55,056 nucleotides of DNA from a virus: IMG/VR virus record IMGVR_UViG_3300030319_000065, positions 1 to 55,056 of that record. One strand, 5' to 3'. The translations under genes and the position numbers were made by a program. Each line of letters starts with the position of its first letter. Within the stretch, counting starts at the first letter, position 1. A model generated the notes under the pieces. That model made no database searches and was not told where the DNA came from. It saw only the letters and a list, made by a program, of their open reading frames with translations. Shown here one piece after another: positions 1 through 55,056 of this stretch.

Positions 1-99
1 GTTCGTGCATCAAAATATCTTCTGGTAGATGATATGATCGGTGGCATTGAAGAAGCTATGAATCCAACGATACTTGATAAGTTATGGGATAAATATGCT
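1..99. repeat. 99-bp exact terminal overlap with 54958..55056, marking circular-contig closure
   Basis: Read directly. Both copies run from gttcgtgcatcaaaatatcttctgg to gataaatatgct without a mismatch. The repeat lies inside the terL reading frame. Confidence 0.95.
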
Positions 100-978
100 G
101 TAGATGCCCGTCAGAGGAAAATACAGGACACTAGTGGAAAGAATTGTAAAGAAATACACATTGCTACCAGATGGAGCGTCAGAGACGTTATAGGACGCTT
201 ACAGACGATGTACGAGGGAAATCCACGTGTAAAAGTGATTGCAGTTCCAGACGTTGATCCTGTTACTGGAAAAAGCAATTTTAATTATGAGTATGGCGGT
301 TTTACGGAAGAGTTCTTTGCAGATCAACAATTACTCATGGACGAAATTTCTTATCGGTGCCTTTACAAACAGGATCCTATTGAGCGTGAGGGATTATTGT
401 TCCCAGATGATAAAATTCGTAGATATCTTAATCTTCCACATGGGGAACCTGAGATTATTACAGCTCAGTGTGATACAAAAGGAAAAGGAACGGACTATTT
501 TGTACTTCCGGTACTTCAAAAATACGGAGAAGATTATTATTGTGTAGATGCCGTGTGTGACAATACTGCCGATTATGAGATGCAGTATAGAAATGCAGCT
601 AATGTTCTGGTGAATAACAAAGTTCAGGAATGTGAATTTGAGCGAAATGCTGGTGGTGATCGTGTGGCTATGGAAGTCAACAAACGTGTTGAAGCGGTCG
701 GTTGGATTTGCAACATTACAGATGAACCTACAGAGACAAATAAAGAAGCACGTATCTTTCAGTGCTCGAACTGGATATTACAACATGTGATTTTCAAAGA
801 CCCATCGAAGTACAAGCCAAATGAACCATATGGAGTTATGATGTCACTGTTAAAGCAATATTCTGTATCTGGTAAGAAGCAACTGGACGATGTTCCAGAT
901 GTTTTCTCAAACTTTGCTTTAAGAATGACAAAAGGGAATAGGATAAAAAAGACAGTAATAATATCAAGTCCGATATAA
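1..978 (+). CDS. terL: Terminase large subunit, C-terminal nuclease part; continues the ORF that starts at 54211
   Basis: Frame 1 is open from base 1 and continuous with 54211..55056 across the overlap. It has the LLVDDMIGG Walker-B-like motif, and the wrapped ORF is 574 aa. The gene sits upstream of portal. Confidence 0.85.
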   Translation, partial: VRASKYLLVDDMIGGIEEAMNPTILDKLWDKYAVDARQRKIQDTSGKNCKEIHIATRWSVRDVIGRLQTMYEGNPRVKVIAVPDVDPVTGKSNFNYEYGGFTEEFFADQQLLMDEISYRCLYKQDPIEREGLLFPDDKIRRYLNLPHGEPEIITAQCDTKGKGTDYFVLPVLQKYGEDYYCVDAVCDNTADYEMQYRNAANVLVNNKVQECEFERNAGGDRVAMEVNKRVEAVGWICNITDEPTETNKEARIFQCSNWILQHVIFKDPSKYKPNEPYGVMMSLLKQYSVSGKKQLDDVPDVFSNFALRMTKGNRIKKTVIISSPI

Positions 979-991
979 GAGGAGGGTTTGT

Positions 992-1423
992 ATGACAACC
1001 AAGGACTATCTTAACCAGATAAGCAGACTTAACAGAATGATAAATAATAAACTGACAGAAATAACGCAACTTAGAGAGCTTTCTTATAGTATATCAGCTA
1101 TCGGAAGCGAAGAAAAAGTTATGTCATCGTCTGACCCAGATAAAATAGGCTCTACATACGCCAAAATTGACGAAATGGAGCATAATCTTGATAACATGAT
1201 AGATGAATACATTGAAAAGAAAGACTTGATTATAGGGCAAATAGACAGTATGGAAAATGAAGATTACTATAATATTTTATTTTCGAGGTATATTGAAAAG
1301 AAAACTTTTGAAGTTATTGCCACGGAAATGAAATACTCATGGAGACAAATTATCAGACTTCACGGAAAGGCTCTTAAAGCATTTGAAGAAAAATATGGTA
1401 ACACATATTTAAAGATGTCATAG
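992..1423 (+). CDS. Sigma-70 region-4-like regulator (DUF1492/ArpU-type), putative late-gene regulator
   Basis: RBS GAGGAGG. The C-terminus YYNILFSRYIEKKTFEVIATEMKYSWRQIIRLHGKALKAF resembles the DUF1492/ArpU HTH. Confidence 0.55.
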   Translation: MTTKDYLNQISRLNRMINNKLTEITQLRELSYSISAIGSEEKVMSSSDPDKIGSTYAKIDEMEHNLDNMIDEYIEKKDLIIGQIDSMENEDYYNILFSRYIEKKTFEVIATEMKYSWRQIIRLHGKALKAFEEKYGNTYLKMS

Positions 1424-1498
1424 AATGTCATATTGCTCCAATGATATACTGTATTTGTAAGAAGTTACAAAGATGTTTTTCATACACATTCCTTATCG

Positions 1499-1535
1499 AA
1501 AGCACCGTTGCTTAATTGTGGCGGTGCTTTTTGTT
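1499..1535 (+). terminator. Intrinsic terminator
   Basis: Perfect 9-bp stem AAAGCACCG/CGGTGCTTT with a 14-nt loop, running into a T-tract. Confidence 0.7.
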
Positions 1536-1553
1536 ATGCAACGAGGTAAAAAT

Positions 1554-1763
1554 ATGAATTTTTATATGAATAAAGATAAATCAATCATGTGTCCGAACTG
1601 CCATAAGTTTTTAGCCAAAGCAGACAGCAAAGACCCACGAACACATAAACTGGCTTGTAGGCACTGTCACAAGTGGATTTGGTATGTACCTAACGATGAT
1701 GACAATTTTCAGATTAAGGAAACACCGGACAGAAGAAGTTCGAATGGCATGAGATTTTATTAG
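1554..1763 (+). CDS. Small zinc-ribbon protein (Mu Com-like CxxC...CxxC)
   Basis: Start chosen at the ATG after GAGGT. Motifs CPNCHKFLAK and CRHCHKWIW. Confidence 0.5.
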   Translation: MNFYMNKDKSIMCPNCHKFLAKADSKDPRTHKLACRHCHKWIWYVPNDDDNFQIKETPDRRSSNGMRFY

Positions 1764-1774
1764 AGGTGTAGACA

Positions 1775-3367
1775 ATGCAGGCAGGAAGAATTGCTATATA
1801 TACAGACGCAAAAGAAATAACGTCTGACAATATAATACCAATTTTGCGTGAAGCAATTTTGGAACAGAATATTAATTCCAATAGAATACAGTTTCTTCTT
1901 GATTATGACGCAGGAATACAGCCAATAGTTAGAAAGAACCCAAAGACTTACAGACCAGACATTGACTGTGAGTGCTGCGACAATGTGGCTAACGAAATCA
2001 CAGAATTTAATTTAGGCTTTAAGTGGGGAAATCCTATAACGCTAGTTCAAAACGGCGACAATGAGGATTCTAACCTCACAGAAGCTATAGCAGAATTAAA
2101 CAGTTGCTACGAATCACAGAACGCAAGGCAAAAGCAACAGGAACTTGCAAGATATGTTGAAATCGGCGGTGTTGGCTATGTCCTTATTGATGTGAATACA
2201 GAATATGAGGATGGGGAAAGCTATTTCACATATGATGTATTAGACCCAAGAACAACATTTGTTGTAAGGTCAACCGCCTACAGCGACAAGAGAGTTGTTC
2301 TTGCAGGTACTTACATCAAAGATAAACATAGCGGAGCGAGATATTACACTTGTTTTACAAAAGATATTCGCTATGAAATTACAGATGGAATAAAAATTAC
2401 TAATGGTTCAGAAAAAGGAAAAACAAAATGGGGATTTTTAGAGAGAAGTGGGGAAGAGAATCCATTACATAAAATCCCTATCATTGAATACACAAGGTCA
2501 TTCGACAGAATGGGGTGTTTTGAGCGGCAAATATCTGAAATGGATAACTTAAACCTACTCATTTCAGATTTTACAAATGATGTTGAACAGAACACACAGG
2601 CAGTATGGCACACAAATGATGTTGATTTCCCAGTTGAACAGGAAACAACGGTTGATAAAGATGGAATACCGCACATTACTAAAAAAGTAAGGAAGCCAAA
2701 ATCTGGAGAATGGATGCAGACCTATACATCAGCAGATGGCAAAACTCCAATAGTTGAGCCACTTGCAATCAATTACGATTATACAGGTATGCTTAATAAT
2801 ATTCAATCAAGGCGACAGATAATCTTGCAGAAATGCAATGTACCACAACGAAATGATAATAGCGGTGGCAGTACAGGAGTTGCAATGTCGGACGCAACAG
2901 GATGGTCACAGGCTGAAACGGCAGCGGCAAAACAACAATTAATTACAGATGGCTGCAAAATGGAAGAAATAAAAGTTGTTCTTGCGGCTATTAAGCTGTC
3001 AAACAATGTTAACAGCAGCAATCCGTTACTTAAATTAAGGGCAAGAGATGTAAAGCCCAGCATTAAGCGACAAAAAACTTATGAAATGTCAACCAAGGTT
3101 AATGCCATGGCGACATTGATAAGTCACGGATTTAGCCTTAAAGATACAGTTGATGCAATTCCATTCTTTGATGACCCTAACGATGTTGTAGCGAGAAGCG
3201 GAGAGATGGTTAAGGCATATCAAGAAAGTATAATCAACAAAGACACACAGAACCAAGCAGAGGGCGGAGAGGGTGAACAATCACCTAATAAAGACCGCAC
3301 AATGCAAGACTTATCAGACCAGACAGAAAATAGTCCGGTTATAGATAAGAGCAGAACAGATAAATAA
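1775..3367 (+). CDS. Portal protein
   Basis: 530 aa, positioned after terL and before scaffold and capsid. Good RBS. Confidence 0.8.
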   Translation: MQAGRIAIYTDAKEITSDNIIPILREAILEQNINSNRIQFLLDYDAGIQPIVRKNPKTYRPDIDCECCDNVANEITEFNLGFKWGNPITLVQNGDNEDSNLTEAIAELNSCYESQNARQKQQELARYVEIGGVGYVLIDVNTEYEDGESYFTYDVLDPRTTFVVRSTAYSDKRVVLAGTYIKDKHSGARYYTCFTKDIRYEITDGIKITNGSEKGKTKWGFLERSGEENPLHKIPIIEYTRSFDRMGCFERQISEMDNLNLLISDFTNDVEQNTQAVWHTNDVDFPVEQETTVDKDGIPHITKKVRKPKSGEWMQTYTSADGKTPIVEPLAINYDYTGMLNNIQSRRQIILQKCNVPQRNDNSGGSTGVAMSDATGWSQAETAAAKQQLITDGCKMEEIKVVLAAIKLSNNVNSSNPLLKLRARDVKPSIKRQKTYEMSTKVNAMATLISHGFSLKDTVDAIPFFDDPNDVVARSGEMVKAYQESIINKDTQNQAEGGEGEQSPNKDRTMQDLSDQTENSPVIDKSRTDK

Positions 3368-3492
3368 ATGATATTGAGCCACATGGTAGAAATGCCTTGT
3401 GGCTTTTTATATGCCCTAGAGAAAGGGCAATACAAATATCGCAAGAAGTTGAGAGAACAACAAAAAACGCAGAAAGCAGAGGTAAAGAAATT

Positions 3493-4071
3493 ATGGCAGA
3501 TGTAACTAACACAACAATAGAACCAACAACTAATAAGGAACCACAGAACGAAGAACAGACACCTAGCGTAGAAGAACTTATGGCACAACTTGCTAGTGAA
3601 AGAGCTGAAAAAGAGAAGTATAAGAACGCTTCTGATAAAGCCAGTTCAGAAGCAGCCAAGTACAAGAAAGAACTTCGTTCAAAGCAGACAGCAGAAGAGC
3701 AGGAAGCGGAAGCAAAGGCGGAAGCTGAAAAGTTGCAAGCTGAAAAGTTCGAGAACATGAGCAAAGAGCTTAATCATATGAAAGCTGTCAATGCTTATCA
3801 GAAAGTTATAGGCGATGGAAAGGATATTGATTCTTTGATTGAGGCAGTTGCAGACGCAGACCATAGCCTTATAGCAACTGTAATTGCTAATGAAGTGCAA
3901 AGACAGGTTAAGGAAGCTAAGGCAGAGTGGCTTAAATCAAGACCGGCTATTAATGCGGGCGGTGGAGAAGAAAGCGCGATAACACAGGAACAGTTCAACA
4001 AGATGAATTACCACGAAAGAGTGGAGTTCAAAAATAAGAATCCAGAACTTTATAAGAAGTTCACAGAGTAG
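3493..4071 (+). CDS. Scaffolding protein
   Basis: ATG after GAGGT. Glu/Lys/Ala-rich coiled-coil protein directly upstream of the capsid gene. Confidence 0.7.
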   Translation: MADVTNTTIEPTTNKEPQNEEQTPSVEELMAQLASERAEKEKYKNASDKASSEAAKYKKELRSKQTAEEQEAEAKAEAEKLQAEKFENMSKELNHMKAVNAYQKVIGDGKDIDSLIEAVADADHSLIATVIANEVQRQVKEAKAEWLKSRPAINAGGGEESAITQEQFNKMNYHERVEFKNKNPELYKKFTE

Positions 4072-4091
4072 AAAACGGAGGTAAATAAACT

Positions 4092-5123
4092 ATGCCACAG
4101 ACTAAGTTAGCAAATTTAGTAGATCCACAGGTAATGGCTGATATGGTATCAGCTAAGTTACCAAAGAAGATTAAGTTCTCGCCTATCGCAAGAGTTGATA
4201 CAACACTTGTAGGCAGACCGGGAAGCACAATCGTTGTGCCAAAGTATGCTTATATTGGTGATGCAGAGGACGTTGCAGAAGGCGTTGCTATGGGTACAAC
4301 AGTACTTACAACATCTACAACAGAAGCAAAGGTTAAGAAAGCAGGTAAGGCGGTAGAACTTACAGATGAATCAGTATTATCTGGTTATGGCGACCCACTT
4401 GGTACAGCTATTAATCAGATTGCTATGTCAATCGCTGCAAAGGTTGATAATGACAGCTATGACGCACTTTGCACAGCACCTATTGATTACGATGGAACAG
4501 CAGCACCTATCAGCTATTCAGCAGTTGTAGCAGCTAATAGCAAATTTGATGACGAATCTGATTCATCACTTACAAAGATATTGTTCATTAATCCGGCGCA
4601 GGAAGCCACATTGCTTAATGACGCTGATTTCAAGAGCAATGACAAGTACCCACTTAATGTAATTATGAATGGCACTATCGGTTCTATCGCAGGAGCACAG
4701 GTTGTTAAGTCTAAGAAAGTTAAGTTGGTTAAGTATGAACTTGATGATTCAACAGGAACAATCAATGTTGTAGCTGATACAACAAGTGAGGATTCAACTA
4801 ATGTTCATCTTGACACAGCACTTGCACATACGCTTAAGTCAAAGGACAAGGAAATTAAGGTAGGTAGCAAGTTAAAGGGTGTTACAACAGAGTTCTACGC
4901 TTGCCCTATTGTTATCGTATCAGCAGAAGATCCTAACGAGGACACAGGTGCAGATGGCGTGTCAGAGGAAGAGAACGCACTCACAATCTATATGAAGAGA
5001 AGTGTTGAGATTGAATCAGACAGGGATATTCTTGCAAAGACAACTGTTATTTCTGGTGACGAACACTATACAGCGGTCTTAAGCAATGATTCAAAGGTTG
5101 TTCTTGCTAAGTTCGGAAAGTAA
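4092..5123 (+). CDS. Major capsid protein (HK97 fold; resembles the N4-gp56-type family)
   Basis: 343 aa. N-terminus LANLVDPQVMADMVSAKLPKKIKFSPIA..VDTTLVGRPGSTIVVPKY. Position after the scaffold gene. Confidence 0.8.
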   Translation: MPQTKLANLVDPQVMADMVSAKLPKKIKFSPIARVDTTLVGRPGSTIVVPKYAYIGDAEDVAEGVAMGTTVLTTSTTEAKVKKAGKAVELTDESVLSGYGDPLGTAINQIAMSIAAKVDNDSYDALCTAPIDYDGTAAPISYSAVVAANSKFDDESDSSLTKILFINPAQEATLLNDADFKSNDKYPLNVIMNGTIGSIAGAQVVKSKKVKLVKYELDDSTGTINVVADTTSEDSTNVHLDTALAHTLKSKDKEIKVGSKLKGVTTEFYACPIVIVSAEDPNEDTGADGVSEEENALTIYMKRSVEIESDRDILAKTTVISGDEHYTAVLSNDSKVVLAKFGK

Positions 5124-5134
5124 GAGGTGTTTAT

Positions 5135-5413
5135 ATGTTATTAAGACGACATAAAATCAACGCCGCAAAGCAGAGCGAAGAAGTAACAGCAGATAATTTA
5201 AGACAGGAAGCTGTTTATGGAGATGAGATTAAGTATGAGGAAGAGCAGGACAAGTTTCCTGCTCAACCTACAAGCGATTACACAAAGACAGCTATTAAGC
5301 GTATGCCAACAGCGGACTTACAGACACTTGCCTTAGAACAAGGTATTGAGAACGCAATGGAGCTTACAGGAGCAGAACTTAAAGAACTGTTAATTGAGAA
5401 ATTAGGATTATAG
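5135..5413 (+). CDS. Small head-associated protein with a Rho-N/SAP-like C-terminal helix-extended-helix
   Basis: C-terminus TADLQTLALEQGIENAMELTGAELKELLIEKLGL. Position after the capsid gene. Confidence 0.45.
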   Translation: MLLRRHKINAAKQSEEVTADNLRQEAVYGDEIKYEEEQDKFPAQPTSDYTKTAIKRMPTADLQTLALEQGIENAMELTGAELKELLIEKLGL

Positions 5414-5423
5414 GAGCTGAATT

Positions 5424-5801
5424 ATGGAATACACCACATTAGAGCAAGTCAAAATCAGACTTAAACAATTTCATATTGATACAGTCAAAAACGATGATGA
5501 TACTACATCTGATGTGGTAGTGTTCGATAGCAAAGAAGATAATCCAATAATCGAACAGCTTATTAAGCAAGCTACAGAAGATGTAAAGGCAAGAAGAAAT
5601 TACCCTGACAGCTACATAGATGAAATGATAACCGAGGATTTGAAAAAATTTGAAAGTGTTATCGTTAATCTTGCGGTATACGACCATTCACAGGCAGGCG
5701 AAGCATTTATGTCGTCTTATACAGAGAATGGAGTAAGCAGGAACTGGAAAGAGCGTGAAGACTTATTTGTTGGTGTATATCCGTTTGTAAGGATTTTATA
5801 G
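5424..5801 (+). CDS. Head-tail connector (gp6-like)
   Basis: 125 aa. N-terminus TLEQVKIRLK... is typical of gp6-like connectors. Supported by synteny. Confidence 0.55.
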   Translation: MEYTTLEQVKIRLKQFHIDTVKNDDDTTSDVVVFDSKEDNPIIEQLIKQATEDVKARRNYPDSYIDEMITEDLKKFESVIVNLAVYDHSQAGEAFMSSYTENGVSRNWKEREDLFVGVYPFVRIL

Positions 5802-5903
5802 AAGATTGTGCGTTACCATTTTACCGACATGGGAAATATGGTAGCAGGTGGCACACATTTTATCGGTGGTGGGAAGTGTGCGAAACAGAAAGAAAGGCGG
5901 TAT

Positions 5904-6233
5904 ATGATGACAATAGAAATTTCTACTGCAATCATTATAAGCGTGTTATCACTTGGTTTTTCCGTCTTTATTGGACTTAAGAACAGCAAAAGGACTGACA
6001 CAAAAGATATTGAAGATCGTGTGAAAGACAATACGAAAATCAATATGAAACTTGATAATATTAACTCTACAACTCAGGACATCAAGTCTGATTTATCATC
6101 TATGAGAAATGATATTAAGGCTCATAATGATAAAATCATTGTTCTTGAACAGAGTTGTAAACAGGCACATAAGCGGTTAGATGAAATAATCAATCGACTT
6201 AATCTTGATTTAGAAAGAGAAAGGGAGGTGTAA
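5904..6233 (+). CDS. Membrane-anchored coiled-coil protein (XhlA-like lysis accessory?)
   Basis: Start at the MMTIEIS ATG. One N-terminal TM helix followed by a long coiled coil. Immediately precedes a holin-like gene. Confidence 0.5.
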   Translation: MMTIEISTAIIISVLSLGFSVFIGLKNSKRTDTKDIEDRVKDNTKINMKLDNINSTTQDIKSDLSSMRNDIKAHNDKIIVLEQSCKQAHKRLDEIINRLNLDLEREREV

Positions 6234-6235
6234 AT

Positions 6236-6505
6236 ATGGATATTACAAGCATTGGAACATCTCTTGCGATTGTTGTGATCTGTTATCTGGTTGGACTTGG
6301 TGCAAAGATAGTGCCACAGGTAAAGGATAATTATATTCCGGTTATCGTTGGTGCTGTTGGTGGAATGCTTGGTGTGGCAGGTATGTATGTAATACCAGAT
6401 TTTCCGGCACATGATGTTATGACTGCTGTTGCGGTTGGAATTATGTCTGGATTGGCAAGCACCGGAGTAAATCAGATATACAAACAGGTAAAGAAAGATG
6501 CTTGA
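6236..6505 (+). CDS. Holin-like protein (Hol118 / phage_holin_5-like)
   Basis: 89 aa with three hydrophobic segments and a charged C-terminus KQVKKDA. IPVIVGAVGGMLGV and GIMSGLASTGVNQIYKQ resemble A118 Hol118. Confidence 0.55.
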   Translation: MDITSIGTSLAIVVICYLVGLGAKIVPQVKDNYIPVIVGAVGGMLGVAGMYVIPDFPAHDVMTAVAVGIMSGLASTGVNQIYKQVKKDA

Positions 6506-6929
6506 TATTAACAAGCAAAAGATGGCTTACTCATTGCAAAATGTACGTGTTCCAATCTATGACACTGACGAAGATGGAAACATAAAGTACATTACGGTTG
6601 ATGGTGTAAAAGTTCCAGTAGATACAGGCGAATACACAACGGGTTATTCAAAGCCTGTATTTTTTTATGCCAGCATTAACAATAAGTTGGATGATGTTCT
6701 TATTAAGGAATTTGGTGTTGACCAATCTTCAAACTACGCACAGATTGTAACAGACAAAGGAGCCTTACCACTTGTCGTAGGTAGCCTTATATGGAAGAAA
6801 TCAGCCGTAGGCTATAAAGACATTGCTAAAACGATTGTAGACGCAAATACGGCAGATTACACGGTTCTAGGCGTGGCTGACGAGGGACTTACAGTTGACC
6901 TGTTCCTTTTACAGAAAAATGTAAAGTAG
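6498..6929 (+). CDS. Hypothetical head-tail joining protein
   Basis: 143-aa ORF inside the morphogenesis block, overlapping the upstream stop codon. Confidence 0.5.
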   Translation: MLDINKQKMAYSLQNVRVPIYDTDEDGNIKYITVDGVKVPVDTGEYTTGYSKPVFFYASINNKLDDVLIKEFGVDQSSNYAQIVTDKGALPLVVGSLIWKKSAVGYKDIAKTIVDANTADYTVLGVADEGLTVDLFLLQKNVK

Positions 6930-6936
6930 GTGCAAC

Positions 6937-7479
6937 ATGGGAACGCATACAATCCATATGGATTTGTCCGTAAAATCAGTAAGAAACGCCATTAAAGAAC
7001 TAAAGAAATATGAATCTGACTTGACCTATAAATGTCAACTGGTTGCCGAGAAACTTGCCGATCGTGGAATAGAAACGGCAAAAATGAATACTGGAAATTT
7101 TGGACATTATATAAAATTCTCCAAAGAAATTACTTCAAAGGAAAATGAATGCACTGTAATTATAGTAGCGGAAGATGTTCGAAAAATTATCAGTCAATGG
7201 AAAAGTGGCGATCAAATAAAAAAAGCAGAAGTTTCGCCATTGTTAATGGTTGAGTTTGGAAGTGGTTTTAAAGCACAAAACCCAAATAATTTACCGGGAG
7301 TCGGACAAGGAACCTTTCCTGGACAAACGCACGCCTTTGATAAAGAGGGGTGGTATTGGATTGATTTGGATGGAAACTTAAATCATTCCTATGGAATAAC
7401 ACCTAAAATGCCTATGTATCATGCAGCAATGGAAATGCAAAACGATATAAAATCTGTCATTAAAGAAGTTTTTGGTTAA
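6937..7479 (+). CDS. Hypothetical morphogenesis protein (HK97 gp10-like?)
   Basis: 180 aa. Called from position and RBS. Family assignment is weak. Confidence 0.45.
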   Translation: MGTHTIHMDLSVKSVRNAIKELKKYESDLTYKCQLVAEKLADRGIETAKMNTGNFGHYIKFSKEITSKENECTVIIVAEDVRKIISQWKSGDQIKKAEVSPLLMVEFGSGFKAQNPNNLPGVGQGTFPGQTHAFDKEGWYWIDLDGNLNHSYGITPKMPMYHAAMEMQNDIKSVIKEVFG

Positions 7480-7539
7480 AAAGCTTCACTTAAAAGGAGA
7501 CGGAATTCATGTTGAGAAACTCAAGGGAGGTGTTTGGAA

Positions 7540-7956
7540 ATGGCGAGTGAAAATGACTGGGCATTTGACCTTGATACCACAATATTTTCTATTGTAAAAA
7601 CAAAAGCAACAAAAAAGTTGACAAAAAAATTTCCAAATATCTATTTTACATCTACTGGTAAAACCAAAAATCCACCACAATTTCCTACGGTATATATTCA
7701 TTCTTTGCAAGGCGTTGAAAAAGGACAGGATTTAGAAAGAACAAAAATCAATGCTATTCAACATACAGTGCAAATTGATATCACTACCAACACAAATCAG
7801 AATGATGCGAAATATGTCATGAAGTGCATCACTGACATTTTTAAACAAATGATGTTTTACGTTGTTGCTATGCCAGAAATGACTAGCGGTAACGAAACAT
7901 ATAAAAGCACTGCACGTTTTAGGCGTGTAATAAGTGCAAACGATACAATACTTTAA
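7540..7956 (+). CDS. Hypothetical tail completion/terminator-like protein
   Basis: ATG lies 9 nt after AGGGAGG. Position directly before the major tail gene. Confidence 0.45.
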   Translation: MASENDWAFDLDTTIFSIVKTKATKKLTKKFPNIYFTSTGKTKNPPQFPTVYIHSLQGVEKGQDLERTKINAIQHTVQIDITTNTNQNDAKYVMKCITDIFKQMMFYVVAMPEMTSGNETYKSTARFRRVISANDTIL

Positions 7957-8006
7957 ACAAGAGCAGAAATGCTCTTATTTTTTTGCTTATTAAGGAGGTA
8001 AAACTT

Positions 8007-8507
8007 ATGGCTACAGGCTTAAAAAGTAGAATTATTTATAGGGAAATTCCGGCAGCACCAACCGAAGGTTCTTACTGGGCTGGTACTTATAAACTTTTGA
8101 TGAGAGCAAAATCAATTCCATCTCCGTTTGGTTCTCAGAACATGGTAGATACATCTACACTGGAAGATCTTGTTGAAACACAGGAAATGGGAAGAAGATC
8201 CGCTGGCTCCATGGAAGTACCTGGTGCATTTGAAAAAACATACAAAGATGAAATGGTAAAAAATGAGGGCAAGAAACTTGATTTCTGCATCCTTTACGGA
8301 ACTGACGGAAAAGGTTCTGAGGGTATTTGCGGATTCATTGGACAGGAGTCATTCGCCCCAGGCGAAGCCAGTGATGGTCACTTAGAGGGTACAGCCACAG
8401 TATCTGTGCAGACTGTACCTAAGTGGATTGAAGATGATTACGATGTGGCAGTCACAGAGGATGAAAATGGTTATCCGACACAGATTACACTGACAAAAAA
8501 ATCGTAA
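8007..8507 (+). CDS. Major tail protein (siphovirus type)
   Basis: ATG after AAGGAGG. 166 aa. Immediately upstream of the chaperone and tape-measure genes. Confidence 0.65.
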   Translation: MATGLKSRIIYREIPAAPTEGSYWAGTYKLLMRAKSIPSPFGSQNMVDTSTLEDLVETQEMGRRSAGSMEVPGAFEKTYKDEMVKNEGKKLDFCILYGTDGKGSEGICGFIGQESFAPGEASDGHLEGTATVSVQTVPKWIEDDYDVAVTEDENGYPTQITLTKKS

Positions 8508-8586
8508 GTCAGCCACAGACTCAATCGGCTACGGTGGTTGACGAGGATAAAGTAGCCATTGACACATATTTATAAAAATGGAAAAA

Positions 8587-8611
8587 GGGGCGGTCTACGG
8601 ACTGCCCCTTT
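8587..8611 (+). terminator. GC-rich hairpin (partial terminator or attenuator) after the major tail gene
   Basis: GGGGCGGTC-tacg-GACTGCCCC followed by TTT. Confidence 0.45.
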
Positions 8612-8652
8612 CCCCATATAACAATAAAAGTGGGAAAGGTTAGGTTATATAA

Positions 8653-8982
8653 ATGAAAACATTCGTAATTAATGGAAAGACATATGCGGCTAGAGAGTTT
8701 GATTTCGGATTGATTTGCGATCTCGAAGACTTGGGGATTTCTATGGAAGATATTGAGACAAAACCGATGTCATTTGTTAGAGCGTACTTTATGTTTTGCT
8801 CAGGTCTAAACAAAAGTGCAGCTGCTAAAGAAATTCAGGAACACATGATTTCCGGCGGAGACTTTGAAGATATTACCGGAATGATTGCTGATGGGTTGGA
8901 AAACTCTGGTTTTTTTCGCGCTCTCAACAAGGAGACAGAGAAGAAAACTACAACGAAGAAGAAAGAAACAGCAACGAAATAA
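8653..8982 (+). CDS. Tail assembly chaperone (gpG-like)
   Basis: 109 aa, between the major tail and tape-measure genes. Confidence 0.7.
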   Translation: MKTFVINGKTYAAREFDFGLICDLEDLGISMEDIETKPMSFVRAYFMFCSGLNKSAAAKEIQEHMISGGDFEDITGMIADGLENSGFFRALNKETEKKTTTKKKETATK

Positions 8983-9392
8983 TCGCTGATAAAAAGTATA
9001 AAAACAGTCGTGAAATGTTTGCTTGTGAATTGTTCCCACAAATGAACGCTATATGTGGTGTTAGTTGGGAACAATTCTGGCGACTTAATCCTTTTATTAT
9101 ATTGCAATACAAAAAGGCTTATCAGAATAAACGTAGGATTCACGACGAAGAAATGTGGCTTATGGGACAGTACAATCTTGAAGCATTTAATGTGGTTCTG
9201 TCGCATACAGTTGCAGGAATATTTGGCAAGAACTGTAAGGCTGAATATCCGAAACAAGCATTTTTACAAAGAAATTTAAAAGGTGCCACTACAAACACAA
9301 ACAAGGAATCTCAGGAAGAAGTTGGCGTGTATGAAATGAAACAACGTATCAACTTGTTGAGAAAGTCTGGTCTTCCGGAAAGCCCAGATTAA
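8653..9392 (+). CDS. Tail assembly chaperone frameshift product (gpGT-like), by -1 slip at T7 8910-8916
   Basis: The -1 frame is open from 8892 to 9392. The heptamer T_TTT_TTT lies in the zero frame. Confidence 0.6.
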
Positions 9393-9416
9393 TTTGTAGA
9401 AAGGTCGGTGAGAATA

Positions 9417-12400
9417 ATGCCAAATAATGAAGTTGATAAACTGGAAGTCGTTATTGATACATCGGCTAAAAGTGCAAACAGATCTCTGGGTGCTATGGAA
9501 ACACACTTGGAGAAAATCGCTGAAAACCTTACTCTGGTTACTGGACTCACAAAAGGTCTATATAACATTGGTAGTGTAGATGTAAGCGGTTTAAAAGAAC
9601 TGAAAAGCGATCTGGACGCTATTTTTAAGAAACAGAAAAACGTAAATAGTGAAAAAACTAAGCCACGTGTAGATAGGTCTGACCTTAAATACACAGAAAA
9701 ATCCTTTGATGCATTATTAAAGAAATTTAAAGATGTTGGAAAGGGAATGAATCTTTCTGGTCTTGGAGAAACAGATCTTGAAAAAGATTTGGCAAAAGCT
9801 GAATCTCAGTTGTCTAGTTTACAGGCAAGATTACAAAAGAAGTTAGCAACAGAAAATGTTACTAATTACGGTAAGTCATATGCTAGTCTTGCCTATGATA
9901 TCCAGAAAGCAACAAATGAAATCGAAGCGTACAAAGGCGCAATAGAAAAGCTAAATGCAAACAAGCCAGAGTTTACGATAGATAGAAACGATGGTAGCGG
10001 TTCTTCTTCTAAATATCAGCGTGCAACGTCTCCACAGTTTAAGGATTATAAAATATCAAAGCCAGAAACTTCTAACGTGAACATGAAAGAAGTGTGGGCA
10101 GAGAATGAAAAAATAGCAGCAGAAATAGGAAAATACATTGACGAAGCAGCTTCCAAAACAGATAACGCAAGTCAAAAGATGTATAACTATGCATCTATGA
10201 TAAAGTCCGCAAAAGAAGAGCTTGCTAATCTTGCAAGTTCTGGATTAAGCGAGGGAGATTCTACATTTGATGAAAAAGTAATTTATATAGAATCACTCAA
10301 AAACGCCCAAAAGGAATATCGTTCTGAGATTCTAAAGACTATTGCAGCAAGAGAACAGATGGGAAGAGGACTTCAAAAATGGTCTTCTGATGAGTCGATA
10401 AAATCTGCAAATAATAGCGCAAAAGGATTTCGTGTAACCCTGTCAAAAATTTCAAAATCTGCAAAAGATTTAAATAAAATAAAGAGCCAATTTGATTCTA
10501 TAGCAAAATCTATCAGAAATGTTAGAAGCACTGCATCAAAAGCGTTACATCCTATCAAGAGCATTAAAGAATTATTATCTGGTGATTCTGGTAAAAATGG
10601 AATGTCTCTTGGGAAAATGGTTGGATCGTCAATATTATTTTCCAGTGTATTCGGAGCAATAAGTACGATTAAGAATGCTATAAAAGAGGGTTCTGATAAC
10701 TTAGTTCAGTACAGTTCTGAGTACAATAAAAATATTTCTTCTATTGTGACTTCCTTATTGTATTTAAAAAATGCGTGGGCTGCTGCATTTGCACCAATTT
10801 TAAATGTTGTAGAACCGTATCTGTCTGCATTTATAGATATGATGGCTTCTGCGATAAATAAAGTAGGACAGTTTTTCGGCGCACTTACTGGTAAAGCATT
10901 TGTTGTACAGGCTAAAAAGGCATGGAAAGATTACGGACAAACATTAAAAGATACTGGATCCAGTGCAAAAAAAGCGGGAGACGATGCTAAGAAAGCCGCT
11001 AAAGATTTCCAGACATACACGCTTGGAATTGATGAACTGAACGTACAACCACAACAAGCAAGTTCTTCATCGTCTGGAAGTGGTGGTACTGGCAGTGGTT
11101 CTGGTGGTTCTGGAAGTACACCTGCTATTTCGGATATGTTTGAAACCGTAGAAGTATCAAATTCTATGGCAAACTTGGCTGATAAATTTAAAGAAGCTAT
11201 AGCAAAATCTGATTTCACAGAAATCGGAGCAATGATTGGAAATAAAATTCAATCAGCACTTGAGGGTATTAACTGGAAAAAGGTATATTCTGTAGCTTCA
11301 AATTTTGGAAAAGACATTGCTACATTTTTGAATGGTTTGATTTCACCTAGATTATTCTATGATTTAGGCGCAACAATAGCAAATGCTATAAACACTGCTC
11401 TTCATTCATTGAATGCATTTGCAACTAATTTTGACTGGTCTAATTTTGGTGAATCTTTAGCAAGTAGTATTACCGGATTTTTTGAAAATTGGGATGCTGG
11501 CCTTACAGGTGAAACCTTGAGTAAATTTGCCACCGGATTATTAGAAGCTGCAAAATCAGCGGTAAACAAACTTAAAGACGATGAAACATTTAAGAAAATT
11601 GGTCAGAAAATCGTAGATTTTTTGATGGGAATCGATTGGGTAAGTCTTGAATGGTCTACGCTTAAATTTTTTAAAGCTTTGCTTGATGCATTGTTTGATT
11701 TTCCTGTTCAGTTAGCAGAAGGCGCAATGGAAGAAATCATAAAGAAAATATTCGGAGCTGATGTTGATGTAGAAATCCCAGCAGCGATAACTGATTTTGT
11801 CAGAGATTTTTCGTTGAGCAATATTCCAGGATTCAAGCAAATTCATTTTTTGGGTGATTTGATGGAAATTCCAGAAAATGCAAGTGCTATCGTCGATAAA
11901 ATCAAACCTTTATTTGATAAAGAAACATGGAAAGGTGCGATTCAAGAAGCAAAAGAAGCTATTATAGAAACATTTACAGAAGCGTGGACAACAGTAAAAC
12001 AGATATTTGCTCCTGTTACCGAATTTTTTAGTGATGTTTTTGGAAAAGCATATGAAGCTATTAAATTTGTCTGGGATAAAGCATCAGGATATTTTGGAGG
12101 TATTTATTCTGAAATTCAGAAGATTTATCGTGATCCGGCAGGATATTTCCGTGAAAAATTCACTTCTGCATACAAGGCTATTAAGACGGTATTTTCTCCA
12201 ATAGCCGAGTGGTTTTCTGGAAAATGGGAAGCAGTTAAAAAAATATTCAGTGTTAAAAATGTTCAAGGATTTTTTAGAGACGGATTTCAGAAAGCATATA
12301 ATACCGTAACTGATATCTGGGATGATTTAACAGGTTTCTTCAAAAAACTGGCGAAAAATGCGTTCTCACCGATTAAGAAGTTGGTAAATGGAATCATCAA

Positions 12401-13712
12401 AGGTATTAACTGGGTACTTGATAAAGTAGGATCTAAGAAACAATTAAATTCATGGTCGCCGGATTTTGATAAATTCGCAAAAGGTTCTAATGGACTGAGC
12501 CATAATACAATGGGTATCGTCAATGACCAGAAAGGTTCAACCTATAAGGAATTGATAGTACCACCAAAAGGAAAGCCATTTATTCCAGAGGGACGTAATG
12601 TAATGTTGCCTTTGAAAAAAGGTACAAAGATTATGCCGGCTAACCAGACAAAGAAACTGGTAGAAGCTACTGGCGGTGTTCCGAAGTTCGCAGGTGGTAT
12701 CGGAGATTTCTTTGGTGACGCATGGAGCGCAATTAAGAGTTTCAGTGGAAATGTTCTTGATTACCTTACACATCCGGGAGATATTGTAAAGATTGCGATT
12801 GATAAATTTACCGATATGTCCGATATGGTAGAGCCGTGGTTAAGCGTTGCAAAAGGAGCGGTAGATCAGGTACTTGGCGGTATCACTGATTTTATTAAAG
12901 ATATATTTGATAAAGTTGGTGGACAGGGAGTTGAGGGAGCTGTTCGATGGGCGATTAATATTGCCAACGATAATTCTCATGGTTACGATCAGCGTAATAG
13001 ATGGGGAAATCCAGACTATGACTGTTCGGCGCTTGTTATTTCCGCTTTTCAACAGGCAGGTATACCGTTGAAATCAGCCGGAGCAAACTATACTGGAAAC
13101 ATGTATGATGCTGCAAGGTCAGTAGGTTTTGCTGATGTAACAGGTGGTGTAAACCGTGCAAACGCAGACGGCATGAGACGTGGTGATATTCTTCTTTCCA
13201 GAGGACACCATACAGCGATCTATATTGGCAACGGTCAAGTAGTACAGGCAAGCTCAAATGAGCATGGCGGTATCACAGGTGGACAACCCGGCGACCAGAA
13301 CGGAAGAGAAATCTGGGTAACAAGATACTATAACTTCCCGTGGACAGATGTCCTGAGATATGCGAAGTTCAAGAATGGTATCGGAAAGATTTTACCATCA
13401 GATCTGGTTCCGGCATTTGCTAACGGTGGATTCCCAGAAGATGGCTTGTTTATGGCAAACCATAGTGAATTGGTAGGACAGTTTTCAAATGGTAAAACCG
13501 CAGTTGCTAATAACGATCAGATTGTTACAGGAATTGAAAATGGTGTATATCGTGGAATGATGCGAGCACAGTCAGAAGATACAGAAGTAACAAGTCTGCT
13601 TGAAGAAATTCTTACTGCTATTAAAGATGGCAAGAAGATTGTTGTTGATGGAAGAGAACTTGTAAGTATATATGATAACAGAAAGTCCAGAAACGGATTT
13701 TCATTTACGTAA
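9417..13712 (+). CDS. Tape measure protein with a C-terminal Cys-His peptidoglycan hydrolase domain
   Basis: 1431 aa from ATG 9417, or from GTG 9408. Long helical regions. A hydrolase motif block lies near 12930-13370. Confidence 0.85.
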   Translation: MPNNEVDKLEVVIDTSAKSANRSLGAMETHLEKIAENLTLVTGLTKGLYNIGSVDVSGLKELKSDLDAIFKKQKNVNSEKTKPRVDRSDLKYTEKSFDALLKKFKDVGKGMNLSGLGETDLEKDLAKAESQLSSLQARLQKKLATENVTNYGKSYASLAYDIQKATNEIEAYKGAIEKLNANKPEFTIDRNDGSGSSSKYQRATSPQFKDYKISKPETSNVNMKEVWAENEKIAAEIGKYIDEAASKTDNASQKMYNYASMIKSAKEELANLASSGLSEGDSTFDEKVIYIESLKNAQKEYRSEILKTIAAREQMGRGLQKWSSDESIKSANNSAKGFRVTLSKISKSAKDLNKIKSQFDSIAKSIRNVRSTASKALHPIKSIKELLSGDSGKNGMSLGKMVGSSILFSSVFGAISTIKNAIKEGSDNLVQYSSEYNKNISSIVTSLLYLKNAWAAAFAPILNVVEPYLSAFIDMMASAINKVGQFFGALTGKAFVVQAKKAWKDYGQTLKDTGSSAKKAGDDAKKAAKDFQTYTLGIDELNVQPQQASSSSSGSGGTGSGSGGSGSTPAISDMFETVEVSNSMANLADKFKEAIAKSDFTEIGAMIGNKIQSALEGINWKKVYSVASNFGKDIATFLNGLISPRLFYDLGATIANAINTALHSLNAFATNFDWSNFGESLASSITGFFENWDAGLTGETLSKFATGLLEAAKSAVNKLKDDETFKKIGQKIVDFLMGIDWVSLEWSTLKFFKALLDALFDFPVQLAEGAMEEIIKKIFGADVDVEIPAAITDFVRDFSLSNIPGFKQIHFLGDLMEIPENASAIVDKIKPLFDKETWKGAIQEAKEAIIETFTEAWTTVKQIFAPVTEFFSDVFGKAYEAIKFVWDKASGYFGGIYSEIQKIYRDPAGYFREKFTSAYKAIKTVFSPIAEWFSGKWEAVKKIFSVKNVQGFFRDGFQKAYNTVTDIWDDLTGFFKKLAKNAFSPIKKLVNGIIKGINWVLDKVGSKKQLNSWSPDFDKFAKGSNGLSHNTMGIVNDQKGSTYKELIVPPKGKPFIPEGRNVMLPLKKGTKIMPANQTKKLVEATGGVPKFAGGIGDFFGDAWSAIKSFSGNVLDYLTHPGDIVKIAIDKFTDMSDMVEPWLSVAKGAVDQVLGGITDFIKDIFDKVGGQGVEGAVRWAINIANDNSHGYDQRNRWGNPDYDCSALVISAFQQAGIPLKSAGANYTGNMYDAARSVGFADVTGGVNRANADGMRRGDILLSRGHHTAIYIGNGQVVQASSNEHGGITGGQPGDQNGREIWVTRYYNFPWTDVLRYAKFKNGIGKILPSDLVPAFANGGFPEDGLFMANHSELVGQFSNGKTAVANNDQIVTGIENGVYRGMMRAQSEDTEVTSLLEEILTAIKDGKKIVVDGRELVSIYDNRKSRNGFSFT

Positions 13713-13756
13713 AGGGATGGCAAATGCTGTCCCTTTATTTTTGGAGGTGATGTATC

Positions 13757-14143
13757 GTGGCTTTATCGTCCTTTTTAAATGTGAATGGATATGATTTTCC
13801 GTGTCCGGCAGTTGGTTTTTCCTGGACAATATCAACTACGGTTACAGCAGGAAGAAATGTAAATAATGCAGTAATTGGAGAAAGAGTTGGAAGAGACTTG
13901 TATAAATTAGACAGTCTGAAATGGAAGTGCTTGACACCAAAGACACGGAAGATGATGCTTGATGCATTGAAACCGTTTTATGTTCCAGTGACTTTTGAAG
14001 ATCCAGCAGACCCAGGGCATCCGATTACTATAACGATGTATCCTGGGGACAGAAAAGGTACGCCACTTTTCGCTGATGCACTAACACATATGATTACAAA
14101 GGATGAAACACTGGAATTTAACTTGGTTGATTGTGGGTGGTAA
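13757..14143 (+). CDS. Putative short distal tail protein
   Basis: GTG start 9 nt after GGAGG. Position directly after the tape measure gene. Confidence 0.4.
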   Translation: MALSSFLNVNGYDFPCPAVGFSWTISTTVTAGRNVNNAVIGERVGRDLYKLDSLKWKCLTPKTRKMMLDALKPFYVPVTFEDPADPGHPITITMYPGDRKGTPLFADALTHMITKDETLEFNLVDCGW

Positions 14144-14146
14144 TAT

Positions 14147-16384
14147 ATGCAGATTGTAAGCAAACCGTATATAGAACAAATGAGTAGACCGTTCCGTAAC
14201 AACGGCTATATAAAAGGAACAATCGGTATTATCAACCTCGAAGCACAGTCAAGCGCAACGGTAGATAATGCAGAGAATAATCTTGCTTACTGGTCAGATA
14301 AGCATAGTCCATTTATGGGAACTGGTGTTACGAAAATATACGCTACGGCGGAACAGGATTTTGCTAAAATTGATGGCTCTATGTATTTTCTTCCAAAAGA
14401 TAATCAGGGATTTTCTTATTATAATAATGGATTTGTTACTTCTGAACTTCTTGGCTCAGTGGTGATTAGTTTTACTACTGGTGCTACGTATGATATTAAA
14501 GGTCTGACGATTGATTTTGGAAAGTATTATCCTACAAAATTTACAATCACAAATGGAAAAGTATCATATGAGTACGAAAACAAATCGCAATTATTTACGA
14601 CTGAAAATGTGTTTGATTCCAGTCAATATATCAAGATTACACCAACTGAAATGGTAAATGGTCAGAGCCGATTGAGAATTAATAAAGTAGAACTTGGCGT
14701 TGTTGATTCATTTACGAATGACGAGGTTATTTCTTGCAGTATCAGTGAATATGTATCTGCTACCACAGAATCACTTCCGAGTAAAGATGTAGAAATCATC
14801 ATTAACAACCAAGATTCTTATTACAATCCAGACAATGTAGAATCTGCTATTGGTTACTTGGAACTTGGACAGGAAGTTCGTATGCAGTTTGGGTATCAGT
14901 TAGATAGTGGCGAGATTGAATGGTTGCCACATACGCTTTCATACCTGAAAGAATGGAATGCTAATGATAGTCAGGCACAGTTTGTATGCACAGATTTATT
15001 TGCATCAATGGAGGGCATTTACTATAACGGTTTATATCGTGAAAAAGGTATTTCTCTGTATGATTTGGCAGTAGATGTATTACAAGATGCCGGATATAGT
15101 GAAGATCAATATTATCTGGATCCATATCTTAGGTCTGTGACCGTGTATAACCCTGTTCCAGCCGTAAAACACAGTGAAGCCTTACAGATTATAGCTAATG
15201 CCGGAAGATGCGCTCTATACGATGATAGATACGGTAGAATACATATTCAATCATCTTTCGTCCCAGACATTACGGCAACCTCAAATGGTGAAGCTGATTA
15301 CAGTAAGGTTGGCAATGTAATGCTTGATACTGAAAAGGTATCATACGCAGATGCAAGTATGGACTTCTCAGTGGTTGATGGTAGCATTTTGTTTCTACCA
15401 AAGTCAGGTGGATATGTTTCAAATACAGGATATGCCAGTTCGGAGATTTCGGATGCGAATGGAAATTTTGCAAACAATCCGAAAGTAATCTTATCTCTGG
15501 AAACTGGATATACAATTTACGGATTGCGTATAGAGTTTCATCAGACACATCCAGAAGAAATTAAAATCACCACATACTATCAGGATTCAAAGATAGTGGA
15601 AATGGTTGAATCAGTAGATTCTCTGGTTTATGAGACTGGTGATCGGTTTGATACATTTGACCGAATGGAAATTGAAATCACAAAAGGTTATCCGAATAGT
15701 AGAGTGTTCATTGATAAAATTTCAGTAGGAAAATCAACGGACTACACGATTACTCGTGACTATCTTACGGATTCTCCTACCGTTCTAATGCAAGACAAGC
15801 TACGGAATATGACGATTATTAGAAACCTGTATAGCAAGCCGACTGTTACATCAGAAGTGGTTTCTGAGACACTTACTATATCTCCAACAAACACGATGCA
15901 TACGGTATATCTTTCAGACCCGGCATATGATTTCAGTACACAGATTACACTTGATGGTGGTGGCGCAACGTCTATAACAGGAACGATTGTAGCAAGTAGC
16001 AATTACTATGTAACGATTCAGTTTAAAAATGTAACTACTACAACAAAAATAGACTTAAAGGTTCTTGGAAAAGAATACATTCTGAAAACCAATAAGTATT
16101 CTGTACAGCACAATGATAATGGTTCTGATATCGAATGGGACAATCCATTAATCAGTACAGTTGAACAGGCACAGGATATGGAAGAGTGGTTATCTTCTTA
16201 TTATTTAGGCCGTGTGGAATATCAGTTTGCTTGGCGTGGAGACCCAAGAACTGACGCTAACGACCTTTTCTATTTCCAGACCAAAGATGGAAAAACCAGA
16301 ACTATCAGAGCATACGAAAATGACATTTCTTTTGATGGTGCATGGAGCGGAAAAATCAAAGCAAGGGCGGTGGAACTTGAATGA
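14147..16384 (+). CDS. Tail tip / tail-associated (Tal-like) protein
   Basis: 745 aa. Called from position after the tape measure and Dit-like genes. Confidence 0.55.
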   Translation: MQIVSKPYIEQMSRPFRNNGYIKGTIGIINLEAQSSATVDNAENNLAYWSDKHSPFMGTGVTKIYATAEQDFAKIDGSMYFLPKDNQGFSYYNNGFVTSELLGSVVISFTTGATYDIKGLTIDFGKYYPTKFTITNGKVSYEYENKSQLFTTENVFDSSQYIKITPTEMVNGQSRLRINKVELGVVDSFTNDEVISCSISEYVSATTESLPSKDVEIIINNQDSYYNPDNVESAIGYLELGQEVRMQFGYQLDSGEIEWLPHTLSYLKEWNANDSQAQFVCTDLFASMEGIYYNGLYREKGISLYDLAVDVLQDAGYSEDQYYLDPYLRSVTVYNPVPAVKHSEALQIIANAGRCALYDDRYGRIHIQSSFVPDITATSNGEADYSKVGNVMLDTEKVSYADASMDFSVVDGSILFLPKSGGYVSNTGYASSEISDANGNFANNPKVILSLETGYTIYGLRIEFHQTHPEEIKITTYYQDSKIVEMVESVDSLVYETGDRFDTFDRMEIEITKGYPNSRVFIDKISVGKSTDYTITRDYLTDSPTVLMQDKLRNMTIIRNLYSKPTVTSEVVSETLTISPTNTMHTVYLSDPAYDFSTQITLDGGGATSITGTIVASSNYYVTIQFKNVTTTTKIDLKVLGKEYILKTNKYSVQHNDNGSDIEWDNPLISTVEQAQDMEEWLSSYYLGRVEYQFAWRGDPRTDANDLFYFQTKDGKTRTIRAYENDISFDGAWSGKIKARAVELE

Positions 16385-16791
16385 GTTGGATAGAACCTAA
16401 AACAGATTGGACTTCTCAAGACACGTTTAATTTCTCAGATTACAACCGGATAAAAAATAACATTGCTTATCTAAGAGAACGAGCGGTCAAACTTGTGAAG
16501 CCGTTTGAAATACAGGATATGGGTAACGATATGACTTCCTATGCTGAGTTGTTTGATGCATCGAAGTTCAACACCATAGAACAGAATTTGGAAACGATTA
16601 ATAACAACGCATATTTGAAAGACTATGGTACCAAACAAACCTTTTATGATAATGGCGTTTTTATTGCTTATGCAGAACTAAACAGAATCGAGTCCGCTAC
16701 TCTTGATATTTACAATATGCTTGGTAGACAGGAAATCGGTTTACGGAGATTAGCTTTCAGACTGGGAGCAGGAAGAGAGGTACGTATTTAA
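16381..16791 (+). CDS. Hypothetical tail protein
   Basis: 136 aa with ATGA overlap coupling inside the tail block. Confidence 0.5.
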   Translation: MSWIEPKTDWTSQDTFNFSDYNRIKNNIAYLRERAVKLVKPFEIQDMGNDMTSYAELFDASKFNTIEQNLETINNNAYLKDYGTKQTFYDNGVFIAYAELNRIESATLDIYNMLGRQEIGLRRLAFRLGAGREVRI

Positions 16792-17948
16792 TGGCGAAAC
16801 AAACATTGCCTACTAATTTTCAGGATGATGTTCTTAATGAAGTCAATCCAAAAAGAAAATACAAGATGATTATGAATGACGATGCTACCGTATCGTTTGA
16901 AGATGTGACCGAATACGATCAGGTTGGAAGTAATTTCGGCGCAGCACAGGTCAACGAAACTAATACGGCAGTCAATGAATCCGCTGACAAGTCGGATATT
17001 ATCGACTCTACGGCAGACGTGTTGGCAAATACTGCTTCTGGAAAGATGGCATCCGCGTTAGCGGTAAAAGGTTTATCAGCATATACGCCTATGTTACCAT
17101 TATATGGTTATAGTGGTGATTTTAATGATATGCCAACAGGTTTATATCTTGTAGAAATGTCAAAGTGTACCAATACACCACCATATCAAATGAACATGTG
17201 GGCGCATGTGATATGTCGTGCGGGATTTTCGCAAACGGCTATCTTTTACAATGGTAGTAATTATCCACCAGTTATCGCCACCAGAACATACGCTAACAAT
17301 GCATGGACGGCATGGGCAGAACAGGCACAGGGATTCGATTTTGCGTCTGTGAGATTTAATGGCTTAGTTGATAATGCGTTATATGTTGATTTGACGAACC
17401 CATATGCAGACATAAATAAACCAAGATATGTTGATCGTGCAAAAAGTGCAACCAATATGCCAACCGATTGCCAGTGGGGAATCCGCGAAGTATGTCAGAT
17501 TACTTCTAATTGGGTGATGGTCAGAATCACAGGATGGACTACTGGAAGCCAACAGGCGATTTGGACGAATGTGTATGTTAACTCTAAGTGGACGGGTTGG
17601 TCACGGTTTAGCCGAAGTTCTCCGCATGTATTGTGGTCAGGTACAGGAACGTTTGATGCACCTACTTTGACGCTTAATAAAAATATCAGCTTTTTTGAGT
17701 ATTATGAAATAATATATGAAGCTGAAAGTGGAAACAATGTTGTAAAATCAACTGGAAGAATACCGATTGGAAATGGTGCTATTTTGGATGGAATCAATTC
17801 AAAAGGCTTGTTAATGAGAAGAAGTACAGGTGTACCATCTGGAACATCTTTAAAATTAAATTCCGGAGGATATTTTGCATCAGTTAATAGCAGTTCATCC
17901 CCGTATTCAGGTGCTTGTTGCCCTCGTAAAATTTTAGGGTATGTGTAA
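16791..17948 (+). CDS. Putative receptor-binding tail fibre protein
   Basis: 385 aa. It is the last structural gene before the endolysin. Confidence 0.5.
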   Translation: MAKQTLPTNFQDDVLNEVNPKRKYKMIMNDDATVSFEDVTEYDQVGSNFGAAQVNETNTAVNESADKSDIIDSTADVLANTASGKMASALAVKGLSAYTPMLPLYGYSGDFNDMPTGLYLVEMSKCTNTPPYQMNMWAHVICRAGFSQTAIFYNGSNYPPVIATRTYANNAWTAWAEQAQGFDFASVRFNGLVDNALYVDLTNPYADINKPRYVDRAKSATNMPTDCQWGIREVCQITSNWVMVRITGWTTGSQQAIWTNVYVNSKWTGWSRFSRSSPHVLWSGTGTFDAPTLTLNKNISFFEYYEIIYEAESGNNVVKSTGRIPIGNGAILDGINSKGLLMRRSTGVPSGTSLKLNSGGYFASVNSSSSPYSGACCPRKILGYV

Positions 17949-17981
17949 TAATATAGTCTTGTTTATTTCAGGAGGTACGAT

Positions 17982-19316
17982 ATGGAAATTATTAAAAATA
18001 TATTGACAAATAACGATTGCTATAAAACTGGTAGACGATTGAATATCAAACGACTCATGGTTCACTCAACCGCAGTTCCGGGAGCACCAGCAAAGAACTT
18101 TGTAAACTCATGGAACGTTTCAAAACCAGGTGGTCGCGAAGTGTGTGTTCACGGATTCATTGATTCTGTATCTGCATATCAGACTCTTCCGTGGGATATG
18201 CAAGCATGGCATTGTGGAGGATCTGGAAATCAGCAGGCTATCGGAATTGAGTTGTGTGAACCTAAAGACTACTCAAACAAAACTGAGGGTATGAAGACCA
18301 TCAACAACGCAGTTGAGGTATACGCGTATCTGTGTAAGATGTTTGGCATTTCTCCGTCCAATATCGTAAGCCACAAAGAAGGGCACACTATGGGTATCGC
18401 ATCTAATCACGGTGATCCTGACCACTGGTGGAAATACATAGGATATACAATGGATAACTTCCGAGCTGACGTTCAGAAAGCCATCAACAATAGCACTACC
18501 AAAGCAGAATCCCCAGACGGAGAAGTAAATGATAAAGTTGGTACAATGCAGGACATGACCGACAAAAAAGGAAAAATATCTTATCAGGTTCATGCCCGTA
18601 GATCAGGTTGGTTGCCTTGGAAATGTGATGGACAGATGGCAGGAAGTACCGGACAGAGCCGTAGAATTGAAGCACTGAAAATCAAGTTTGATGAGAAACT
18701 GGATGTACTGGTGCATATGCGTGGCATTGGTGATAAGTTGTTTGAAAATGTCGATGAAAACACGGTAATAGGAACAGTTGGCGAGGGCAGACGGCTTGAA
18801 GCATTAAAGCTGATTTGTGCATCAAAACTGGCATACAGAGTGCATCAGAAAAGCTACGGATGGAGCAAGTGGGGATTCTCGGGTGATCTTGTTGGTGTGA
18901 CCGGAGAAAGCAAGCAGATTGAAGCCGTTGAAATCAAGAAGCCTAAACTGGTGGTACGTGGTCACGTGCAGAAAGTTGGATGGCAGGACTGGGTACCGGA
19001 TGGATGCGTAGTCGGTACAACCGGAAAGAGTTACCGGATGGAAGCATTGCAGATTGACCCGTGCGGAAACACCATCAAAGCAAAAGCGCATATGCAGACA
19101 GATGGTTGGGTTGATTATGGCGAAGTTACCGCTAATACCATTATTGGCACAACCGGAGAAAGCAAGCGAATTGAATGTCTGTGTTTTGAGGGTGGCTTTG
19201 AATATCGTGCACACATTCAGGACTACGGATGGACACCGTGGACAAAAGCAGACGGAGTATCAACGCTTGGAACAGTCGGTCAAACATTACGTATTGAAGC
19301 GTTTGAAACCAGATAG
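17982..19316 (+). CDS. Endolysin: N-acetylmuramoyl-L-alanine amidase (Amidase_2-like) plus six ChW cell-wall-binding repeats
   Basis: N-terminal domain has MVHSTA, WHCGG and VSHKEGH..HGDPDHWW. The C-terminal half has six repeats of the type Y.vH....GW..W...G...G.tG.s.riEal.I. Confidence 0.8.
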   Translation: MEIIKNILTNNDCYKTGRRLNIKRLMVHSTAVPGAPAKNFVNSWNVSKPGGREVCVHGFIDSVSAYQTLPWDMQAWHCGGSGNQQAIGIELCEPKDYSNKTEGMKTINNAVEVYAYLCKMFGISPSNIVSHKEGHTMGIASNHGDPDHWWKYIGYTMDNFRADVQKAINNSTTKAESPDGEVNDKVGTMQDMTDKKGKISYQVHARRSGWLPWKCDGQMAGSTGQSRRIEALKIKFDEKLDVLVHMRGIGDKLFENVDENTVIGTVGEGRRLEALKLICASKLAYRVHQKSYGWSKWGFSGDLVGVTGESKQIEAVEIKKPKLVVRGHVQKVGWQDWVPDGCVVGTTGKSYRMEALQIDPCGNTIKAKAHMQTDGWVDYGEVTANTIIGTTGESKRIECLCFEGGFEYRAHIQDYGWTPWTKADGVSTLGTVGQTLRIEAFETR

Positions 19317-19324
19317 GAGGACGT

Positions 19325-20089
19325 ATGGCATATTTAAGATATGTTGGTGATACAGAGGTCTACAAGGCTTCTGTATTGCCTTGTGGGAATATAGTATCTG
19401 TTGAATTTAAAAAGAAAGCAGTAGTCAAAACTGATGGATTTGACCTTTTCCTTGATAGAGATTGCAAGAACGATATTGGCGGTGATACTTACCATAGTTT
19501 TACAACTGTCTACCAGAAAGACGCTAAGTCTGTACAGTATTCAAATGATGGTTCCGTATATACAGAAATTCCAGGTGAAGAATATGAATACATCGAACCT
19601 ACAATGCCAGAAATGCCAGAACCAGAACCGATTCCTGAACCAGATCCGGAACCAGAACCTACTCTTGAAGAACTTAAAAACTGGAAAATCATGGAAATGA
19701 ACGGTGAACAACAACAAGTGATTCAGAGTGGCGTTGACGTTATGTTGACAGACGGAACGGTTGAAAGATTTGATTTGAAAGATCAGGACCAGACCTCACT
19801 CTTAGGGTTGCAGACACTGGTACTGAACGGACAGGAAAAGATACCGTGGCACACTTCTGATAACTCTGAACACTGTAAGTATTACAGTAACGCAGACATG
19901 GCATTAATTACCGCTAAAGCATTGGAGTTTGTAACAACTCAGGTTACATACTTCCATGACCTTAGAATTTACATCAATAGCATGACTGATAAAGAAAGTG
20001 TGGAATCCGTGACATACGGTATGTACATTCCTACTGAGTACCAGTCAGAAGTATTGGCAGATATTTACGCTGCCAGAGCACGTGCGTAG
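19325..20089 (+). CDS. Hypothetical protein with a PEPEPIPEPDPEPEP linker and a DUF4376-like C-terminal domain
   Basis: 254 aa. Linker read directly. The C-terminal pattern DLKDQDQTSLLGL...PWHTSDN resembles DUF4376. Confidence 0.45.
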   Translation: MAYLRYVGDTEVYKASVLPCGNIVSVEFKKKAVVKTDGFDLFLDRDCKNDIGGDTYHSFTTVYQKDAKSVQYSNDGSVYTEIPGEEYEYIEPTMPEMPEPEPIPEPDPEPEPTLEELKNWKIMEMNGEQQQVIQSGVDVMLTDGTVERFDLKDQDQTSLLGLQTLVLNGQEKIPWHTSDNSEHCKYYSNADMALITAKALEFVTTQVTYFHDLRIYINSMTDKESVESVTYGMYIPTEYQSEVLADIYAARARA

Positions 20090-20501
20090 GGTTTTAAAGC
20101 CACTGATTCTTATTGCTATTGGTGGCTTTCTCTACACGTCTATTGAGGTCATATACAGAGGTTATACGCACTGGACGATGTTTCTTGTGGGTGGACTTGC
20201 TTTCTGGCTTATAGGGTGCATTAACGAGTATATAGAGTGGGATATGCTTATTTGGAAGCAGATGGCTGTTGGAGCGTTGATAATAACATGCTTAGAGTTC
20301 CTTACCGGATTTATAGTAAACATAATCCTAGGATGGAATGTGTGGGACTATAGCAACGTTCCATTCAATATACTTGGACAGATTTGTTTGCCGTTCTGCG
20401 CTATATGGTATTTTCTTTCTTTAATAGGAATTGTATTAGATGATTATATTAGATACTGGCTATTTAAAAAAGAAAAGCCAAAATACAGATTTAAGCCTTA
20501 A
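20082..20501 (+). CDS. Four-pass membrane protein (CmpB / putative ABC-transporter type IV-like); possible holin
   Basis: 139 aa and strongly hydrophobic. Downstream of the endolysin. The GTG start has no clear RBS. Confidence 0.55.
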   Translation: MRRVLKPLILIAIGGFLYTSIEVIYRGYTHWTMFLVGGLAFWLIGCINEYIEWDMLIWKQMAVGALIITCLEFLTGFIVNIILGWNVWDYSNVPFNILGQICLPFCAIWYFLSLIGIVLDDYIRYWLFKKEKPKYRFKP

Positions 20502-20562
20502 TAATGTATATTTTGTCGATATAATTTCCTTTTCTAAACATGATTTCTGTACTAAAATATAG

Positions 20563-20874
20563 ATGTCCTCAGTTGAGGATATCAAGTTCTGGCGAGGGGC
20601 GGTAGTTATTGGCGTTTCTTCCGTCCCTCATACTAACATTCTATACTATACTACTGATAATCTTATGTCAATTCTTGATATAAGCGAACAAATGTTCTAT
20701 AATTACTTTATCGCTATCAAGTTGTGCGGATTTTCGGGAGGGGTTCTTGTGGACGAAAAAGAAGAGTACAGAAATAAGATTATTGAAATGGTTAAGAGTG
20801 TAAATCGTAAAGACATTCTTATTTACATTTTCAAGATTACTGAGGATATAATACGGGAGGACTATGATGAATAA
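20563..20874 (+). CDS. Hypothetical protein; start uncertain
   Basis: ORF only. The C-terminal EEYRNKIIEMVKSVNRKDILIYIFKITEDII looks like a real helical protein, while the N-terminal part is doubtful. Confidence 0.35.
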   Translation: MSSVEDIKFWRGAVVIGVSSVPHTNILYYTTDNLMSILDISEQMFYNYFIAIKLCGFSGGVLVDEKEEYRNKIIEMVKSVNRKDILIYIFKITEDIIREDYDE

Positions 20875-20969
20875 CACAAAAAAGCCACCATATTTTAAAC
20901 TGTTTTTAAAATAAGTCTAATAATAGGCAACTTCCTGTACTAACTTACATATTAATTCAAAAATTTATA

Positions 20970-21308
20970 CTATTCTTCACTAAGCACGTCTATCGTATCA
21001 ATGACGTGCTTTTTCTTTTTGTCCGATAGGCTCATATATTTTTCTAATGCTTCTAACAGCTTCTTATCTTTTCTTATTTCTACCCATAAATCTGACTGTT
21101 CTGTGACTGGAACTTCCTCTTCACCGGTAGAAAGATAATGCATAGATACATCTAAATAATTTGCTATTTGTTCTAATCTATCATTTGGGAAAACTCCTTT
21201 TTTTAATCCTGATATATAAGCATTTCCAAATCCTAAATCACTTTCTAATTTTGAAATTCTAATCTTACGTTCTTTACATATCGCTTTTACGCGTTCCACG
21301 GCGTTCAT
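20970..21308 (-). CDS. CI-like XRE-family repressor
   Basis: RBS AGGAGG. HTH ISKLESDLGFGNAYISGLKKG. Divergent from a Cro-like gene. Confidence 0.8.
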   Translation of the reverse strand: MNAVERVKAICKERKIRISKLESDLGFGNAYISGLKKGVFPNDRLEQIANYLDVSMHYLSTGEEEVPVTEQSDLWVEIRKDKKLLEALEKYMSLSDKKKKHVIDTIDVLSEE

Positions 21309-21326
21309 AAAGTACCTCCTAAATTT

Positions 21327-21507
21327 TTAGAGAAAAGCCTAAAAATGGGTTGACAAATTAGAGGATACTCTATATAATTAAGCTACAAGTTAGAGAAAAG
21401 CCTAAAAATATATAGAAAACCCTCTGAAATATGTTTTTGAGCAATTCGTATTTTAGACTAATATCTAATAATTGTCAATAGACTTTTCTCTAAATAATAG
21501 AGAAAGG
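21327..21507. promoter_or_regulatory. Lysis/lysogeny switch: operator repeats, a rightward consensus promoter and a candidate leftward promoter
   Basis: A 20-nt direct repeat TTAGAGAAAAGCCTAAAAAT occurs at 21327 and 21390. A palindrome CTTTTCTCTAAataaTAGAGAAAGG lies at 21483-21507. Rightward promoter: TTGACA 21350-55, 17-nt spacer, TATAAT 21373-78. Candidate leftward promoter on the minus strand: TTGACA 21478-73 and TAAAAT 21455-50. Confidence 0.7.
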
Positions 21508-21517
21508 AGATGTCGAA

Positions 21518-21706
21518 ATGATTTATAAAAAAATCATGAAATACTGTGAAGAAAACCATCTTTCAATAGCTGCATTTGAAAAGAAGTGCAATATCGGAAA
21601 CGGTACAATCGGAAGATGGGAAAAAGGGAGTAAACCATCATTAGATACTCTTGAAAAAATCGAAAAAGAAACAGGAATCACAGTATCGGAACTTGTTAGC
21701 AATTAG
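21518..21706 (+). CDS. Cro-like XRE-family HTH protein
   Basis: 62 aa. HTH ISIAAFEKKCNIGNGTIGRWEKG. RBS AAAGGAG. Confidence 0.75.
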   Translation: MIYKKIMKYCEENHLSIAAFEKKCNIGNGTIGRWEKGSKPSLDTLEKIEKETGITVSELVSN

Positions 21707-21715
21707 GGAGGAAGA

Positions 21716-22162
21716 ATGTCCGAAAAAGTTGTATACGCTATAAAGCATAACAAAACAAACAGAATATACATAGGTTCATCGGAAAGGGTGTGTTGGAGAA
21801 TAAAAGATCATCTGAAATTACTTAGAACTGGAAAACATAAGAATGAACTTATGCAAAGTGATTTTAACGATTTTGGTGAAGATTACAGTTTTTATGCTTT
21901 GGATGTAGTACCTACCCAGTGGTTTAAAGAAAGAGAATATTACTGGATGCTATATTTTGAAACATATAACAAAGAAAAGGGGTACAACTACAAAGATCGA
22001 GCAATGGCAAGACGTGACATTAAATATTTCCCTGAGATTGATATGGAAATTACAGAACCGGTCAAAAATAGGGACATGCTAACTTGTTTTGAAAGAACTG
22101 CGAAGTATTTAGGCTATGGATTGGACGAGTTAATGGCTTTGAAGAAAGAGGAAAGCGACTAA
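21716..22162 (+). CDS. GIY-YIG nuclease domain protein
   Basis: Motifs VVYAIKHNKTNRIYIGSS, WRIKDH, EREYYW and GYN. Confidence 0.7.
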   Translation: MSEKVVYAIKHNKTNRIYIGSSERVCWRIKDHLKLLRTGKHKNELMQSDFNDFGEDYSFYALDVVPTQWFKEREYYWMLYFETYNKEKGYNYKDRAMARRDIKYFPEIDMEITEPVKNRDMLTCFERTAKYLGYGLDELMALKKEESD

Positions 22163-22320
22163 TGAGTTATGGAATAGCATCTAATCACAATCACTTTACC
22201 GGGAAGAAAAATCCAATTAAAAATGTCAAGAAAAAGAAAGTAAAAAAGAAACAGAATTCACACAAAAACAAGTACAAGAAAGGGGTGAAGAAAAATAATG
22301 AGAAAACCGTATTGCATTGA
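22162..22320 (+). CDS. 52-aa lysine-rich hypothetical protein
   Basis: TAATG overlap with the upstream gene. The sequence is very basic (KKKKVKKKQNSHKNKYKKGVKK). Below the ORF-track size cutoff. Confidence 0.35.
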   Translation: MSYGIASNHNHFTGKKNPIKNVKKKKVKKKQNSHKNKYKKGVKKNNEKTVLH

Positions 22321-22477
22321 TGGTGACGAGTCACATAGAACCCTACAGGATTATGTGGAGTTGATCGCACTTGGGATTGCAGACGAAATAATTAGGAGTG
22401 AGAAAACAGAAAAAATACAAATTGAATGTAAAATACTCGATTCTCTCACCAAAGCGTTAAAAGTAACCAAAAATTAA
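22298..22477 (+). CDS. 59-aa hypothetical protein
   Basis: ATG after AGGGGTG. Read by hand because it is below the ORF-track size cutoff. Confidence 0.4.
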   Translation: MRKPYCIDGDESHRTLQDYVELIALGIADEIIRSEKTEKIQIECKILDSLTKALKVTKN

Positions 22478-22653
22478 CGCCGTGAACTAAATGGATTTGG
22501 AACCGCTTCTGCTTTTCCTAGTTCCGGTTCTGGTGAATAATTAATGATTTCTGAATAGTATTGGTCGTACAGTTTTTTGAAATCATCAAAAGTTTTATTA
22601 AAACCACAGATTTTGGCAATAGCATAAAGAGAAGCATATTCTTTATCCGACAT
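22474..22653 (-). CDS. 59-aa hypothetical protein; lone reverse-strand early gene
   Basis: Start at MSDKEY, 7 nt after GGAGGTG. Its 3' end overlaps 22298..22477 by 4 nt. Confidence 0.55.
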   Translation of the reverse strand: MSDKEYASLYAIAKICGFNKTFDDFKKLYDQYYSEIINYSPEPELGKAEAVPNPFSSRR

Positions 22654-22721
22654 AATGATCACCTCCTATCTTATTAATAGATAGGTGAATTATATCACAA
22701 AAGCAGAAAGAAAGGAGATTT

Positions 22722-23456
22722 ATGAACGAATTACAGATTTTCAATTCATCAGAGTTTGGAGAAATCCGGACAATAACTATTGATAATGAACCGTGGTTCG
22801 TGGGTAAAGATGTAGCAGAAGCACTTGAATATAACGAACCTCACAAGGCTATCTCAAGACATGTCGATGAAGATGATAGGATGAAACATCCCGTCAACGA
22901 TTCAACAGGAAGAAATCAGGAGGTATGGATAATTAACGAGTCTGGTGTATATGCATTGACTTTTGGAAGCAAATTGGAGTCAGCCAAGAGGTTTAAACAT
23001 TGGGTGACATCAGAAGTGCTCCCATCAATCCGGAAAACCGGAAGATATGGAGTTCCAAAAACACCAAGTGAACAGATACAGCTGATCGCACAGGGATATG
23101 TGGAACTTGAGCATACAGTAAATGGAATCAAAGATGATGTGGCTGATCTGAAAGACAATATGCCGTTATATGGTTGCGAGATAGATGAAGTATCGAACCA
23201 CGTAAAGCGGAGAGTGGTAAACGTCCTTGGTGGCAAAGATAGCGAAGCATACAAGGACAGTAGCGTTAGAGGACAGGTATTTTCTGATATTTACACGCAG
23301 ATCAAACGGGAGTACGGACTGGTATCTTCCTATAAGAGTATCAAGAGGAAATATCTGGCAGATGTGCATGATTTCATTGATTGCTACGAACTTCCTCGAT
23401 ATTTGGAAGAACAGATCAATGAGTGTAACGCACAAATGAGAATAGGAGGTATGTGA
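22722..23456 (+). CDS. Antirepressor: Bro-N domain plus ORF6C-like C-terminal domain
   Basis: N-terminal Bro-N signature: FNSSEFGEIRTITIDNEPWFVGKDVAEAL, INESGVYALTFGSKLESAKRFKHWVTSEVLPSIRKTG. Confidence 0.8.
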   Translation: MNELQIFNSSEFGEIRTITIDNEPWFVGKDVAEALEYNEPHKAISRHVDEDDRMKHPVNDSTGRNQEVWIINESGVYALTFGSKLESAKRFKHWVTSEVLPSIRKTGRYGVPKTPSEQIQLIAQGYVELEHTVNGIKDDVADLKDNMPLYGCEIDEVSNHVKRRVVNVLGGKDSEAYKDSSVRGQVFSDIYTQIKREYGLVSSYKSIKRKYLADVHDFIDCYELPRYLEEQINECNAQMRIGGM

Positions 23457-23457
23457 A

Positions 23458-23565
23458 ATGTACGTAAATCCATTTTGGATGGGAGTTCTTACAACTATCG
23501 GAGTAGAATTGCTTGCTATCGTAGTCGCAGCATTGGCAAGCGGATGGAGAAACAATGAAAAATAG
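23458..23565 (+). CDS. 35-aa single-pass membrane peptide
   Basis: ATG 7 nt after GGAGG. Sequence MYVNPFWMGVLTTIGVELLAIVVAALASGW. Confidence 0.4.
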   Translation: MYVNPFWMGVLTTIGVELLAIVVAALASGWRNNEK

Positions 23566-23688
23566 AGTATTGAATCAGATAGGATGCCTTGTGGCTATGT
23601 TTCTGTTTGCAACATTCTTTTTTGTTGCGTTAATGGCAATGTGCTCACTGGTACACCTATTTTGTTGAGAATTGAAAGGAGTAAAGAT

Positions 23689-24003
23689 ATGTTATTTGCT
23701 AAGACACACGCTGAAAGAATTATGTCGCTTGCTATGGGAATTTCCACAGTATCTAATTGTGAGAAAGGATTTCCGTATGTTTGCTTTTCGATAGAGGGAG
23801 ACGGTAATTATTTGCTCGTGTATGTAAAGGAGCATGGTCAGGACTACAGTGCAAGGTCTGACAACTCTTATTACTTCTCACTGAACAAGGAGTGTAGTGA
23901 CATTGTTTACAATTCTTGTGTTGAGTATTTGGAAAAGATTTTGGATGTAGCCAAAAGAAGAAGGGAGCGTAAATCTGATGATTCTGACGGACAATCCGCA
24001 TAG
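23689..24003 (+). CDS. Hypothetical protein
   Basis: Start at MLFAKTH after AAAGGAG. Confidence 0.5.
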   Translation: MLFAKTHAERIMSLAMGISTVSNCEKGFPYVCFSIEGDGNYLLVYVKEHGQDYSARSDNSYYFSLNKECSDIVYNSCVEYLEKILDVAKRRRERKSDDSDGQSA

Positions 24004-24169
24004 GGACTTTGATCGCTATGATGCAGAAGTGGAAGACAGATTAAAGAATCTTCCGGTTTGTGCGTACTGTAACGAGCCAATCCAACAGGAATCAGCGGTT
24101 TGTGTTGATGATGATTGGATTTGCGATAGATGCCTGGAGGATTTACGGAGGGGAATATGCATGGATTAA
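23978..24169 (+). CDS. Small Cys4 zinc-binding protein
   Basis: Motifs CAYCNEP and ICDRCLEDL. Confidence 0.5.
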   Translation: MILTDNPHRDFDRYDAEVEDRLKNLPVCAYCNEPIQQESAVCVDDDWICDRCLEDLRRGICMD

Positions 24170-25002
24170 AGATTTCAAATGAAGAATATAGGTCAAGAGC
24201 CGGACTTTCTTCTACTGATATTAAGAGGATGGCTCAGAGTATGGCTCATTATAAATACTACTATGACCATCCAGAAAGCAAAGATACACCGTCTTTGCAG
24301 TTTGGAAGAGCATACCATAAGTACTGCTTAGAACCATCGGATTTCTACAATGAATTTGTGGTGGCGCCGAATATTGACCGCAGAACAAAAGTCGGAAAAG
24401 AAGAGTGGGCTGAGTTCGTTGCAGAAAGTGACGGACTGGAAATTATCACACAGGACACATTACAAGTTTTGGATGATATGAGGAATGCATTGTACGCCAC
24501 ACCTTACGTAAAAAAACTTATATATGGATTCCACGAAGAGAGTTTCTTCTGGAATGATGAAGCAACAGATCTGTATTGCAAGTGCAGACCGGATAGTTAC
24601 GGAAGTGTCGGAAAGCAACCTATTATAGTTGATTTAAAGACTTGCCAATCGGCTGATACTCAGAAGTTTATGAGAGATGCGGTACGACTGAATTACGACA
24701 TTCAAGCTGCACACTACTGTAACGGTATGAAAACTGTCACCGGATACGATTACATTTTTGTTTTCGTTGCTCAGGAGAAGACCCCACCGTATTTGTGCAA
24801 TGTATTACAGTCAGATGAATATTTTATGCAGTCTGGGGCTGATACACGTTTGGCACTTCTGGAAATGTACAAAGAGTGTCTTGCTAAAGATGATTGGTGT
24901 GGTTACATGGGATTTCGTGACGAGGTTCAGATAAGCAGTCTTGGCTTACCGGACTGGATGAAAAAGTCATATGGCTATGAAGAAAGCGAGGTTGGTGAAT
25001 GA
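24157..25002 (+). CDS. PD-(D/E)XK recombination exonuclease (RecE/Cas4-like fold)
   Basis: CRPDSYG....IIVDLKTCQS core. Partnered with recT downstream. Confidence 0.65.
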   Translation: MHGLKISNEEYRSRAGLSSTDIKRMAQSMAHYKYYYDHPESKDTPSLQFGRAYHKYCLEPSDFYNEFVVAPNIDRRTKVGKEEWAEFVAESDGLEIITQDTLQVLDDMRNALYATPYVKKLIYGFHEESFFWNDEATDLYCKCRPDSYGSVGKQPIIVDLKTCQSADTQKFMRDAVRLNYDIQAAHYCNGMKTVTGYDYIFVFVAQEKTPPYLCNVLQSDEYFMQSGADTRLALLEMYKECLAKDDWCGYMGFRDEVQISSLGLPDWMKKSYGYEESEVGE

Positions 25003-25280
25003 GTAAAAATCCATGCGCTAACTGCAATAACGCATTTGAATATAACTCACTCACCTCAAAGACGACACATGAAATCATGGTGGGAGGTGTAAACGTGGCA
25101 ACGATGAAGATAACCAAGTGCACTGGCGAGGGTCAAGGCTCTTGCAAACGCTGTTCTGACAATGGTAAATGGAATCGTAGTTGGATGGTTTTCCTCTATA
25201 AGATTGAAGGTCTTGAGGGGTGCTACTGTTCCGATTGCGTGAAAGAAATTGAAGGAGGTGCTGTAAATGGAAGAAAATAA
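24999..25280 (+). CDS. Cys-rich hypothetical protein
   Basis: 93 aa with CANC, CKRC and CSDC pairs. ATGA overlap with the upstream gene. Confidence 0.5.
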   Translation: MSKNPCANCNNAFEYNSLTSKTTHEIMVGGVNVATMKITKCTGEGQGSCKRCSDNGKWNRSWMVFLYKIEGLEGCYCSDCVKEIEGGAVNGRK

Positions 25281-25968
25281 ACCCGTTATTCAGGAAGAAA
25301 AAAAAGAGGTTGCTACAAAATCGGAACACGTGAACATGGTAGCTGATTTTGAGCATAGTATCTATGGAAGTTCCGATAGCTTTACTATGGCAAGGAAAAT
25401 GGCTCAGGCTCTCAGTCAATCAACAATCGTTCCCCAACATTTCCAGAGGAACGAAGCTAACTGCATGGTGGCCATTTCTCAAGCTCAGAAGATGAACATT
25501 GACCCGTTTACTGTAATGCAAAACATGTACATGATACAGGGGAAAATATCATGGAAATCCAGTTTTTTGATCGCCATGATTAATGCATCCGGGAAGTACG
25601 ATATGGAGTTGCAGTTTGAGGAAGAAGAAAAGTCTGGAAAACCATATTCTTGCAGATGCTGGACAACTAAAGATGGTCGCCGTGTAGACGGCATCAAAGT
25701 AACTATGGATATGGCAGAAGCAGAAGGATGGACAAAGAAGAATGGTAGTAAGTGGAAAACACTTCCAGCATTAATGCTCAGATATCGTTCGGCTAGTTTT
25801 TTTGCAAATCTTAATTGCCCGGAACTTACGAGCGGATTTTATACAAAAGAAGAGATGCTTGATAATGATTTTAGTCAGCAACCAGAAAAGCAGACAAATC
25901 TGAATGATCTGCTTAAGGATGATGATAGCAATTCAATAGATGTTGAAGCTACTATTGTTGAAGAATAG
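25267..25968 (+). CDS. recT: RecT-family single-strand annealing protein
   Basis: QALSQSTIVPQHFQRNEANCMVAISQAQKMNIDPFTVMQNMYMIQGK is a typical RecT core. Confidence 0.75.
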   Translation: MEENKPVIQEEKKEVATKSEHVNMVADFEHSIYGSSDSFTMARKMAQALSQSTIVPQHFQRNEANCMVAISQAQKMNIDPFTVMQNMYMIQGKISWKSSFLIAMINASGKYDMELQFEEEEKSGKPYSCRCWTTKDGRRVDGIKVTMDMAEAEGWTKKNGSKWKTLPALMLRYRSASFFANLNCPELTSGFYTKEEMLDNDFSQQPEKQTNLNDLLKDDDSNSIDVEATIVEE

Positions 25969-25997
25969 GGGGAAGATTATATTCCAGATTAACGGAG

Positions 25998-26447
25998 GTG
26001 GCTGCTATTAAATATACAGTAGAAATACCGAATAAGTGCGGTAGATTCCCGATAAAAGGACTGAACGAACTTTTGGACGGAAAGATATATGACTACCGCA
26101 CAAAAAGGTATAGAAATCCGGTGAAAAGGTCAAATGATCAAATATGTTTACGTGCAATTAATAAGTGTATGAAAGGCGTTAAAATTGATAAACCAATCCG
26201 ATGTATTTATTGGATTTACGCAAAGGACAAAAGGCATGACAGGACAAATCTATATAACATTGACAAATCTTTTCTTGACGCTTTACAACTAGCCGGAGTA
26301 ATAAAAAATGATTCATGGGATTATGTATACGATAGCGAATTTCACACGGAATTATGTAGAGAAAACCCACGGATCATTATAGAAATTGAGGAGGTAGAAA
26401 ATGCAGATCAAAAAGGAAACAACAATATCCGCTATGGCAACGGATAA
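25998..26447 (+). CDS. rusA: RusA-like Holliday junction resolvase; start codon uncertain
   Basis: HDRTNLYNIDKSFLDALQLAGVIKNDSW is a RusA-like motif. GTG 25998 overlaps GGAGG 25994-98. An in-frame ATT at 26007 has better spacing from the RBS. Confidence 0.5.
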   Translation: MAAIKYTVEIPNKCGRFPIKGLNELLDGKIYDYRTKRYRNPVKRSNDQICLRAINKCMKGVKIDKPIRCIYWIYAKDKRHDRTNLYNIDKSFLDALQLAGVIKNDSWDYVYDSEFHTELCRENPRIIIEIEEVENADQKGNNNIRYGNG

Positions 26448-26682
26448 TCAGGTAATTAAAGAGGGAGATACGGTGGTTTTCGAAGCTATCGGAAAATGCT
26501 TTACCGGAACATTTCTTGGTTTTGGTAGAAACGGAGCACTGAGATTTAAGAGTGTTTTGTTTGATTCTGAGGTTACATTCAACATAATGCCAAACAGTAT
26601 TGAGCGCATATATGTTGCGAACGTAGAAATTCCGGAGCAACCGTTTATGAATATTCCAGAGGATGGTGGTAACGATGAATAA
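26401..26682 (+). CDS. Hypothetical protein
   Basis: ATG 8 nt after GAGGAGG. 93 aa. Confidence 0.55.
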   Translation: MQIKKETTISAMATDNQVIKEGDTVVFEAIGKCFTGTFLGFGRNGALRFKSVLFDSEVTFNIMPNSIERIYVANVEIPEQPFMNIPEDGGNDE

Positions 26683-27100
26683 AGTTATTTTTATGGGGCG
26701 CATTACCAGAGATCCGGAAGTGAGATACAGTAACGGAGCAAACGGTCAAATGGCAATCGCTAATTTCAGTTTAGCTGTTGATTCTGGATTTGGTCAGAAC
26801 AAAAAAGCCAACTTCTTTAATATGGTTGCATTTGGCAAAGTTGCTGAAACAGTCGAAAAATATTTAAAAAAAGGAACTAAGATTCTGGCAGAGTGTGAAG
26901 CGAGTCAAAACCAGTACAAAAAGCAGGACGGTACAAAAGTAAATACAGTCCAGTTCATCATGAGGGAGTTTGAGTTTGCAGAAAGCAAAAATTCAAATCA
27001 ACAGAGCGCAAATACTCAGGAACCACCTGTTGCAATGACGGACAGTGATGGATTTATGGATATACCCGACAATATCGACGAGGAACTCCCTTTTAATTGA
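26675..27100 (+). CDS. ssb: Single-stranded DNA-binding protein
   Basis: MNKVIFMGRITRDPEVRY OB-fold start and acidic tail DIPDNIDEELPF. Confidence 0.85.
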   Translation: MNKVIFMGRITRDPEVRYSNGANGQMAIANFSLAVDSGFGQNKKANFFNMVAFGKVAETVEKYLKKGTKILAECEASQNQYKKQDGTKVNTVQFIMREFEFAESKNSNQQSANTQEPPVAMTDSDGFMDIPDNIDEELPFN

Positions 27101-27126
27101 TTAAATTTTATAGAAAGAGGTGCTTT

Positions 27127-27864
27127 ATGAGTGAACTTAAAATTGGAGATTATGTAAGAGTAAAGAAGCTTAAGAAACGACCAATCGGATGGAATGAGAA
27201 AGGTAAGATGGATCACCTTATGGGTAAAATTTGCAAGGTTACAAGTATTTCTGGTTTTGGAGATACCATAAGAATTTACGACAAAAAATATGATTATTCA
27301 TGGAGTGTCCACAAAGAAGAAGTAGAAAAAGTTTCCAATACCATTGTCATTTACATGAAAGGAAATCAAGTGATTGCTTTGGATAAAGCGACCGGGAAAA
27401 AAGCTGTTGCGAAGTGTCATCCAGATGATGAATTTGATTTTAACATCGGAGCGAAACTGGCATTTGAAAGATTGATGGGGGTTAGCTATGAAATCAGTGT
27501 AAAGGAAATGAGAGATAAACTTTACAAATATTGCAATGATTCTTCAAAAATGTGTATTGATTGCGACTTAGGAGGAAGAAAATGCCGTTGTGGAATGGGT
27601 GTACATTTTAGGACAAAGTATATGGATGGAACATATAAAATGTCTGACGAGGAAATTAGAGTAGCGTATAAGACCATATTTGGTGATAAGGAAAAAGAAG
27701 AACCAAAAGAAGAGCCAAAAAAAGAAGAACCAAAAGAAGAGCCAAAAGATTTTGCAAAAGCAATGTATGAAATTCGGAGCGATCTTGAGAAAGCCGGATT
27801 TACAAAACAGGAATCAATGGATTTTGTGATTAAGCTTTCTTTAAAAGCACTGTACCCGAATTAG
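27127..27864 (+). CDS. Hypothetical protein with a KEEP-repeat linker and a Cys cluster
   Basis: Start at MSELKIG after AGAGGTG. Contains CIDCDLGGRKCRCG and (EEPK)n. Confidence 0.55.
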   Translation: MSELKIGDYVRVKKLKKRPIGWNEKGKMDHLMGKICKVTSISGFGDTIRIYDKKYDYSWSVHKEEVEKVSNTIVIYMKGNQVIALDKATGKKAVAKCHPDDEFDFNIGAKLAFERLMGVSYEISVKEMRDKLYKYCNDSSKMCIDCDLGGRKCRCGMGVHFRTKYMDGTYKMSDEEIRVAYKTIFGDKEKEEPKEEPKKEEPKEEPKDFAKAMYEIRSDLEKAGFTKQESMDFVIKLSLKALYPN

Positions 27865-27888
27865 AATTAGCAGAAAGCGGGGAAAAAC

Positions 27889-28053
27889 ATGGAAAAAAGA
27901 AATGCCAAACCTACATACTGCCAGTACCCGAATTGCTTTATCTGTCCATACAAAGACTGTGCCTATGACAGACCGCCCAAGGGTGGAAATCAAGTATTAA
28001 ATAGATTCGGTGTTTGTGTGGACACCATAAAAGAACTGGGGGTATTTGAGTGA
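27889..28053 (+). CDS. 54-aa Cys-rich hypothetical protein
   Basis: ORF read by hand. Weak RBS. Confidence 0.3.
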   Translation: MEKRNAKPTYCQYPNCFICPYKDCAYDRPPKGGNQVLNRFGVCVDTIKELGVFE

Positions 28054-28081
28054 ATACCAGAACTTGAAAGGAGTGTAATAC

Positions 28082-28642
28082 ATGAGAGTTTTTGATGAAT
28101 TAGATATATCCCGTAGCGATTTTTCTCTTGAAACTTTTGAATTATTGCCGACAAAAGCAAAATTAATCTTATTTACTGTTTTGCATGAACTTGCAAAGAA
28201 AAAAAGTATTTACCTTATTGACATAGTGAGGTTTTGGGAAGAAGATTTTTATTCATGCAATAGTCCAATAGAGTCTATTTTTATGATGGCATTTAATATC
28301 GTGAGCATTTTGAGAGAAAAGGAATTAAATGATGATGATTACGGTGTTTCAATCTTTCCACAACATGAAATTCAAATTGAAAAAAAGAAATATTATGCAG
28401 ATTTTTTTATTTGGATACAAAATTCAGAATCTGACATTTCTGTGTTAGTGGAATGTGATGGACATGATTTTCACGAAAAAACAAAAGAACAGGTCGAAAA
28501 GGATAACGAACGGGAATACGAATTAAAGATGGCTGGTTATGAAATATTAAGATTTAGCGGGAGTCAGATATATAATAACCCTTTCAAATGTGCAAATGAT
28601 GTATATGATTATTTGATTTTAAAAGAAAAAAGGCAGGGATAA
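28082..28642 (+). CDS. DUF559/Vsr-like endonuclease-fold protein
   Basis: C-terminal half YADFFIW...VLVECDGHDFHEKTKEQVEKDNEREYELKMAGYEILRFSGSQI. Confidence 0.55.
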   Translation: MRVFDELDISRSDFSLETFELLPTKAKLILFTVLHELAKKKSIYLIDIVRFWEEDFYSCNSPIESIFMMAFNIVSILREKELNDDDYGVSIFPQHEIQIEKKKYYADFFIWIQNSESDISVLVECDGHDFHEKTKEQVEKDNEREYELKMAGYEILRFSGSQIYNNPFKCANDVYDYLILKEKRQG

Positions 28643-28643
28643 A

Positions 28644-29495
28644 ATGGCAATTTATAGAAATGTTCAGTTGTCATTTTGGACTGACAATAAGGTTGAAGAT
28701 GAATTTACACCGGAAGATAAATACTTTTACCTGTACTTATTGACAAATCCGCAAACTAACATATGTGGTTGTTATGAAGTTAGTTACAGTCAAATGACAA
28801 GACATACTGGTTACAATAAGGAAACTATTCAGAAACTTCTCGAAAGATTTGATAAAGTCCATCATGTTTTGAAATTCAATAGTGAGACAAAGGAAATACT
28901 GATATTGCATTGGTATAAATACAATTGGAGCAAGTCAGATAAAGTGATGATAGGTATTGAAAGTGTAGCAAAACACATCAAAAGCAAAGAGCTTAGAGAT
29001 TATGTCTATGCAATTATGGAAATGGTAAAAAAAGGTGATTCGGAGATACCCTATAAATACTCTATGGTGACATCTGATTCTGATACTGATTCTGATACTG
29101 ATTCTGATACTGATTCTGATACTGATTCTGATACTGTTAATAAAAGAAATAAATATAAAGATTTATTAAATAAATTACTTTTAGAAGTAAATATATCTGA
29201 CTATCTTTTAGAAGCAGTAAACAACTGGATTGGTTACAAGGAAGAGAGAAATTTTAAATACAAAGAGAGGGGCCTTCGGACACTTTTAAAAACAATATCG
29301 GATAAGTCGAGTCAGTTTGGTGATGAAGCTGTTACAAACGTTATTAACGAAAGTATATCGAATGGTTATCAGGGTATTGTCTGGGATAAGTTGAAAAATG
29401 GAAACAAAAAATCATCATGGAAAAAAGATTCGAGAGAAGAACAATTTGACAACCTTATGGAGCAGATAAGGAGGGATGCGAAAAATGACAATTAA
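28644..29495 (+). CDS. Replisome organizer / replication initiator-like protein (DnaD-type N-terminal domain)
   Basis: N-terminus MAIYRNVQLSFWTDNKV..FTPEDKYFYLYLLTNPQTNICGCYE. Contains a (DSDT)5 repeat. Upstream of a helicase-loader-like gene. Confidence 0.6.
   Translation: MAIYRNVQLSFWTDNKVEDEFTPEDKYFYLYLLTNPQTNICGCYEVSYSQMTRHTGYNKETIQKLLERFDKVHHVLKFNSETKEILILHWYKYNWSKSDKVMIGIESVAKHIKSKELRDYVYAIMEMVKKGDSEIPYKYSMVTSDSDTDSDTDSDTDSDTDSDTVNKRNKYKDLLNKLLLEVNISDYLLEAVNNWIGYKEERNFKYKERGLRTLLKTISDKSSQFGDEAVTNVINESISNGYQGIVWDKLKNGNKKSSWKKDSREEQFDNLMEQIRRDAKNDN
29076..29135 (+). repeat. Perfect tandem repeat, 5 x 12 bp (GATTCTGATACT), inside the replisome organizer gene
   Basis: Read directly. Encodes (DSDT)5. 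Confidence 0.95.
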
Positions 29496-30162
29496 AGATG
29501 CCAGAAAGTTGATAGCGGTATTCATGGTGACTTATCCAAACTATAAGCCAATTGATACAGAACTGGCAGCAGCTACTTGGGCAGATGCTATGTCAGAGTA
29601 CACATACGAACAAGTTAGCGTTGCATTGAAGATGTATTTGAAAACAAGTACAAGTGGATTTGCTCCGACACCTGGACAACTGATTGAGAAAATTCAAGTC
29701 GTTACTCAGCCGGAACTACTTTCGGAAACAGAAGCTTGGGCGATCGTAAGAAGTTCTCTTAGCAGATGCGGTTATTACTCAGTGGAAGAATTTGAGAAGT
29801 TTCCACCAATTATTCAGAAAGCAGTTGGATCACCATCTCAATTGCGAGTATGGGCACTGGATCAAGATTACAACGAGGGAGTTGTTTCGGCACAGTTCGG
29901 AAGAGTATACAGAACACTGGCAGAAAAGCAGAAAGATTTCGACAAAATGCCATCTAATATCCAACACAGAATTGAGGATGTGAACAAAACCTCGTATTCG
30001 GCCTTATTACGCTTTAAAAATGAAAAGGCTATAGTTTGTATGGGTGACGGTGGAAAATCGGAAATATGGGAAGATATGAACGCCACAGAGGCATCTGATA
30101 TGGCACTGGACATTGCAGATAAACTTAAAAGCGCAAAACAGAAATTGAAAGAGGGAAGATAA
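29485..30162 (+). CDS. G39P-like replicative helicase loader
   Basis: ATG 10 nt after GGAGG. LIAVFMVTYPNYKP...AATWADAMSEYTYEQVSVALKMYL...FAPTPGQLIEKI resembles SPP1 G39P. Confidence 0.5.
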   Translation: MTIKDARKLIAVFMVTYPNYKPIDTELAAATWADAMSEYTYEQVSVALKMYLKTSTSGFAPTPGQLIEKIQVVTQPELLSETEAWAIVRSSLSRCGYYSVEEFEKFPPIIQKAVGSPSQLRVWALDQDYNEGVVSAQFGRVYRTLAEKQKDFDKMPSNIQHRIEDVNKTSYSALLRFKNEKAIVCMGDGGKSEIWEDMNATEASDMALDIADKLKSAKQKLKEGR

Positions 30163-30369
30163 ATGATACAGGCATCATGCAAGAACTGTGAAGAACGTTA
30201 TATCGGATGCCATGATAAATGTGAGCGGTATATAAAATTTAGAGCACAAAGAACGGAAGATAACGAGAAGAAAAAGAAGTATGCGGAATCTATGGGTAGG
30301 AACAAAATTCATGTGCATAGAGTCAACGTCAGAGTTGAGAACAGTCCTCTGAAGAGCCACAAAAAGTAG
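30163..30369 (+). CDS. Cys/His-rich small protein, paralog A; precedes methyltransferase 1
   Basis: Motifs CKNCEERYIGCHDKCERY...RVENSPLKSHKK. Paralog of 32420..32629. Confidence 0.65.
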   Translation: MIQASCKNCEERYIGCHDKCERYIKFRAQRTEDNEKKKKYAESMGRNKIHVHRVNVRVENSPLKSHKK

Positions 30370-30383
30370 AAAGGAGTAAATGT

Positions 30384-31316
30384 ATGAAATTAGTAAAAGC
30401 GGAAGTCCAAAAACGCGGTATTAAGCAGACGAAAAACTTGATTGCTCCGAGAAGAAAAATGCAGACAAAGAAAATAAAATGTGAAATCTTTCGAGATTCA
30501 ATGCAGAACTATAAAAAGTATGCAATTCCACCGGCACAGTTAATTATTGCCGATGTACCGTATAATGTCGGAAATAATTTTTATGGCAGTAATCCGATGT
30601 GGTACAAGGGAGGAGATAACAAGAACGGAGAAAGCAAACTTGCTGGAAAGGCAGCATTTAATTCGGACTTCAATTTCAACCTATACGAATATTTCCATTT
30701 CTGTTCAAAAATGCTTAAGAAAGAACCAAAGAAAGCCGGAAAAAGAGGTAGAAGTTCAGACGCACCATGCATGATTGTGTTCTGCTCATTTGAACAATTA
30801 AGTACATTGATCAATGCTGCAAAGAAACACGGATTCAATAATTACATACCATTGGTATTCGTGAAAAATTACAGTCCACAGGTATTAAAAGCCAATATGA
30901 GAGTTGTAGGTGCCACGGAATATGCGCTGGTACTGTACAGAGACAAGTTGCCGAAGTTTCGCAATGGAGCGCAGTTTGACGAAAACGGAAAGACGATTCG
31001 AGGGACGGGACATATGGTGTTTAACTGGTTTAAGTGGGAGAAAGACGGAAAAGAGATACCGAAAATACATCCGGCACAGAAGCCAGTGAGAGTATTGGAA
31101 CAGTTAATTCAGATTTTTACGGATCCTGGGGATGTGGTAATTGATCCGTGTTGTGGTTCTGGAAGTACGTTAAGAGCTGCAAAAAATCTCGGAAGAAGCG
31201 CATTTGGATTTGAGATTGACAGGAATTTCTACAACAGGGCGAAGAATGAAATGCTTGTAGTTGAGGATGAAGTGCAGATGAGCCTGAAAGATTTCCCGGA
31301 GGTGCTGCCAGAATGA
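30384..31316 (+). CDS. DNA methyltransferase, beta-class N6-adenine/N4-cytosine type
   Basis: Motif IV IIADVPYNVG lies upstream of motif I VIDPCCGSGST. Confidence 0.75.
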   Translation: MKLVKAEVQKRGIKQTKNLIAPRRKMQTKKIKCEIFRDSMQNYKKYAIPPAQLIIADVPYNVGNNFYGSNPMWYKGGDNKNGESKLAGKAAFNSDFNFNLYEYFHFCSKMLKKEPKKAGKRGRSSDAPCMIVFCSFEQLSTLINAAKKHGFNNYIPLVFVKNYSPQVLKANMRVVGATEYALVLYRDKLPKFRNGAQFDENGKTIRGTGHMVFNWFKWEKDGKEIPKIHPAQKPVRVLEQLIQIFTDPGDVVIDPCCGSGSTLRAAKNLGRSAFGFEIDRNFYNRAKNEMLVVEDEVQMSLKDFPEVLPE

Positions 31317-31516
31317 AAATAGAATTAAAAGAGATAGACAGATATTCTCTGAAAGTCGGAAATGTCGTGGGAGTGGCAATGTTTAAAGAAATATATAAAT
31401 TCATATCCAGAGTGCACTACAGGATAAAGTTCATGCCAGAAAAAGATTTTAATGAGATTTTATCCAGGTGCGACTGGGAGCAAAAGATTTATGCATTGTT
31501 TTTTAGATATTGGTAA
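31313..31516 (+). CDS. 67-aa hypothetical protein, paralog of 34941..35168
   Basis: ATGA overlap with the methyltransferase gene. Its 3' two-thirds lie in the 147-bp repeat. Confidence 0.55.
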   Translation: MKIELKEIDRYSLKVGNVVGVAMFKEIYKFISRVHYRIKFMPEKDFNEILSRCDWEQKIYALFFRYW

Positions 31517-31519
31517 ATA
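31373..31519 (+). repeat. 147-bp direct repeat, copy 1
   Basis: Aligned by hand to 35025..35171 with 6 mismatches and no indels. Confidence 0.9.
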
Positions 31520-31533
31520 CAGAAGGAGGTAAC

Positions 31534-32413
31534 ATGGACTTAGAACAAAAAGCGATTCAAAGGTTGTATGCTGCATCGGAAATGAGCTTACATCATTATG
31601 GGAAACCGTTGATATGCACTTATTCTGGCGGTAAAGATTCTGACGTAATGTTGGAATTATTTAAACGTTCAGGTGTTCCGTTTGAAGTTTTGAATAATCA
31701 TACGACGGCTGATGCACCACAGACAGTATGGCATATAAGAAAAGTATTCAAAAAATGTGAAGATGATGGTATTGAATGCAAAATTGAATATCCGTATGTG
31801 AACGGAGAATTTATGAGTATGTGGAAATTGTCCCATGTAAATTAATGCCACCAACCAGAAAAGTAAGATATTGTTGCGAAATATTAAAAGAACGAGGGGG
31901 GGCAACAGATTCGTTGCGACTGGTGTCAGATGGGATGAAAGCACTGCAAGAAATTCTCGTGGCGAGTATGAAAGAATTGGGCATACAAAAAATGAAGCAG
32001 TGAATTTTTCGACAATTATGCTTATGAATGATAACGATGCGAAAAGAAGAATGAATGAATTTTGCATGAAAAATCACAAGATGGTTGTCAATCCAATTAT
32101 TGACTGGAAACATTCTGACATCTGGGAATTTATAAATTCGGAGAAGGTTGAAACGTGCGAATTATATTAATGCGGATATGATCGAGTTGGTTGCATCGGT
32201 TGTCAGATGGCTGGGAAAAGGCGGTATAAAGAGTTTGCGGATTTTCCTAAGTACAGAGAACTATATATTCGAACATTTGACAGAATGATAGAAGAACGAA
32301 AAAGGAGAAAACTATCATGTCAATGGGAGTGTGGAGAAGAAGTGTTTTCCTGGTGGATGGAAGACAAGAATGTTAAAGGTCAAATGGAATTGTCGGAATT
32401 TATACAATACTGA
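31534..32413 (+). pseudogene. PAPS reductase-family (phosphoadenosine phosphosulfate reductase-like) gene disrupted by two frameshifts and one in-frame TAA
   Basis: Family motifs YSGGKDS, PPTRKVRYCC..LKERGG, TGVRWDES and GYDRVGCIGC are spread over three frames. Breaks occur at the A-run 31825-27, the G7 run 31896-31902 and TAA 32168-70. Confidence 0.7.
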
Positions 32414-32419
32414 GGTGAG

Positions 32420-32629
32420 ATGATGGATAAATGCACTTGTAAAGATTGTGGAGACAGATACTTAGGATGTCACGATCAATGTGAAAAGTACAGGATGTTC
32501 AAAGTTAATAGAAAAGCGGAGAACGAGAAGAAAAGAGAATATAGAGATGCTATGGATAGACGGAAGATTCATGTCGCACGGGCAAGCGGAAGAGTTGAAA
32601 ACAGTCCGTTGCGAAGTCATAAGAAGTGA
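32420..32629 (+). CDS. Cys/His-rich small protein, paralog B; precedes methyltransferase-like gene 2
   Basis: Motifs CKDCGDRYLGCHDQCEKY...RVENSPLRSHKK. Confidence 0.65.
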   Translation: MMDKCTCKDCGDRYLGCHDQCEKYRMFKVNRKAENEKKREYRDAMDRRKIHVARASGRVENSPLRSHKK

Positions 32630-32638
32630 GGTGGTTGA

Positions 32639-33346
32639 GTGATAGTACATTGCTTATTTGAGCAGTCTGGAACGTTTAAAAATGCCTTTAGAAAATACGG
32701 AGTAGAAGCATATGACTATGATATCCAGAATGAATTTGGTCAGACCGACTATCAGGTTGACTTGTTTAAAGAGATTGAGGGGGGGTATCTGAATAAACCT
32801 AGTCTGTTCGACAAGATAAAAGAGGATGATAAAATCATTGCATTTTTCCCGTGTACAAGGTTTGAAGCAAAAATACCATTAAATTTTCGTGGACAGGCAT
32901 ATCAACAGAAAAATTGGTCAGATATTCAGAAACTAAAATATAGCATAAAACTTCACAAGGAACTGGATTATTTGTACGAAAAAATCAGTCAATTATGTGT
33001 TGTGTGTTTGAGAAAAAATATTCAGATAGTGATTGAAAATCCTTATACTCAACCACACTATCTGACAACATACTGGTGTTTAAAGCCGACTCTGATTGAC
33101 AAGGACAGAATGAGGGATGGGGATTTTTACAAAAAGCCTACACAATACTGGTTTTTGAATTGTAAGCCAAAAGAAAATTTGGTATTTGAGCCGATTGAAT
33201 ATATAGAGAGAAAAACTATTGGAAAAGTACGGGGAACAGAAAATACATCAAGACAGACAGAAAGAAGCATGATCCATCCACAATATGCAGATCGTTTTAT
33301 CAGGAAATACATTTTGGATGAAGAAATATGGAGGGATAAAGTATGA
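32639..33346 (+). CDS. Compact C5-cytosine-methyltransferase-like protein; divergent, with no obvious target-recognition domain
   Basis: GTG start after GAGGTGG. CLFEQSGTF is motif-I-like, AFFPCTRFE is PC-motif-like and VIENPYT is ENV-like. Only 235 aa. Confidence 0.4.
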   Translation: MIVHCLFEQSGTFKNAFRKYGVEAYDYDIQNEFGQTDYQVDLFKEIEGGYLNKPSLFDKIKEDDKIIAFFPCTRFEAKIPLNFRGQAYQQKNWSDIQKLKYSIKLHKELDYLYEKISQLCVVCLRKNIQIVIENPYTQPHYLTTYWCLKPTLIDKDRMRDGDFYKKPTQYWFLNCKPKENLVFEPIEYIERKTIGKVRGTENTSRQTERSMIHPQYADRFIRKYILDEEIWRDKV

Positions 33347-33594
33347 GATTAGTGAAATGTGAAGTTCCTAAAGATTACAAAAGAACTAAGAATCTGGAAT
33401 TACTGGAAGAATTTATTCAGTCTGGCGAAAAGTGCGTAAGGATTGATGGATGGGAAGAACAGTATTGCAACAAAACATCCTTACAGTCTAGCATATGCGC
33501 TGCTATCAAAAGATTTAATCTTACACAATTGAAATGCATTGTTAGAGGTGATGAAGTTTTCTTGATAAATACATTGTTAGAAAGTGAGGAATAA
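33343..33594 (+). CDS. Hypothetical protein
   Basis: 83 aa with ATGA coupling. Confidence 0.5.
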   Translation: MRLVKCEVPKDYKRTKNLELLEEFIQSGEKCVRIDGWEEQYCNKTSLQSSICAAIKRFNLTQLKCIVRGDEVFLINTLLESEE

Positions 33595-33595
33595 C

Positions 33596-33757
33596 GTGAC
33601 AGAAAAGGAAGCATTGAAAAAGCAGATACCGGAAAAAGTAAAGGTTTTATTGGTTGGAAATATAAATTATTACAAATGCCCTGAATGTGGTGAGATTTCC
33701 GGTGTAAATGCAAAGTATTGTTCATGTTGTGGACAAAAATTAGAGTGGGAGAACTGA
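33596..33757 (+). CDS. 53-aa zinc-ribbon protein
   Basis: GTG start 5 nt after GAGGA. Motifs CPECGE and CSCCGQ. Confidence 0.4.
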   Translation: MTEKEALKKQIPEKVKVLLVGNINYYKCPECGEISGVNAKYCSCCGQKLEWEN

Positions 33758-33759
33758 AA

Positions 33760-34213
33760 ATGAAGAATAAAGAAAAGTATGCAAAAGAGATTATTGATAT
33801 TGCGTGTGATGGTCGTGATGTCGCAGTGTGCAAATCTACTGGAAAGCCAATTGATTGTGTCGATATAGTGTGTAGTAAATGTTCATTTGCTGTTGGAAGT
33901 TGTACGGAATTAAGAAAAGAATGGGCAGAATCAGAGTATATTAAAAAGACAGTGATTAGTAAGAGAGATAGATCGTTTCTGGATTACATCAATAACAAGT
34001 TTGTATATGTTGCAAGAGATAAGAGTGGAAGTTTGTTTACAGCAAGAAACCAATAAAAAAGACACGTTACTATGATAGCATTTGTGGAGTAACAGGAAGT
34101 GTTAGTTTTATTTTCAATATTAAACTACCAATGGTCAAATGGGAAGATAATGAACCGTGGCTGATCGAAAATTTGAAGAAATTGGAGGTGTGCGAAGAAT
34201 ATGAGATTGATTG
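33760..34213 (+). pseudogene. Hypothetical gene apparently split by a -1 frame change near 34030-34040
   Basis: Frame 1 ends ...YVARDKSGSLFTARNQ* at 34056. Frame 3 is open 34023-34213 and reads ...FVYSKKPIKK...LPMVKWEDNEPWLIENL, which looks like the natural continuation. Confidence 0.45.
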
Positions 34214-34509
34214 ATGCGGATGAGTTAATAAAAAAGTTCAGACGGTCAGAAACCAATACTGAAAATGAAAATCACATGTGTTTGGTAGCGAGGAGAATGA
34301 TTAAAGAAGAGCCGACAGCCTTTGATGTTGATGAGATTGTAGAACGCATCGAAGACATCAAGAGAAACGAATACGGAGCATGTTCCGAAGAAGAATGCGG
34401 ATATTGTAAATATTTTCGCGAATGTTGGGATGGAGAAATGGGAGGTTTTCTTGCACTGGACAAAGTGATAGAGATTATAAAAGGCGGTGTAGCAGATGAG
34501 AAGTTATAA
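34201..34509 (+). CDS. Hypothetical protein with an MRLIDAD N-terminus; N-terminal paralog of 36264..36614
   Basis: 102-aa ORF. Confidence 0.5.
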   Translation: MRLIDADELIKKFRRSETNTENENHMCLVARRMIKEEPTAFDVDEIVERIEDIKRNEYGACSEEECGYCKYFRECWDGEMGGFLALDKVIEIIKGGVADEKL

Positions 34510-34594
34510 CATAGAGCTGCCGAGAGGTGTGTTTGTAGATGTTTTCAATCTACCGGATGAATTTAGTGAGAAGAAATGGAAAGAGGAACAGTAA

Positions 34595-34777
34595 ATGGGA
34601 TGCAAGAATTATTGCTTCTACGGAATGAAAGAGTGCTGCCTGGAATGTCAGATAAAAGATAAATGTAACATACAGTGTGAAGATGTTGCCAGCTACGAAT
34701 ATGCGGAAGAGTGCCAGGATTATGTAAAGGAGGATGAGGATGAAGGACAAGCGAACATGAAGATCGCAGAACCATAA
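34595..34777 (+). CDS. 60-aa Cys-rich acidic protein
   Basis: ORF with 8 Cys residues in the first 30 aa. Confidence 0.4.
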   Translation: MGCKNYCFYGMKECCLECQIKDKCNIQCEDVASYEYAEECQDYVKEDEDEGQANMKIAEP

Positions 34778-34788
34778 TTGGAGAACTG

Positions 34789-34944
34789 GTGGAGCAAGGC
34801 TACCAGAACAAGGAGATCGCAGAGAAGACTGGTATCCCTGTTGGAACGGTTGGGACTTACGCAGCCATGTTCCGGAAAGAATGCGGATCGGCATCTGTGT
34901 ATGAAAAGGGAGCAAGGTTGAAGATGAAGGAGTGGAACGAATGA
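34789..34944 (+). CDS. Small HTH protein (LuxR / sigma region-4-like); start unresolved
   Basis: GYQNKEIAEKTGIPVGTVGTY. The frame is open from 34744 with no ATG. The call begins at GTG 34789, 5 nt after GGAG. Confidence 0.35.
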   Translation: MEQGYQNKEIAEKTGIPVGTVGTYAAMFRKECGSASVYEKGARLKMKEWNE

Positions 34945-35168
34945 GCAGAATGATTAGTGTGAAAGAATTGGTATATGGACTGTCAGCAGACTATTGTGAT
35001 CGAGATTTTGGAGAAATACAAGAAGTAGCAATGTTTAAAGAAATATATAAATTCATATCCAGATTGCACTACGGGATAAAGTTCATGCCAGAAAAAGATT
35101 TTAATGAGCTTTTATCAAGGTGTGACTGGGAGCAAAAGATTTATGCATTGTTTTTTAGATATTGGTAA
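34941..35168 (+). CDS. 75-aa hypothetical protein, paralog of 31313..31516
   Basis: ATG 8 nt after AAGGAG. The C-terminal 46 aa are nearly identical to the paralog. Confidence 0.55.
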   Translation: MSRMISVKELVYGLSADYCDRDFGEIQEVAMFKEIYKFISRLHYGIKFMPEKDFNELLSRCDWEQKIYALFFRYW

Positions 35169-35171
35169 ATA
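35025..35171 (+). repeat. 147-bp direct repeat, copy 2
   Basis: See 31373..31519. Confidence 0.9.
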
Positions 35172-35264
35172 AAGACTTGGGATATTGGATCAAGTTGGTT
35201 GATGCAGAAGTTGTAGGCAACATATTTGATAATCCCGAACTGTTAGAAGAGGAGGGGAATTAAT

Positions 35265-35744
35265 ATGGCGAAGATATTTAAAATTAGCGGATATATTGTG
35301 ACGGAAAATGAGTATTACGATAAAGAATCAATGGAAAATTTTATTTTCAACGGATATTGTGGACTTTTTCCACGTCATGCACACGTTGAAGAAGCAGAAG
35401 TATCTGATTGGAGTGAAAGAAATCCACTGTTAGATAAAAATTGTGATCTGGCAGATTGTGAAAAGTATTTTCCGAACAAATATCCTGTAGAAACTGATCG
35501 GAAAGTTGAAATCGGAAAAGTATATAAGCATTTCAAAGGAAACACAGTCAAAGTGCTTGCTATTAGTCAAGACACGGAATCACCGGGACAGTTTTATGTG
35601 GTGTATGAATATACAGACGGATCTATCTGGTGCAGACCATACGGGATGTTCGTGAGTGAGGTTGACCGGAAGAAATATCCAGATGCAAAACAGAAATACA
35701 GGTTTGAGTTGATAAAAGGTGAAGCAAATGAAAGCAAAAACTAA
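35265..35744 (+). CDS. DUF1653-like protein
   Basis: YKHFKGNTVKVLAISQDTESPGQFYVVYEY..GSIWCRPYGMF...RFELI. Confidence 0.55.
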   Translation: MAKIFKISGYIVTENEYYDKESMENFIFNGYCGLFPRHAHVEEAEVSDWSERNPLLDKNCDLADCEKYFPNKYPVETDRKVEIGKVYKHFKGNTVKVLAISQDTESPGQFYVVYEYTDGSIWCRPYGMFVSEVDRKKYPDAKQKYRFELIKGEANESKN

Positions 35745-35934
35745 AACATACGTAATGTACTGGATCACAACGTTTGTTGGTGATGCAGAGGTTTTGATTC
35801 ATTGTTTTCCCCAACAGAAATGGGATGTAGTTGAACAGGGCACAAATCATGTTAGAGTATCAAGAAAAAATATAACTTTTATGATGCCAAGAGAGGAATT
35901 TGAGAAACAATGGAAGGTGGTGGGGCAAAAGTGA
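35728..35934 (+). CDS. Hypothetical protein
   Basis: ORF. ATG 8 nt after AAAAGG. Confidence 0.45.
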   Translation: MKAKTKTYVMYWITTFVGDAEVLIHCFPQQKWDVVEQGTNHVRVSRKNITFMMPREEFEKQWKVVGQK

Positions 35935-36263
35935 GAAATAAAGATAGATGTTTGCTTGAAATGGATGTAATAAAAGCAATAGACAAGCATACAAGAGAAG
36001 ACGGAACACTGGACGATGATATATCTTGCATCTTGGAAGAAGTAGAATCTGTTGATGCTAAGGACACAAATGTCCCTAGCAAATGGATTCCATGCAGCGA
36101 GAGGTTGCCAGAGAATGAAATGAATGTAATAGCACAATTTTCAAGTGGTACGGTAACAGAATTAAGATATGCAGGAAATGGCATTTTTGAAGGAATTTAT
36201 GAGTATTCAACAAAAGTAATTATTGCCTGGATGCCATTACCAGAGCCGTACAAAGGAGAGTGA
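35931..36263 (+). CDS. DUF551-like protein
   Basis: GTGA overlap start. KWIPCSERLPE...AWMPLPEPY. Confidence 0.5.
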   Translation: MRNKDRCLLEMDVIKAIDKHTREDGTLDDDISCILEEVESVDAKDTNVPSKWIPCSERLPENEMNVIAQFSSGTVTELRYAGNGIFEGIYEYSTKVIIAWMPLPEPYKGE

Positions 36264-36614
36264 ATGATGAGACTAATTGATGCGGATAAAATCACAAGAA
36301 AAAGGATATGTAGTTATCTGGGAGCAGACTATGCATCATGTGTGGACGATGTGGTTGATTTGTTGAACGATCAGCCGGAAGTATACGGAAATGGAGAGAT
36401 ATGTGAATGGAGATACTTATCTTGTTTTGAGAGCAATTCAAGGTTCAAGGTGCAATGTAATCATAATCCATTGAAAAATGGGATTGTGCCGAATAACTTT
36501 TCTTATCACGATTTTAAGTATTGTCCATTTTGCGGCAGGAAAATTGCTTGGATGCCACTGCCGGAACCGTTCCGAGAAGTAACTGACGAAGAGAATTTGG
36601 AATCAAGGAGGTAG
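36264..36614 (+). CDS. Hypothetical protein with an RLIDAD N-terminus and an AWMPLPEPF C-terminal motif
   Basis: 116-aa ORF. Confidence 0.5.
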   Translation: MMRLIDADKITRKRICSYLGADYASCVDDVVDLLNDQPEVYGNGEICEWRYLSCFESNSRFKVQCNHNPLKNGIVPNNFSYHDFKYCPFCGRKIAWMPLPEPFREVTDEENLESRR

Positions 36615-36618
36615 AAAA

Positions 36619-36888
36619 ATGATGGAAGAGACTTATAATTTTAAAACTGAACCAGTGGAATGTGCAAGTGTAGCACCTACTATGATTACTCTGAATAAAG
36701 AATTGATGGTAACAATAATGCAAGCTAGAGAGCATATTAATAACATCAACATGACACTGTTTTCTGGTGATAGAGGATTATTAAATCCAGAAGGTATCGA
36801 AAATTTTATGCAAGAATTGACTTTCAATGTTGATAACGCAAAAAATTTGTTAGATGATATTGAAATGCTTGAAAAGGTACTTTTGTAG
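36619..36888 (+). CDS. Hypothetical protein
   Basis: ATG after AAGGAGG. 89 aa. Confidence 0.55.
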   Translation: MMEETYNFKTEPVECASVAPTMITLNKELMVTIMQAREHINNINMTLFSGDRGLLNPEGIENFMQELTFNVDNAKNLLDDIEMLEKVLL

Positions 36889-36891
36889 GTT

Positions 36892-37029
36892 ATGAAAGGA
36901 GAAAAAGGAACAAAAAGTAACGAAACAAAGTTTGAATGTCAGGAATACAATGAATATGGCATATTAGATTGTTTGAAAAAGTGGGGAATAGATATAAAAA
37001 GAGAAATGTCTGATGAAGAAAAGAAATAG
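36892..37029 (+). CDS. 45-aa hypothetical protein
   Basis: ORF read by hand. Confidence 0.3.
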   Translation: MKGEKGTKSNETKFECQEYNEYGILDCLKKWGIDIKREMSDEEKK

Positions 37030-37279
37030 AGTAAATAATTCAGATTGTTACAAAAGACTGTCAATAGCTGTTATCAGAAGAGCCTGTATTGATTATGTCA
37101 ATGCTTTGAAAATGCTTGAAAAATATCCGAATAATTCAGATGCAAAAATCGTGAAATGTGAAGTAGAGGATTTCTTTTTTGAAGATATGGGATTCTACAG
37201 TGACTTGCATCCCGATTATTTGATTTCAGGACTTAGGAAAATGGCTAAAACAGGTAAAAGAATTAATGTAACAAGTTAA
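37013..37279 (+). CDS. Hypothetical protein
   Basis: 88-aa ORF with a weak RBS. Confidence 0.45.
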   Translation: MKKRNRVNNSDCYKRLSIAVIRRACIDYVNALKMLEKYPNNSDAKIVKCEVEDFFFEDMGFYSDLHPDYLISGLRKMAKTGKRINVTS

Positions 37280-37293
37280 AAGGAGAATGGCTT

Positions 37294-37500
37294 ATGAGAC
37301 TATCGGAGTTGACTAAGCCGGAACTTGAAAAAATTAGAAAAAACGCCAATTTTACAAAGGACGAAGAAACTGTATTTGAAATGGTTTCAAGAGGGAAAAC
37401 TATTGTTGAAATTGCAGACAGAATAAATGTTTCTGAACGGACAGTAGACCGACATATAGCCAAGGTAAAGTTGAAAATTAAGAAATTGGAGGCGTTTTGA
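37294..37500 (+). CDS. Sigma-70 region-4 / LuxR-type HTH regulator
   Basis: FTKDEETVFEMVSRGKTIVEIADRINVSERTVDRHIAKVKLKI. RBS AAGGAG. Confidence 0.65.
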   Translation: MRLSELTKPELEKIRKNANFTKDEETVFEMVSRGKTIVEIADRINVSERTVDRHIAKVKLKIKKLEAF

Positions 37501-37616
37501 TGGTTAAAGTAACGATGGGTGGTCAAGAGGTCAACATAGAAGATATTGAACTTTCAGAGGATGTTCTGGATGTGATTGCTGAGTGTTGTAATTGACCAAA
37601 ATATTAAATGATGATA

Positions 37617-37651
37617 GAATGTGCCGTATGTATGATAAACACGGCACATTC
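37617..37651. repeat. Inverted repeat with 11-bp arms (GAATGTGCCGT/ACGGCACATTC) and a 13-nt spacer
   Basis: Read directly. Lies 22 nt upstream of the recombinase start. Confidence 0.9.
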
Positions 37652-37672
37652 TTCTATAAAGGGGGTAATTGA

Positions 37673-39034
37673 GTGAAAGAATGTGTTGCGTATATAAGAG
37701 TTTCTACGGAAAAGCAAGCCGAAGAAGGACACGGACTGGACAGCCAACGTAGAGATATTGAGAACTATTGCAGAAAAAATGGTTTGCTGATATCTGACTG
37801 GTATGAAGATGATGGCTATACCGGATCCAACATGAACAGACCAGCGTTGCAAAGCCTTGTTACGGACTGTACGAAGAAAAGAGTAAAATGCGTTGTTGCA
37901 TTTAAACTTGACAGATTGTCTCGAAGTATGGTGGATGGAATATATCTGATAGAAAGAGTGTTTCAACCAAATGATGTTGAGTTCCTGTGTGTACACGATA
38001 GTGTTAGTTATGACAGCCCTATGGAGCAAGCATATACTCAGATGATGGCAGTTTTCGCACAACTGGATAAAAATACCATGATGTTACGTATGCGTGGCGG
38101 TATGTTAGAACGCGTGAAAAAAGGTTACTGGAAAGGTGGCGGAAATCCACCATACTGTTATGAATACGACAAAGAAAAAGGTATATTGATTCCAATTCCA
38201 GAGCGGGCAGAACAAGCAAATAAAGCGTTGGATTTGTTCATAGATGGATATTCTGATGAACGAATTATGAGGACTCTTGGATACAGATCAGAATTTATAG
38301 TACGTAGTATTCTAACTGGCGTAGTAAATGTTGGAATGATACCGTACAAAGGAAATGTATATCAGGGACTTCATGAGCCGATATTTGATAAAAAGAAATT
38401 TGAGTTTGCTCAAAAATTAAGAGAGTCAAGAAGAAAATCAAAAATGTATCTAAAAAGTGAACCTAAACTTTTAACCGGATTGTGCTATTGTGGAATATGT
38501 GGTTGCAAGATGCGGTATCAGAAATGGACAAATGGGAATTGTAAAATATACTGTTATTCCAGAAATCACGGAATGGAATATCTGCCGAATTATAACAAGA
38601 ATTGCAATAATACAGTAGAGTGGGCAGAGAATATTGAGAAACAAGTAGAAAGTGAAATCCTAAAAATATCAGTGAATCTATCAGAGCATAAGCCAAAAGC
38701 TAAAAAGAATAAACTTGAGATCATGGGAAATCAGGCTGATAAAGAGAAGAAAAAGCTAAAAAGGCTATATGGATTGTATGCTGATGGAAACGATATGGTC
38801 ATTGAAATGATAAAAGATCTTGAAGGAAACATTTCTGCATTAGAAGAACAAATCAAAGAAGAACGGAAGAGATCTTCGGACAATCAAAAAAGTTTTGTTT
38901 ACGAGAATATAAAAAATCTTGCCGATATATGGGAGAAAATCGACAAGACTCGTAAAAATAAAATATTGAAAAGTATAATCGAAAAGATTGTAATTGTCAA
39001 TGGAAATGTTGAAATTCAATTGAAAAATTTTTAG
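37673..39034 (+). CDS. Large serine recombinase (integrase)
   Basis: AYIRVSTEKQ catalytic-Ser motif and KLDRLSRS. Cys cluster CYCGICGCKM...C. 453 aa. GTG start after GGGGGT. Confidence 0.85.
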   Translation: MKECVAYIRVSTEKQAEEGHGLDSQRRDIENYCRKNGLLISDWYEDDGYTGSNMNRPALQSLVTDCTKKRVKCVVAFKLDRLSRSMVDGIYLIERVFQPNDVEFLCVHDSVSYDSPMEQAYTQMMAVFAQLDKNTMMLRMRGGMLERVKKGYWKGGGNPPYCYEYDKEKGILIPIPERAEQANKALDLFIDGYSDERIMRTLGYRSEFIVRSILTGVVNVGMIPYKGNVYQGLHEPIFDKKKFEFAQKLRESRRKSKMYLKSEPKLLTGLCYCGICGCKMRYQKWTNGNCKIYCYSRNHGMEYLPNYNKNCNNTVEWAENIEKQVESEILKISVNLSEHKPKAKKNKLEIMGNQADKEKKKLKRLYGLYADGNDMVIEMIKDLEGNISALEEQIKEERKRSSDNQKSFVYENIKNLADIWEKIDKTRKNKILKSIIEKIVIVNGNVEIQLKNF

Positions 39035-39040
39035 CACTGA

Positions 39041-39066
39041 CTAATAATCATAGGTATGATTATTAG
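39041..39066. repeat. Perfect 12-2-12 palindrome CTAATAATCATA-GG-TATGATTATTAG; attP candidate
   Basis: Read directly. Begins 7 nt after the recombinase stop codon. Confidence 0.9.
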
Positions 39067-39117
39067 CTTGTCGAAACGCCGTGTTTATCATACTTTCAAG
39101 AGCTGCAAAAATCATAT

Positions 39118-39164
39118 AGTCGCTTAAATGTCGTTTTCAAGACGTTTGAAGCGACTTTTTTTTT
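39118..39164 (+). terminator. Intrinsic terminator
   Basis: AGTCGCTT...AAGCGACT stem followed by a T9 run. Confidence 0.8.
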
Positions 39165-39194
39165 GCCAAAATTTAGGTACAAGGAGGGCATGAT

Positions 39195-39371
39195 ATGTTT
39201 TCGGATGAAATACTTGAAAAGATTTTTGGAAGAGATGATGTGATGAAAGTTCCGTTATCTTACCAGTCAACCATGATACATGCAGTGGAAGAAGTTCTGG
39301 AAGAGGTGAAAAAAGAAAATGCAAATGAATCCAATGAATCAGAATCAATACTTGCAGAATACGGGTTATAG
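39195..39371 (+). CDS. 58-aa acidic hypothetical protein (cargo cassette gene 1)
   Basis: ATG 7 nt after AAGGAGG. Read by hand. Confidence 0.5.
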   Translation: MFSDEILEKIFGRDDVMKVPLSYQSTMIHAVEEVLEEVKKENANESNESESILAEYGL

Positions 39372-39840
39372 TACGCAAAACCAGTTCGGACAATCTTATC
39401 CTGTATACAATCCATATCAGTATCAACAGAGGATGCAACAATATCAGCAACCTGTTCAACAGAATTATGCTCCGTCAGGTATTCCAGGGAAAGTAATTCA
39501 GACAGAAGAAGCAGTTGTTGCCAATGATGTTCCTATGGATGGATCCACGGCACTCTTTCCGATGCAAGATATGTCTATGATTTTAGCCAAAAGTTGGAAT
39601 GGAGACGGAACTATTAAGACAACCGTGTATAAGCCGATTTTAGACAATAAAGGCACTAAGACTAACAACTTACCACTGGAAGAAGAAAAATCGAAAATAG
39701 ACGCACTCAGCGAGACTACAGAGGCACTTGTGACAAAAATAGATGAACTGTTCGGAAAAATCGAACAGTTGGAGCAGTCTATGACTAAAACGACAACAAA
39801 AAGTCGTGGATCAGTTACGAAAAAGGATGGTGCGGAATGA
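39319..39840 (+). CDS. Q/N/Y-rich low-complexity N-terminus plus globular and coiled-coil protein (cassette gene 2)
   Basis: ATG 10 nt after GAGGTG. Begins MQMNPMNQNQYLQNTGYSTQNQFGQSYPVYNPYQYQQRMQQYQQPVQQNY. Confidence 0.6.
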   Translation: MQMNPMNQNQYLQNTGYSTQNQFGQSYPVYNPYQYQQRMQQYQQPVQQNYAPSGIPGKVIQTEEAVVANDVPMDGSTALFPMQDMSMILAKSWNGDGTIKTTVYKPILDNKGTKTNNLPLEEEKSKIDALSETTEALVTKIDELFGKIEQLEQSMTKTTTKSRGSVTKKDGAE

Positions 39841-40058
39841 ATATAATGCAGCTTATTGGAAAAGGTCCAGAACAATTTATACAGAATATGCTTAGTAATA
39901 ATCAAGTCATGAAAAATCCAATGGCGAAAAATACATTGGATATGGCTCAAAAAGGAAATATGCAAGGAATCGAGCAAATGGCGAGAAATCTTTGCAAAGA
40001 AAATGGCTTGGATGCTGACGAAGTAATGAATCAGATAAAAAGCAGATTTGGTTTGTAG
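39837..40058 (+). CDS. 73-aa hypothetical protein (cassette gene 3)
   Basis: ATGA coupling to the upstream gene. Confidence 0.55.
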   Translation: MNIMQLIGKGPEQFIQNMLSNNQVMKNPMAKNTLDMAQKGNMQGIEQMARNLCKENGLDADEVMNQIKSRFGL

Positions 40059-40131
40059 CATATTAGAGGTTTGCGCGCAGAAACTTAAGTACCTCTTTAT
40101 GAAAAATATATTTCAAGGAGGAAAATCTAAT

Positions 40132-40914
40132 ATGTTTAACTCAAACACACCTTTTACAATGCCCGTTATGCCGGCAACCGGAGGATATTCTGACGGTGCA
40201 GGATGGGGAGACGGTGGATGGTTATGGATCATCGTTGTCTTTGCACTCCTTTTTGGCTGGGGAAATAACGGCTGGGGAGGCTTCGGAGGAAACGGCGGTG
40301 GAGCATTACAGGGATATGCTACACAGGCTGACATTCAGAGAGGGTTTGACACTCAGGCAATCGTAGGAAAACTGGATGGTATTACCAACGGTCTATGTGA
40401 TGGTTTCTATGCTGTAAACAACAGTATGCTTACTGGATTTAATGGCATCAACACAAACATCATGCAGACTGGCTACGGCATCCAGCAGGCTATTAACGCT
40501 GATACAGTCGCTAATATGCAGAATACGAACGCTTTACAGGCTCAGTTAGCTAATTGCTGCTGTGAAACAAGAGAAGCTATTCAGGGCGTAAATTACAATA
40601 TGGCTCAGAATACTTGTGCATTGCAGAACACAATGAACAGTAACACCAGAGATATTATTGACAGCCAGAACGCAGGAACAAGAGCAATTCTTGATTACTT
40701 GTGCCAGGACAAGATTTCTACTTTACAGGCAGAAAATAACGATTTGAGAATGGCAGCTTCACAGGATAGACAGAACGCACTTCTGACTACTGCCATGACC
40801 GCTCAGACAAATCATATTATTGATGCAGTAAGACCAACACCTGTACCTGCATATCCTGCATCTAACCTTTATGGTTATGCTGGATGCGGATGCAACACAG
40901 GTTGTGGGTGCTAA
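40132..40914 (+). CDS. Gly/Trp-rich membrane-anchored, Q/N-rich, Cys-tailed protein (cassette gene 4)
   Basis: ATG 10 nt after AAGGAGG. GWGDGGWLWIIVVFALLFGWGNNGWGGFGGNGGG, a CCC motif, and a C-terminus GCGCNTGCGC. Confidence 0.65.
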   Translation: MFNSNTPFTMPVMPATGGYSDGAGWGDGGWLWIIVVFALLFGWGNNGWGGFGGNGGGALQGYATQADIQRGFDTQAIVGKLDGITNGLCDGFYAVNNSMLTGFNGINTNIMQTGYGIQQAINADTVANMQNTNALQAQLANCCCETREAIQGVNYNMAQNTCALQNTMNSNTRDIIDSQNAGTRAILDYLCQDKISTLQAENNDLRMAASQDRQNALLTTAMTAQTNHIIDAVRPTPVPAYPASNLYGYAGCGCNTGCGC

Positions 40915-41062
40915 AACCGAATGTAAATTCATACGGTTAAAACTGAATATTGAGTAACTTAACCAAGATTTAGACAAGGTTATGTCTGCATAAGCAGTAT
41001 TACAAGTAAAGAGGGCAGATCATAACGGTTTGTCCTCTGATTTTGATTGGAGGGAAAACAAT

Positions 41063-41485
41063 ATGGCTGAATATGTAGCAGTGGCAACACAGGAAGTTGC
41101 ACAGAATGGAAATGTTGTATTTACGAATACAGCAGTTAAAGGCTCAAATTGTATACAACACAGAGAGGGGAGTGGAATTATAACACTCAGAGGTCTGACA
41201 AACCAGTGTAAAGCAAGATTCTTTGTAGATTTTTCTGCTAATATTGCTGTACCTACTGGTGGAACGGCAGGAGCTATCTCGTTGGCTATCGCCATCAGTG
41301 GCGAACCTGTTTTATCTTCACAGATGATTTCGACTCCGGCAGCAGTTGACCAGTTTAACAATGTTTCGGCAGGAATCTATGTAGATGTGCCAGCTCATTG
41401 TTGTGTAAATATTGCCGTTGAAAACACAAGTACACAGGCTATTGAAGTATCAAACGCAAATATTATAGTCACAAGGGAGGCGTAG
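41063..41485 (+). CDS. C1q/TNF-like jelly-roll protein resembling the BclA C-terminal (exosporium) domain (cassette gene 5)
   Basis: ATG 8 nt after GGAGGG. Alternating beta-strand pattern with ISLAIAISGEPV...IAVENTSTQAIEVSNANIIVTR. Called by eye only. Confidence 0.45.
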   Translation: MAEYVAVATQEVAQNGNVVFTNTAVKGSNCIQHREGSGIITLRGLTNQCKARFFVDFSANIAVPTGGTAGAISLAIAISGEPVLSSQMISTPAAVDQFNNVSAGIYVDVPAHCCVNIAVENTSTQAIEVSNANIIVTREA

Positions 41486-41491
41486 TAAGTT

Positions 41492-42196
41492 ATGGATGTA
41501 AAGAGAATGCATTGTATGATTGAAAAACTCTCAGAGTGTGCGAAAGAAGAATTTGAAAAAGGTATTGAGTGCGTAGATACTGACGAGATGGGAAAAGTAA
41601 CAGATATGCTCAAAGATCTTGCTGAAGCTATGTACTATCGCACCTTAACAAACAGTATGGAAGAGTCTAGTACAGAAGAAGTACTTTCCATGTTCGACCG
41701 ATACGGTGACAGACGTTTTTACGACCATTACAGATATGCAGACGGGAGATTTGCACCGAAAGGGCATGGCTCATACCGCAGAGGATATGAAGAGCATCCG
41801 TACTGGCATATGACACCGGAAATGTATCGTGATATGTCACCGGAATATCTCAGGGACATGGATTTGGACTATGACCGGATGTATTACTCAGGAAAAGGTA
41901 CTTATCCACGTCCAGCAGGTCTGGAAATGGGAAACGCAAAACACTTTTACGGTGGTGATTCTGACATGATGCGTGATTCCAGAGAGGGAAAAGCCGGAGC
42001 ATACCGGAAAGCATATATGGAGACAAAAGAACTACACAAAGGAAATACTCAGCAAGATAAAGAAGCCAAAATGAAAGATCTGGACACCTACATGAAAGAA
42101 CTTGGTGAGGATGTTCTGGAACTGGTTCACGACATGACACCGGAAGAAAAAACGTTGTTGAAAACTAAAATGACAACGCTTGTTACGAAGCTTTGA
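41492..42196 (+). CDS. Tyr/Arg/Asp/Met-rich hypothetical protein (cassette gene 6)
   Basis: 234-aa ORF. Contains YRRGYEEHPYWHMTPEMYRDMSPEYLRDMDLDYDRMYY. Confidence 0.6.
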   Translation: MDVKRMHCMIEKLSECAKEEFEKGIECVDTDEMGKVTDMLKDLAEAMYYRTLTNSMEESSTEEVLSMFDRYGDRRFYDHYRYADGRFAPKGHGSYRRGYEEHPYWHMTPEMYRDMSPEYLRDMDLDYDRMYYSGKGTYPRPAGLEMGNAKHFYGGDSDMMRDSREGKAGAYRKAYMETKELHKGNTQQDKEAKMKDLDTYMKELGEDVLELVHDMTPEEKTLLKTKMTTLVTKL

Positions 42197-42201
42197 TTCA
42201 T

Positions 42202-42226
42202 GGGGGACGTTTTGTCCCCTTTTTCT
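42202..42226 (+). terminator. Intrinsic terminator
   Basis: GGGGGAC-gtttt-GTCCCC followed by a T-run. Confidence 0.8.
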
Positions 42227-42322
42227 TGTACATTGACAACTAAATATTGGCTAGTGATTTGTAGATTTATCTCCTGATTTGTGGTAGAATGTTGTCAACT
42301 ATCTAGTGAGGGAGGAACTATT

Positions 42323-42997
42323 ATGGGTTTTAGGTTAAATACTGGTGATAGTCAGCAAGAAAGTAGAGAAGATTATAACCAAAGAATGGTAAAAGGAATG
42401 AGATTATGTAAGTGTTGTAAAAATGAAATTCCTGTAAATGCTAAAAAATGTCCGGTTTGTGGGAAAAGGCAAAGTGGAGGTTGTTTAAAAGTTGTATTGA
42501 TCGTAATAGCTGCATTTATTATGATTGGGATTGTTTTTGGTGGTGACGATAGTTCTGATAAAGAAGCAAAATCGGATAAAAAATCAGAATCAACGCAGAC
42601 AGAGAGTAAACAACCGGAACTGACACCGGATGAATATAAGGCTCAATGTGTTGATTTGCCCTTTAATGATGTTATGAGAAATCCAGATGATTATGTCGGT
42701 CAGAAGTTTAAAATAACGGTTCAGATCTCCTCTGCATCAGACAGCGTAACAAATGGAAGATACTACAAAGCATACACAGACGATGGAAGCGGTTCATATT
42801 TCGATAAAATGATTTGGATTATGGACAAACGGGACGAGAACGCTGATGGATATGTAAAACTTCTGGAAGAAGATATTGTGACGTTTTATGGAGAATTTAA
42901 CGGACTGCAAAAAAGTGAAAACAGCTTGAGTGGAGAAAAAACAGAAGACATGAGTCTTGATATTTACTATGCAGATATCGTACAAGCAGCAGAATAA
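42323..42997 (+). CDS. Zinc-ribbon / single-TM / extracellular-domain protein (moron; possible superinfection exclusion)
   Basis: ATG after GAGGGAGG. CKCCKNE..CPVCGK, then a TM helix. Extended -10 TGgTAGAAT at 42282-90. Confidence 0.6.
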   Translation: MGFRLNTGDSQQESREDYNQRMVKGMRLCKCCKNEIPVNAKKCPVCGKRQSGGCLKVVLIVIAAFIMIGIVFGGDDSSDKEAKSDKKSESTQTESKQPELTPDEYKAQCVDLPFNDVMRNPDDYVGQKFKITVQISSASDSVTNGRYYKAYTDDGSGSYFDKMIWIMDKRDENADGYVKLLEEDIVTFYGEFNGLQKSENSLSGEKTEDMSLDIYYADIVQAAE

Positions 42998-43005
42998 CAT
43001 TTTCT

Positions 43006-43034
43006 AGCCAGTGCCAAAAGGTACTGGCTTTTTT
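43006..43034 (+). terminator. Intrinsic terminator
   Basis: AGCCAGTGCC-aaaa-GGTACTGGCT followed by T6. Confidence 0.8.
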
Positions 43035-43043
43035 AGAAAAACG

Positions 43044-43072
43044 GTTGACTTTTTTGTGCGTACAGTATATAT
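43044..43072 (+). promoter_or_regulatory. Sigma-A-type promoter
   Basis: TTGACT, 17-nt spacer, TATATT. Confidence 0.55.
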
Positions 43073-43102
43073 TAAATGTACGGACAGAAAAGAGGTGGTT
43101 AT

Positions 43103-43276
43103 ATGTCCCCCACAAAGGGCAGACCAAAACTTGACAATCCCAAAAATGAAAGAATATATATTCGCGTTACAAAAAATGAGAAAAAAGAAATAATGGATTT
43201 TTCTGAAAAAAGCGGGTATACAATACTTGATTTGATTAAAATTGGAATTGAAAAAGTAAAAGGTCAAAAAAAATAA
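43103..43276 (+). CDS. Ribbon-helix-helix (CopG/MobC-like) DNA-binding protein
   Basis: KGRPKLDNPKNERIYIRVTKNEKKEIMDFSEKSGYTILDLI. Confidence 0.5.
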   Translation: MSPTKGRPKLDNPKNERIYIRVTKNEKKEIMDFSEKSGYTILDLIKIGIEKVKGQKK

Positions 43277-43394
43277 AGCGTTGCACCGCTACCAACGAAA
43301 ACAACGCTTTAAGCTACCAATCACAAGGATTGATAAATCTATTCTATCAGTTCTGTGATTATAATTCAAATGTTTTTTGAAAGGACGATGGAAT

Positions 43395-43652
43395 ATGGAA
43401 GAATTCGCAAAGATGATATATGAGCAATGGTGTGAAACTGATGAAGCAGAAGAATTTAGTTGGGGACGAGAGTATGAAGAATCTTGGAAAAAGGTTTATG
43501 ACATACTCAATGAAAAACTGGCTACTGATATTGAATGCTCTATAAATAAAAGAGTATGGGATATTCAGGAAAAATCGTTTATTGCCGGTTTTTCTTATGC
43601 TTGCAAATGTTTGTCTGCCGGAAAGATTGATTTGAAAGGCGGTGCGAACTAA
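43395..43652 (+). CDS. Hypothetical protein
   Basis: ORF starting MEEFAKM. Confidence 0.45.
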   Translation: MEEFAKMIYEQWCETDEAEEFSWGREYEESWKKVYDILNEKLATDIECSINKRVWDIQEKSFIAGFSYACKCLSAGKIDLKGGAN

Positions 43653-44347
43653 TGAGCAATATTATTACAGTAGAAAACACCGAAATGCAGATCAGAGAGT
43701 ATAATGGTGAGAGGGTAGTTACTTTTGATGATATTTGCAAAGCGCATAAATGTGAGAGAAAAAGACTTACACGACATTTTGAAAGAAAACGCAAGTATTT
43801 TATAAAAGATGAAGACTACTATCAATTAACAAGAAAAGAGTTAGGCGACCTCACGTCGCCCAAAGAAAAAATAGTAGGAAATCCAAATCTTAAAACTTAT
43901 TTGTTTACTGAAAGCGGTTATCTAATGGTTATAAAATGTTTGGATGATGATATTGCTTGGCAAGTACAACGGCAGTTGGTGAACACGTACTTTAAAGCAA
44001 AGGAAGAGTCAGTGCAGCTATTGTTGTCAGAAGAACCAGAGCCGAAGTATAAGACAAGTGATACGAAGATAAGATTGAATCCGGTATGGTACGAAAGAAA
44101 CAGACGTACAATAGAGCATATCTGTAGGAGTGCTAACTTGCCAAAGAAAACCTTGTATCATGAAATCTTGGTGTATCTTGGTGAGCAATACGATCTGGAC
44201 TATGCAAACTATCTATACCAAAAGGAAACAGGCAATCCACCGAAGTACCCGATGGACATAGTAAATTACTTTACACAGCTTGGAGAAGAAGCTGACGGGT
44301 ATCTAAAGCGATTGGAAACGAAAATGCGTGAGTTGAACTATATGTAA
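43652..44347 (+). CDS. ORF6N/KilA-N-type DNA-binding (antirepressor-like) protein
   Basis: QIREYNGERVVTFDDICKAHK......HFERKRKYFIKDEDYYQL...YLFTESGYLMVIKCLDDDIAWQVQRQLVNTYF. Confidence 0.6.
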   Translation: MSNIITVENTEMQIREYNGERVVTFDDICKAHKCERKRLTRHFERKRKYFIKDEDYYQLTRKELGDLTSPKEKIVGNPNLKTYLFTESGYLMVIKCLDDDIAWQVQRQLVNTYFKAKEESVQLLLSEEPEPKYKTSDTKIRLNPVWYERNRRTIEHICRSANLPKKTLYHEILVYLGEQYDLDYANYLYQKETGNPPKYPMDIVNYFTQLGEEADGYLKRLETKMRELNYM

Positions 44348-44439
44348 ACTAATTTGGACTAACTTGGACTAAATTCAGAAACCACTAGCCAATATTTGGT
44401 TGGTGGTTTTTTAATGTCTAAATAAAGGATGGTGATACT

Positions 44440-44760
44440 ATGAGGTTCAAAATAAATGGGATAGAATGGCAGACAGTAGAGGTGCCATCGTCTGATGGTT
44501 CTCTGAGACGTTCTGACGGGTCTTTAAGCGTTGGAGTAACAGATAATGGAACATACTGCATCTATCTATCAAAATCGCTTAGAGGGGCATTTAAGCGCAA
44601 AGTAATGATACATGAGGTTTGCCATGCTTTTATGTTTTCGTATGGTGTGATAATACCGATAGAACAGGAAGAGTTTATCTGTGATTTTGTAGCAACCTAT
44701 GGGGATGATATTTTTAGCGTAGTTGATATGATGGAACGAACCATGAAAAGAGCTATATAA
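44440..44760 (+). CDS. Small HExxH metallopeptidase-like protein
   Basis: Motif MIHEVCHAF. 106 aa. Confidence 0.5.
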   Translation: MRFKINGIEWQTVEVPSSDGSLRRSDGSLSVGVTDNGTYCIYLSKSLRGAFKRKVMIHEVCHAFMFSYGVIIPIEQEEFICDFVATYGDDIFSVVDMMERTMKRAI

Positions 44761-44813
44761 AAAAATAACAAACACCGTTGATAACAAAGGGGTAAATGTG
44801 AGATAATACATTC

Positions 44814-44966
44814 AGCGGCACAGCACAATAGAAGTATATATTACTTCTCCCGGGGTCAACTATAGGTAAGCTGTAAATACCTGGACTAGGGATAAGAGTC
44901 AGGAAAGCCAGCCTGAGCATATTGAATTAACATTTTTATGGATTCAGTATGCCCAGGCTCTTTTTT
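44814..44966 (+). ncRNA. Candidate ~150-nt sRNA; no family assigned
   Basis: Promoter TTGATA (44778-83) with 18-nt spacer and extended -10 TGaGATAAT (44799-44807). No start codon occurs before the terminator. A 19-bp-stem terminator 44910-44959 is followed by T6. Confidence 0.4.
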
Positions 44967-45020
44967 ATTTCTAAAGATATCGCCTTAAGGGCATTATAAG
45001 AAGATATTCAAAGTGCTGCA

Positions 45021-45070
45021 CCAGTGATGATGCTGGTTACAACGGAATAACAATCCAGTGACGATGCTGG
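45021..45070. promoter_or_regulatory. Two copies of a 16-nt dyad CCAGTGA(T/C)GATGCTGG, 34 bp centre to centre
   Basis: Read directly at 45021-36 and 45055-70, upstream of the antirepressor gene. Confidence 0.6.
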
Positions 45071-45085
45071 AAACTAATTGAACGG

Positions 45086-45125
45086 AGCAGAATCTATCAG
45101 ACGTGGTGGGTTCTGCTATTTCTTT
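45086..45125 (+). terminator. Attenuator-like hairpin upstream of the antirepressor RBS
   Basis: AGCAGAA...TTCTGCT stem followed by ATTTCTTT. Confidence 0.4.
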
Positions 45126-45171
45126 CCAAAACTATAGATGCAATTACAACAGTAAAGGAGGATATGTATAT

Positions 45172-45900
45172 ATGAATGAAATAAAGATTTTTAATAACAG
45201 TGAATTTGGAGAAATTAGAACGATAAAAGACAGTGTAAACAACGTGTGGTTTTGCGGAAACGATGTGTCAAAAGCACTAGGGTATGAGAGAACTGCAAAG
45301 GCAATTTCAGATCATGTAGATGATGAGGACAGACATGAAGTCCCAATTCGGGATTCCATCGGAAGAATGCAGAAGACAGCGTTTATAAACGAAAGCGGAC
45401 TGTACGCACTTGTGCTATCTAGTAAGTTACCAAGTGCAAGGAAGTTCAAACGCTGGGTTACTTCTGAGGTTCTGCCATCAATCCGGGAAAACGGGATCTA
45501 TGCAACAGATAATGTTATCGACGAGATTTTGAACAATCCGGACTTTGGAATTGAATTACTAACAAAGCTTAAAGAAGAACGACAGGCAAGAGTGGAAGCC
45601 GAACGAAAAAATGCTGTTCTGATGCATGTGAACAAGACTTATACAATGACGGAGATTGCAAAAGAACTTGGATTGAAGAGTGCTATTGAACTAAATAAAA
45701 TCCTTGCTGAAAAGAAAATCCAGTACAAAGTAAACGGTACGTGGGTTATGTATTCTCAGTACAGTAATCTTGGATATGAGGAAATCAAACAGGAAGTTTT
45801 AGACAGTGGAAGAGTAGTATACCACAGAAGAATCACTCAGCTTGGCAGAGCATTTATACTTGAAGTGATCGGAGAAAATTTTGAAAAGGAGTTAGCATGA
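45172..45900 (+). CDS. Antirepressor: Bro-N domain plus KilAC-like C-terminal domain
   Basis: ATG 10 nt after AAAGGAGG. FNNSEFGEIRTI...WFCGNDVSKALGY, INESGLYALVLSSKLPSARKFKRWVTSEVLPSIRENG. Confidence 0.8.
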   Translation: MNEIKIFNNSEFGEIRTIKDSVNNVWFCGNDVSKALGYERTAKAISDHVDDEDRHEVPIRDSIGRMQKTAFINESGLYALVLSSKLPSARKFKRWVTSEVLPSIRENGIYATDNVIDEILNNPDFGIELLTKLKEERQARVEAERKNAVLMHVNKTYTMTEIAKELGLKSAIELNKILAEKKIQYKVNGTWVMYSQYSNLGYEEIKQEVLDSGRVVYHRRITQLGRAFILEVIGENFEKELA

Positions 45901-46031
45901 TTTTACAGACTATAAGAATGATATTGAAAGTATCTTTTTTCGTTTACAATGGACTTCGATATATGAAAGAAAAAGATAAGGTCGAAAAAATGTTTTGTCT
46001 TTTATGGATGATTGTGTTTGCAGTAGTGTAA
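45897..46031 (+). CDS. 44-aa hydrophobic peptide
   Basis: ATGA coupling. A terminator (CCCCAC...GTGGGG plus T-run) follows at 46037-46074. Confidence 0.35.
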   Translation: MILQTIRMILKVSFFVYNGLRYMKEKDKVEKMFCLLWMIVFAVV

Positions 46032-46739
46032 AGAAACCCCCACCGGCTATTAGTCAGTGGGGAATTTATTTTTTAAAATTTTTTTCAAAATTCCGAAAAT
46101 TTGGCGCGTTTTTAGGGGATTTTTTTTGTCCTGAAAAATTTCCCCAAAAAAAGATGTCACCCTAAAAAATTATACAAAAAAATCTGGATCGCAAAAATCC
46201 ATGTCATTTAAGGTGCTGCCAGATATACGGCTCCCGTGATGGTCTGCCGTCTGGGTATAGTTTTCCCTTGGTATAGTCTGTTTTATCGTATCACAAACAA
46301 GCCTAAAAAGCTATGATTTTAAGCGGTTTTGTAATGCTTTTATAATGTTTTCAAGGTGCGCTTTTTAAACCTGCAAAAAAATGTTTACAAGTTCAGACGG
46401 GCGGACTTTTAGCCCTATTTTTTCTGTCGGTGTCAATCTGTCACCGTTTCGGGATCGCTTTTCGGTGGATCCGGTGCCGTGTGCGTTCTGTTTTTCTTCT
46501 GGACAGCACAAAGTACAGCAATGCCGGAACGATTATAAAGGCTTTTCCGGTCCCGTGCCTATTGGATTCTATCGAGATGCCGTCCGTTATGCTTTTTATG
46601 TTTAATCAGTCCGAAAGCATAAAAACAGACTAACCGCCATTTTTTACCGCTGACAGTTGCGGAACGTGCAAAAATGCGCGCTTTTTTAGATAGTATACTA
46701 TACTATCATTTTAACCCGTGAAGCATATAGCCACGGGAA

Positions 46740-46784
46740 AAGCCACCGGACGGAATCGAACCGTCACAAATGCACCAACGGCAG
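46740..46784 (-). other. tRNA 3'-half-like minihelix: canonical T-arm plus acceptor-like stem, with no D or anticodon arm
   Basis: The minus strand reads GCTGCCG-13nt-GACGG-TTCGATT-CCGTC-CGGTGGC-T. Confidence 0.5.
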
Positions 46785-46818
46785 CACAAAAAGCCGGAGA
46801 AAATCCCCAGCCCAAAAA

Positions 46819-47082
46819 TTAAATAATACAGAAATCGCCCTGCGTTCCGGTTGTCAGAATCATTTTCCCATCTTTACGACGGTAAACAACCCCGCACCCG
46901 TCCGCATACGTTGACCATACAAGCCAGCCTGGAAGCGTCAACGGCTTATTTGACTTGTAATCATAGAAAGCATACCGCGGTTGTACGCCTTCTTTTTCCT
47001 GTTCCTCAGCGTTTCTAATTGCTTCTGATTCCGTTATAATTTTAGTGTCGTTTTTCAAGTGTAAAATATATTCTTTTTCCAT
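46819..47082 (-). CDS. Hypothetical protein
   Basis: RBS GAGAGGT. 87 aa. Confidence 0.6.
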   Translation of the reverse strand: MEKEYILHLKNDTKIITESEAIRNAEEQEKEGVQPRYAFYDYKSNKPLTLPGWLVWSTYADGCGVVYRRKDGKMILTTGTQGDFCII

Positions 47083-47240
47083 GTTTTTACCTCTCTTTCT
47101 TTTCGGCTTGTCTCATCGGTTGCAAGGTTGCCACCCTACGCAAGACCGCCCACGCGGGGCGGTTTCGACTTTATAATATTATCCCCAGGAACAGGAGAAC
47201 CGGGAACAGGATCCCGAAAAAAACACCTATTTTTATATCA

Positions 47241-47633
47241 TTATTCATTTTCTGTCTCCTCTTCTTTTTCCGCTTCGAAATCGTCCCGGATATCGTCCAG
47301 AGCGTCAGATATTGCGTACCCTAAAACGTAACATCTTATTGTTACGTCCATAGCTTCCGCACCATTTTTTAATACGTCCGTTCCATCCTGTCCAAACGCT
47401 TCCAGAGCTTCCGCTAACAAGTCCCAATTGTGCGCTATCGCTTCTTCTGCTTCCCAAGCGTTGCAATAGTACGATCCGGAAGCGTTACCAGTTACACTGT
47501 CTTCAATCCATAAAGTATCATTAAGATACTGTTCTAATTCTTCCAGATCGTCAAAATCTGAAAATGTGATTTCTTCGTTTATGTAGTTTTTTACGTCCTC
47601 TTTTACTTCTTCATAATAATTATAGTTTTTCAT
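47241..47633 (-). CDS. Highly acidic hypothetical protein
   Basis: RBS AAGGAAAAAGGAA. 130 aa and rich in D/E. Confidence 0.6.
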   Translation of the reverse strand: MKNYNYYEEVKEDVKNYINEEITFSDFDDLEELEQYLNDTLWIEDSVTGNASGSYYCNAWEAEEAIAHNWDLLAEALEAFGQDGTDVLKNGAEAMDVTIRCYVLGYAISDALDDIRDDFEAEKEEETENE

Positions 47634-47751
47634 TTCCTTTTTCCTTTTGCCTATGCTATAATATAGGCACCTTTCTTTTTGATTGGTGCCGATCGGGTGT
47701 TATTGGTGTTCCGGTCGGCTTTATTTATTTGATGGTTTTATTATAATGGAT

Positions 47752-47852
47752 ATAATGCACTTATACAATAGGCAAAATAACCAAAATAATGCACTTATAT
47801 TTATGGAATTTGTATAATGCACTTATACTATTGACAATCTAATGCACTTATG
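47752..47852. promoter_or_regulatory. Four direct copies of the ATAATGCACTTATA operator-like motif plus a promoter (TTGACA 47831-36)
   Basis: Copies at 47752, 47786, 47814 and 47839. The last copy lies between the -35 and -10 elements. Confidence 0.65.
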
Positions 47853-47892
47853 ATAATATTAATTATAAATATAATGAAGCGGAGGAAAAACA

Positions 47893-48087
47893 ATGGAAGA
47901 ATTAAAGACCACGGAAGCACAAAGAAAAGCTGTGCGAGAGTATGAGAAAAAGAATGATCGTATTAATGTTATTTTTCCGGCGGGGACTCGAGACAAAATG
48001 GAGCGGCTAGGAATTGAAAAACCGGGTGCATTCATTAAAGAAGTTGTTGCAGCCGAACTAGAAAGAATGGAAAAATATAAAAAATAA
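47893..48087 (+). CDS. Arc/CopG-like ribbon-helix-helix repressor
   Basis: TEAQRKAVREYEKKNDRINVIFPAGTRDKMERLGIEKPGAFIKEVV. Confidence 0.55.
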   Translation: MEELKTTEAQRKAVREYEKKNDRINVIFPAGTRDKMERLGIEKPGAFIKEVVAAELERMEKYKK

Positions 48088-48132
48088 GTGCATTATACTA
48101 TTGACAATCTAATGCACTTATAGTATTATAAT
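48085..48132. promoter_or_regulatory. Second promoter, duplicated 29-bp block with the same operator motif
   Basis: TTATACTATTGACAATCTAATGCACTTAT is identical at 47823-51 and 48093-48121. An inverted motif copy lies at 48085-96. Confidence 0.6.
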
Positions 48133-48172
48133 ATTGTCGAAAGGCAATAGGCGAAAGCCGGAAAGGGGAAAT

Positions 48173-48328
48173 ATGAAAGAAATGGGAATGACAGACAAAC
48201 AGTTCAATGGCTTTATTAGATTCCTGATCGATGATCTGAAAGAAGCACAGGAAGAGAAAGACGCAGACAAGAAAAGCGAGCGAATCCAGAAGATCCTGGA
48301 CAACCTACAAAGCACGCTGGAAGACTAA
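48173..48328 (+). CDS. 51-aa hypothetical helical protein
   Basis: ATG after GGAAAGGGG. Confidence 0.5.
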   Translation: MKEMGMTDKQFNGFIRFLIDDLKEAQEEKDADKKSERIQKILDNLQSTLED

Positions 48329-48416
48329 ACACGGGGCGGGCAACCGCTCCAAACAAAACACTAAACCGGGGCGGATGCGTTCCGCCTCTGGTGATCAAAT
48401 CAGGAGGGGCGAAAAA

Positions 48417-48737
48417 ATGAAAAAGGAAAAGAAATACAAAGAATCTGAAAAATTTGAAATATTTTGTAATTACGGCGTTCTCAGCCGTGAGGGGAGAAAT
48501 GTATATACATACAATGCTGAGCATCCGTGGGCGACTTGCTCGGACTGTCTGCAAGTAAAAATGCCGGCGAATGACTGGTATAATATATTCGAGACTACAG
48601 CCGGGGTACTGGCTGTAGAGTCGTCGTGGGGCTGGATGTACAGCATAAACGACGTATTGCAGGGAGATGAGTACCCATGCTTTTTTGCCATTGACGCGGA
48701 CGGCAAAGGGCACCGAGTGAGACTTGAAGAAATATAG
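48417..48737 (+). CDS. Hypothetical protein
   Basis: ATG after CAGGAGGGG. 106 aa. Confidence 0.55.
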   Translation: MKKEKKYKESEKFEIFCNYGVLSREGRNVYTYNAEHPWATCSDCLQVKMPANDWYNIFETTAGVLAVESSWGWMYSINDVLQGDEYPCFFAIDADGKGHRVRLEEI

Positions 48738-48876
48738 GGCGGTCAAGAGATCGCTCTTTTTTTGCGCTTGCAAAGTTGGTACGTGTGTGATATGGTCATA
48801 TTAACGACGAACTCATAGGCGGAGAGCGAAAGCGAAAAACCGTACTTTGAAAACAGAAAACCAGAGCAGAAAATAA

Positions 48877-48918
48877 AGCAGACTAAACCGGAATTAATGC
48901 GGGGCGGTCTGCTTTTTG
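48877..48918 (+). terminator. Intrinsic terminator
   Basis: AGCAGAC...GTCTGCT stem followed by a T-run. Confidence 0.6.
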
Positions 48919-49199
48919 TGTGCGAAAAACAAAAGAAAAACGATTTCCCTTTAATATCCTAATATGAATTATATTGTATTATAATATACTCCGTCTATAG
49001 ATTCAGAGTTGATTACAGTTATTAATATAAATATATATAGTGAGCTGAATAAATAAATTTATAAATAAGCTGTTGCAAGTTTTTTCGAAGTGTGTTATAT
49101 TTCAATCAACGGAGCAGGGCGGAAAAGTAAGACCCTGACAGCGAGAGCCACCGGAGCAGCACCAACAGAACCCGGAAGAATGGCATAAAATGCAGGTAT

Positions 49200-49271
49200 C
49201 CGGCTTGTATATATGGACTTTATAAAGCTATAAAAGGCTTTAGAGTTTGTATATATGAGCCGGTTTTTTTT
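49200..49271 (+). terminator. Long-stem intrinsic terminator 29 nt upstream of terS
   Basis: CCGGCTTGTATATATGGACT... pairs with ...AGTTTGTATATATGAGCCGG, followed by T8. Confidence 0.75.
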
Positions 49272-49299
49272 ATTTATTAATCTATAAGGCGGTGAAGAT

Positions 49300-49956
49300 A
49301 TGACAGGAGAACAGCAGAAAACAACGGAACGGATCAAGGAACAGGCGGAAACATTTGAAGTATATTCTAATGACATAGAGCTATATATAAATCTTTTCTG
49401 CGAAGATCAGGGAATAGAGGACCTGAGGAAAGAAAGCCAAAGCGTCTGGAATGCCTGTCTGATGTATGTACAGCGTCATGTCTTTCCAGATCGACAAGCG
49501 TTAAAAGCTACGGAGAATAGTCCAGAATATGTAAATAATATAATGCCCTCTACATGTGGGGCATATAACTATGACTTATTAGATACAATCTGCAATGCAT
49601 ATATATATTATTGTTATATGTATGACAAAGAAGTATCTATTCAAGGGTTTAGTAAATTAACCAATATAGATTATTATACCATTACACAATGGGGCATGGA
49701 TATAAGACTAAGTAAAAAAAGCAAAGGCATTTATAAAAAACTTATATCAGAACGCGAAGAGTCTTTAAGTGCAAAATTAGCCAGTGGAAAGAGTAACCCC
49801 GTCGGTATTCTGTCGATCCTGAATCATTGGTATAGCTGGAATCTTCCGGGCGTAACGAGAGAGAAAAGCACACGAACAGCGCTAACCGCTGCCGAGTTGC
49901 CACGTCTGGACAGCCCAAAAGCCCCGGAAGCGTTGCCAGATACGGAAAAAGATTGA
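49300..49956 (+). CDS. terS: Terminase small subunit
   Basis: YYCYMYDKEVSIQGFSKLTNIDYYTITQW...ASGKSNPVGILSILNHWYSW is a typical terS core. Confidence 0.7.
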   Translation: MTGEQQKTTERIKEQAETFEVYSNDIELYINLFCEDQGIEDLRKESQSVWNACLMYVQRHVFPDRQALKATENSPEYVNNIMPSTCGAYNYDLLDTICNAYIYYCYMYDKEVSIQGFSKLTNIDYYTITQWGMDIRLSKKSKGIYKKLISEREESLSAKLASGKSNPVGILSILNHWYSWNLPGVTREKSTRTALTAAELPRLDSPKAPEALPDTEKD

Positions 49957-50207
49957 TATATTTTAATATCGGGCATAGCGTAAAGTAGAAAGATAAAATA
50001 CATCATTGACAACGTGGGAATATTAATCTAAACGGCGTAGATGTATTGGATAAATAAGTATTTCTTCCATAGATCTATTATCTACAGAACAACTGTTTGG
50101 ATTGACGGGAGGGGGTCTGGATGGAAAGCCAAAACACACCTACTAAGTCCCCCAAATATTCCCAAAAAGAAAAAGGGCATATAAAACCAACAAGAGGTAA
50201 ATAAAGA

Positions 50208-50582
50208 ATGGCAGATAGAGAGATACCTGGTGAAGTAAATATACTTGGAACTGAATACGGTATAGAGGTTCGTAGAATTAGTGAGAATCCAGACCTTAAG
50301 AACTATAATCGTAGTGCATATTGCGATAAGCTTTCAAAGCTAATAGTGATAGCTGATTTGAGCGAAAAGGAATACGTTGATATATCCACTGAACAGGAGA
50401 TTGATTACCAGAAAGAACTACTCAGGCATGAAATACTACACGCATTTCTGAATGAGAGTGGTTTATGGGATAACAGTTGTCAGCCAGAATGTGGATGGGC
50501 GATGAATGAAGAAATGATTGACTGGTTTTCGATACAGTCACCGAAGATTTTTAAAGCATATCAGGAAGTAGGTGCTTTGTGA
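50208..50582 (+). CDS. Small HExxH metallopeptidase-like protein
   Basis: Motif LLRHEILHAF. 124 aa. Confidence 0.5.
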   Translation: MADREIPGEVNILGTEYGIEVRRISENPDLKNYNRSAYCDKLSKLIVIADLSEKEYVDISTEQEIDYQKELLRHEILHAFLNESGLWDNSCQPECGWAMNEEMIDWFSIQSPKIFKAYQEVGAL

Positions 50583-50758
50583 TGGAAGATAGCAAATATT
50601 CAGATCTTGTTGAGATTATAAAGGACCGGAAGAAAGAACCACCTAAAGATATGCATTTTTTTCAACAGATTGGTTGGGTGAGTGGTTATAGCCAGTGCGA
50701 AAAGGACATACTGGCTATAATAAAAGGACTGGAAGGGGATATGAAAAATGACATTTGA
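50582..50758 (+). CDS. 58-aa hypothetical protein
   Basis: TGATG coupling. Read by hand. Confidence 0.4.
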   Translation: MEDSKYSDLVEIIKDRKKEPPKDMHFFQQIGWVSGYSQCEKDILAIIKGLEGDMKNDI

Positions 50759-51089
50759 TGAATACCAGAAAGAAGCAATGAGAACGGCAAGTGGTGTGAG
50801 TGCATCTTGTAGCGATAATCTTCTGATGAATGGTGCAATGGGACTTTGTGGCGAATCTGGTGAGTTTATGGACTTACTGAAAAAGAATGTATTCCAGGGA
50901 CATGAACTTGATAAAGAGCATATGGCAAAGGAACTAGGTGATATCTTATGGTACTTGGCAGTAGCAGCGGAAGGACTTGGTTATAAACTTTCGGACGTTG
51001 CGGAAATGAATAAAGCTAAATTGAGGGCCAGATATCCAGAAGGGTTTGATTCTGAAAAATCCCAAAAAAGAAAAAAGGGTGATCTGTAA
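50748..51089 (+). CDS. mazG: MazG-like nucleotide pyrophosphohydrolase
   Basis: FDEYQKEAMRTA...GLCGESGEFMDLLKK...ELGDILWYLA. Confidence 0.75.
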   Translation: MTFDEYQKEAMRTASGVSASCSDNLLMNGAMGLCGESGEFMDLLKKNVFQGHELDKEHMAKELGDILWYLAVAAEGLGYKLSDVAEMNKAKLRARYPEGFDSEKSQKRKKGDL

Positions 51090-51268
51090 TGAGGATTTGC
51101 GGTAAAGAGATTCGGGATGAATGTCAGCATTGTGGACAGATTCTTGATTGCGAATTATTCCGGCAAGGGCACGGAATTAATCAAGACAGATGCAACATAC
51201 CGAAGATGTATGATTGTCAAATGAAGCATCGGGAGGAACGTGAAAATGCGAATAGTATCACAGGATAA
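51089..51268 (+). CDS. 59-aa Cys-rich hypothetical protein
   Basis: TAATG coupling. Read by hand. Confidence 0.35.
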   Translation: MRICGKEIRDECQHCGQILDCELFRQGHGINQDRCNIPKMYDCQMKHREERENANSITG

Positions 51269-51473
51269 GAATTTGTCATTTGAGTTTGAAAACACTCCAA
51301 TATGGACGCAATACAAAGCTATTTATGCAATGATTGGTAACAACGATAAACTAATCGGTAAGTATGATAGCGAAAAAGAAGCAGAGAACGTATTTGAGGA
51401 TATTCATAAAGCTTATGGAAAAATCTATACGAACATCGAATACCTTAAGGATATGACGTATTACATGCCATAA
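51246..51473 (+). CDS. Hypothetical protein
   Basis: ATG 9 nt after GGGAGG. Confidence 0.5.
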   Translation: MRIVSQDKNLSFEFENTPIWTQYKAIYAMIGNNDKLIGKYDSEKEAENVFEDIHKAYGKIYTNIEYLKDMTYYMP

Positions 51474-51735
51474 AGTAGCTTATTCAAATTTGGAGATAAA
51501 TGCGAATGAGAAAAAAGAGTACCCGTCGTGTGGGAAAGGAATATGTATCAGAGAAATCGAGGCATCCCACTTAACAATGTGAATGTGATGATTTTACTGT
51601 AGGATTTAGACTCTCTTAACTGTAAAACACATTTAAACACTGGATAAAATACGAATAAAAAACTAAATATTGAAAAAGCTTTGTAAAAAATGTTGTGCGA
51701 TGTGGTGGTTTCTCGCAATAGCCACCACATATTAA

Positions 51736-51831
51736 AGCAGATTGGTGAAATGGTATCACAAAAGTCTCTATCCTACCCCTACTCCGCATATGATGAGACT
51801 TAAATTATGGGTTCAATTCCCGTGTCTGCTA
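51736..51831 (+). ncRNA. tRNA-like element with canonical acceptor, D and T arms but a 7-bp stem and 26-nt loop in place of the anticodon arm
   Basis: Hand fold: AGCAGAT/GTCTGCT acceptor, GTGA-aatggta-TCAC D arm, AAGTCTC...GAGACTT stem, AAATT, and ATGGG-TTCAATT-CCCGT T arm. Confidence 0.5.
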
Positions 51832-51870
51832 TTCGGCGTAGATTATATCTTTTTTCATAATTTGCTCCTA

Positions 51871-51920
51871 CCCTACTGGCGATGCCGATAAGGACAGTCA
51901 AATGTCCGGTAGGGTTTTGT
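51871..51920 (+). terminator. Hairpin and T-run downstream of the tRNA-like element
   Basis: CCCTACTGG (51871-79) pairs with CCGGTAGGG (51906-14), followed by TTTT. Confidence 0.5.
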
Positions 51921-52082
51921 GAAAATCAAACTGTGCTTTCTACACATCCGTTATAGTCGGACTAATCATACTTTATTTCCTTTCAAGTGATAGTCAGAAA
52001 AGACTTAAAAATCACATCCAATTACCCTTACAGTTCTGTGTGCGTTATGTCCTCACAAGTCCTAGCGTACACAGGACAACAA

Positions 52083-52154
52083 TGGAGATTAATTCAGTGG
52101 CAGAAGAGACGGCTTATATCCGGCTTGGCGCGGGTTCGATTCCTGCATCTCCAA
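52083..52154 (+). tRNA. tRNA with anticodon UAU (Ile, AUA-reading)
   Basis: Hand fold to a 72-nt cloverleaf. Features are U8, A14, G18G19, T-loop TTCGATT and anticodon loop CTTATAT. There is one mismatch in each of the D and anticodon stems. Confidence 0.7.
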
Positions 52155-52716
52155 TTTTCAAATATGGTTATCTCGGTGAAGAAGTGTTTTTCAGCACTGC
52201 CGAGGGACATGGAAGTGAGTTACCTTAATTCGAGATATTGGATTTAGAAGTGGCTTATATCGGAAAGTGATTTCTGGTATGGAGACAGAAACTGTCAACA
52301 AAATCATGTGGCGTACCATCATAAAGAAGCCAATAGCAGAATCCTTGTGGCTGACGAAGAATAGACGCTGGCTGTGTCAGAATAACCTGTTGATGTGTGT
52401 AGTGTGAGAGACTACGGAATATATACAGGAAATCTCGTTAAGTCGGTTTGCCTTGAACCTGAGAAATCGGGGTATAACACAAGCGGTTCGTTAAAGTAGC
52501 GGTATGGCAAACAAAATTAAAAAATCGGTCATGCTAAGACTTACATAATTCTGAAAGAACCGTGAAATTTACGGGTATCAATCCCGTGTGTGCTTGTCAG
52601 CGGTAAGAAGCCAAGGGTCGCACCCAAACGCTCAGACTTATCGTCACACTGGCAGAATATGGCTGTATTTATAATGGATAAGACGAAGGTCTAACCATAT
52701 TTGAAACAATAATTAT

Positions 52717-52788
52717 AGCGGACGAGTGAAACGGCTTCACGCAAGGTTCATGCCCTTGAAACAATAGGTTCGACTCCTATGTCCGCAA
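52717..52788 (+). tRNA. tRNA with anticodon CAU (Met, or Ile2 if lysidinylated)
   Basis: Hand fold to 72 nt. Perfect D, anticodon and T stems, loop TTCATGC and T-loop TTCGACT. It has an A1/A72 mismatch and G8. Confidence 0.65.
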
Positions 52789-52932
52789 TTATGTAATCTT
52801 CAAAGATTGCATATTAAATATTAAAGCATGAGTTTTGCGGTTCTCATGAGTCCTCGTTTCCATGTTTTAGTAGGAACCTCCTTTAAAGTTGCCAATATAA
52901 AAAACCGCAATTAATGAAAAGAGAACATGAAA

Positions 52933-53085
52933 ATGGAAAGCAATGAATGTAATTTTTTAACATGTAGATATAACACTTTTGGAGTTTGCACGGACGATCA
53001 TAGCCGTGCAATATGTGTTGATGTAGCAAAGAAAGTATTATGTTTGGAGGAAGATGAAAATGGCACCGGGAGTTCACAAGATTAG
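52933..53085 (+). CDS. 50-aa Cys-rich hypothetical protein
   Basis: ORF read by hand. Weak RBS. Confidence 0.3.
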   Translation: MESNECNFLTCRYNTFGVCTDDHSRAICVDVAKKVLCLEEDENGTGSSQD

Positions 53086-53239
53086 CAAAGAAAAATTTTT
53101 TGAAGCATATGAAAAATGGTCGCAAGAGGGATTGAGTCTTGGTAAGTGTGCAAAAATTGCCGGAGTAAGCGTCCCTACGTTGAAGAAATACTTTGCGGTA
53201 CTTATTGCCGGAGAGGAATTTCCAGACAATTTGTTTTAA
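53054..53239 (+). CDS. Small HTH protein
   Basis: GLSLGKCAKIAGVSVPTLKKYF. GGAGG lies upstream. Confidence 0.5.
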   Translation: MKMAPGVHKISKEKFFEAYEKWSQEGLSLGKCAKIAGVSVPTLKKYFAVLIAGEEFPDNLF

Positions 53240-53248
53240 GGAGTGGAA

Positions 53249-53404
53249 ATGAGTATAGCAGAAGTAATTGAGAGCATAGAAAAAGATATGTGGAGAGATT
53301 TACAAAAGCGAAGTGAGCCAGAAGAACAACCAGAAATGATAGATTGTTCAACGCTTGGTGATGTTCCAGGAATAAACGTTATTAAAGGGAGGAAACAGAA
53401 ATGA
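53249..53404 (+). CDS. 51-aa hypothetical protein
   Basis: ATG 5 nt after AAGGAG. Confidence 0.4.
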   Translation: MSIAEVIESIEKDMWRDLQKRSEPEEQPEMIDCSTLGDVPGINVIKGRKQK

Positions 53405-53811
53405 ATATGTTTACATTAGGACAATGGATTGTTTTAGGATTTTTGTTTTTTACTGGTATTATTATTGGAGCAGTTGTTTTGCTTGTTGCTGAAGCCAGAG
53501 TTGAAGGATTTGTAACTATTGTTGTTACATTGATATGCAGTTTTGCTTTGGCTTTTGGAATGCGTTGGTATAATACATCAACTGCAAGTGGAATCAGAAG
53601 CATAAAAGACTTCCAATCAGAACTTACAAACGGAATTGACCGTGAAATTACGATAACCTCAGAGGATGGACGTGAAATTTTTCATTATAGAGGAAAAGTA
53701 GATATAGAGAGCGATCATGAAGACAATTATATTAAATTTGAAAGTGAAGACGGAAAACGTTATCTGATATATTACGGAGTTCAAGACACGATAACCATTA
53801 TTGAAAAATAA
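53401..53811 (+). CDS. Two-TM membrane protein with a soluble C-terminal domain
   Basis: ATGA coupling. The N-terminal 55 aa are hydrophobic. Confidence 0.55.
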   Translation: MNMFTLGQWIVLGFLFFTGIIIGAVVLLVAEARVEGFVTIVVTLICSFALAFGMRWYNTSTASGIRSIKDFQSELTNGIDREITITSEDGREIFHYRGKVDIESDHEDNYIKFESEDGKRYLIYYGVQDTITIIEK

Positions 53812-53923
53812 AATAAGTAACCGGCTAACAACGGAATAATGGGCTAGAAAATGAGAGAGTACGTGGCTGTACTTGAAAATAGGATTGATGAATTAGAAAG
53901 GTAATTGCGGAGGATTAGAACAG

Positions 53924-54106
53924 ATGAAGATAATTCAAAAAGGCAACTTAGATTTTGCTTATAAGCCTTTAAGATTTAGTTGTAAAAATTGCCATACCAT
54001 TTTTGAAGCAAACAATATAGAATATGAGTATTGTGGCGACCAACGAGAGGGCGATAACTGGAAATGCAAATGTCCTTTGTGCCACAAAACAGTATATTAC
54101 AGCTAA
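53924..54106 (+). CDS. 60-aa zinc-ribbon protein
   Basis: Motifs CKNCHT and CKCPLCHK. Confidence 0.5.
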   Translation: MKIIQKGNLDFAYKPLRFSCKNCHTIFEANNIEYEYCGDQREGDNWKCKCPLCHKTVYYS

Positions 54107-54210
54107 AATGATATTACCGATTGATAAATGGTTTCAGTCGCTAACCTAGGAAAATTGTAGGCAGGAGTCTTAAGCACTTCTGCTTTTTGTAAAGTGGAGG
54201 TGCATCTTAT

Positions 54211-55056
54211 TTGGCTTCTGATAATCTTATGGGAGCAGTTTCCAGTTATGAAAAATTTATAGAACAGCACGGTATAGAAGAGCCTGTTCTGGATGCATAT
54301 ATTGAAGCGTGTAAGGTCGCTATCCATACTGAGCGTGATGTTGAATATGGTTTACAGTGCACGAAGAGAAGTAAAGAACTAATAGAGCGGTTCTGTATGG
54401 AAAAGACAGGCGGTACAATCTGGGATCTGGAAAAGTTTGCGTTTGCAAATAAGACAGAATATGAACTGATTGACAAATTCTACGAACCAACACTTCTTGA
54501 AGCACAAAATCAGCAAGTGGAAAGCTATTTTCGGTATTTGGAGAAAAAGCGTGATCCTAAAGAACGGTTTTATATGCCGAAAAGAAATCAGTTTTTAAAT
54601 ATAGGCTTGACACAGGCTTTACAGGGAATGATTAATGATGATTATGACATTTTGTGCATTAGTCTTCCGCCTGGAACTTCAAAAACGACTGCTGAGAAGT
54701 TTTTTATTACAGGAGTAATTGGTTGGTTTCCAAAAGATTTCAGCCTGTTCTATTCTCACAGTGGTGACATTACCAGAATGTTCTATGATGGAGCGTATGA
54801 TATTGTAACAAATTCTGATGAATACACTTGGTATGATATTTTCCCTGATTTGAGAGTTACTAGTACCAATGCTAAAATGGAACAATTCAATGTTGGAAAA
54901 TACAAGCCGTTCCCATCATTACAGTGCACGTCAGTAGGAAGTAAAAATGCTGGTAAGGTTCGTGCATCAAAATATCTTCTGGTAGATGATATGATCGGTG
55001 GCATTGAAGAAGCTATGAATCCAACGATACTTGATAAGTTATGGGATAAATATGCT
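54211..55056 (+). CDS. terL: Terminase large subunit, N-terminal ATPase part; runs off the window and continues at base 100 via the 99-bp overlap
   Basis: TTG start 10 nt after GGAGG, with an alternative ATG at 54229. Walker A LPPGTSKT. No stop codon occurs before the window end. Confidence 0.85.
   Translation, partial: MASDNLMGAVSSYEKFIEQHGIEEPVLDAYIEACKVAIHTERDVEYGLQCTKRSKELIERFCMEKTGGTIWDLEKFAFANKTEYELIDKFYEPTLLEAQNQQVESYFRYLEKKRDPKERFYMPKRNQFLNIGLTQALQGMINDDYDILCISLPPGTSKTTAEKFFITGVIGWFPKDFSLFYSHSGDITRMFYDGAYDIVTNSDEYTWYDIFPDLRVTSTNAKMEQFNVGKYKPFPSLQCTSVGSKNAGKVRASKYLLVDDMIGGIEEAMNPTILDKLWDKYA

Follow-up and report, generated by a model that had tools for sequence, protein, structure and literature searches.

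A terminator-insulated gene cassette of gut phages encoding a TNF/C1q-like protein and a putative membrane-anchored partner

The window analyzed here, a stretch of viral DNA of 55,056 nucleotides (IMG/VR record IMGVR_UViG_3300030319_000065), contains at positions 39195-42196 six co-directional open reading frames, denoted P1 to P6, that the sequence-only reading had singled out as a terminator-bounded cargo cassette with a possible role at the spore surface or in envelope remodelling. All six reading frames were verified, as were the two terminators and the sequence features that had been described, and the delineation of an autonomous cassette bounded by terminators at both ends was borne out. 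The genes and elements of this region are the following.

37294-37500, + strand: small sigma-70 region-4-like HTH protein, 68 aa, recognized by similarity to the HTH protein of the related locus L049
37673-39034, + strand: large serine recombinase (integrase; Pfam Resolvase 1.2e-31, PHROG integrase 5e-96)
39041-39066, no strand: perfect 11-bp inverted repeat, CTAATAATCAT-AGGT-ATGATTATTAG, 7 nt past the integrase stop codon
39118-39164, + strand: intrinsic terminator, hairpin 39118-39156 followed by nine T's, -19.1 kcal/mol
39164-39176, + strand: conserved box TGCCAAAATTTAG, family consensus ATGCnAAAAT[A/T]T
39195-39371, + strand: P1, 58 aa, acidic (ORF translation)
39319-39840, + strand: P2, 173 aa (ORF translation)
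39837-40058, + strand: P3, 73 aa (ORF translation)
40132-40914, + strand: P4, 260 aa, start set by the ribosome-binding site
41010-41038, + strand: terminator-like hairpin in the P4-P5 spacer
41063-41485, + strand: P5, 140 aa, corrected start
41492-42196, + strand: P6, 234 aa (ORF translation)
42202-42226, + strand: closing intrinsic terminator, GGGGGACGTTTTGTCCCC followed by a T-run

The P4 reading frame opens at TTG 40048, but an AAGGAGG ribosome-binding site favors ATG 40132; P5 starts at ATG 41063 rather than at TTG 41030. The description of the block as tightly coupled applies to P1/P2 and P2/P3, which overlap, and to P5/P6, which are 6 nt apart, but not to the 73-nt gap upstream of P4 and the 148-nt gap with the terminator-like hairpin upstream of P5. 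The latter spacer is a recombination and insertion point inside the cassette: extra genes are inserted here in relatives L007-L012, and the P5 allele of the window matches L003 (99% identity), while its P1-P4 and P6 match L005/L006 (98-100%).

The upstream terminator is the first half of a conserved 5' element and is predicted to shield the cassette from upstream transcription; in other loci, 11 hairpins, each with a run of six to nine T's behind it, occupy the equivalent position, and their stem sequences are unrelated. The window and 40 further loci each contain a single copy of the box (TGCnAAAAT), always immediately 5' of the first cassette gene, the head-region context described below included; in the window it is followed by a ribosome-binding site (39181-39188). 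The box resembles an extended -10 element, a consensus that suggests promoter function, and may be a regulator-binding site. The HTH protein of the window shows 35% identity over 66 residues (E 1.6e-7) to the 68-aa protein encoded just upstream of the L049 cassette, which itself gives weak matches to Sigma70_r4 and to PHROG sigma factors. A protein of the same kind was detected in 58 of 82 related loci and in a Vescimonas prophage; it immediately precedes the cassette in L027, L030, L040 and L083, and in the window the integrase gene stands between the two. It is thus a candidate for a dedicated regulator that travels with the cassette. The integrase, which also yields near-threshold matches to Recombinase and Zn_ribbon_recom, belongs to the context rather than to the cassette proper, and either tyrosine or serine integrases lie ahead of the same cassette in relatives. 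The inverted repeat is a candidate attP core, and a phage-host junction in a relative maps just 3' of the integrase gene.

The cassette is found in thousands of gut phages. Two sets of loci were compared, namely 82 viral loci seeded with P5 and 57 loci of a second phage lineage collected via a scaffold protein. The order P2-P3-P4-P5-P6 is kept in all 82 and in all 57, and persists down to 34-46% P5 identity; it is the same in every related locus examined and recurs far beyond chance. The contexts, in contrast, are varied: the cassette follows serine or tyrosine integrases, follows lysis genes, adjoins homing endonucleases in some genomes, or lies within the head-gene region, between MuF and scaffold/capsid genes (57/57 loci of one lineage). 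Given the terminators on both sides, the 5' element that occurs once per locus and retains its fold with unrelated stems, and this variety of contexts, the cassette can be considered autonomous. The predicted position at a prophage end was observed in two integrated relatives: in L083, host genes abut the HTH gene and the cassette, and in Vescimonas fastidiosa MM35, the cassette is flanked by lysis genes and host lactate genes. The cassette is also carried by Ceridwen, a phage of the non-sporulating Butyrivibrio that was observed only lytically and was judged virulent by its authors. No matches to known defence systems were obtained with PADLOC, and a literature search found no experiment on any cassette homologue.

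The AF2 model of P5 (pLDDT 97.8, pTM 0.90) is a TNF/C1q jelly-roll, for which the closest structures found by Foldseek are F-BclA, BclA (1wck), ExsFA (7r1m) and BxpB (8d02), with TM up to 0.80; the match to the C-terminal domain of F-BclA (9h38) has E 3e-8 and TM 0.74-0.80. The C1q/BclA-like fold proposed earlier from the strand pattern thus stands, and by its model P5 is a stand-alone TNF/C1q-type jelly-roll of the BclA-C/ExsF kind, presumably forming a trimer. Among 47 P5 relatives, 5 match Pfam BclA_C (PF18573), and the 5,689 homologues form 665 clusters at 50% identity. Within one lineage, the mean identity of P5 is 98.3%, compared to 91.9% for the major capsid protein, which points to selection on P5. 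P5 belongs to phrog_20016 (1e-59) and P4 to phrog_16490 (1.2e-62), so the statement that the block bears no resemblance to phage genes has to be restricted: both proteins are in PHROG families, albeit families to which no function is assigned.

P4, with at least 7,881 matching database proteins, comprises an acidic N-terminal tail, a Trp-flanked hydrophobic segment with Gly-rich flanks and a long Q/N-rich helical region with a CCC motif, and has an RPxPxPAY motif and a CGCxxGCGC tail at its end. The motifs reported before, GGWLWIIVVFALLFGWGNNGWGGFGGNGGG, CCC and the GCGCNTGCGC tail, are all present and conserved in the family, CCC being invariant in an alignment of 15 diverse sequences; the resemblance to YjcZ was not supported by any NCBIfam match. 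Homologues are encoded by crAss-like, Bacteroides and C. perfringens phages and by viruses of methanogenic archaea (Methanomassiliicoccales), and those in crAss-like genomes carry the annotation 'spike protein/glycoprotein'. P4 is present in 81 of the 82 loci, each time together with P5, which, along with the synteny at low P5 identity, argues for the two proteins as the core pair, P4 being the predicted membrane-anchor or stalk protein. Slot 5 varies among host groups while P4 is kept, a pattern consistent with a common chassis that carries a head specific to each host group. In P4 and P5, 19/19 and 6/7 Gln codons, respectively, are CAG, as in the capsid gene and unlike in the integrase gene.

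The remaining products, like P4, show no match to any family of known function. P1 homologues (49-100% identity) are present in 30 of the 82 loci and restricted to cassette versions adjoining an integrase; no Pfam, PHROG or NCBIfam match was found. In P2, the first 50 residues are ~60% Q/N/Y by count of the translation, in line with the earlier description, and are followed by a small beta-rich core and a C-terminal coiled coil. Two sequence subtypes of P2 jointly cover nearly all 82 loci; the versions of L049 and Ceridwen belong to phrog_21718, and the family alignment takes in C. perfringens and Vescimonas members. P3 is a Met/Gln-rich helical protein with relatives in phrog_22984 and a C. 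perfringens phage homologue (E 9e-5), and may chaperone the hydrophobic segment of P4. P6 consists of helical N- and C-terminal parts flanking a Tyr/Arg/Asp/Met-rich low-complexity center, with two subtypes (one of them phrog_28802) filling the same slot in nearly all 82 loci; Pfam, NCBIfam and PDB yielded no match, and the Pfam and NCBIfam searches showed no homology to spore-coat proteins, with which P6 had been compared.

Among known systems, P5 shares with BclA and F-BclA the all-beta jelly-roll (TM 0.62-0.73 to BclA entries), the size of ~135-140 residues and, for some relatives, PF18573, but is only 12-14% identical in sequence, stands alone without a collagen-like stalk, N-terminal exosporium leader or sporulation link, and comes from phages that infect non-spore-formers among other hosts. 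ExsFA/BxpB (ExsF), which forms stand-alone TNF-like trimers in the basal layer of the Bacillus exosporium and clamps the proline-rich leaders of BclA and F-Anchor, is comparable in architecture and length (~140-170 aa, TM 0.71-0.77), although no sequence homology with P5 was detected; the conserved proline-rich motif that ends the neighboring P4 could, by analogy, be clamped likewise (PMC12357932). The proposed partner of P5 is, however, a putatively membrane-anchored helical protein rather than a collagen fibre, and the cassette lacks an ExsY/CotY-type basal layer. In its terminator and promoter-like box, its position beside attP or a prophage end, its variable contexts and its predicted membrane protein, the cassette resembles phage morons and lysogenic-conversion cassettes (for example lambda bor/lom, HK97 gp15, and sie2009 and ltp, which lie between the genes for integrase and repressor); it differs in having five to eight genes instead of one, in its presence in crAss-like phages and a phage judged virulent, in being fixed rather than sporadic within one lineage, and in showing no homology to any known exclusion gene. 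Finally, the Gly-rich aromatic hydrophobic peptide of P4 and the long Q/N-rich helices with conserved cysteines that follow it recall class I fusion subunits (influenza HA2, coronavirus S2) and i-spanins (Rz), and profile matches to HA2 and coronavirus spike were obtained below threshold (E ~0.2); however, P4 has neither a second anchor nor an o-spanin partner, and most cassette hosts lack an outer membrane.

The cassette is not spore-specific, and it appears highly improbable that it serves lysogenic conversion by decorating or remodelling the spore surface (exosporium or coat) of a host that forms spores. The fold of P5, the Cys-rich and Tyr-rich partners reminiscent of coat chemistry, the lack of signal peptides, which is shared with coat and exosporium proteins, and the prophage-end location are all compatible with such a role, but the full cassette is present in Ceridwen and in the prophage of Vescimonas, a genus described as non-spore-forming, P4 extends to Bacteroides and crAss-like phages and to archaeal viruses, and one abundant lineage carries the cassette among its head genes. 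Furthermore, the upstream box resembles a housekeeping extended -10 element and not a SigE or SigK promoter, and no collagen repeat, exosporium leader, YjcZ or coat-protein homology was found in translations, Pfam or NCBIfam. It also seems unlikely that P4 and P5 form the stalk and TNF-like knob of a non-essential head or tail fibre assembled with P2, P3 and P6 as chaperones, directed at a ligand that is widespread on the host surface or in the gut environment. Viral C1q/TNF-like domains are typically fibre heads, the BFVD and PDB matches of P5 include tail-fibre tips and collagen-C1q fibre proteins, and P4 relatives are annotated 'viral fiber/spike'; besides the head-region lineage, the cassette lies inside the tail region of crAss cr52_1 and adjoins a tail gene in an archaeal virus, and P4 matches in the phage collection all come from gut- or sewage-derived viruses, across host phyla and domains. 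The capsid-like CAG use of P4 and P5 was likewise counted for a virion protein and against the envelope assembly favored below. However, a fibre base would not usually carry a Trp-flanked hydrophobic segment of 14 residues, P5 is highly conserved and not diversifying, unlike receptor-binding proteins, and the cassette of the window, like that of many temperate relatives, is far from structural genes, between integrase and immunity genes behind its own insulating terminator. Even the head-region site hosts a holin-like protein, an HTH protein and a tRNA, and so looks like an accessory-gene insertion site.

An involvement of P4 in lysis or egress, as a class-I-fusion-like or spanin-like membrane-active protein acting on the envelope late in infection, is more doubtful still. 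Under this scenario, the relevant features of P4 are a Gly-rich hydrophobic peptide and the long, cysteine-containing helices behind it; holin lesions would give its partners, which lack signal peptides, access to the wall, and slot 5 would be a host-group-specific wall-binding module. The cassette is located directly 3' of endolysin/holin genes in Ceridwen and the Vescimonas prophage, small TM-plus-coiled-coil holin-like proteins without a family match and a papain-like protein (phrog_3754) often accompany it, and in crAss cr52_1 the gene next to it carries a LysB/FtsL-like annotation and the genes of the cassette contain in-frame TAG codons, as expected of late genes. Yet the HA2/spike matches are not significant, and in most hosts, which are monoderm Firmicutes, there is no outer membrane that could be fused. 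An endolysin is already encoded by at least the C. perfringens phage XP41-N3, Ceridwen and the Vescimonas prophage (two with an annotated holin), and in the window the cassette is ~18 kb from the putative lysis region as placed by the earlier endolysin call; nearness to lysis genes may merely reflect the prophage-end position. We consider improbable a cytoplasmic, membrane-tethered scaffold in which P4, oriented N-out and C-in, recruits P5, P2 and P6 through its stalk into a membrane-bound assembly or condensate that organizes phage replication or assembly, or acts as a sensor-effector aborting infection. A precedent exists in phi29 p16.7, an N-terminal TM plus coiled-coil protein that organizes membrane-associated replication, and the lack of signal peptides in all partners, the short, acidic N-tail of most P4 members, nearly devoid of Lys/Arg, the many P4 cysteines, which fit a reducing compartment, and the prion-like and R/Y-rich low-complexity regions of P2 and P6 agree with this possibility. 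By contrast, P4 homologues with N-tails of ~45-80 residues (crAss-like, Bacteroides and archaeal viruses) argue for N-in, no nucleic-acid-binding or enzymatic domain was detected with Pfam or NCBIfam, and there is no PADLOC match.

The explanation we prefer, with a probability of about 40%, is that the cassette is an insulated accessory operon that builds a membrane-anchored, fibre-like complex of P4 and P5 at the envelope of the producing cell. It would be a self-contained 'moron' moving among phages of strictly anaerobic gut microbes, which in temperate phages would adjoin attP and hence end up at the prophage end. P4 would be held in the cytoplasmic membrane by the Trp-flanked segment and form a long, probably trimeric, Q/N-rich helical stalk, with the P5 trimer docking on its proline-rich, cysteine-rich C-terminal tail, much as ExsF holds exosporium fibre proteins by their proline-rich leader peptide, in clefts at its trimer interface (PMC12357932). 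The outcome would be a BclA-like fibre of two polypeptides, in which a coiled coil replaces collagen and a membrane anchor replaces the exosporium. P2 and P6, both with low-complexity regions, and P3, with its Met-rich helices, might be chaperones or matrix partners, the small HTH protein and the conserved box would control expression, and the complex, active at the envelope of either a lysogen or an infected cell, would most plausibly exclude other phages or alter the cell surface.

The charges flanking the hydrophobic segment of P4 are compatible with either topology. Given that the translations of P5, P2, P3 and P6 contain no signal peptide, a P4 stalk outside the cell would require P5 to be exported in some other way; with the stalk inside, the assembly would not be a surface fibre. 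The tail motif of P4 is conserved even in cassettes in which slot 5 holds no TNF-like protein, which weakens the case for a specific fit between this tail and P5. The absence of matches to known defence systems likewise counts against the preferred explanation. The cassette genes of a crAss-like phage are TAG-recoded and presumably expressed late; given this and the occurrence in a phage judged virulent, a role in the lytic cycle fits at least as well as one in the lysogen.

Six co-directional open reading frames, designated P1 to P6 in gene order, are present in the sequence as the sequence-only reading had claimed. The start of P4, the putative membrane anchor and stalk, is placed at the ATG at 40132 rather than at the TTG that opens the reading frame (40048) because of an AAGGAGG site. 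A long imperfect hairpin followed by nine T's (39118-39164; -19.1 kcal/mol when folded) delimits the block upstream, and a GC hairpin with a T-run (42202-42226) delimits it downstream. The block had been described as tightly coupled, which it is not uniformly, given the gaps of 73 nt before P4 and 148 nt before P5, the latter containing a terminator-like hairpin (41010-41038). Bases 1-99 of the window are an exact repeat of bases 54958-55056, so the window is a closed circular assembly of an entire phage genome (about 54,957 bp) and not an integrated prophage flanked by host DNA.

Genes of the cassette and other genes of the window
39195-39371, co-directional with P2-P6, P1, 58 aa
39319-39840, co-directional, P2, 173 aa
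39837-40058, co-directional, P3, 73 aa
40132-40914, co-directional, P4, 260 aa, start ATG 40132
41063-41485, co-directional, P5, 140 aa, start ATG 41063
41492-42196, co-directional, P6, 234 aa
Near the window start, portal and capsid genes (PHROG-tested)
21716-22162 (21.7 kb), GIY-YIG-like homing endonuclease, not beside the cassette (PHROG-tested)
22722-23456, 43652-44347 and 45103-45900, three anti-repressor genes (PHROG-tested)
24-34 kb, recombination, replication and methylase genes (PHROG-tested)
37294-37500, HTH gene, with the integrase gene between it and the cassette
37673-39034, large serine recombinase (PHROG-tested)
44440-44760 and 50208-50582, two small phrog_1233 proteins, the first with an HExxH motif and resembling ImmA-type proteases

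The positions of the tail genes, and of the lysis genes near 20 kb, we infer from the layout of the open reading frames and from the endolysin noted in the sequence-only reading. The GC content of the P4-P5 segment (40000-42000) is 42%, compared with 34-37% in the flanking kilobases.

A co-occurrence survey, proposed along with the sequence-only reading, found the P2-P6 order recurring across phage loci and in a Vescimonas prophage. In 81 of the 82 viral loci that were identified with P5, the TNF/C1q-like protein, as the seed and searched with both sequence subtypes of P2, P3 and P6, P4 adjoins P5; where the locus is long enough to tell, P2, P3 and P6 nearly always flank this pair in an unchanged order. 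A query of genome contigs with a single protein yielded two loci only. Distant P5 homologues (34-46% identity) retain the order papain-like phrog_3754 protein, P2, P3, P4, P5 and P6, in one case followed by a small protein with a TM segment and a coiled coil that looks holin-like. In a second, independent sample, which was seeded with the scaffold protein, the whole cassette is found in all 57 loci, between a MuF-like head gene and the scaffold/capsid genes; the mean identity within this head-region lineage is 98.3% for P5 and 91.9% for the major capsid protein. The cassette of the window is a mosaic in which P1-P4 and P6 are 98-100% identical to those of the relatives L005 and L006, and P5 is 99% identical to that of L003. 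The P4-P5 spacer tolerates insertions, given that genes for a small RHH-type protein and an anti-repressor-like protein are inserted there in the loci L007-L012 (in L009, at 4670-5922).

Many versions of the cassette include, 5' of P2, the phrog_3754 protein of about 125-137 aa (L049, 3370-3753; L001, 4074-4451; L168, 4237-4617; L172, 5840-6253), for which there is no gene in the window. This protein has the Cys...His...Asp pattern typical of papain-like peptidases. P4 contains a conserved GDGG motif directly before its hydrophobic segment, and cleavage of the P4 leader after this motif by the phrog_3754 protein would be a speculation from the two sequences. In the head-region lineage, locus L049 encodes a tRNA-Gln (anticodon CTG; 7315-7389) between the end of the cassette, which it adjoins, and the scaffold gene; the cassette proteins of this lineage are Gln-rich (21% in P3, 12% in P2), and its P4 gene uses CAG for 18 of 19 Gln codons.

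Directly 5' of the first cassette gene, all examined loci have a hairpin, six to nine T's, a conserved box and then a ribosome-binding site. There are 11 distinct versions of the hairpin with unrelated stems, all of which fold (-6.9 to -19.1 kcal/mol); they were folded one by one, since stem lengths differ and alignment-based covariation is unusable. The hairpin with its T's is read as an insulating terminator, and its retention in all these versions, along with the terminator on the other side, agrees with the earlier view of the cassette as an autonomous, terminator-bounded block of cargo. The box, with the consensus (A/G)TGCnAAAAT(A/T)T, is present as a single copy in the window (39164-39176) and in each of 40 loci, the head-region lineage included. 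By its match to a consensus, it is a putative promoter of the extended -10 type or a putative binding site for a regulator; no clear -35 element is seen, and a search of the cassette region against Rfam found no known RNA. The small HTH protein (68 aa, resembling sigma-70 region 4) is a candidate regulator of the cassette; its gene is found with the cassette in 58 of the 82 loci seeded with P5, and also in the prophage of Vescimonas.

In temperate relatives, the order of genes is an HTH or excisionase-like gene, an integrase (tyrosine or serine), the cassette, a small ImmA-like HExxH protein and anti-repressors. The ImmA-like protein, of the phrog_1233 type, is encoded directly 3' of the cassette in most relatives; four genes (42281-44347) lie between them in the window. 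The predicted location of the cassette at a prophage end was borne out in two relatives: in a Lachnospiraceae MAG (L083), the similarity to free phage genomes starts just past the position of the integrase gene and host genes abut the HTH gene and the cassette, and in the cultured strain Vescimonas fastidiosa MM35 (NZ_AP023416.1, about 250.9-254.6 kb) the genes for holin, amidase, HTH, phrog_3754 and P2-P6 are followed by the host's lactate permease, lactate dehydrogenase and miaB genes. In a relative that has a tyrosine integrase, the junction between phage and host lies immediately past the integrase gene. A perfect 11-bp inverted repeat around AGGT (39041-39066), located 7 nt past the stop codon of the serine integrase of the window, is a candidate attP core.

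Among otherwise unrelated phages, the cassette may follow a serine or tyrosine integrase or the lysis genes, lie among the head genes or in the tail region of a crAss-like phage, or stand beside recombination genes. Flanking factor-independent terminators and varied genomic positions are two features that the cassette has in common with phage morons. Homing endonuclease genes (HNH or I-HmuI) adjoin the cassette in Butyrivibrio phage Ceridwen (L001, 6518-7312), in crAss cr52_1 (L085, 6841-7419) and in Bacteroides phage C3_41T2LP (L088, 4006-4626), which suggests spread of the cassette by endonuclease-driven gene conversion.

Scans of P1-P6 against Pfam, NCBIfam and PADLOC yielded nothing significant; specifically, no known anti-phage defence family in PADLOC matched P1, P2, P4, P5 or P6, and P3 had only a match at the chance level. 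Pfam scans of the analogues from other phages found nothing related to the cassette, the sole significant match being DUF7841 in a neighboring gene, and sequence searches of the PDB with P2, P4, P5, P6 and the papain-like neighbor returned matches at the chance level only. P5 and P4 belong to PHROG families without an assigned function, phrog_20016 (1e-59) and phrog_16490 (1e-62), respectively.

The fold of P5 could be predicted with confidence. The AF2 monomer model obtained with a diverse alignment (pLDDT 97.8, pTM 0.90), which was used instead of a run with only 25 near-identical sequences (pLDDT 59.8), is an all-beta TNF-like jelly-roll. When this model was compared to the PDB with Foldseek, 128 matches were obtained at E<=1e-3, and F-BclA, BclA, ExsFA, BxpB, EDA, 4-1BBL and C1q rank at the top. 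The matches include the F-BclA C-terminal domain (9h38; E 3e-8, TM 0.74-0.80), BclA (1wck), ExsFA (7r1m), BxpB (8d02) and the ExsF complex (9h3d), with the eukaryotic TNF and C1q domains ranking below the BclA/ExsF entries. Accordingly, the C1q/BclA-like fold that had been proposed from the strand pattern is correct. The P5 of the window does not match the Pfam family BclA_C (PF18573) at E<=1; 5 of 47 diverse relatives do (best E 1.2e-7). Altogether 5689 homologues of P5 were found in a collection of 5.8 billion proteins, each counted match being one 90%-identity cluster, and these form 665 clusters at 50% identity; almost all homologues listed are stand-alone proteins of about 140 aa. The whole of P5 is the globular domain, in which no GXX repeats, collagen stalk or exosporium leader were found; its architecture is closer to that of the stand-alone anchor ExsF/BxpB than to that of BclA itself. 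A BclA-type exosporium glycoprotein would be expected to be confined to spore-formers and produced during sporulation; the cassette that encodes P5 is not confined to them.

P4 has at least 7881 homologues in the same collection, counted in the same way, none of them named. The shared features were read from an alignment of 15 diverse members: an acidic N-terminal tail nearly devoid of Lys and Arg, a hydrophobic core of 12-14 residues between Trp residues with flanks of Gly, Asn and aromatic residues, an extended helical stretch, rich in Q/N, that carries an invariant Q-x3-CCC, a near-invariant RPxPxPAY motif and a CGCxxGCGC terminus. An analysis of the charges flanking the hydrophobic segment gave no fixed topology. 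The suggested kinship with YjcZ-type sporulation peptides (TIGR01732) found no NCBIfam match at E<=1; YjcZ is a tiny Gly-rich TM peptide, whereas P4 comprises 260 aa with a large helical domain. The alignment profile has sub-threshold matches to influenza HA2 and coronavirus spike (E about 0.2-9), a resemblance of sequence profiles rather than demonstrated homology, which probably accounts for the labels "spike protein/glycoprotein" and "viral fiber" on crAss-like homologues. P4 is not assigned to the class I fusion proteins or the i-spanins: these matches are not significant, no second TM segment (second anchor) was seen in P4, and no lipoprotein partner (o-spanin) was seen among the open reading frames of the cassette.

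Homologues of P4 are encoded by four C. perfringens phages, many crAss-like phages, Bacteroides phage C3_41T2LP and Methanomassiliicoccales viruses; in the phage collection, gut, rumen and sewage are the only sample sources among the matches, and the hosts are strict anaerobes. In these genomes, the position after P4 is held by a different beta-rich protein. Profile-profile comparisons found no homology between P5 and its positional counterparts in C. perfringens or Bacteroides phages, nor between P2 and P6 of Firmicutes phages and their Bacteroides look-alikes, which are similar in composition only. Beyond the phages of Firmicutes, homology is thus demonstrable for P4 alone. In crAss cr52_1 (L085, 2814-6703), four of the six genes of the cassette region, including the P4 homologue, contain in-frame TAG, which indicates stop-codon recoding. 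Recoding of TAG of this sort is generally associated with late genes.

The best-supported picture is that of an insulated accessory operon with a P4/P5 complex at its core. The ExsF trimer binds the proline-rich F-Anchor leader in clefts between subunits (PMC12357932). By analogy, P5, presumed to be a trimer, could hold the RPxPxPAY tail of a P4 stalk that is likewise presumed to be trimeric; the fold and architecture of P5 are compatible with such an anchor and P4 supplies the tail, the clamping itself being a prediction. The product would be a fibre resembling BclA in which a coiled coil replaces the collagen and a membrane anchor replaces the exosporium; P3, with its Met-rich helices, may shield the hydrophobic segment of P4, and a role as partners in a matrix or in assembly is conceivable for P2 and P6. 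The main weaknesses of this picture are the absence of signal peptides from P2, P3, P5 and P6, the ambiguous topology of P4, the occurrence of the cassette in a phage judged to be virulent and among presumably late-expressed genes of a crAss-like phage, and the capsid-like use of CAG; they leave substantial weight with other explanations.

The virulent phage and the late genes agree with a role in the lytic cycle at least as well as with one in the lysogen. The Gln codons are CAG in 19 of 19 cases in P4, 6 of 7 in P5 and 5 of 5 in the capsid gene (in the integrase gene, 12 of 16 are CAA). Under these considerations, an accessory fibre of the virion is unlikely but deserves attention, and no virion proteomics for any cassette-bearing phage was found in the literature searched; an accessory of lysis or egress is a somewhat weaker candidate, and a cytoplasmic, membrane-tethered scaffold or abortive-infection device appears improbable. 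Decoration of the spore, a role proposed in the sequence-only reading, is highly improbable. The cassette (phrog_3754 and P2-P5) is present in Ceridwen, for which only lytic growth was seen, which was judged virulent by its authors and which infects a non-sporulating host (PMC7372960), and P4 extends to Bacteroides and crAss-like phages and archaeal viruses, so the spore reading fails. The earlier interpretation is thus supported in part: it stands as regards the fold, the autonomy and the location at a prophage end, but not as regards the link to spores.

A more specific form of the fibre picture, to which we assign a probability of roughly one in eight, is a virus-borne, two-polypeptide analogue of the BclA/ExsF fibre. 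It would consist of a class-I-fusion-like, Cys-studded P4 stalk and interchangeable beta-protein heads, TNF-like in phages of Lachnospiraceae and Oscillospiraceae, surrounded by low-complexity Tyr/Met/Gln-rich partners, and would be common to viruses that infect Firmicutes, Bacteroidota and methanogenic archaea, all of them strict gut anaerobes. Given that redox-sensitive residues are conserved, in the invariant CCC and the CGCGC tail as well as in partners rich in Met and Tyr, such a fibre, as a structure of the envelope or coat, could cross-link or switch on exposure to oxygen. To our knowledge, no oxygen-responsive class of viral envelope or coat fibres has been described. The literature searched contains no described system of this composition, as had been stated, and no mention of the PHROG families of the cassette or text on the crAss-like "spike protein". 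Given that one component and the genomic logic are recognizable, we class the cassette under two kinds that are already known, the accessory operons of phages and the TNF-like fibre components of the BclA/ExsF type.

What was a block of hypothetical proteins is now a delimited unit for which a cis element and a candidate regulator are at hand and the fold of one component is confidently predicted. P4 and P5 themselves have no Pfam domain and no functional name. The cassette is fixed in a very abundant lineage of human-gut phages, and the spread of P4 across host phyla and domains places the cassette among the more widespread uncharacterised modules of gut viruses. Whichever reading is true, be it an envelope fibre, an exclusion device, a virion fibre or an egress factor, thousands of phage genes would gain a function and a BclA/ExsF-type architecture would be at work outside spores. 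Culturable carriers are Vescimonas fastidiosa MM35, Butyrivibrio phage Ceridwen, C. perfringens phages such as XP41-N3 and CPD1, and Bacteroides phage C3_41T2LP.

Next to the cassette, the window contains a separate gene (42281-42997) between the terminator that closes the cassette (42202-42226) and another one (43006-43029). Its product combines a zinc ribbon with a TM segment and an extracellular domain and has weak PHROG matches, one of them to a Sie-like family. This gene is missing from the close relative L005 and located elsewhere in other relatives, and is probably an independent accessory gene.
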